Positions 1 through 44,230 of a stretch of 44,230 bases of DNA are shown in pieces (the stretch's first letter is position 1; every line of letters starts with the position of its first letter). A program made the translations under genes and the position numbers. Source of the stretch: Paraspadella gotoi (Eukaryota > Animalia > Chaetognatha). Below the pieces are notes generated by a model. It did not search any database, was not told the DNA's origin, and worked only from the letters and a program-made list of their open reading frames with translations. The stretch is taken from contig JBJCIZ010000560.1 of NCBI GenBank assembly GCA_051294375.1, positions 1 to 44,230 of the forward strand, in the 5' to 3' direction.

Positions 1-2
1 AT

Positions 3-163
3 ATTCGCAACGACGATCGCGATAGACGTAATCGTGACAAATACCGTGTAGACAATACTTCTGATGAAGACAGTGGTGANNNNNNNNNNGAAGAAGAAGC
101 TGTCAGGCAATTTCTGAACGACTGGAGGAAAGCCAAAAAGGCAGCAAAGAAGAACCCTCCTCC
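3..163 (+). CDS. Probable gag C-terminal tail (partial): IRNDDRDRRNRDKYRVDNTSDEDSG...EEEAVRQFLNDWRKAKKAAKKNPP
   Basis: Open, charged low-complexity frame immediately upstream of the protease. Assignment is positional only and the region is interrupted by Ns. Confidence 0.5.
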
Positions 164-239
164 NNNNNNNNNNNNNNNNNNNNNNNNNNNNNNNNNNNNN
201 NNNNNNNNNNNNNNNNNNNNNNNNNNNNNNNNNNNNNNN

Positions 240-600
240 ACGTAAGACCTAAATGGAAAGCAGAGTTCATGATAAGAGTTGATGGGAAAAAAGTCGCCAC
301 TCTAGGCGATACTGGGTGTACTAAAAGTTGCATTAGCGAAGAATTCTTAAGAGANNNNNNNNNNATTAAAGATCGCAGCTTCCGCCCCTTTTCCTCTAAG
401 GGCAAAGCTATTAATGGAACTCGTGTTCTTACAGTTGGTATAGTTAATNNNNNNNNNNGAATAGACAATACTTACCTTAGAATGAACTGTAGAGTAGTCA
501 AAGGCTTAGTCCAGCCTATTATTCTAGGCTGGGACTTTTTCTGTAAATACTCAGCATCATTGTGCCCTTCTGAAGGACGACTCAGGTTTCTTGGAAACCA
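240..600 (+). CDS. pol: Retropepsin-type aspartic protease domain of pol
   Basis: Catalytic D-T-G in VATLGDTGCTKSCISEEF and the C-terminal IILGWDF motif typical of retroelement proteases. Confidence 0.93.
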
Positions 601-3600
601 GTCAGTCTCATTAATAGAGGATTCCCATCGCATCCTCATCTTAGTTTTCTGGAGCTTCTAGCCAAAGTGCCGAAAGACACGGTTTATCCGCGGCCTTATT
701 CCAAGATTCATCTTCGTGCCGAGACTTAGCTTGACAGTGACTTCATGCTTGCCACGAGCGACAAAACAATGGGTGTTCACTTGACGCCATTTTATAATCA
801 TGGAGGTTCATGTGTGGCTGTTAGAGCATGGGTTGTTCGGCTACGTTGATGAGGCAGATTCATGACTGGAACTCGCATCAATTGTCAAAGTCAGTAGATG
901 AAACTGAGGCTGAACATATTCCTTGGGTTACAGCCGATTTACGGATGGATGAGACGTTGACTTTTCTGTGGGAAAACTGATATGCTTCTGCTCTTACTCA
1001 AGTGGAGATTCCGCTCTACTGATCTGCTGCGAAAGAGAGCAAATCTGGAATCGAAAGGACACTTAGAAGAGGTTTGAGAGTGGATCTCCTCAGGAATTCT
1101 GTAAAAAGAAATGCAGAAGCTTCACCTAAGAGCCTTCACCCAAGAGGGAAGATAAATATGTCCCCAGGCCGCCAAAGAGTTGTCTATTGAATAAAGAGCA
1201 TGGGCTGAAGGAGGCTCTCCGCCTAAAAAAAGACAATGACTAAACACTCTTGGAGTTAAAGCAGAGAAAGCATTCTCTAAACATAATACAGGGATTATGG
1301 GAGCAAACTCTAATACATATACCGAGCTAATGGTCTCAAGATAAGAAGTATGCCTCACCCATGTGGCCTGTCGCCCCCATAACCGGACTAAGACCAGAGA
1401 TGCGTGATGTGGATAACAATGCAAGATTAGTTATAGATGATTAGCTGGACGAGACTTATTTAGTCATTCAAGACAGGCCCGATATTCAGCTCCTATTTGG
1501 TTAGTCAAGAATGAAGTCTGGTGGATTGGAGATTTCTCACCGATTTTAGAGAGAGTGAACGAAAGATGCCAAATAAGGTTGTCTACGTCACGTAGCCAAG
1601 GAATTGAAGACTCAATTCAGCGCCTCGACAACCCCGTAAAATCTTCACTTCTCTTGGACTAAACAAAAGGTTTTGGCAAATCCCCTAGATTTCACGCCGA
1701 CGAGTGTCCGCAAATTTTGCTTTCTCAGACGAATCGATTGCATTTGGAGTACAAGTTGCCCCAGATGGGGGGGGGCCGAAGAAAGGTTCCCCAAGCTGCC
1801 TTAAGCTGCACTGCATGCAGCTGCGTACTGCGTGGGTTGCCCCCCACAGAGGGATATGCATCAGCTTCATGGATGATATTTGGTTATGCAGACAGACAAC
1901 ATGGAGGATTCACCTCAAACACCATTGGATCAGTTGTCCTGACTGCCTTGGAAGGTGTGGGCTTAAAAGCTCAAACCCTTCAAAGTTGCAATGTGCGGCA
2001 AGGAGACTGTGGTATGCTTGACACATAAACTTTCGAGAACGGACTATAGCCCCAGGATCGCCTGCCAATGTGGAAAAAATATCCGTTCATGGAAAGCCCC
2101 GCTGAAGAACGTCAGATACGCCTTAAAACTTTCCTTTGCTTAAACGGGTGTACTACTCGCCATTACGTTAAGAAGTATTAGCAAGAAATTGCTCAGACCA
2201 TTCTCAGACCTACCCATGATGGTGTTGAGGATGTCTGTGGAAAGATGTACATCAAAAAGCCATTTGATAAACTCAGACATATTTTGATCTCAGAATGCAA
2301 ATCATGTCTCTTATCCATAATTTTGAAAAACCGCTTTTATTATTAAAGTGATGCCTCCTTCTGGCTGTTGGCTGATGTCTAAGCCGCAAGAAGATAAATG
2401 GAAGAAGAAAAGGTCATTTCTTATGGTTCAAAAGAAATTGTCAAAAGCCGTCAACAAAAACTGGGGTCCACCTATTGATCGCGATTTTTTTGCCATTTTG
2501 ATGTGCGCAGATTCGCGCTTACAATTCCTCATTATGAACAGCCACCATTGCTGATGGGATATAACAGACCAAGGCCACTTACTTTCTTTGGGGAAGAAAG
2601 GTAAGATCCAAGAAGGACGGCCTACTGGAAGAAGGACCAGATGGCTTACTCGAGCTTGTATTTCAATAGAATTCGAGCTTGAACATAAGACAAGGCAAAA
2701 TATACACTTCTGAAGCAGATGCTAGTATGAGTAGGAGAGGTGAAGAGATGAAGACCCTTTGCAGAGAAGTACGATATTGCGCACTAGAGTGAGTATATGA
2801 CAACGATTAGGGCCTCTTGTACATGGCATGTGGAGGATAGACGATAGATGCGAATCCTAATGCGGCTTGTCACGCTGTAATGCCGAAAGCTCTCGCCTAG
2901 AACAAGAAGGCAAGAAGCCGATTCCTATCATTTCGTTGAGTACGAATATGGAATTCGTCAGGAGAGAAGAAGCCACCAAATCATTTCCTGAAAAAGGTGT
3001 TTTGAGAAATTTCAACAGATTTCATATGGCTCAAAAGGCTGCTTTGAGCCCGCAAAGGCTTCAATAAAGGTAAATTCATTCTCCTGTGTGCCAATGTCTG
3101 TATACCCGACAGCTTGTACAAGAAGTTCTTTCAGGATTCTCATGGTTCTATGAATTGTCTGGACATGCCAAGCAATACCAGGATGCAAAGATAAAAGTAA
3201 AACGATATGCAATCTGGCGCCACTATTGCGAGATGTTTCAGAATTTCCAGACAATTGTGGCAATTTTGTGACAAATTACGAGAACCGCATACCACAGGTC
3301 AAAACAATGTTACAACCTATATTGCTGATAACGTGTTTGACCACGTGATCTGCGATTTTGGTGGGAACTGCGCAGTCTGCCCCTGGAAACTTCAAACACG
3401 TTTTGGTATTTTTTCAAAGATGTGTTTTTCTGGATATATCTAAATTGTTAGCAAACTGAAAATAACAAACAAAAATTCATTGGCATTGCGAAAGCGTTCG
3501 AGAATAAAGTCTGCATCTGCAGGCCCGCCTAAACGCTTGACATTCAAGATAATGGTGGAGAGTGTTCGCTCACATCTGAAGATGATGGACGCGGCGTTTA

Positions 3601-5072
3601 CACTTGAAGTCGATCTGCAATCTCAAATCAGACTACAAGTACATCATAGTGTTCCGCTTTACTGCACCGCACTAACTCTTAACGTCGCTCAATGTTGAAG
3701 GAAGAGCAAAACTCCGACTCTATATAAATGAACTCCCTTACCAAACGTCCCTCCTCAACCAGTATTCGTCGGCATACGTCTTGCGACCAGATCATTTGCC
3801 TTATGTCGAATCTGGATCTGTCACAACACTCACATATTCCCAATTGCAAAAAATGATATGCGTATCTTCCTTCTCATTTCCTTGTCTCTCGCTCTTCTTT
3901 GGAGCATCTATATACCATCATCCTCCTTTTCTGTCTCCTCAATTATCGCATTGGTGGCGAAGTTAAAGTTAAAACACGGGAACGCTCTTCTGAACGAGTA
4001 TGTCCAAAAATATGCGAAAAGAAGGTGGAACAAGTTAAAAGAAGAAGCCTTCATCAAAAGAGAAAGGAAGAGAAACAAAAGAAGGAGAGTACTACAATAG
4101 AAAGTGCGTAAAGACTCTCACTCTCTGTGCTATATGTTTTTGTTGATTAGTAGGGGTGTATTTCTGTAATATATAGTCACTCTCCTATATGACACATGTG
4201 CCCGCTACAATGTCATACACTTTTTCGCCTTATGGCCAAATCGCGCGCCAATGAGATCCCGTTGCAATTGTTGTCGACCAAAATTCACCCCGAGGGATTT
4301 TTCTCCTGGCCGAAACTGCGTGGGGGGGGGGGTGTTTAAGTAGGGCGGGGTTGCGCGGAGTGGAACGTCGTGCGTAAGACGCGCGTCTGACCCCAACGAG
4401 GTTTTATTTCCACGTCCGGAGGTTACTTTGTGCCTTCCTTCGATTTTGGACTGAGGCACTGGACGAGTTCTTGCTAAAATTCTATATTGTCCCATTAATA
4501 CCACTTACTACTAACCGTCTTTTACCCACTACGTGAAGGGGCCCATTGCGATTGGGCCACCTTGCGCCGGGGTCATTTCGCGGTGATCTTTTTTGAACTC
4601 CGAATCCGGAAGAAACTTTGGCGGCCCGGGAAAAGAGACGAATAGGCGTCGTCTTTGTCCGGACGAGAAAAAAAGATGGGCGAGGTCGCATTTCTTGCAG
4701 CTAGCGCCGGTCGGGCAAGCCCGCCCAGCACGCGGGCTTGTGCAAGAAAGAGCTCCCTTAAGCGGGGAGGTTTTCGCTCGGAAAATGGGGCGGCGCCCCC
4801 CGCAAAAGGTTGCCAGCAAGAATGGCGACGATGCCACCAGCCCGACCTGAGATAACCAGACTGTTTAAGATGAGCGACCCGTCCCGGCGGTCGACCTTTT
4901 CCGCCGACAACGCCGCGAGGTCTTCGGCCCGGCGCGCAAGTGGATTTCCTCAGCGTCTCAATTGATTGCGATCAGGTGAGGGTTAATAAGGGGCTTCTTG
5001 TGGGATCTTGGATGTATCTTTGGTCATTGTGTTTTATCTTCATAGAATTGTTTCACCGCCTGTTGGCCAGAT

Positions 5073-5083
5073 GAGAGAGAGAG

Positions 5084-5129
<46 letters not shown>

Positions 5130-5185
5130 GGAGAGGAGAGAGAGAGAGAGAGACAGAGAGATGAGACAAGAGAGAGATGAGAGAG
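5073..5185. repeat. Imperfect (GA)n microsatellite
   Basis: Direct reading. Confidence 0.95.
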
Positions 5186-6559
5186 CTATGGTCTACTCTT
5201 CTCCGGGAGCGGATTAGCGGAGACGCAGTCCTGCGGACGCAATATTCCTCCTTGAGAAGTGAGGCTGTGAGGCCGTAGGCCGTGAGGGTTTTAGAGTAAA
5301 GGAGTCTACAATCTTGTGATTTGTGAACTCGAAAACTCTAGTAGATTTTATAGTGGAAGACGCGGTGCCCTTCCCTTGATGGACTTCACGGCCCTCAAAT
5401 TGATTTGGGAATCGTGAATTTCTCTTTCCCGAGCGGGATTCTGATTAACGCCCAGTATACTCTTTCTTCCTTGAACATTTAAATTGTCTCACTTCCTCAT
5501 CTTAATTTTAATTAAATTCGTTTATTCATAGCTTAATTCTTCTCGTTTCTTTCCTTTATGCATTTTATATCTCTCTCGTTTGTTAACCCAAGATCTCCGT
5601 CAACTGACGTTCACTGACTAGCGAATCGACTTTCAAAAGGCGTCAGCGTGAACGTCGAAGCAGAAAGTCAACGACTCGAGGTCAAAAAAACATGAAATAA
5701 TGAAAAAATGGCGAGAAAAAGCCGCGTTAATCGAAGGTTCCAACGGGAGGTCAGAGGTCAAACGAAGGTCATATTTTTGGTCAACACCCGGGTCATATGA
5801 GAGAGAGGACGGAGATCCCTCAAGATCCATTTCACGACGGATCATAAAAAAAGGGGAGTTGAAGATTTTCGGGGGAAAGGCGCCGGTGTCTGAGTGCGAA
5901 AGGTCGGCTTGGCGGGACGCGCTGTCGGTCACTCTGGTCCGGCCGCGCTTGTCGGGCAAAGAAACAGTTCTCGCTTTTTCGCGTGTCATTAAAACAGAGA
6001 ATATACGTTGATGTGAAAGTATTCATCGTTTAATTTGTTTGCGGAGAGGGGGCCAGGGTCAGGAATGAAAGGGGAGGACGACGCACGAGTACTATAGATG
6101 AACCGTTAACGGACAACATGAATAATCGATGTCACGATACGTAGTAAGCCGGATTAACCACAATTGACTGCGCAGACTTTTTGTAATTTATAAAGACCAA
6201 GAGAAAGGACCGAGTTCATTTTAATATTATCTACGCGATGCTCTGATTGGTTGACAACAAAAAAGTTTTTAACCTGAATAAAAATGCATAACAGGGATAA
6301 CGGCAAAGTAAAGAAGAGAGAGAAAAAGAGCAGAAGCAGAGAAGAGATGAGAGTAGAGAGAGAGAGAGGAGAGAGAAAAGCACGAGCTCGAAGATGTTCC
6401 TAGTAAAGAGAGGGAGCAACGAACCACAAAAATTACGAGGAGAAAAGAGAAACCGTTTCTGGAAGCTCAGATGACGCTGCTGAGAGAGTTTTACTAAGTC
6501 CATCATCAAAATATTTGAGCGAGGCGGCAAGAACCGTTAGAGGAAGGAACGAAACAAAT

Positions 6560-6595
<36 letters not shown>

Positions 6596-7508
6596 TGACG
6601 ATGCACGCAAGTAGAGACGAGACGAAAACTGGAGGATGCTGGTAGAGCAGAGACCCGTTAGAGACGAAGAGACTGTGAACGAACAGAGCCAGCCGTTCAC
6701 GTAGCCGTTTGTGCTGGCAGGAACAAACACAATTGGTTCTAGAGAGTGCGAAATTAAACCGGTGACGAAAGAAAGATTATTTCAATTTTGATAGCAGTTT
6801 TCGATCTGGATAGTGCAAGAGGAAACTGGTGAGTAAGGTATTTATGTCTTTTGATAAAATCTTTTTGTGTTTATCCACGAATCGCTCGCCTTTACGGCGT
6901 TCACAAATTTCAGGTCACCCCTGTGACATTGTTAAATTTTGGGTGGCATCCCGGTAGACGATTCGAGGCTTAAGAAGAAGAGGAGACCATGACTCTTTGA
7001 AGGGAATTTACTTATCTGATCTGACAAATGTCTGCCTCCTTTACTCCTTCTTTTTCTCTGCACTCAAACAAAATGAAAACCAAGAATAAAAACAAACGAA
7101 GTCGGGCCGTCGGCGTCGCTGGATAAAGGACGCCGGGAAACCTGCGTCGAAAATGAGTCCCGGGAAATGAGGCGGAAAAAGCGCGGTTACCGGTGGTAAA
7201 ACTGTCCAGCCTTTCAATCGGCTCGCCGCCACTGGTTTTACGTTAATAATCGCGAAATTGAGAAAAGAAAAGGTTTTTCCGCGGCAAAGCGATGGAATGA
7301 CGGACGATGAACATGACAATTGTAAAAGAAAGATGGACCAACGATAACATGAAGTTTCCAGCTTAAGTTAATGAGGGGATCAATGACAAGAAGGACGAAA
7401 GAAGATAACGACAAAATGAAGATACAAGCAAATTTGGTTAGAATGGAAGAGATAAATTGAAAATCAACTTTAACTTGTTTAATAAAAAAGTTAAGAGCGC
7501 GAAACTTA

Positions 7509-7562
7509 CATGAACATGAACATGAACATGAACATGAACATGAACATGAACATGAACATGAA
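7509..7562. repeat. (CATGAA)n hexamer microsatellite, about 9 copies
   Basis: Direct reading; produces the SCSCSC run in ORF 7238-7606. Confidence 0.97.
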
Positions 7563-7719
7563 AATGATGCATGAAGCAGTTTTCCCACGGACAAGAAAAC
7601 AACCATCGATGAACGACGACGAAGAAAACCTAAAACGACGACATTTTTGACCGGAAATGGAAAAATAAATCAGCGAGGCGCCGACACAATTAGCCTCTGT
7701 TGTTATTTTTAAATTTCTG

Positions 7720-8250
7720 GAGAGAGAGAGAGAAAGAGAGAGAGAGCGAGAGAGAAGAGAAGAGAGATGAGAGAGAGAGAGAGAGAGAAGAGAGAGAGAG
7801 AAGAGAGAGAGGAGAGAGAGAGAGAGAGAAAGGCTGAATTAAATCATAGAAATGACTTTCAGGATTAATTCGTTAATCGATCAATTTGGAGGGTTCGTCG
7901 CCATCGTCATTTTCGGTCGTCGTCTTCGTCATCGTCTTCCATCATCTCGTCTCGTCATCCTCATTCTTTCCACGTGACCTCGTGTCACTTTCGGTTTATC
8001 GTGTTTGTATAAGAAAAAGGATCCGGCGTTCCGCTGCCTTTTTTATCCCTTTCTAAAAGAATAAGGAAACAAGAATAAAGGAAATAAAACGGTGGCGACC
8101 AAGGAGGGCAATTCTAAATATAAAGAAATTAAAAAAAAGTGAGCAGAAAAGGTCTCTCTCCTTCTCTCTCGTCTCCGCTCCTCTCTCTTCTCTCTCTGCT
8201 CTCTCTCGTCTCTTTCTTCTTCTCTCTCTCCTAGTCTCTCTCTCGCTCTC
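7720..8250. repeat. (GA)n tract (7720-7829) and complementary (CT)n tract (8152-8250)
   Basis: Direct reading; both tracts are imperfect. Confidence 0.9.
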
Positions 8251-9762
8251 TTGAACTATGCCCTGTCTGTTGTATTCCTTTACGAAATTAACCGCCTTTT
8301 TTTGCTTTATTTTTAGGGAAAAAAAGAAAAAAACTTTTTCTTTTTCTGGTTTATCCTTCGGGTTTTTTCTCTTGCAAAAAAAAGTCCGAACTTCTCTTTT
8401 TTTGTTCTTCGAATTCCGAATTTTCTTGAAGGAGTTGGTTGTTGTTGTCGTTGTTGTTATCTCAAATTGAAACTCTGCGGTCCTGCTTCATTTTTATATC
8501 CGCATTCCTCGTCCCGAAAAATGAGTCATGAAAAAGATCAAAAGGCCCACCTCCCCCCTATATCATTCAAACCGCCAACGTTTCTTACAATTCATCACAA
8601 TTCATCACGATTTATCTTTCCCTTCGAATCCGCAACAAATTTCGCTTCCCAACTTTTGCGTCGTCTGTGGCATCGGACGCCAGGGTCGCAGCGGGCGTCA
8701 TGCCAGCCGCAACGGTTCGATCCACCGGCCGGTGGCCTCTCTGATTCTGCGGCGCAGAAAATGGCCGAGGACCCCCCAATTTATTTCTACGGTTTTTAAA
8801 ATGACGCGGAAGAATGCGGAACGTCCCAAGGCGAAAAGGAGGGAGGGAGGGAGGGAGGGAGGAGTGAGGGGGGAAAATTGGTAAGAAGGGAGAAACGCGG
8901 ACTGAGAACAAGTAAGAAAAGAAAGGACGAAGTAGAAGTCTCGCTAACGAAGAAGGACGACAAAAAGCGATCGTTCAGAATTTAACAGAGGAAGGGTGCA
9001 GTCGTTCTGGAAGAAATGGTTGTTTAGCCTTTTTCCATGTGTTTTCCCGTAAAATAATAATTTAAGTTTCCTTTACATACTTTTGTTGTCCAAATTTATT
9101 GGATGCACTTTTATATCACTTCCTTGTAAATATTTTCTTGTTTTAAGGATTGAATCCTTTTCTAAAATCAAAGCGCAGGATTTGTCGTTGTGCAGTTCTT
9201 GTATGCGCCTTTTAATACCTTCTTTTCATTTCGTTCTTTTCATTGAAATAGCTTCGTCCGCGTCTTCCTTATGCGCCACCGCGCGCACACGCCGCCCATC
9301 GCCGCCCAGCGCGCCGCGCCACCGCCCCCCTTTTCCACCTACATTTCAACTCCAACGGGAGCTCCATTCAGCTGCCATTCAAGCTCTCAACGGGGCTCCC
9401 ACTCAGGCCACCGACGTCCGCCGTAGTTACAATCAGTTTTTCCTGCTTCTCAGCTATACATACTAACTATTTCACTTCCCACCCCACCCCTCTCTTTTCC
9501 CCGTCCACCTCCAAGCAACCCTCTCCCTCACTTTCACATTCGTCTCCTCTTCTTTCGGTCAAAAATCTTTTGCTCCGGATTTTTCCTAATCACTTTTTCT
9601 CTTTCTCCTCGGAAATCGAGATTTGGGAAAGGAAAAAGAAAGGGAGAAGGGATAGAATAGAATTAAGTGTCGGGGACTTTGGAGTCCCACGACGATAACT
9701 ACGAAAAGCAGAAATGAAGGTTTTTGAATCGGATATTTCGCCTCTGTCCACGTGGATCAAAA

Positions 9763-9912
9763 GTTCGTTCGTTCGTTCGTTTCGTTCGGTTCGGGTTTCG
9801 TTCCGTTCGTTCGTTCGTTCATTCGTTCGTTGCTTCCCTTCCTTAGTTCGTATTCGTTCGTTCGTTCGTTAGTTTCGTTCGTTTGTTCGTTTGGGTTCGT
9901 TCGTTCGTGTCG
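9763..9912. repeat. Imperfect (TTCG)n microsatellite
   Basis: Direct reading. Confidence 0.9.
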
Positions 9913-10182
9913 TTCCGATCCCCGTTGTTTCCTTGGTTTTTTGTCCGATCTGTTCCATCTCTTTTTTTAATTTAAATCCTTTTGCCCTAAAACAGAAAAA
10001 GCCAGCTAAAAAATGAGGTTAACTCATCGGCTGAAAAGGTTTTCGGGTCTCTTCAGGTTTCGGAGAATGCTTCGAATATCATCACCAAATTCCACAACCG
10101 ACGCTTTTTTTTTCCGCTTTTATCTTTTCAAAAATCTCCAATAAAAAAAAAAGGTTTAGGCGTTCGAAGAAAGTTTAAAAAC

Positions 10183-10290
10183 CTCTCTCCTCTTCTCTCT
10201 CCTCTTCTTCTTCTCTCTCTCTCTTCTCTCTCTCTCTCTTCTCTCTCCTCTCTCTCCTCTCTCTCTCTCTCTCTCCTCTTCCTCTCTCTC
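10183..10290. repeat. Imperfect (CT)n microsatellite
   Basis: Direct reading. Confidence 0.92.
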
Positions 10291-11776
10291 TCTTCAATCT
10301 TCGAGATGAAAAATTTTAAATCTTTTTTTTTTTGTTGGATTGGGGTCGTGAGGACGTCGAGGGGGGAGGGAGAGAGAAGCATCAAACGTTTGGAATTAAA
10401 GGCCTTGCCCCCCCCCCCCACAAAAAAAAACTCAATGGTTTTAAAAAAAAACGGAAAAAAAAAAAAAGGAGAAAAATGGGATTTTTTTAAAATCCGTTGG
10501 CGTCAATATGAACTCTGAACTTTTTGCGCGGTTTGCTCATCCTTATTTCTCATCTTTAAAAGGACTCACTACTCTACCCTGCTCCCACTTTTAACTCTTG
10601 CTTCCGCCTTCGGATATTTCCTACTCAATTCTTCCCCGCGCCAACATCCCTCTTTATTTCCCTTTCCCCCCCTTGCCAATTAACCCTTTCTGTTTTCGCT
10701 TGTTTCTCCCCATTCTCGATCGAACATTTATTTTTTTAAGGATCGAACTTTGCAGTAAGTTCCGGCTTGATACGACCCGATTCGTTCCTTGGATTTTCTT
10801 AAAGTTCTTCGGATCGGCGGGCCGAGTTCGTTGGGAACTTTGCTCATTTTGGTGAGGGACTTTTTTGTGAGTGGATTTTTATATTTTTGCGATCAGTGTC
10901 CTTCCTAAGAAATAATGCAATTATACTTTTTTATTTATTTAATTTACACGACTCCGTTGATTAATATTTTCACTAAATTAATAATTCAGACCACGACCGC
11001 TTTGTTCATATTCTTCCATGTCTTTGGCCTCAATTTTCCCCTTGAACTCAAAATCAAATAATTAAACTTTTTTAACTTTTCCTAAGAACTTACCCTGATT
11101 TATGTCTCCTTAACTTACTCTCATTTAACCAGAGGCAATGTCATTTCGCGGTCCTCATATTTCCGGGTTTTTCCTACGATCGTTTCCGAGACCCGACGAA
11201 TGACAAAAATCTCGGATTGGCATCTCGATGCCAATGCTCGGATGGCATGCCTTGAACATCTTCGTTTCCGATTCTCCATTTCGACTTTTCCGATTTTTCA
11301 TCTGGGGAAATTATTGTTTTTTTCCGGGGATTCGGCCGGTCTTCGCGTGTTTACCCCTTTATCTTTTTCGTCGTTGTTGGTTGTCGGTTTTGACGGCCTT
11401 TTAGGTAAAAACTGTAAACCAAATTTCATTACTATGCGCAGAATTTAATTTACCAATTGATTAATAAACGTGTATAAAGTTAAATGAAAACAAACAAATA
11501 CGCGAACCAAAAACAGTCGCGGTAGAATTGTCTCGCGTTTCTTTCTGTTGCATCTGAACGCGAAATCAAAGGTTTTTAATGAAAACAAAACGAGGCAAGT
11601 TTTTGTTATACGCGGATGACGATGACGAACCGAAACGGTGACAACGACGACGATGATGCTGAATGATGCAATTCCTTCGACTGTAACGACGCCAAGTCTC
11701 TTTTAAAAAAGCTGCCTTTAACGCCACTTTCTTTATGAAAGAAAGAAAACAAAAGGCGATTTAGCTCTAAATTCTG

Positions 11777-11873
11777 CTCTCTCTCTCTCTGTCGTCCTCT
11801 CTCTCTCATCTCATCTCTGCTCTCTCTCCTCTCTCTCATTCTCTCTCTCTCTCTCTCTCTTCTCCCTCTCTCT
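11777..11873. repeat. Imperfect (CT)n microsatellite
   Basis: Direct reading. Confidence 0.92.
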
Positions 11874-13408
11874 CGCCCTAAATATTTTTTAGAGGGCGTC
11901 GGGCCCTTTTTGTATTTTTCTTCTTAGAATATCCATAGATTAGACTAACTAAACTTTGTAAAAAGAGAGAACAAAATTTTTGTTCCTATTTTTTTTTTCT
12001 TTCTTCTTCTTTTTCACTCAAGGTCGCGTTTAGTATCCTAATACCGTAACGCGTGTGGGGATCCTAAAAAAAATTTCATTTTCTTTTCTGTTCTTTTCCA
12101 TTCTTTTCTGCCCCCTTTCCCTTTCTTTTCTGCCCATATTTCCTATTCTTTTCTGCCCCTTTTGCTTTCTTTCTTTCCGCTTCCCTTTTTTTTTTTCCAG
12201 TTAAAGTTCGTCTTTTTTTTTCTTTTTGTTCTTTCGGCTTTCTTGTCAACGATTATTTTAAATGGATCACATTCTTTGAAGAGGCGAAATGGAAATAAAC
12301 AGAAAACGTGGTGAAATAAAAGTTCTGACTGAATTGTAGTTTAAGTAACATGCGAAAAAGTTCATAAAAAAGAATAATATCAATTAGTTAAATGAATCAT
12401 TTAAAAAGTTTAAGAATAAACGCGGTTCAAATAGAGTAATATTGATCAGCATCGATTGTTAATAAAGTTCTACTGATTTAATCCGCGAGCGTAATTTTCC
12501 TTTGCCGGCTGTAAAGCACTTTGCTCCCTGAATATTATGGTCCCAAAGGAATTTGGGATCAATTACTTGATATTCGCTTATCAGGAGAATATAAGTAATT
12601 AAGCACCCAAATAATCATTACCGATTTTCATCCGGTTTGTATGGTTGCAGATACGATGGAGAGTGGGACATTCCTAACGGGAGGGGAGGGCTCGCGAAGC
12701 ACTCGTGTTGCCCATAAAAATATTTGGTCTTTCAATTAGGAAAAACAACAACAACAACACAACCAACAACAACAACCGCGACAAGGAAACTGACATTTAC
12801 TCAAGGTCAAGTTTCTGACCTTTAACAGACCCTTACCTTTTCAGCTAATTGACACCAACTACCAAAAAAAGCGTCCGCCGGCGGCCGCAGCCAAAATCTC
12901 GATTTTTTAAAGAGAGAATCGTCCAAGTCGGCGACACCCTCCCGAATCGACCCGCGAAGCCAAGAAAGCGCCTCCCACTTCCGGAAACGTTGTTCCGCGC
13001 CAGACGAAGACGAAAGGCGATGAGGGCCAAACTTTCAATCCTGCCACAACAAACAGATAGCGACACGGGCTTGGGGGGAGATATGCGGCGACACAACAAA
13101 CAACAACGCGCGACAAGAAACGGGCATTTAAGCAAGATAATAGTTTCTGAAAACTCTGAACCGACCTTACCTTTTTACTATTGTTTTAGGCGTTCTCCAT
13201 TATTTCTTACTTGACCATGTGTTTGTCTTTTACCTTATCCGTCGTGTTTGAAATGATTTTGATCATTACATGTCTTATAAGAAAACCGGAAAACAACTTC
13301 AATATTTTTCTCTCTAAAAATCCAAAAGTCAGATCCCAAAACCCGGTTCGGTCCGCGCGGACCGCAGAGGCAATGTCAAGTGCCTCGTGATGCGATTCGT
13401 TACATACA

Positions 13409-13440
<32 letters not shown>

Positions 13441-13948
13441 CGTAGATCGTCATTAAAACGCCCCTGTTATTTTTAGTCTATAAATCCTAAAGAAAATTCT
13501 CTTTCTTTTTTTTCTACTCTCTTTTTCATTGTTATTTTCTTCTCACCGTGTTTTGTCTCTCGTTTTATTTCGGGCTTGCCCCAATTTCTGACTCTTGGGG
13601 TCGGATCTTGTTTCTTTTTCGCTCCGCAGATCGAGGAAATTCGAGATTATTAATTTTTACGTAGACGACGAGGGGAGAAAGACGAATGACGACGACGATG
13701 ACGATTAACGGAGAGGATGAAGTGACATGAATTAGGAGGAGCGATAGAGATGATGATGATGATGATGACAAGACCGATCAAAGACGATGATTTCGATGTC
13801 GAGAGGATGACGAAGCGAGATGACGACGGAAGATGACGACGAAGATGACGACGACGAGGAAAAACGACTGCAGAAACGGAGATAACGACTACGTTGAAAG
13901 ACGATGACAAAACGAGGGACGAACGACGACGACGACGACGACGACGAC
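13409..13948. repeat. Trinucleotide repeat region: (GTC)n ~13409-13443, (GAT)n ~13748-13767, (GAC)n ~13923-13948
   Basis: Direct reading. Confidence 0.9.
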
Positions 13949-14536
13949 TGAGTCATTGGCGACAGAGAGGAAGAAACGATGAAGGTGATGGTGAAGGAGG
14001 AATAAAATCAAAGAAAGATGTATCATTTTAAACTTATTCAGCAGCATGAAATATTTAGTACTTCCGTTATTTGGAAAGCCACTCTACAAATATATTTTTT
14101 CCGATATTGTTCTTAATTTTACGGCCTGCTAAATCAATTTTTAGAGCTGATGTAATAATTTACAAGGCAATTCTTTATCGTAACCATAATTTTCTTTTTT
14201 AAATTATGTTCATATCTCTGAATGTCCCAAACAATCTTTCATCGATGCATTTGAGACTATTATTTTTTCAATACCAGTTTGGTAAGTCGAAAGAAAAATT
14301 AAAAGCGATTATATCAACCTAAATGAATATTGGTACATACGCAATTATTCAAAATTATCCATTCATTTTAATATGACTATTCTTGCGCCCTGACTTTGGA
14401 CAGGCTTTGGTGGTTTAAGACCTCCATCACTGCTTAACAAGATAATGAACATAGCAGGTCCCTGCAAAGCTTTCTATCAAAGACTCTCTCATCAGTCTAG
14501 TTTAATCAACTNNNNNNNNNNNNNNNNNNNNNNNNN

Positions 14537-14619
14537 AGATCTCACCCATGATGGTGTTGAATGGTCTTGGAAAGATGCACATCAAAAAGCATTTGAACAA
14601 CTCAGACATATTTTGATCC
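14537..14619 (+). mobile_element. Short out-of-order pol fragment (RT connection region, DLTHDGVEWSWKDAHQKAFEQLRHILI)
   Basis: Matches ~2205-2290 and ~16740-16840; lies directly after a 25-N gap. Confidence 0.85.
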
Positions 14620-14629
14620 ATGAATGATC

Positions 14630-17404
14630 GAAGATTTCCGATGAAGACCAACTAAGACGTAAGACCTAAATGGAAAGACAGAGTTCATGATAAGAGTTGA
14701 TGGAGAAAAAAGATCGCCACTCTAGGCGATACTGGGGACTTGTACTCAACAAGTTTGCCATCTAGCGAAGAAATTCTTAACGAGACAATCCTGCTATTAC
14801 AAGACTCGCAGCTTCCGCCCCCTTTTCCTCTAAGGGCAACAGCTATTAATGCGCAACTCTGTAAAACTGGTTCTCTACAGTTTACGGAACTAAATAGTTA
14901 ATGTAAAGTTTAGAATACGACAAATACTTACCTAATAAATGAACTGTAGACGTGAGTCAACAGGCTTAGTCCAGACCTATTAATTCCTAGGCCTGGGATC
15001 TTTTTCATCGAATAAATAACATCAGCACATCATTGTGCCTTCTGAAAAAAAAAAGGAGACTCACGGTTTACCTACTGGAACACAGTCAGTCTCAATTAAT
15101 AGACGGCATTCCCATCGCATTACTAGAAGATGCTATTACCTCAAGATGCCAGGAAGACACAGTTTATACCCGGCACTTATCCAAGATTCATCTTGATGCG
15201 AGCTCAAAGCTCGACAGTGAACCATGCCCACACCGAAGCAACAAAAACAATTGTCCACTGACCCATTTACTACAATCCATGAGACGGTCATGTGTGGGCT
15301 TGTAGAGCATGTGCTGACCTATGTTTGATGAGGGCAGATTCAACTGACCTGAACCTTCATACAATTGTAGTCCAAGTTAGCATGAAATTGGCAGGACTAG
15401 GACAATATCCTGTGGATACGCCGAGTTTACGGAATGATGAGAAACGCTTTGATAAATATTTTCTGTGGAAACTGATATGCTTTGCTCTTAACTCAAGTAA
15501 AGCGAAGATTCCGCTTGCACGAATATCTTGCGCGAAGAGAGCAAAAACTGGAATCGAAAGTGACTTAGAAGAGAGTTGAAGTGGATCCTCCTACAGAGAT
15601 ATACATGTTAAAGAAAAAAGCAGAAGCTTAACACCTACAAAGCCTCACCCAAGCGTGGCAAGACAATATCTCCACCAGGGACGACTTAAAACAAAGAACC
15701 TATGTCATAATAAGATATATAGAGGGCATGGACTAACAGGATAAGGCTCTCAACCCTACGAAGACAAACTTAAAACACCTCCTTGCAAGTTAAGCAATGA
15801 CAGGATAACGCATTCTCCAAACCAATACAATAGGGATTATGGAAGGACAAACTTAATACAAATAATCGAGCTAATCTCAAAGATGAGAGATGCATACCAC
15901 CTATATGCCGATCCAGCCCCATACTCGCACAAAGACCAGAGAATGCGTGATGTGAATATTAACAAGCAAGCATTCGAGCATGATCGCTGACTGGACTTAT
16001 TAGTCATTCAACCAGCCCATATTTCAGCTCCTATCTTTGCTGCGTCAGAATGAAAATCTGGTGTTGGAGATTCCTCACCGATTTTTAGAAGAAACTCCAT
16101 GTGAACGAAAGATTGCAATAAGGTTGTCTACCCACTACCAGGAATCGAAAGATTTCGAGTTCAGCCCGCCTAACGACAACCCTAAAATCATTCACTTCTC
16201 TGCGATTTAACAAAAGGTTTTTTGGCCAAATGATTCACTATCCATCCCGACGACCGCAAATTTTTTGCTTTCTCACTGAATCAATGCATTTGCGAGTACC
16301 AAGTTCGCCCCAATGGGTGCCAAATAAAAATTCCCCAAGCTGCCTTAGCTCACTCATGCAGCTCGTGCTGCGCTGGGTTGCCGCCCACAACATATCATCA
16401 GCATTACATGGAATGATATTTTGGTTGCAGACAACAACATGCGTAGGCATCACCTCAAAACACCTAGAATCAGGTGCCTGACTGCCTTGGCAAGGTGCTC
16501 GGGCTTAAGCTCACACCTCTTCAAAGTGCAAGTTTTGCGCAAGGAGTTCTGTGGCGCTATTCTTGGACAGTAAACTTTCTCGAACGGGATAGCCCCCGGA
16601 TCCTGCCAATGTGGAAAAAAATCCGTTCATGGAAAGCCCCTGAAAAACGTCAAACGCCTTAAAACATTCCTGACTTAAACGAGGAAATACTACCGCCATT
16701 ACGTTAAGGATTACAGCAAAATTGCTCAACCACTTCATGAATCCTCACCATGCATAGGGTGTTGACATTGGATCTTAGGGAAAGATTGCACATCAAAAAC
16801 GCCAAATCTTGAACAAATCTCAGATAATTATTTTGAGTCTCAGATCCAAATCATGTTCTTATCCTAATTTTGAAAAACCCTTTATTTTTAAAAGTGATGC
16901 TCTCTCCTGGCTGTTGGCTATGTTCATAACCCAGAAGATATAGATGGAAAAGAAAAGCGTCATTTCTTATGCCAGGCTTCAAAAGAAAATGCTCAAAACA
17001 CTCAACAAAAAATGGACTCCACCTCATGACTCGAGAATTTTTTTGCTCTTTTCATGTGCGCATTCGCCGCCAATTACTCATTTATTTGAGACATGCGCCA
17101 ATTTTATCGCCCAATAAAACAAGACCATAGGCCCTTACTTTCTTGCAGAAAGAAAGGTAGAATCCTAAGAAGGACCCGCTACTGGTAAGACAGGACCAGA
17201 TGTNNNNNNNNNNNNNNNNNNNNNNNNNGGGCTATTGAGCTTGATCAATACGAATTCGAGCTTTTACACAAACAAGGCAAAATACACTCTGATGCAGATG
17301 CGATGAGTAGGAGAGGCGAAGAAGATGAAGACCCTTGCGAAGAAGACGACTATGCCCTAGGAGAATATGACAACGAATGGGCTCTTTTAGGCATTGATGC
17401 GATA
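14630..17404 (+). mobile_element. Gypsy copy B: protease, RT, RNase H (indel-rich), ending at a 25-N gap
   Basis: Collinear with 240-2850: ctaggcgatactgg (LGDTG), NKNSPSCLSSLMQLVLR, tacatggaatgatattttggttg (YMDDILV with an indel), and a clean segment AIELDQYEFELLHKQGKIHSDADAMSRRGEEDED at 17231-17330. Confidence 0.92.
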
Positions 17405-17742
17405 NNNNNNNNNNNNNNNNNNNNNNNNNGATTTATATTAGGATTAAGGGGATTAGGGGTTATCGATTTTGTCATAAATTTGGTAAAATGATAAAGTTTA
17501 AATCTCAAGATTGTGAATAATAAAATCCTTTCTTTTCGTTGTTTGGGACGATTAGAGACAGTTTGAGTTTAGTTTTAACAATGATAAAATAAAATCGGTT
17601 GTCGAAACTAAAAACTGCAAACTGTCTCTAATCTCCCAGATTAAAATTAAAGCTTTAACGATTAAGATACAGAAAAAAGGGACTCTTTGGGAAAAAAAAG
17701 AGCCAAGAAATCATCAAAAACAACAACAAACAACGCAACAGC

Positions 17743-18175
17743 TGTTGGGGCGATTTATGGAGAATCGCCAGTGGGCGAAGGTGGCTCACATCATTCAGAG
17801 CGGGGTTGCATCGGGTCTCCAACGACGTCCTCCAAACTGGGTCTGTTCGGGCGGCGCGGTCGACAGAAGCAACAGTCTTATAATGTAGGATCTGAGAGAA
17901 GACAGAAGCACACAATGCCATGAGGAGACGCTTGCCTAGAACCTTGTATTCTACGTATTCTGACACTTATCATTTATCGATAACACACGGTACTCATTTC
18001 ACTGTAAAGTAAAACAGATCAATAAATGATAATTAACAACACGATAAAGACAATGTTTTATATTTAAACACAGTTTATAATGTTCGTAGTGGATCGGTTC
18101 CATCTCGATTCCATCTCGATTCCATCTCGATTCCATCTCGATTCCATCGACGTCCACACGAATTTGTCTCCAACA
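17743..18175 (-). repeat. 3' LTR of copy C
   Basis: Begins TGTTGGAGAC (18175 downward) right after the PPT (18176-18191) and ends ...CCAACA at 17743. Confidence 0.92.
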
Positions 18176-18219
18176 TTCCTTACCCCTTTCTAAATTGGTC
18201 GACCCGACCAATAGGGATC

Positions 18220-21182
18220 CTATGACGAATAACGGACGCAAAATCTCTGGACAAGCAGTGTAGTGATCGAGCGATGGAAGAGGGCGATTGATGAGGGCCG
18301 CGCGTTTCCATGGAAATTTAAACCACGCGGACAAAAGGAACCTCCGGTGATCTTTCTTGAGATTGTTTCCATTGTTGCCTCCCATCCACGTTCAGTGCAA
18401 ATGGTCTCCGCATCTACCCAGTTGGTAGGGGACCATGAGAATTCGCGTCTGAAGAAATCGAAGAGCGGAACTCTCTTGAAGGTAAGGAGGCGACAATCTG
18501 GATAGGCGTCTAGCGTCTTAATCATTCCTTTGCAGATGTCGCGATTTTTGCTGGGGCAAAATGAAAGATTTGCCAGTCGCAAAGGATTGATAAGAAATCC
18601 ACATCTGTCTTCTCTAATCCAGGCAAAGGACGATGATAGATAATTGCGAAATCTTTTGATCTAGACAGGGCCTTCTGAAAGCGTTTTAGTTCGTCCTTTT
18701 CCACAACGAGCAAACCGTCCGTTCTCTTCCCTCGCAGCCTGATAGGAAGATCATGAAGATCTTTATTGAAGGGGCTGGCACATGATGGGGAAAACGCGTC
18801 GAATTTTGCTGGAGGAAAGTTCTCACGAGGGAGAACCTCGCAATCGTAAAAGAAGAGAAGCGAGCGGCGAGTGTAACTCAGCCACGCGCGACACGCAAGC
18901 TTCGAACAGATGATTTTCACCAATCGCGATGGCTTTGCACGAGAAGTACATATCGTTCTCTTCAATCTCTCCACGCAAGAACGACTCCATGAGAATGTCG
19001 GTACGTGACTTGCAAATAATGTGGTAGTAATGGCGAGACAATGCAGTTTTGCCGCTTCAGAACAAGTTCGAATAAAACGGCCCACTCTGTAATTAGAGAA
19101 TTTGTCTTCAAAGTCGCTAATGTCTTTCAACTTCGGATAGAAACCTGTTGACCGTAATTTCAGTATGATTTGATCTTTTCGCTTGTAAGAGAGGGATACA
19201 AAACCAATAACTGAAGAAATCTCTGCCTGGTCGAACTGTAGCGCAGCAGCTTTCAGCATATTCGTGCGTCCATCGCCATTGAGGAAGTAATCCAGAATAC
19301 CATCGCAGAGCAAGAGAAATACTTCATCTGGACGAGAGAATGGAGGTGACTCGCACCGAAGATCTTGGCGTCGAGTATAGCCCCGATAAAATCGTTGAGT
19401 CGTCCGGCTGAGAAGAAACTCATCATGATGCGAGCAAGGGCGTAAGCTTTTCGCCGGTTGTTTTGTTTTCTCATAGGCATATGAGAGAGAATCCCGATCC
19501 ATGCTTTAATCCTTTCGGAAGCAGTGGGCGCTTGTCTTTTGTTCAAATACTGACGAAAGTCGGCGAGATGCATTTGACTAAGAACTTGCGCTGCTGCAAA
19601 ATCGCGGTCCGGATGTGAAGACCTTGCCTCACGCGTAGCGCGGGACGAGGACTTACGTACGGTTGATCCAGTTTTTACAACTCTAGACTTATTTTTCGAC
19701 GTTTTAGCTGGCACAGATGTTGAGGTAGGAGCAGGAATCTCGCAAACCTCCGTGGCGGAAGAGAATGAATCGAATCCGAGACCAGCGACTTTTTAACCTT
19801 GGCTGGGGGAGGCGTCATGTCAGAATTGTCGAGTTCGTCGACTTGAAACATCACGGGCGAAGAAAGGGCAGGATATTGACTAAACCGTCGGTAGGGTCAT
19901 CCTCGACGTACACGATCTCGATTCTCTTTCCTGTTCGAATTTCTTTCAATTTTATCACTGCGATTTGCTTCCTTAATCGACGCACATACTCCTCCCTCTC
20001 AGCAGTGGTCACGCGCATTCTGAAGAACGATTCGCATCTTTTAAGCGCGGCAACGCCGTGCTTTTCGAACAAGTTGCGCGGTTTGTCTTCCACATAAGCT
20101 TTCACAACGTCGAGCATGCCAATGATTGGGAAAGCCACATCGCCAATCGATCGCGAAAGGGCATCTGGTTTGAGTCCGAGCAGTCCAAGTAAGCGCTGGA
20201 CGGCATCCCTTGATGCGCGAGCATCTAATGCAGCATATGCGAGCTGTTGCGGCGAAAGTGGAGCTCGCTCTTCCGCGAAATCTGAGGTATGGTCCCGATG
20301 AAAACTTCTTTTTATCCAAGAAACGATCTTGGAAGGCGAAATTAAAGAAATACGCAAGGGAGACCTGAAACTCTCTTACCCATTGTCCTGAATGGACAAA
20401 ATGGTACAAATGACGAGGGCCTTCGGCAAGACTTTGGCACAAACCATACAGATCAGTCACTTCCAAGTATTTAACTTTGTCTGCATTGATGGAGAGTGTA
20501 CCACATAACTCTATCAAATCTTCTTTCACATTCTTGCCAGTGAAAATTACTCTTTCGTGTTGAAGCATTCTTCGTAAGTTTGTGGGTATGCCTTGGCGCA
20601 GGCAATGTTCAGCAACCGAGGATTTTAGCTGGTACACTACGTTGACTTCTTCCTTTCCAGCTTCTGCAGACAATTGAACCGTCGCGACACTTCCCTCTAT
20701 GTCGAATCCCATAAGAATATGACGAGTTGGATTGGCAAGGAGCGTATCGTAGTACGCGCCTGCCTCCCTATCGTCGGAATGGCTACGGACATGAATAATC
20801 TTGTCGACGATATAGTTTCGAGTTTAAGGCATTTACACATTTCGTTAAATTCATATTCCTGGTAGCGCGATTTTATCCGTCGTGATTGTTGCAGGAACTT
20901 TGCTTTTGAATTGAGGAATGTCGTTGATGTTGCGAGCAGCTCCTTGAGGTTTATGTCATCTGGCAACTTTATTTCTCTGACCTCGATGTCCGGCACAGAC
21001 GGTGGTGCTGAAGTCGAAGCTGGCGGGCGTGCAAGAGGAGATCTCGAGAGGCTTTGCACAGGCTGATCGACTCCGCAGGCCGTCTGAGGTGGGAGAGATG
21101 GAAGGAACCTTGCAGGTTGTCCTCTTTTGGCGCTTCTTCGCAGGGCATATAAACACTGAGTTATAGTTTTTCTTTTGCCCAT
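18220..21182 (-). CDS. Exonuclease cargo ORF, copy C (frameshifted by scattered 1-nt indels)
   Basis: ORF fragments 20697-21182, 20041-20712, 19851-20357, 19253-19714, 18522-19502 and 18220-18582 tile the 989-aa protein. Confidence 0.9.
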
Positions 21183-21734
21183 GATGAGAAAAGACTTATT
21201 TGACTGTATCTAAGAAGATATTTTGAAATCAAGTTAATTAAATTGAACAGCTCAAATCTCGTTAATAAAATCACTAACAGCAAAACCTAACAAGCTATAA
21301 AGCACTGGTTTATAAGCCAAAACAAAACAAATTGAAATATATAGAAAATGAAAGAGCCTGCAGGACTTTGTTAATTTTGAATCACATTAATTATTCTATG
21401 AATCATTCGTACTTCAGCAAAAGGAAGATCATCCATTCCAAACATGCATACAAAATAAAATTCTTGTTTTATTTAGCTCACATGGCCAATGTTGTAGTTG
21501 TTCAGTGATTCGCAAATTAGCTTGGTTTTGAGCTTATGTTGTAGTGATTGGATCCAATATTGAAGAGTTTGTTGTTAAAATCATAGCTACTTTATTTCGT
21601 GGGTTTGATGCTAAATCATATCTAGTTTATTCCATTCTAAAAACTATGTCTGGAATCATGGAATATCTATGAAACTAATTATAATTACTGATTACTCCTT
21701 GTTTTTAGGAGTACTTGCTAGCAAAGGAGTTTGC

Positions 21735-23826
21735 TTAGGTTTTTGATCTGATTCTCTCGCTTTGTCTTGTTGCAATACTTTCGGAACTACCTGATTTAGG
21801 TTTCCTTTGTAACATACTTTGTACTAATGGGTGAGGGGGTGGTTGAGTCATTCTTATGGGTATTCGGTTAGATAGATTTTCTGGAGTGGTAACTCCTCCA
21901 TTCACCAGATCGTTTTCAGTGAAAGGGGAAAAGACTTCGTCAAATGATCCTGTTCGATTTCTAGAAGAATCAATAGTAATTGTTTCCTGAGAATCGAGAA
22001 TTATTGTTTCAGAAGCATTTCGAATCTTAGTCATACTGTTACGAATAATTTGGCTTGCTTCTGTAGTACTTCTAGTTTTGGATCTTGCTCTATTTCTTGT
22101 GTTAGGCGTAGAGGTAGAACGTCTTTTAGCATGAGCTAACTTACGTCTTTGGGTTTTTCTACGGGCTTCGGCGTTTTCTTCGTCTTCATTTGGGGTAGTA
22201 TAACTCACTTCCAAAAGTATAATATCAGAACCTCTGGAGGTATGGCTTCTGATGTGGGATTCGTATCTTGTTCCGGTTCTTCGGGCAGAAGTCCACGTAA
22301 CCTCGCTGTTGCAGCTTGAAGAGCTTGAACAGCATCATCAAGTTTTTCTGATGGAAGGGCATTCTCAGTCTCTGCCAATTGGATTGTACCTTCAGCAGAT
22401 GGCTCAGCTGGTGTGGGGATATCTGAGCTCTTGTTTGATGCATTAATAACAGCAAACCAACTGACTGGGATTTAGGTTCTTCCTTTGAAAGTGGGACTTT
22501 CATCAACTCATTATATTTCGCGTTAACAATTTTTAATTGTTCCCGATTTCTACGCACTTTCTTTCCAATGTTATCTTCACAAATATAGGAGGTTCCTGGG
22601 CCTCCTTTAGGATATGTGCATCTTTCTTTGACGATTAATGGGCCACGCCATCTTGGCTCAAGCTTATTACGCCTTTCATCTGGGATACGTTCATACACTC
22701 TATCTCCAACTTCAAGGTGAGAGCCTTTAGCTTTTCTATTATGATACTCTTCTTCTTTTGTTCTTCTTTTCTTCTCTTTTGAAGATGCTTCTTCCTTAAC
22801 TAGTTCTACCTTCTTTCGCATATTTTGGACATACTCGTTTAGAGTTCTATGTTTAACTTTAACTTCGCCACCAATAGATAATTGTGGCAAAGGAGGTGGT
22901 CTTCCAAAGAAGAGTAAGAAAGGTGTCATATCATTTTTCGCAATTGATGTAGTATTATAGGTCCATTCGACATAAGGCAAATGATCTGTCCAAGACTTGC
23001 CATACTGTTGAAGGCGTTTGGTAAGATCTTTTATGAGAGTTCGGTTTTGTCTCTCAACATTGCCTTGAGATTGTGGTCGATATGCGACACTTGTACTTTT
23101 CTTGTGCCGAGGACCCTACATGTAGCGTCCATCACCTCAGAGACAAATTCTCCACCATTATCTGATGTCAAGCGTTTAGGCGGGCCTGCGAAGCAGACTA
23201 GATTCTCGAACGCTTTCGCAATGCCAATTGAATTTTTTTGTTTTTAAGTTTGTACAATTTGATATATCCAGAAAACACATCTTTGAATACCAAAACGTGT
23301 TTGAAGTTTCCAGGGGCAACTGGCAGTTGCACCAAATCGCAGATCACGTGGTCAAACACGTTATCGGCAATTATAGGTTGTAACATTGTTTTGACCTTTG
23401 TTTTGCGGTTCTCGTAATTTGTCACAAATTGCACAATTTCTGGTAAATTCTGAAATCATCGGCCAATAGTGGGCCAGATTGCATATCGTTTTATTTTATC
23501 TTGCATCCTGGTATTGCTTGGATGTCCAGACATCATAGAACCATGAGAATCCTGAAGAACTTCTTGTACAAGGCTGTCGGGTAAATACAGCCTGCAGCAC
23601 AGAGAATGGATACCTTTATTGAAGCCTTTGCGGTACAAAGCACCTCTCGAGCATGATGAATCTGTTAAAATTTCTCAAAAACCATCTCAGGAAATGATTT
23701 TGGTGGTCTTCTCTCATCCTGACGAATTCCATAACTTCAGATATGATAGAATCGGCTTCTTGCTTTTGCTTTAGGCGAGAGCTTTCAGCATTAAGCGTGA
23801 CGGCATTGGATTCATCTATCGCATCA
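21735..23826 (-). CDS. pol: pol C-terminal part: integrase (HHCC, DDE core, GPY/F-like region) and low-complexity tail
   Basis: WTDHLPYVEWTYNTT, TPFLLFFGR, LEVGDRVY, KLEPRWRGP are typical Gypsy integrase motifs; the tail ends RQSERIRSKT. Confidence 0.92.
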
Positions 23827-25833
23827 GGCCCGCCTAAACGCTTGACATCAGATAATGGTGGAGAATTTGTCTCTGAGGTGATGGACGCTACATGTAGGGT
23901 CCTCGGCACAAAGAAAAGTACAAGTGTCGCATATCGACCACAATCTCAAGGCAATGTTGTTGAGAGACAAAACCGAACTCTCATAAAAGATCTTACCAAA
24001 CGCCTTCAACAGTATGGCAAGTCTTGGACAGATCATTTGCCTTATGTCGAATGGACCTATAATACTACATCAATTGCGAAAATGATATGACACCTTTCTT
24101 ACTCTTCTTTGGAAGACCACCTCCTTTGCCACAATTATCTATTGGTGGCGAAGTTAAAGTTAAACATAGAACTCTAAACGAGTATGTCCAAAATATGCGA
24201 AAGAAGGTAGAACTAGTTAAGGAAGAAGCATCTTCAAAAGAGAAGAAAAGAAGAACAAAAGAAGAAGAGTATCATAATAGAAAAGCTAAAGGCTCTCACC
24301 TTGAAGTTGGAGATAGAGTGTATGAACGTATCCCAGATGAAAGGCGTATAAAAGCTTGAGCCAAGATGGCGTGGCCCATTAATCGTCAAAGAAAGATGCA
24401 CATATCCTAAAGGAGGCCCAGGAACCTCCTATATTTGTGAAGATAACATTGGAAAGAAAGTGCGTAGAAATCGGGAACAATTAAAAATTGTTAACGCGAA
24501 ATATAATGAGTTGATGAAAGTCCCACTTTCAAAGGAAGAACCTAAATCCCAGTCAGTTGGTTTGCTGTTATTAATGCATCAAACAAGAGCTCAGATATCC
24601 CCACACCAGCTGAGCCATCTGCTGAAGGTACAATCCAATTGGCAGAGACTGAGAATGCCCTTCCATCAGAAAACCTTGATGATGCTGTTCAAGCTCTTCA
24701 AGCTGCAACAGCGAGGTTACGTGGACTTCTGCCCGAAGAACCGGAACAAGATACGAATCCCACATCAGAAGCCATACCTCCAGAGGATTCTGATATTATA
24801 CTTTTGGAAGTGAGTTATACTACCCCAAATGAAGACGAAGAAAACGCCGAAGCCCGTAGAAAAACCCAAAGACGTAAGTTAGCTCATGCTAAAAGACGTT
24901 CTACCTCTACGCCTAACACAAGAAATAGAGCAAGATCCAAAACTAGAAGTACTACAGAAGCAAGCCAAATTATTCGTAACAGTATGACTAAGATTCGAAA
25001 TGCTTCTGAAACAATAATTCTCGATTCTCAGGAAACAATTACTATTGATTCTTCTAGAAATCGAACAGGATCATTTGACGAAGTCTTTCCCCTTTCACTG
25101 AAAACGATCTGGTGAATGGAGGAGTTACCACTCCAGAAAATCTATCTAACCGAATACCCATAAGAATGACTCAACCACCCCCTCACCCATTAGTACAAAG
25201 TATGTTACAAAGGAAACCTAAATCAGGTAGTTCCGAAAGTATTGCAACAAGACAAAGCGAGAGAATCAGATCAAAAACCTAAGCAAACTCCTTTGCTAGC
25301 AAGTACTCCTAAAAACAAGGAGTAATCAGTAATTAGTAATTAGTTTCATAGATATTCCAGGATTCCAGACATAGTTTTTAGAATGGAATAAACTAGTTAT
25401 GATTTAGCATCAAACCCACGAAATAAAGTAGCTATGATTTTACAACAAACTCTTCAATATTGGATCCAATCACTACAACATAAGCTCAAAACCAAGCTAA
25501 TTTGCGAATCACTGAACAACTACAACATTGGCCATGTGAGCTAAATAAAACAAGAATTTTATTTTGTATGCATGTTTGGAATGGATGATCTTCCTTTTGC
25601 TGAAGTACGAATGATTCATAGAATAATTAATGTGATCTCAAATTAACAAAGTCCTGCAGGCTCTTTCATTTTCTATATATTTCAATTTGTTTTGTTTTGG
25701 CTTATAAACCAGTGCTTTATAGCTTGTTAGGTTTTGCTGTTAGTGATTTTATAACGAGATTTGAGCTGTTCAATTTAATTAACTTGATTTCAAAATATCT
25801 TCTTAGATACAGTCAAATAAGTCTTTTCTCATC

Positions 25834-28792
25834 ATGGGCAAAAGAAAAACTATAACTCAGTGTTTATATGCCCTGGCGAAGAAGCGCCAAAAGAGGACAA
25901 CCTGCCAAGGTTTCCTCCATCTCTCCCACCTCAGACGGCCTGCGGAGTCGATCAGCCTGTGCAAAGCCTCTCGAGATCTCCTCTTGCACGCCCGCCAGCT
26001 TCGACTTCAGCACCACCGTCTGTGCCGGACATCGAGGTCAGAGAAATAAAGTTGCCAGATGACATAAACCTCAAGGAGCTGCTTGTCAACATCAAGACAT
26101 TCCTCAATTCAAAAGCAAAGTTCCTGCAACAATCACGACGGATAAATCGCGCTACCAGGAATATGAATTTAACGAAATGTGTAAATGCCTTAAACTCGAA
26201 ACTATATCGTCGACAAAGATTATTCATGTCCGTAGCCATTCCGACGATAGGGAGGCAGGCGCGTACTACGATACGCTCCTTGCCAATCCAACTCGTCATA
26301 TTCTTATGGGATTCGACATAGAGGGAAGTGTCGCGACGGTTCAATTGTCTGCAGAAGCTGGAAAGAAAGAGTCAACGTAGTGTACCACTAAAATCCTCGG
26401 TTGCTGAACATTGCCTGCGCCAAGGCATACCCACAAACTTACGAAGAATGCTTCAACACGAAGAAGTAATTTTCACTGGCAAGAATGTGAAAGAAGATTT
26501 GATAGAGTTATGTGGTACACTCTCCATCAATGCAGACAAAGTTAAATACTTGGAAGTGACTGATCTGTATGGTTTGTGCCAAAGTCTTGCCGAAGGCCCT
26601 CGTCATTTGTACCATTTTGTCCATTCAGGACATGGGTAAGAGAGTTTCAGGTCTCCCTTGCGTATTTCTTTAATTTCGCCTTCCAAGATCGTTTCTTGGA
26701 TAAAAAGAATTTTCATCGGGACCATACCTCAGATTTCGCGGAAGAGCGAGCTCCACTTTCGCCGCAACAGCTCGCATATGCTGCATTAGATGCTCGGGCA
26801 TCAAGGGATGCCGTCCAGCGCTTACTTGGACTGCTCGGACTCAAACCAGATGCCCTTTCGCGATCGATTGGCGATGTGGCTTTCCCAATCATTGGCATGC
26901 TCGACGTTGTGAAAGCTTATGTGGAAGACAAACCGCGCAACTTGTTCGAAAAGCCGGCGTTGCCGCGCTTAAAAGATGCGAATCGTTCTTCAGAATGCGC
27001 GTGACCACTGCTGAGAGGGAGGAGTATGTGCGTCGATTAAGGAAGCAAATCGCAGTGATAAAATTGAAAGAAATTCGAACAGGAAAGAGAATCGAGATCG
27101 TGTACGTCGAGGATGACCCTACCGACGGTTTAGGTCAATATCCTGCCCTTTCTTCGCCCGTGATGTTTCAAGTCGACGAACTCGACAATTCTGACATGAC
27201 GCCTCCCCAGCCAAGGTTAAAAAGTCGCTGGTCTCGGATTCGATCATTCGTCTTCCGCCACGGAGGTTTGCGAGATTCCTGCTCCTACCTCAACATCTGT
27301 GCCAGCTAAAACGTCGAAAAATAAGTCTAGAGTTGTAAAAACTGGATCAACCGTACGTAAGTCCTCGTCCCGCGCTACGCGTGAGGCAAGGTCTTCACAT
27401 CCGGACCGCGATTTTGCAGCAGCGCAAGTTCTTAGTCAAATGCATCTCGCCGACTTTCGTCAGTATTTGAACAAAAGACAAGCGCCCACTGCTTCCGAAA
27501 GGATTAAAGCATGGATCGGGATTTCTCTCTCATATGCCTATGAGAAAACAAAACAACCGGCGAAAAGCTTACGCCCTTGCTCGCATCATGATGAGTTTCT
27601 TCTCAGCCGGACGACTCAACGATTTTATCGGGGCTATACTCGACGCCAAGATCTTCGGTGCGAGTCACCTCCATTCTCTCGTCCAGATGAAGTATTTCTC
27701 TTGCTCTGCGATGGTACTTCTGGATTACTTCCTCAATGGCGATGGACGCACGAATATGCTGAAAGCTGCTGCGCTACAGTTCGACCAGGCAGAGATTTCT
27801 TCAGTTATTGGTTTTGTATCCCTCTCTTACAAGCGAAAAGATCAAATCATACTGAAATTACGGTCAACAGGTTTCTATCCGAAGTTGAAAGACATTAGCG
27901 ACTTTGAAGACAAATTCTCTAATTACAGAGTGGGCCGTTTTATTCGAACTTGTTCTGAAGCGGCAAAACTGCATTGTCTCGCCATTACTACCACATTATT
28001 TGCAAGTCACGTACCGACATTCTCATGGAGTCGTTTCTGCGTGGAGAGATTGAAGAGAACGATATGTACTTTCCGTGCAAAGCCATCGCGATTGGTGAAA
28101 ATCATCTGTTCGAAGCTTGCGTGTCGCGCGTGGCTGAGTTACACTCGCCGCTCGCTTCTCTTCTTTTACGATTGCGAGGTTCTCCCGTGAGAACTTTCCT
28201 CCAGCAAAATTCGACGCGTTTTCCCCATCATGTGCCAGCCCTTCAATAAAGATCTTCATGATCTTCCTATCAGGCTGCGAGGGAAGAGAACGGACGGTTT
28301 GCTCGTTGTGGAAAAGGACGAACTAAAACGCTTTCAGAAGGCCCTGTCTAGATCAAAAGATTTCGCAATTATCTATCATCGTCCTTTGCCTGGATTAGAG
28401 AAGACAGATGTGGATTTCTTATCAATCCTTTGCGACTGGCAAATCTTTCATTTTGCCCCAGGCAAAAATCGCGACATCTGCAAAGGAATGATTAAGACGC
28501 TAGACGCCTATCCAGATTGTCGCCTCCTTACCTTCAAGAGAGTTCGCTCTTCGATTTCTTCAGACGCGAATTCTCATGGTCCCCTACCAACTGGGTAGAT
28601 GCGGAGACCATTTGCACTGAACGTGGATGGGAGGCAACAATGGAAACAATCTCAAGAAAGATCACCGGAGGTTCCTTTTGTCCGCGTGGTTTAAATTTCC
28701 ATGGAAACGCGCGGCCCTCATCAATCGCCCTCTTCCATCGCTCGATCACTACACTGCTTGTCCAGAGATTTTGCGTCCTTTATTCGTCATAG
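25834..28792 (+). CDS. Exonuclease cargo ORF, copy D (frameshifted)
   Basis: Fragments match the 989-aa ORF from MGKRKTITQC to (R/L)YSS-stop. Confidence 0.9.
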
Positions 28793-28836
28793 GATCCCTA
28801 TTGGTCGGGTCGACCAATTTAGAAAGGGGTAAGGAA

Positions 28837-29259
28837 TGTTGGAGACAAATTCGTGTGGACGTCGATGGAATCGAGATGGAATCGAGATGAGTCGAGATGG
28901 AACCGATCCACTACGAACATTATAAACTGTGTTTAAATATAAAACATTGTCTTTATCGTGTTGTTAATTATCATTTATTGATCTGTTTTACTTTACAGTG
29001 AAATGAGTACCGTGTTGTATCGATAAATGATAAGTGTCAGAATACGTAGAATACAAGGTTCTAGGCAAGCGTCTCCTCATGGCATTGTGTGCTTCTGTCT
29101 TCTCTCAGATCCATACATTATAAGACGTTGCTTCTGTCGACCGCGCCGCCCGAACAGACCCAGTTTGGAGGACGTCGTTGGAGACCCGATGCAACCCCGC
29201 TCTGAATGATGTGAGCCACCTTCGCCCACTGGCGATTCTCCATAAATCCGCCTCCAACA
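28837..29259 (+). repeat. 3' LTR of copy D (423 bp)
   Basis: TG...CA ends with an 8-bp terminal inverted repeat TGTTGGAG/CTCCAACA; preceded by the PPT AGAAAGGGGTAAGGAA. Confidence 0.95.
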
Positions 29260-31207
29260 GTAGGGCCAAAAAATGGTAATGACAGCGAGAGAAGTAATGG
29301 AGAAAGAGGAAGAGAAAAATATAAAGTAAGAGAAGAAAAGAGGTGAAGAAAAATAATCAGGANNNNNNNNNNNNNNNNNNNNNNNNNGGCAAGTCTTGGA
29401 CAGATCATTTGCCTTATGTCGAATGGACCTATAATACTACATCAATTGCGAAAAATGATATGACACCTTTCTTACTCTTCTTTGGAAGACCACCTCCTTT
29501 GCCACAATTATCTATTGGTGGCGAAGTTAAAGTTAAACATAGAACTCTAAACGAGTATGTCCAAAATATGCGAAAGAAGTAGAACTAGTTAAGGAAGAAG
29601 CATCTTCAAAAGAGAAGAAAAGAAGAACAAAAGAAGAAGAGTATCATAATAGAAAAGCTAAAGGCTCTCACCTTGAAGTTGGAGATAGAGTGTATGAACG
29701 TATCCCAGATGAAAGGCGTAATAAGCTTGAGCCAAGATGGCGTGGCCCATTAATCGTCAAAGAAAGATGCACATATCCTAAAGGAGGCCCAGGAACCTCC
29801 TATATTTGTGAAGATAACATTGGAAAGAAAGTGCGTAGAAATCGGGAACAATTAAAAATTGTTAACGCGAAATATAATGAGTTGATGAAAGTCCCACTTT
29901 CAAAGGAAGAACCTAAATCCCAGTCAGTTGGTTTGCTGTTATTAATGCATCAAACAAGAGCTCAGATATCCCCACACCAGCTGAGCCATCTGCTGAAGGT
30001 ACAATCCAATTGGCAGAGACTGAGAATGCCCTTCCATCAGAAAACCTTGATGATGCTGTTCAAGCTCTTCAAGCTGCAACGCGAGGTTACGTGGACTTCT
30101 GCCCGAAGAACCGGAACAAGATACAAATCCCACATCAGAAGCCATACCTCCAGAGGATTCTGATATTATACTTTTGGAAGTGAGTTATACTACCCCAAAT
30201 GAAGACGAAGAAAACGCCGAAGCCCGTAGAAAAACCCAAAGACGTAAGTTAGCTCATGCTAAAAGACGTTCTACCTCTACGCCTAACACAAGAAATAGAG
30301 CAAGATCCAAAACTAGAAGTACTACAGAAGCAAGCAAATTATTCGTAACAGTATGACTAAGATTCGAAATGCTTCTGAAACAATAATTCTCGATTCTCAG
30401 AAACAATTACTATTGATTCTTCTAGAAATCGAACAGGATCATTTGACGAAGTCTTTTCCCCTTTCACTGAAAACGATCTGGTGAATGGAGGAGTTACCAC
30501 TCCAGAAAATCTAATCTAACCGAATACCCATAAGAATGACTCAACCACCCCCTCACCCATTAGTACAAAGTATGTTACAAAGGAAACCTAAATCAGGTAG
30601 TTCCGAAAGTATTGCAACAAGACAAAGCGAGAGAATCAGATCAAAAACCTAAGCAAACTCCTTTGCTAGCAAGTACTCCTAAAAACAAGGAGTAATCAGT
30701 AATTAGTAATTAGTTTCATAGATATTCCATGATTCCAGACATAGTTTTTAGAATGGAATAAACTAGATATGATTTAGCATCAAACCCACGAAATAAAGTA
30801 GCTATGATTTTAACAACAAACTCTTCAATATTGGATCCAATCACTACAACATAAGCTCAAAAACCAGATAATTTGCGAATCACTGAACAACTACAACATT
30901 GGCCATGTGAGCTAAATAAAACAAGAATTTTATTTTTGTATGCATGTTTGGAATGGATGATCTTCCTTTTGCTGAAGTACGAATGATTCATAGAATAATT
31001 AATGTGATTCAAAATTAACAAAGTCCTGCAGGCCTCTTCATTTTCTATATATTTCAATTTTGTTTTGTTTTGGCTTATAAACCAGTGCTTTATAGCTTGT
31101 TAGGTTTTGCTGTTAGTGATTTTATTAACGAGATTTGAGCTGTTCAATTTAATTAACTTGATTTCAAAATATCTTCTTAGATACAGTCAAATAAGTCTTT
31201 TCTCATC

Positions 31208-34159
31208 ATGGGCAAAAGAAAAACTATAACTCAGTGTTTATATGCCCTGGCGAAGAAGCGCCAAAAGAGGACAACCTGCCAAGGTTTCCTCCATCTCTCA
31301 CCTCAGACGGCCTGCGGAGTCGATCAGCCTGTGCAAAGCCTCTCGAGATCTCCTCTTGCACGCCCGCCAGCTTCGACTTCAGCACCACCGTCTGTGCCGG
31401 ACATCGAGGTCAGAGAAAATAAAGTTGCCAGATGACATAAACCTCAGAGCTGCTGTCAACATCAACGACATTCCTCAATTCAAAAGCAAAGTTCCTGCAA
31501 CAATCACGACGGATAAATCGCGCTACCAGGAAATATGAATTTAACGAAATGTGTAAATGCCTTAAACTCGAAACTATATCGTCGACAAAGATTATTCATG
31601 TCCGTAGCCATTCCGACGATAGGGAGGCAGGCGCGTACTACGATACGCTCCTTGCCAATCCAACTCGTCATATTCTTATGGGATTCGACATAGAGGGAAG
31701 TGTCGCGACGGTTCAATTGTCTGCAGAAGCTGGAAAGGAAGAAGTCAACGTAGTGTACCAGCTAAAATCCTCGGTTGCTGAACATTGCCTGCGCCAAGGC
31801 ATACCCACAAACTTACGAAGAATGCTTCAACACGAAAGAGTAATTTTCACTGGCAAGAATGTGAAAGAAGATTTGATAGAGTTATGTGGTACACTCTCCA
31901 TCAATGCAGACAAAGTTAAATACTTGGAAGTGACTGATCTGTATGGTTTGTGCCAAAGTCTTGCCGAAGGCCCTCGTCATTTGTACCATTTTGTCAATTC
32001 AGGACAATGGGTAAGAGAGTTTCAGTCTCCCTTGCGTATTTCTTTAATTTCGCCTTCCAAGATCGTTTCTTGGATAAAAGAAGTTTTCATCGGGACCATA
32101 CCTCAGATTTCGCGGAAGAGCGAGCCCCACTTTCGCCGCAACAGCTCGCATATGCTGCATTAGATGCTCGCGCATCAAGGGATGCCGTCCAGCGCTTACT
32201 TGGACTGCTCGGACTCAAACCAGATGCCCTTTCGCGATCGATTGGCGATGTGGCTTTCCCAATCATTGGCATGCTCGACGTTGTGAAAGCTTATGTGGAA
32301 GACAAACCGCGCAACTTGTTCGAAAAGCCGGCGTTGCCGCGCTTAAAAGATGCGAATCGTTCTTCAAGATCGCCGTGACCACTGCTGAGAGGGAGGAGTA
32401 TGTGCGTCGATTAAGGAAGCAAATCGCAGTGATAAAATTGAAAGAAATTCGAACAGGAAAGAGAATCGAGATCGTGTACGTCGAGGATGACCCTACCGAC
32501 GGTTTAGGTCAATATCCTGCCCTTTCTTCGCCCGTGATGTTTCAAGTCGACGATTCGACAATTCTGACATGACGCCTCCCCCAGCCAAGGTTAAAAAGTC
32601 GCTGGTCTCGGATTCGATTCATTCGTCTTCCGCCACGGAGGTTTGCGAGATTCCTGCTCCTACCTCAACATCTGTGCCAGCTAAAACGTCGAAAAATAAG
32701 TCTAGAGTTGTAAAAACTGGATCAACCGTACGTAAGTCCTCGTCCCGCGCTACGCGTGAGGCAAGGTCTTCACATCCGGACCGCGATTTTGCAGCAGCGC
32801 AAGTTCTTAGTCAAATGCATCTCGCCGACTTTCGTCAGTATTTGAACAAAAGACAAGCGCCCACTGCTTCCGAAAGGATTAAAGCATGGATCGGGATTCT
32901 CTCTCATATGCCTATGAGAAAACAAACAACCGGCGAAAAGCTACGCCCTTGCTCGCATACATGATGAGTTTCTTCTCAGCCGGACGACTCAACGATTTTA
33001 TCGGGGCTATACTCGACGCCAAGATCTTCGGTGCGAGTCACCTCCATTTTCTCGTCCAGATGAAGTATTTCTCTTGCTCTGCGATGGTACTTCTGGATTA
33101 CTTCCTCAATGCGGATGGACGCACGAATATGCTGAAGCTGCTGCGCTACAGTTCGACCAGGCAGAGATTTCTTCAGTTATTGGTTTTGTATCCCTCTCTT
33201 ACAAGCGAAAAGATCAAATCATACTGAAATTACGGTCAACAGGTTTCTATCCGAAGTTGAAAGACATTAGCGACTTTGAAGACAAATTCTCTAATTACAG
33301 AGTGGGCCGTTTTATTCGAACTTGTTCTGAGCGGCAAAATGCCATTGTCTCGCCATTACTACCACATTATTTGCAAGTCACGTACCGACATCTCATGGAG
33401 TCGTTCTTGCGTGGAGAGATTGAAGAGAACGATATGTACTTCTCGTGCAAAGCCATCGCGATTGGTGAAAATCATCTGTTCGAAGCTTGCGTGTCGGCGT
33501 GGCTGAGTTACACTCGCCGCTCGCTTCTCTTCTTTTACGATTGCGAGGTTCTCCCCGTGAGAACTTTCCTCCAGCAAAATTCGACGCGTTTTCCATCATG
33601 TGCCAGCCCTTCAATAAAGATCTTCATGATCTTCCTATCAGGCTGCGAGGGAAGAGAACGGACGGTTTGCTCGTTGTGGAAAAGGACGAACTAAAACGCT
33701 TTCAGAAGGCCCTGTCTAGATCAAAAGATTTCGCAATTATCTATCATCGTCCTTTGCCTGGATTAGAGAAGACAGATGTGGATTTCTTATCAATCCTTTG
33801 CGACTGGCAAATCTTTCATTTTGCCCCAGGCAAAAATCGCGACATCTGCAAAGGAATGATTAAGACGCTAGACGCCTATCCAGATTGTCGCCTCCTTACC
33901 TTCAAGAGAGTTCCGCTCTTCGATTTCTTCAGACGCGATTTCTCATGGTCCCCTACCAACTGGGTAGATGCGGAGACCATTTGCACTGAACGTGGATGGG
34001 AGGCAACAATGGAAACAATTCAAGAAAGATCACCGGAGGTTCCTTTTGTCCGCGTGGTTTAAATTTCCATGGAAACGCGCGGCCCTCATCAATCGCCCTC
34101 TTCCATCGCTCGATCAACTACTGCTTGTCCAGAGATTTTGCGTCCGTTATTCGTCATAG
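31208..34159 (+). CDS. Exonuclease cargo ORF, copy E (frameshifted)
   Basis: Fragments 31549-32163, 31950-32378, 32569-32964, 33074-33694 and 33487-34062 match the 989-aa ORF. Confidence 0.9.
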
Positions 34160-34202
34160 ATCCCTATTGGTCGGGTCGACCAATTTAGAAAGGGGTAAGG
34201 AA

Positions 34203-34626
34203 TGTTGGAGACAAATTTGGGTCGTGGAAGTGAATCGATGGAATCGAGATGGAATCGAGATGGAACCGATCCACTACGAACATTATAAACTGTGTTTAAA
34301 TATAAAACATTGTTTTTTATCGTGTTGTTAATTATCATTTATTGATCTGTTTTACTTTACAGTGAAATGAGTACCGTGTTGTTATCGATAAATGATAAGT
34401 GTCAGAATACGTAGAATACAGAGTTCTAGGCAAGCGTCTCCTCATGGCATTGTGTGCTTCTGTCTTCTCTCAGATCCATACATTATAAGACTGTTGCTTC
34501 TGTCGACCCGCGCCCCGAACAGACCCAGTTTGGAGGACGTCGTTGGAGACCCGATGCAACCCGCGCTCTGAATGATGTGAGCCACCTTCGCCCACTGGCG
34601 ATTCTCCATAAATCCGCCTCCAAACA
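34203..34626 (+). repeat. 3' LTR of copy E
   Basis: TGTTGGAGAC after the PPT; ends CGCCTCCAAACA (one extra A). Confidence 0.92.
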
Positions 34627-34799
34627 TAAGATGATTGGAAAGTGGTTTGTGGGTAAAAGATTGGAAAGTGGATTTGATGGGTATCGATACGGGAAGGGGG
34701 GAAAGCCAAGAAAATAGAAATGGTGGCTTTGGAGGGTAGAAATCTAATCAAGAATTTGAATTATAAAAAAACTGCTCCGTGCTCATGGCTGGATGTCTA

Positions 34800-35299
34800 A
34801 AACATGGAACTCGTCCTCCAATACCTCAGCGGTGTCCTTTCGGTCCTTTCGACTGACGGAACTTGTGGCCAGGAAAACGTCTTTCTGATGTGCTTGATTC
34901 GCGCCATCATCTTTCCCTGTGTTTGTGATGTGATGCCGGGATATTCCGTTCGGCCGGACGGGTCAACCAACGCGCCCGATGCCGGTTGAGACGAAGACGC
35001 AAAGACGCAGTCCTCGGGAGTATCGTTTCCGCTCCAAAGTCTTGACACAATTTAGTAAAATTCAATTAAAATAATTAGTAAAGTAATAAAACTAATCAAC
35101 TAATTGAACCTGGAAATGTTGTCCTTGGACGAAGTGACGAGGACGTTTGCCACGGAGCCCCTCGGCATGTACTTTGCTCCGTGTCGTCTCCCACTGAAAC
35201 CCGTGACGGCGCGGGGATGAGCCACGTAAGAACGAAAGAAAAATGGGTTCTCTCCCGGTAAGCTGGCCGGAGGACAAAAGGAAAGCCTGGGAATTACGG
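34800..35299 (-). CDS. DMXL: Two exons of a DmX-like / Rabconnectin-3 alpha WD-repeat gene (35299-35110 and 35040-~34800), partial, with indels
   Basis: Translation across indels gives FSFSYVAHPRAVTGF..KYMPRGSVANVLVTSSKDNISR|LWAETILPEDC, matching the recalled DMXL1/2 motif FSFVYLAHPRAVTGFSWRKTSKYMPRGSVCNVLLTSC.D..CRLWAETLLPEDC. GT-AG intron at 35109-35041. The end of the second exon is uncertain. Confidence 0.88.
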
Positions 35300-37026
35300 N
35301 NNNNNNNNNNNNNNNNNNNNNNNNATTATCTATTGGTGGCGAAGTTAAAGTTAAACATAGAACTCTAAACGAGTATGTCCAAAATATGCGAAAGAAGGTA
35401 GAACTAGTTAAGGAAGAAGCATCTTCAAAAGAGAAGAAAAGAAGAACAAAAGAAGAAGAGTATCNNNNNNNNNNNNNNNNAGGCTCTCACCTTGAAGTTG
35501 GAGATAGAGTGTATGAACGTATCCCAGATGAAAGGCGTAATAAGCTTGAGCCAAGNNNNNNNNNNCCATTAATCGTCAAAGAAAGATGCACATATCCTAA
35601 AGGAGGCCCAGGAACCTCCTATATTTGTGAAGATAACATTGGAAAGAANNNNNNNNNNAATCGGGAACAATTAAAAATTGTTAACGCGAAATATAATGAG
35701 TTGATGAAAGTCCCACTTTCAAAGGAAGAACCTAAATTCCAGTAGTTGGTTTGCTGTTATTAATGCATCAAACAAGAGCTCAGATATCCCCACACCAGCT
35801 GAGCCATCTGCTGAAGGTACAATCCAATTGGCAGAGAGAGAGAATGCCCTTCCATCAGAAAACCTTGATGATGCTGTTCAAGCTCTTCAAGCTGCAACAG
35901 CGAGGTTACGTGGACTTCTGCCCGAAGAACCGGAACAAGATACGAATCCCACATCAGAAGCCATACCTCCAGAGGATTCTGATATTATACTTTTGGAAGT
36001 GAGTTATACTACCCCAAATGAAGACGAAGAAAACGCCGAAGCCCGTAGAAAACCCAAAGACGTAAGTTAGCTCATGCTAAAAGACGTTCTACCTCTACGC
36101 CTAACACAAGAAATAGAGCAAGATCCAAAACTAGAAGTACTACAGAAGCAAGCCAAATTATTCGTAACAGTATGACTAAGATTCGAAATNNNNNNNNNNC
36201 AATAATTCTCGATTCTCAGGAAACAATTACTATTGATTCTTCTAGAAATCGAACAGGATCATTTGACGAAGTCTTTTCCCCTTTCACTGAAAACGATCTG
36301 GTGAATGGAGGAGTTTACCACTCCAGAAAATCTATCTAAACCGAATACCCATAAGAATGACTCAACCACCCCCTCACCCATTAGTACAAAGTATGTTACA
36401 AAGGAAACCTAAATCAGGTAGTTCCGAAAGTATTGCAACAAGACAAAGCGAGAGAATCAGATCAAAACCTAAGCAAACTCCTTTGCTAGCAAGTACTCCT
36501 AAAAACAAGGAGTAATCAGTAATTAGTAATTAGTTTCATAGATATTCCATGATTCCAGACATAGTTTTTAGAATGGAATAAACTAGATATGATTTAGCAT
36601 CAAACCCACGAAATAAAGTAGCTATGATTTTAACAACAAACTCTTCAATATTGGATCCAATCACTACAACATAAGCTCAAAACCAAGCTAATTTGCGAAT
36701 CACTGAACAACTACAACATTGGCCATGTGAGCTAAATAAAACAAGAATTTTATTCTTGTATGCATGTTTGGAATGGATGATCTTCCTTTTGCTGAAGTAC
36801 GAATGATTCATAGAATAATTAATGTGATTCAAAATTAACAAAGTCCTGCAGGCTCTTTCATTTTCTATATATTTCTATTTGTTTTGTTTTGGCTTATAAA
36901 CCAGTGCTTTATAGCTTGTTAGGTTTTGCTGTTAGTGATTTTATTAACGAGATTTGAGCTGTTCAATTTAATTAACTTGATTTCAAAATATCTTCTTAGA
37001 TACAGTCAAATAAGTCTTTTCTCATC

Positions 37027-39996
37027 ATGGGCAAAAGAAAAACTATAACTCAGTGTTTATATGCCCTGGCCGAAGAAGCGCCAAAAGAGGACAACCTGCC
37101 AAGGTTTCCTCCATCTCTCCCACCTCAGACGGCCTGCGGAGTCGATCAGCCTGTGCAAAGCCTCTCGAGATCTCCTCTTGCACGCCCGCCAGCTTCGACT
37201 TCAGCACCACCGTCTGTGCCGGACATCGAGGTCAGAGAAATAAAGTTGCCAGATGACATAAACCTCAAGGAGCTGCTTGTCAACATCAACGACATTCCTC
37301 AATTCAAAAGCAAAGTTCCTGCAACAATCACGACGGATAAATCGCGCTACCAGGAATATGAATTTAACGAAATGTGTAAATGCCTTAAACTCGAAACTAT
37401 ATCGTCGACAAAGATTATTCATGTCCGTAGCCATTCCGACGATAGGGAGGCAGGCGCGTACTACGATACGCTCCTTGCCAATCCAACTCGTCATATTCTT
37501 ATGGGATTCGACATAGAGGGAAGTGTCGCGACGGTTCAATTGTCTGCAGAAGCTGGAAAGGAAGAAGTCAACGTAGTGTACCAGCTAAAATCCTCGGTTG
37601 CTGAACATTGCCTGCGCCAAGGCATACCCACAAACTTACGAAGAATGCTTCAACACGAAAGAGTAATTTTCACTGGCAAGAATGTGAAAGAAGATTTGAT
37701 AGAGTTATGTGGTACACTCTCCATCAATGCAGACAAAGTTAAATACTTGGAAGTGACTGATCTGTATGGTTTGTGCCAAAGTCTTGCCGAAGGCCCTCGT
37801 CATTTGTACCATTTTGTCCATTCAGGACAATGGGTAAGAGAGTTTCAGGTCTCCCTTGCGTATTTCTTTAATTTCGCCTTCCAAGATCGTTTCTTGGATA
37901 AAAGAAGTTTTCATCGGGACCATACCTCAGATTTCGCGGAAGAGCGAGCCCCACTTTCGCCGCAACAGCTCGCATATGCTGCATTAGATGCTCGCGCATC
38001 AAGGGATGCCGTCCAGCGCTTACTTGGACTGCTCGGACTCAAACCAGATGCCCTTTCGCGATCGATTGGCGATGTGGCTTTCCCAATCATTGGCATGCTC
38101 GACGTTGTGAAAGCTTATGTGGAAGACAAACCGCGCAACTTGTTCGAAAAGCACGGCGTTGCCGCGCTTAAAAGATGCGAATCGTTCTTCAGAATGCGCG
38201 TGACCACTGCTGAGAGGGAGGAGTATGTGCGTCGATTAAGGAAGCAAATCGCAGTGATAAAATTGAAAGAAATTCGAACAGGAAAGAGAATCGAGATCGT
38301 GTACGTCGAGGATGACCCTACCGACGGTTTAGGTCAATATCCTGCCCTTTCTTCGCCCGTGATGTTTCAAGTCGACGAGCTCGACAATTCTGACATGACG
38401 CCTCCCCCAGCCAAGGTTAAAAAGTCGCTGGTCTCGGATTCGATTCATTCGTCTTCCGCCACGGAGGTTTGCGAGATTCCTGCTCCTACCTCAACATCTG
38501 TGCCAGCTAAAACGTCGAAAAATAAGTCTAGAGTTGTAAAAACTGGATCAACCGTACGTAAGTCCTCGTCCCGCGCTACGCGTGAGGCAAGGTCTTCACA
38601 TCCGGACCGCGATTTTGCAGCAGCGCAAGTTCTTAGTCAAATGCATCTCGCCGACTTTCGTCAGTATTTGAACAAAAGACAAGCGCCCACTGCTTCCGAA
38701 AGGATTAAANNNNNNNNNNGGATTCTCTCTCATATGCCTATGAGAAAACAAAACAACCGGCGAAAAGCTTACGCCCTTGCTCGCATCATGATGAGTTTCT
38801 TCTCAGCCGGACGACTCAACGATTTTATCGGGGCTATACTCGACGCCAAGATCTTCGGTGCGAGTCACCTCCATTCTCTCGTCCAGATGAAGTATTTCTC
38901 TTGCTCTGCGATGGTACTTCTGGATTACTTCCTCAATGGCGATGGACGCACGAATATGCTGAAAGCTGCTGCGCTACAGTTCGACCAGGCAGAGATTTCT
39001 TCAGTTATTGGTTTTGTATCCCTCTCTTACAAGCGAAAAGATCAAATCTTACTGAAATTACGGTCAACAGGTTTCTATCCGAAGTTGAAAGACATTAGCG
39101 ACTTTGAAGACAAATTCTCTAATTACAGAGTGGGCCGTTTTATTCGAACTTGTTCTGAAGCGGCAAAACTGCCATTGTCTCGCCATTACTACCACATTAT
39201 TTGCAAGTCACGTACCGACATTCTCATGGAGTCGTTCTTGCGTGGAGAGATTGAAGAGAACGATATGTACTTCTCGTGCAAAGCCATCGCGATTGGTGAA
39301 AATCATCTGTTCGAAGCTTGCGTGTCGCGCGTGGCTGAGTTACACTCGCCGCTCGCTTCTCTTCTTTTACGATTGCGAGGTTCTCCCCGTGAGAACTTTC
39401 CTCCAGCAAAATTCGACGCGTTTTCCCCATCATGTGCCAGCCCCTTCAATAAAGATCTTCATGATCTTCCTATCAGGCTGCGAGGGAAGAGAACGGACGG
39501 TTTGCTCGTTGTGGAAAAGGACGAACTAAAACGCTTTCAGAAGGCCCTGTCTAGATCAAAAGATTTCGCAATTATCTATCATCGTCCTTTGCCTGGATTA
39601 GAGAAGACAGATGTGGATTTCTTATCAATCCTTTGCGACTGGCAAATCTTTCATTTTGCCCCAGGCAAAAATCGCGACATCTGCAAAGGAATGATTAAGA
39701 CGCTAGACGCCTATCCAGATTGTCGCCTCCTTACCTTCAAGAGAGTTCCGCTCTTCGATTTCTTCAGACGCGAATTCTCATGGTCCCCTACCAACTGGGT
39801 AGATGCGGAGACCATTTGCACTGAACGTGGATGGGAGGCAACAATGGAAACAATCTCAAGAAAGATCACCGGAGGTTCCTTTTGTCCGCGTGGTTTAAAT
39901 TTCCATGGAAACGCGCGGCCCTCATCAATCGCCCTCTTCCATCGCTCGATCACTACACTGCTTGTCCAGAGATTTTGCGTCCGTTATTCGTCATAG
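37027..39996 (+). CDS. 989-aa retrotransposon-borne protein with a DEDDy (WRN/RNase D/EXD/MUT-7 class) 3'-5' exonuclease domain and a probable inactive second exonuclease-like domain
   Basis: ExoI ILMGFDIEGS (D162,E164), VQLSA strand, IPTNLRRMLQHERVIFTGKNVKEDL (ExoII D223), YLEVTDL, SLAYFF...FLDK, TSDF...PLSPQQLAYAALDA (ExoIII Y317,D321). Intronless and present in four copies. No obvious signal peptide or TM anchor. Confidence 0.92.
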   Translation: MGKRKTITQCLYALAEEAPKEDNLPRFPPSLPPQTACGVDQPVQSLSRSPLARPPASTSAPPSVPDIEVREIKLPDDINLKELLVNINDIPQFKSKVPATITTDKSRYQEYEFNEMCKCLKLETISSTKIIHVRSHSDDREAGAYYDTLLANPTRHILMGFDIEGSVATVQLSAEAGKEEVNVVYQLKSSVAEHCLRQGIPTNLRRMLQHERVIFTGKNVKEDLIELCGTLSINADKVKYLEVTDLYGLCQSLAEGPRHLYHFVHSGQWVREFQVSLAYFFNFAFQDRFLDKRSFHRDHTSDFAEERAPLSPQQLAYAALDARASRDAVQRLLGLLGLKPDALSRSIGDVAFPIIGMLDVVKAYVEDKPRNLFEKHGVAALKRCESFFRMRVTTAEREEYVRRLRKQIAVIKLKEIRTGKRIEIVYVEDDPTDGLGQYPALSSPVMFQVDELDNSDMTPPPAKVKKSLVSDSIHSSSATEVCEIPAPTSTSVPAKTSKNKSRVVKTGSTVRKSSSRATREARSSHPDRDFAAAQVLSQMHLADFRQYLNKRQAPTASERIKXXXXILSHMPMRKQNNRRKAYALARIMMSFFSAGRLNDFIGAILDAKIFGASHLHSLVQMKYFSCSAMVLLDYFLNGDGRTNMLKAAALQFDQAEISSVIGFVSLSYKRKDQILLKLRSTGFYPKLKDISDFEDKFSNYRVGRFIRTCSEAAKLPLSRHYYHIICKSRTDILMESFLRGEIEENDMYFSCKAIAIGENHLFEACVSRVAELHSPLASLLLRLRGSPRENFPPAKFDAFSPSCASPFNKDLHDLPIRLRGKRTDGLLVVEKDELKRFQKALSRSKDFAIIYHRPLPGLEKTDVDFLSILCDWQIFHFAPGKNRDICKGMIKTLDAYPDCRLLTFKRVPLFDFFRREFSWSPTNWVDAETICTERGWEATMETISRKITGGSFCPRGLNFHGNARPSSIALFHRSITTLLVQRFCVRYSS

Positions 39997-40024
39997 GATC
40001 CCTATTGGTCGGGTCGACCAATTT

Positions 40025-40040
40025 AGAAAGGGGTAAGGAA
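40025..40040 (+). promoter_or_regulatory. Polypurine tract AGAAAGGGGTAAGGAA
   Basis: Directly abuts the LTR TG in copies C, D, E and F. Confidence 0.9.
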
Positions 40041-40080
40041 TGTTGGAGACAAATTCGTGTGGACGTCGATGGAATCGAGA

Positions 40081-40862
<782 letters not shown>

Positions 40863-41266
40863 CTGGGGACAATCGCTCAATCGATCAATTAATAAATCCA
40901 TCAATCGATTTATCAATCAATTAATCGAGCATCAATAAATCAATCAATCAATCACTTATTAAATACGTCAATCCACCAATGCTCCAATTTTAATCAACAT
41001 AAGTATTTTCCAGAATTTTTTAACTTTTAAAAATGTAGGAAATTATGCTAATTAAATCGATAAAGAACAGTATAAAAATTGAAATGAGATATAATTATTA
41101 TAAATTTTAGCAGTAATAAACAAGTGAACAGAGTATGTTATTAAATTGTAATAATATATGAACAAAACAATAAAGAAAGAGTAAAATCGTAAACGACGAC
41201 GACGACGACGACGACGACGAACGACGACGACGACGAGAAAACGACTTTAATTCTTCCTCATCCTCT

Positions 41267-41786
41267 TCAAATTTCTTCTCCTCTGCTCTTTTGTTTCGCG
41301 TCTCCAATTTTCGGATCGAAAGTCGGAGAAAATGGGACAAAACCTGGAAAGAAAATTAATAATTAGTCATAATTTAGCTATTAGTTGGTACAACAGTGTT
41401 AAAAAAAATGTTCGACCCACCCTTAAGAATTTTAACCTTCTCAAAAAAAATCATTCCAAATGGACAAGAGTAGGAATCCATTTCCGGTTTCAGCTGCCGC
41501 CTCCCGCTCCGCCGCGTCAGCCGCTGCATTCGCCGCTGCACCTGCCGCATGCCGCTCCGATGCCCCCGCTGCTGCCCCAGCCTTTGAATTCACCGTTCCT
41601 GCCGCTCCCCAGTCCAAGAGGCCTCGTTCTTTTTTGGTTCCTTGCGCGAATGAATGAATGAATGATTGAATGAATGATTGAATGAATGAATGAATGAATG
41701 AATGAATGAATGAATGAATGAATGAATGAATGAATGAATGAATGAATGAAAGAATGAATGAATAAAAAAATAAAAAAATAGATATA

Positions 41787-41861
<75 letters not shown>

Positions 41862-42194
41862 AAAGAAATAAATAGAAACATCAATTTTTATTTTTTCTCA
41901 GACCCGCCTAACGTCTCCGTCTTTCTCTCCATCAACCTGTGATGGTGTTGTCCAGCACCAGCGCCACCGCCCCGCCCACCACTATCGGCGTTGACGCCAA
42001 GACGAGGAGAATCTGGTCGACCTCCTCTGACCCAGTGGAGATGGCGTCAGGGTGTCGTTTGACCCAATCCGGGATGGCCAGACCGGAGAAAAGAGAAAGA
42101 CCCAGGATGTAGAGATTTCTGAGGAAGGGATTGGCGGAGAAGGAAGGGCCTTTTTAGGGAGGAGCATTTCTGAGAAATGAGGAAGAATTAAAGG

Positions 42195-42233
<39 letters not shown>

Positions 42234-43820
42234 AATAGATAAAGACAGAGAAAGAAAGATAGACAAACAGACAGACAACCTGACAGACAACCTGACAGAG
42301 TTCAGATCGACTGTTTGGAGATTAGAAATTCCGACGGCAGCGATGAGACCGAACGTGGCATAAAAGACGCCGCCAACGATCGGCGAGGGAATCGAGGCGA
42401 AGACGGCGCCGAATTTAGCGACGACGCCGAAGACGATGGCGACGACGCCGGCGAGTTGAATGACGCGCCGGCTGCCGACGCGCGTCACGCCGAGAGCGCC
42501 GATGTTCTCGCTGAAAGTTTTTTTTTTTTTGTGTGTGGTTGTAGTAGTATTTTATTGTAGAAAATTTTATCATTTTCTATTCTTATCTTTGTTGTTGTGA
42601 TTGCTGTTGTTGTTGACAATTTTGTTGTTGTAAATGTCGATGTTGTAGTAAATTGTTTTAGTTGCCATCGTCGCCGTCGTCGTTGTTGTTGTTCCTATTG
42701 TTTACGTTGTCGTCATTTTTGTTGTGTTATTGAATTTAATGCTAACGTCATTGTTTTTTGTTGTCATTGTTTTGTTTTTTGCGTTGTTGTTGTTCACGAT
42801 TTGAGTATCCTGATTAATTTCTGTTTCCTTTGTTTTCTTGTTTTTGGTCTAAAGACAAATTTTCCCAAAAAACTCAAGTTGTGGTCATTCCCCCCCAAAC
42901 ACCCACAGCCCTTCACACTCCACAACCTGTAAGACGTGGTCCCGTCTCCAGTTCCCCACACTCCCGCCAAGAGACACCCGACTCCCTCTATGAAGATGCC
43001 GCGGTTGACGGCGTGCAGCGGCGGCGGCGCGGCGCCGGAGAAGCGTGCTGCCGCGTAGTAGTCGCCGATCGATTCCACGATGGAAAGCGAGAACTCCTTG
43101 GGGAATTGATGGAGAAATATGATGTGGAAAGAACGGGAGATGATGTTGAAAGAAGTTTTTTGATATTGAGAGGCAGATGGTGATGTTGAATGGTTGCAAT
43201 GTTGTTGTTGTTTATTCGTTTCAGAGATTATAATTGTGACAATGGATGCAAAGTGCAATAGATGTAGAGAGCCTGGTCCAGTTTCCGTCGGTTAATTGAG
43301 TCAAGCCATCTGCTTAGCTGGTACCGGTTACAATCAAAGCATGTTCCTGCCCTACGGATGCGTCAGGGCGGCTCTAGCCGACCTTGGTCGGGTTTCAAGC
43401 CCACGATCTGTCTCAATCGGTCAGAGATGCTTGATGAAGGTGCTAATAGTCATCTTCGGCACTCAAATCGCTTTTTTTATATGTGGATTCATCTTGCAAG
43501 GAGTCCATTACTTCCTTTTTTTTTTAAATCAATTTACTCTGAAAATTCTTTGACAAATTTTCGACAGAATGATGGTTCTGCAAAAAACCATCATCAATAG
43601 TATTTGCCACCAATTATAAACTTCTCACTCCACACCCCCCTAAACTTTCATCAACCCCCCCCACTGTCCTTCTTCCCCACCTGCCATCATTCCCCATTGC
43701 GGTCGCAAATGAGAAAGTGGGCGTGCCCCATTGAAATGGATGTGGAAGATGGAACCAGGCTGACTCAGTTATGGCGTCGGCGTTGGCCGTGGTAGAGAGG
43801 CTGACGGCGTTGGGAGGTAA
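41267..43820 (-). CDS. SLC23: SLC23/NAT (nucleobase-ascorbate transporter) gene, 3' six exons: 43820-43681, 43096-42927, 42510-42292, 42118-41937, 41640-41421, 41343-41267 (stop)
   Basis: [122 protein letters not shown]. All introns are GT-AG. About three small frameshifts must be assumed. Paralogue not assignable. Confidence 0.93.
41648..41862. repeat. (TGAA)n then (TAAA)n microsatellites in an SLC23 intron
   Basis: Direct reading. Confidence 0.95.
43260..43463 (-). mobile_element. Possible tRNA-derived SINE-like insert in an SLC23 intron
   Basis: GC-richer ~200-bp island with a B-box-like GATCGTGGGCTTGAAACCCGACC near its 5' end on the minus strand. Single copy in the window, so weak. Confidence 0.25.
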
Positions 43821-44230
43821 TGTTGGAGGCGGATTTATGGAGAATCGCCAGTGGGCGAAGGTGGCTCACATCATTCAGAGCGGGGTTGCATCGGGTCTCC
43901 AACGACGTCCTCCAAACTGGGTCTGTTCGGGCGGCGCGGTCGACAGAAGCAACAGTCTTATAATGTATGGATCTGAGAGAAGACAGAAGCACACAATGCC
44001 ATGAGGAGACGCTTGCCTAGAACCTTTATTCTACGTATTCTGACACTTATCATTTATCGATAACAACACGGTACTCATTTCACTGTAAAGTAAAACAGAT
44101 CAATAAATGATATTAAACAACACGATAAAGACAATGTTTTATATTTAAACACAGTTTATAATGTTCGTAGTGGATCGGTTTCCATCTCGATTCCATCTCG
44201 ATTCCATCTCGATTCCATCTCGATTCCATC
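43821..44230 (-). repeat. LTR copy G (3' or solo LTR), running off the window
   Basis: Ends ...CGCCTCCAACA at 43821; matches the other LTRs up to the 11-mer array at the window end. Confidence 0.95.

What the first reader, a model, noticed from the sequence alone, without database searches (positions are those of the whole stretch)
37027..39996. Gypsy LTR retrotransposon carrying a DEDDy 3'-5' exonuclease gene in the env position
Seen: a 989-codon intronless sense ORF lies between the pol stop and the PPT/3' LTR in four near-identical copies, so it is an integral part of the element. Residues ~130-335 (about 37410-38030) contain all catalytic residues of a DnaQ-superfamily DEDDy nuclease in the right order: GFD162IE164, KED223L, Y317AALD321A. 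They also contain the WRN/EXD/RNase D-type context motifs (VQL, IPxxLxxxL, SDF..PLSxxQLxYAALDA). Established: extra Gypsy ORFs at this position are usually env or of unknown function, and this nuclease class includes small-RNA pathway enzymes (MUT-7, Nibbler, EXD1, plant WEX). I do not know of a described Gypsy lineage with such a cargo, but I cannot search. Inference: the element may encode its own nuclease, to degrade piRNA/siRNA (anti-silencing) or to proofread or trim cDNA ends.
Basis: partly seen in the sequence, partly recalled or inferred. Interest (0 to 1): 0.93.

Follow-up and report, generated by a model that had tools for sequence, protein, structure and literature searches.

The report
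Retrotransposon carrying a double-exonuclease gene
A young Gypsy-type jumping gene carries, where retroviruses keep their envelope gene, a 989-residue protein with one intact-looking 3'-5' exonuclease domain and a second, predicted dead one, which together likely trim RNA ends to help the element escape silencing; a nuclease in this position was already described in rotifer elements.

Summary
The 989-codon ORF (37027-39996) lies between the pol end and the PPT/LTR. Short-read contigs cross it without indels in all four runs laid (two as single contigs), and a run shown to be RNA covers it. In the window only copy 4 is intact; copies 1-3 carry error-type indels. The DEDDy residues are near-invariant in about 45 divergent, unnamed relatives, and the family profile's best PDB match is WRN exonuclease.

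The idea is not new: Rodriguez et al. 2017 (PMC5408684) described DEDDy ORF3s in rotifer Juno/Vesta LTR elements, and this scan noted Rrp6-like and dead DEDDh ORF3s in other genomes (unchecked).

That domain has no catalytic set but an invariant C-H-C-H, and the long relatives share it. I found no description of this live-plus-dead layout in 9 literature searches. Best guess: an element-specific RNA trimmer that blunts small-RNA silencing (about 45%). Activity, substrate and the relatives' genomic context are untested.

The parts
37027..39996 (+). ORF3, 989 aa, intronless, in the env position (copy 4, the only open copy in the window)
   Evidence: gap-free in short-read contigs
37339..38061 (+). 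EXO1, aa ~105-345: DEDDy 3'-5' exonuclease; D162 (37510), E164 (37516), D223 (37693), Y317 (37975), D321 (37987)
38062..38322 (+). Conserved extension after EXO1 (aa 346-432), probably helical
   Evidence: BLAST matches to relatives run to aa ~430; structure not reliably modelled
38323..38706 (+). Low-complexity P/S/T-rich linker (aa 433-560), variable in length among relatives
   Evidence: 31% P+S+T; not aligned in most relatives
38749..39381 (+). All-helical domain (aa ~575-785); no fold match listed
   Evidence: AF2 model helices 10-219; barely tested
39433..39993 (+). EXO2, aa ~803-989: DEDD-fold domain without the catalytic acidic set; invariant C803, H812, C953, H972 (possible Zn site, untested)
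40025..40040 (+). Polypurine tract
   Evidence: same tract before the LTRs of copies 1-3
40041..40080 (+). Truncated 3' LTR of copy 4; junction to flank not bridged by listed short-read contigs
35325..36515 (+). 3' end of pol (integrase C-terminus and low-complexity tail) of copy 4; exact stop uncertain because of indels
36516..37026 (+). AT-rich spacer (about 31% GC) with TATA-like words (36866, 36895) and candidate acceptors (36999, 37005); expression route unknown
17743..23821 (-). Copy 1: integrase (H2C2, rve, C-terminal motif), ORF3 with 12 indels, PPT, full LTR 18175-17743
23825..29259 (+). Copy 2: integrase 3' part, ORF3 with 15 indels, PPT, full LTR 28837-29259
29388..34626 (+). Copy 3: integrase 3' part, ORF3 with 24 indels, PPT, full LTR 34203-34626
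43821..44230 (-). Fifth LTR (runs off the window), next to an SLC23-like host gene; absent at this site in X8 and X9 contigs
1..4121 (+). Very noisy copy of the same pol: protease, RT, RNase H region, integrase (77% to copy 1 over 2842-4121)
14657..17389 (+). Second noisy protease-RT-RNase H copy

Best explanation
A young, multi-copy Gypsy-type LTR retrotransposon carries a third gene for a 989-residue protein whose first domain is likely a working metal-dependent 3'-5' exonuclease and whose last domain is predicted to be a dead copy of the same fold, and the pair likely protects the element from small-RNA silencing. Shown: the gene's place in the element, its open frame, its cover in an RNA assembly, and strict conservation of the DEDDy residues. 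Predicted: the two folds. Inferred mechanism: the helical domain and dead EXO2 bind a defined RNA or RNP (the element's own transcript, its slicer fragments, or a PIWI/AGO complex), as the Nibbler helical NTD and the non-catalytic exonuclease-homology domain of Egalitarian do. They tether EXO1 through the flexible linker. EXO1 then chews back the 3' ends of cleavage fragments or small-RNA precursors, so fewer silencing RNAs are made against this family.
For: Catalytic residues are conserved across relatives only about 20-35% identical to the query: D162 42 of 45, E164 43 of 45, D223 36 D + 7 E of 46, Y317 33 of 38, D321 32 of 37, against a median of 0.135 for the 28 other D/E positions. The profile's best PDB hit is WRN exonuclease (E=7e-4 with the cellular WRN-like hit removed; E=1e-8 with it), then MUT-7/Nibbler. 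The Atlas gives 0.95 to PF01612 clusters. The C-half model has pLDDT 85.5 and Z 18.2 to RNase D (rmsd 2.5, 165 aligned), 17.9 to WRN and 17.1 to Nibbler EXO, tied in part. The C-half is shared by 7 clusters; 6 of them built the profile and P0066 is independent at E=3e-93. The gene is separate from pol and has no TM segment, so it likely acts in trans rather than as an envelope. Nibbler's helical-plus-EXO layout and RNA role come from PMC11347159 passages; Egalitarian's ExoHD binds RNA without its catalytic residues (PMC13186709 passages). Known TE anti-silencing factors are family-specific (PMC6719617 passages), which fits a binding module that confers specificity.
Against: No activity, substrate or partner has been tested. 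The nearest sequence relative, WRN exonuclease, acts on DNA (established knowledge), which fits cDNA processing equally well. The helical domain has no listed match to the Nibbler NTD (inconclusive). Rodriguez et al. found no clear link between DEDDy ORF3 and copy number, and their small RNAs mapped to all ORF types. Mature piRNAs are 2'-O-methylated and resist such nucleases (recalled). Related sequences that share the pol end, spacer patches and LTR start but not ORF3 at 88% identity are as deep or deeper in some runs, so they may lack or have replaced the gene. The genomic context of the relatives could not be fetched, so their link to LTRs is inferred. How ORF3 is translated is unknown: no splice joint into it was listed.
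Confidence: 0.45

Rival explanations
1. Replication helper: EXO1 trims the 3' ends of the element's own nucleic acids (non-templated or mismatched cDNA ends before integration, genomic RNA or primer ends), and the dead C-half clamps the substrate or docks the protein on the particle or pre-integration complex.
For: Closest named relative is the DNA-active WRN exonuclease. The same idea is offered for rotifer ORF3s and for DEDDy domains in Dada transposases (PMC3706591 passage). All 8 complete relatives printed end in a basic, NLS-like tail.
Against: The gene is not fused to pol and no particle-targeting feature was seen; most Gypsy elements replicate without it (established). ORF3 itself lacks the basic C-terminal tail.
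Confidence: 0.3
2. Decoy or adaptor: the important part is the dead C-half, which mimics a host MUT-7/Nibbler, EXD1 or Egalitarian module to sequester a partner or route the element's RNA into the germline; EXO1 has a secondary housekeeping role.
For: Helical-plus-EXO order as in Nibbler. Invariant non-catalytic C-H-C-H (7 of 7). Egalitarian and Exd1 are among the fold hits.
Against: Those hits reflect the shared DEDD fold and do not rank above RNase D or WRN. EXO1's catalytic residues are the most conserved positions in its domain. P0019 lacks the helical domain yet is kept.
Confidence: 0.17
3. Passenger or artefact: a recently transduced host gene or an assembly chimera with no use to the element.
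For: The window is an error-rich, gap-filled assembly. Context of the relatives is unknown. Only 4 variant sites lie in the ORF (2 synonymous, 2 not), too few for dN/dS.
Against: Single short-read contigs span spacer, ORF and PPT (X6 also the LTR start) without gaps. The gene is intronless in a host with short introns. About 50 deeply diverged, unnamed clusters keep the catalytic set and include uninterrupted 1,100-1,250-codon frames on 4-8 kb contigs.
Confidence: 0.08

Closest known systems
DEDDy ORF3 of bdelloid rotifer LTR retrotransposons Juno1/2 and Vesta2/5, shared with Athena/Terminon elements (Rodriguez, Kenefick, Arkhipova 2017, PMC5408684; read parts 2-3 of 5 and passages, figures and supplement not seen)
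   Same: Separate sense ORF after pol in a PR-RT-RH-IN LTR element; DEDDy-type 3'-5' exonuclease with intact catalytic residues; no TM or env features; function untested; the same hypotheses were offered.
   Different: There the domain is called RNase D-like with DEDD changed to DEED, and the elements have dUTPase in pol. Here EXO1 is DEDD and WRN-like, and the protein adds a helical domain and a second, dead DEDD fold, which the text I read does not mention.
WRN exonuclease / EXD-type DEDDy domains (PF01612; PDB 2e6l, 2fbt)
   Same: Best PDB match of the EXO1 family profile, in register at ExoI, ExoII and ExoIII.
   Different: Remote match (E=7e-4 without the cellular WRN-like row); no helicase; insertions between motifs; element-borne and intronless.
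MUT-7/Nibbler/EXD3 small-RNA trimmers (PMC11347159, passages)
   Same: Helical domain followed by a DEDDy EXO fold, as in the C-half (Z 17.1 to 7jw6); weak sequence hit for EXO1 (E=0.11).
   Different: The EXO after the helical domain is dead here; no MUT7-C hit; the helical domain was not matched to the Nibbler NTD; an extra active-looking EXO sits upstream.
Non-catalytic exonuclease-fold RNA binders: Egalitarian ExoHD (PMC13186709, passages), EXD1 and Maelstrom (named in PMC5408684 discussion)
   Same: DEDD fold used without catalysis; Maelstrom has a Cys/His zinc motif, and EXO2 has an invariant C-H-C-H.
   Different: Host proteins; no sequence relationship shown; the Zn geometry in EXO2 was not checked.
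DEDDy domain in Dada DNA transposases (PMC3706591, passages)
   Same: Transposon-encoded DEDDy nuclease with intact catalytic residues.
   Different: Inserted within a DDE transposase of a DNA transposon, not a separate retroelement gene.

Membership tests
Ty3/Gypsy LTR retrotransposon | LTRs with TG...CA ends | tested here: met
   About 423-433 nt LTRs, TG start and CA end, in copies 1-3
Ty3/Gypsy LTR retrotransposon | Polypurine tract just before the 3' LTR | tested here: met
   Found in 4 of 4 copies
Ty3/Gypsy LTR retrotransposon | pol order protease-RT-RNase H-integrase with Gypsy-type domains | tested here: met
   gag-asp_proteas E=4e-5, Integrase_H2C2 E=3e-8, rve E=3e-4; RVT_1 only E=0.055 and RT_RNaseH_2 E=0.035 in frameshifted copies; order seen in 1-4121, which is continuous with the same integrase
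Ty3/Gypsy LTR retrotransposon | gag, 5' LTR with primer-binding site, target-site duplication | tested here: inconclusive
   No 5' end in the window; a loose end beyond the LTR 3' end in three runs looks like a primer-binding site by eye; no TSD could be checked
Ty3/Gypsy LTR retrotransposon | RT phylogeny placing it in a named clade | not tested
   RT copies too frameshifted; no reference set
DEDDy 3'-5' exonuclease (EXO1) | ExoI DxE, ExoII D, ExoIII YxxxD in order | tested here: met
   in register with WRN
DEDDy 3'-5' exonuclease (EXO1) | DnaQ/RNase H-like fold | tested here: inconclusive
   Single-sequence model pLDDT 36, best Z 4.2; fold supported only by profile and language-model hits
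DEDDy 3'-5' exonuclease (EXO1) | Metal-dependent 3'-5' exonuclease activity | not testable with these tools
   needs an in vitro assay
DEDDy 3'-5' exonuclease (EXO2) | DnaQ/RNase H-like fold | tested here: met
   Z 18.2, rmsd 2.5, 165 aligned to RNase D; model range 242-424
DEDDy 3'-5' exonuclease (EXO2) | Catalytic acidic set | tested here: not met
   No conserved D/E in the ExoI-, II- or III-equivalent segments across 7 rows (equivalence set by secondary structure, by eye); single rows keep an isolated D or E
Juno/Vesta DEDDy ORF3 (bdelloid) | DEDDy ORF downstream of pol in an LTR element | tested here: met
Juno/Vesta DEDDy ORF3 (bdelloid) | DEED variant motif | tested here: not met
   D223 here; E in 7 of 46 aligned rows; paper text
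Juno/Vesta DEDDy ORF3 (bdelloid) | dUTPase between protease and RT | tested here: inconclusive
   No Pfam hit in 6 frames of two copies, but both are heavily frameshifted
Juno/Vesta DEDDy ORF3 (bdelloid) | Sequence clade with rotifer ORF3s | not testable with these tools
MUT-7/Nibbler/EXD3 | HEAT-like NTD before an active EXO, usually with MUT7-C | tested here: inconclusive
   Helical domain not among listed matches (list filled by the EXO domain); the adjacent EXO is dead; no MUT7-C Pfam hit
env glycoprotein | Transmembrane anchor | tested here: not met
   Highest 19-residue Kyte-Doolittle mean 1.46

The most novel reading that the evidence does not exclude
An old, undescribed clade of Gypsy elements encodes a dedicated counter-silencing enzyme: a live WRN-type exonuclease tethered to a dead, zinc-binding Nibbler-like module that recognises the element's own RNA or the host PIWI complex and destroys piRNA/siRNA precursors. 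It would be an animal-type counterpart of plant VANC anti-silencing proteins that works by nuclease activity.
Probability: 0.3. Interest if true: 0.85.

Novelty: new variant of a known kind. Interest (0 to 1): 0.57.

Why it matters
Transposon-encoded suppressors of silencing are rare and the described ones act narrowly (PMC6719617 passages). In the papers I found, no DEDDy ORF3 had been assayed. This element offers a validated, apparently transcribed, intact gene from a young family, with about 50 divergent relatives that mark the key residues. Its two-module design separates catalysis (EXO1) from targeting (helical domain plus dead EXO2). That makes the open question of why retroelements repeatedly pick up 3'-5' exonucleases directly testable, domain by domain.

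Tried and rejected
No genome is held for this window, so genome-wide linkage and dN/dS could not be done. Word-indexed homolog searches: EXO1 region found none; A1 against longer proteins found none, so no pol fusion was seen, which is weak evidence; the C-half profile returned only 2 of its own members. No genomic loci were found for EXO1, the integrase or P0061 in metagenome or viral contigs; the alignment was too diverse for that tool. Single-sequence PDB search of EXO1 gave only chance hits. The single-sequence EXO1 model and its fold search were uninformative. Sequence and profile searches of the C-half found nothing (Pfam, PDB, Atlas); only the structure model placed it. HHalign of EXO1 against EXO2 gave P=0.026 over 27 columns, above 20 of 20 column shuffles but not significant, so internal duplication is not shown. 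Complex prediction of EXO1 with the C-half gave no verdict. No run on record as RNA was listed; X9 was shown to be RNA only by its spliced host contigs. The helical domain has no listed fold match and was not folded alone (cap reached). P0048, a cellular WRN-like protein, inflated the profile hit and was removed. Rfam found nothing. Contig depths (ORF 304 vs host 73 in X8; 59 vs 12-15 in X6) hint at a few copies, but the tool warns that they are not copy numbers. Rejected: env function (no TM), host gene with introns, pure assembly chimera.
Full report
OBSERVATION. The window holds a 989-codon ATG ORF at 37027-39996 with a 10-N stretch read as X. The other five frames have 37-54 stops. Upstream lie an integrase end and an AT-rich spacer of about 510 nt; downstream lie a polypurine tract (40025-40040) and an LTR start. 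The same unit occurs four times. Copies 1-3 end in full LTRs of 423-433 nt with TG...CA ends. These three and a fifth LTR at 43821 have four different 3' flanks, so they look like separate insertions. Integrase (H2C2 E=3e-8, rve E=3e-4) and protease (E=4e-5) hits, with weak RT and RNase H hits in two very noisy copies, give the Gypsy order. No gag or 5' LTR is present.

ASSEMBLY QUALITY. The frame is open only in copy 4. Copies 1-3 differ from it by 12, 15 and 24 mostly single-base indels but only 6-12 substitutions. Copies 3 and 4 start at 25-N gaps, and copies 1 and 2 meet at an inversion. Short-read contigs settle which is right. X6 record 15 (36670-40069) and X8 record 22 (36672-40032) match copy 4 with 0 gaps; X9 and X4 cover it in pieces with 0 gaps; no indel is listed inside the ORF (92 pieces not shown). 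The gene and its link to the PPT are therefore real, and the broken copies are probably sequencing errors. Copy 4's LTR stops after about 40 nt and no listed piece bridges that junction. Only 4 variant sites fall in the ORF, 2 synonymous and 2 not: a young family, too uniform for dN/dS. The LTR at 43821 is missing at that site in X8 and X9 contigs, which fits recent insertion or misassembly.

EXPRESSION. No run was on record as RNA. X9, however, has contigs that skip host introns with CT..AC ends (40544-40760 and 42118-42292, the latter inside an SLC23-like gene), and these joints are absent in three DNA runs. X9 covers the whole ORF at depth 16-22; the host gene is at 19.7 and the listed intron pieces at 2-3.3. 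This is one sample, strand unknown, from a multi-copy element, so it is suggestive only. One X9 contig runs unbroken from 36474 to 37949 across the spacer, and no splice joint into ORF3 is among the 7 listed (25 loose-end rows not shown). How ORF3 is translated is open.

DOMAIN 1. Direct Pfam support is weak (PF01612 E=0.0056, under cut-off), but the Atlas scores 0.95 to PF01612 clusters. A full HMMER scan found 52 proteins at E<=0.001, most 25-39% identical over the matched stretch, many with the domain at the same N-terminal place. In 28 rows (query plus the 27 of 52 with long cover) D162 and E164 are invariant, D223 is D in 23 and E in 4, and Y317 and D321 hold in 27. A wider alignment used 45 of the 52 hits plus 2 cluster members. 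It left out P0019, P0023, P0024, P0041, P0045, P0047 and P0048, and included P0065, a C-terminal fragment, by mistake. Counts there are 42 of 45, 43 of 45, 43 (D or E) of 46, 33 of 38 and 32 of 37, against a median of 0.135 for the other 28 acidic positions (highest 0.82, E305). The profile's best PDB hit is WRN exonuclease, in register at all three motifs: E=1e-8 with the cellular WRN-like P0048 included and 7e-4 without it, followed by Nibbler (E=0.11). A reliable 3D model of this domain was not obtained.

After a P/S/T-rich linker, residues 566-989 are conserved at 20-30% in the long relatives. A 13-row alignment gave an AlphaFold model with pLDDT 85.5: an all-helical domain (aa ~575-785), then an alpha/beta domain. 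Foldseek's top hits are Rrp6, Nibbler EXO, RNase D and WRN. The wide search gives Z 18.2 (rmsd 2.5, 165 aligned) to RNase D, 17.9 to WRN, 17.5 to a Pol I exonuclease and 17.1 to Nibbler EXO, so the fold is clear but the subfamily is not. The segments equivalent to ExoI-III have no conserved acidic residues in 7 rows, while C803, H812, C953 and H972 are invariant in 7 of 7 and present by eye in P0066. H972 sits about where the catalytic Tyr would be. A zinc site is an untested inference. The full C-half is found in 7 clusters, 6 of which built the profile; P0019 keeps EXO1 and most of EXO2 without the helical domain. Duplication of EXO1 is not shown. The helical domain has no listed match and was not searched alone. 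There is no TM segment.

THE RELATIVES. The 20 looked up come from ENA, JGI/IMG or Logan contigs of 0.6-14.3 kb and carry no informative name. Uninterrupted frames of 1,100-1,250 codons on contigs barely longer than the gene, spread over a deep star-like tree, are what a radiated retroelement gene would give. This is inference: no flanking DNA could be fetched, and I cannot tell whether those contigs are DNA or RNA. In this species, contigs that share the pol end, spacer patches and the PPT/LTR start but not ORF3 at 88% identity appear in all laid runs, in X8 deeper than ORF3. They are either sister families with a diverged third gene or derivatives without it.

MECHANISM. Shown: placement, frame and conservation. 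Predicted: two DEDD folds, one complete and one dead. Inferred: function. I favour a targeted RNA trimmer that blunts small-RNA silencing (0.45). The protein is separate from pol. Its C-half has the helical-plus-EXO order of Nibbler, whose NTD binds RNA and recruits it to AGO complexes (PMC11347159 passages). Exonuclease folds are used as pure RNA binders in Egalitarian (PMC13186709 passages). Known transposon anti-silencers act narrowly (PMC6719617 passages), which would need such a targeting module. A replication helper trimming cDNA or RNA ends is close behind (0.30), given the WRN affinity. A decoy or adaptor role (0.17) and a passenger (0.08) follow. Nothing here tests substrate.

COMPARISON AND NOVELTY. 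Rodriguez, Kenefick and Arkhipova 2017 (PMC5408684; parts 2-3 of 5 and passages read; figures and supplement not seen) describe RNase D-like DEDDy ORF3s, with DEDD changed to DEED, acquired at least twice by rotifer Juno and Vesta LTR elements. They raise both 3'-end processing and silencing roles. Reviews repeat this (PMC6431247, PMC5718144, PMC6338049; passages), and Dada DNA transposases carry a DEDDy domain (PMC3706591 passages). PMC5348765 was seen as a listing only, with 0 hits for 'exonuclease'. The concept is therefore known. Nine answered literature searches of an open-access library turned up no LTR ORF3 with a live and a dead exonuclease domain in tandem. Repbase, Dfam, GyDB and most subscription papers were not searched, and the rotifer paper's figures could bear on this. 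Earlier AI notes of this scan report Rrp6-like and dead DEDDh ORF3s in other genomes (unchecked); none matched this sequence or the tandem wording. Membership in the Juno/Vesta group is not shown: the DEED motif is not met, dUTPase is inconclusive and kinship is untestable here. It works like them in position and enzyme class.

VERDICT. Real, element-borne and under long-term selection; a new variant of a known kind.

Noticed in passing
window 41900-43700, minus strand: SLC23/xanthine-uracil permease host gene (PF00860, E=3e-24) with short introns, spliced in run X9; the LTR at 43821 sits beside its transcribed 5' part and is absent there in X8 and X9 contigs.
   Followed up: partly
window 36474-36927, 39319 and 40003-40069: Contigs in all laid runs share the pol end, short spacer patches and the PPT/LTR start but not ORF3 at 88% identity (joints 36503-36673, 36725-36887, 36927-39319; at least three different sequences before 40003/40005): sister families or ORF3-less derivatives.
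   Followed up: no
window 44069-44154: X9 contig with an 84-nt GT..AG skip inside the LTR on the strand antisense to the element (short side 27 nt): a possible spliced antisense LTR transcript.
   Followed up: no
protein P0019: Relative with EXO1 followed almost directly by EXO2, lacking linker and helical domain; cluster of 3 members.
   Followed up: partly
proteins P0001, P0012, P0013, P0018, P0024, P0042, P0066, P0019: All 8 end in a basic, often R/S/D-rich tail that the window's ORF3 lacks.
   Followed up: no
LTR 5' part, e.g. 28865-28905 and 44180-44230: Variable number of tandem 11-nt repeats near the LTR start; copy 4's LTR breaks off within them.
   Followed up: no
window 40155-40400: (GA)n followed by (TC)n forming an inverted repeat, uncovered in all four laid runs; probably a gap-fill artefact.
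   Followed up: partly
window ~600-1400 and ~15020-15900: About 250-codon protease-to-RT spacer, long enough for a dUTPase-like domain; no Pfam hit in these frameshifted copies.
   Followed up: partly
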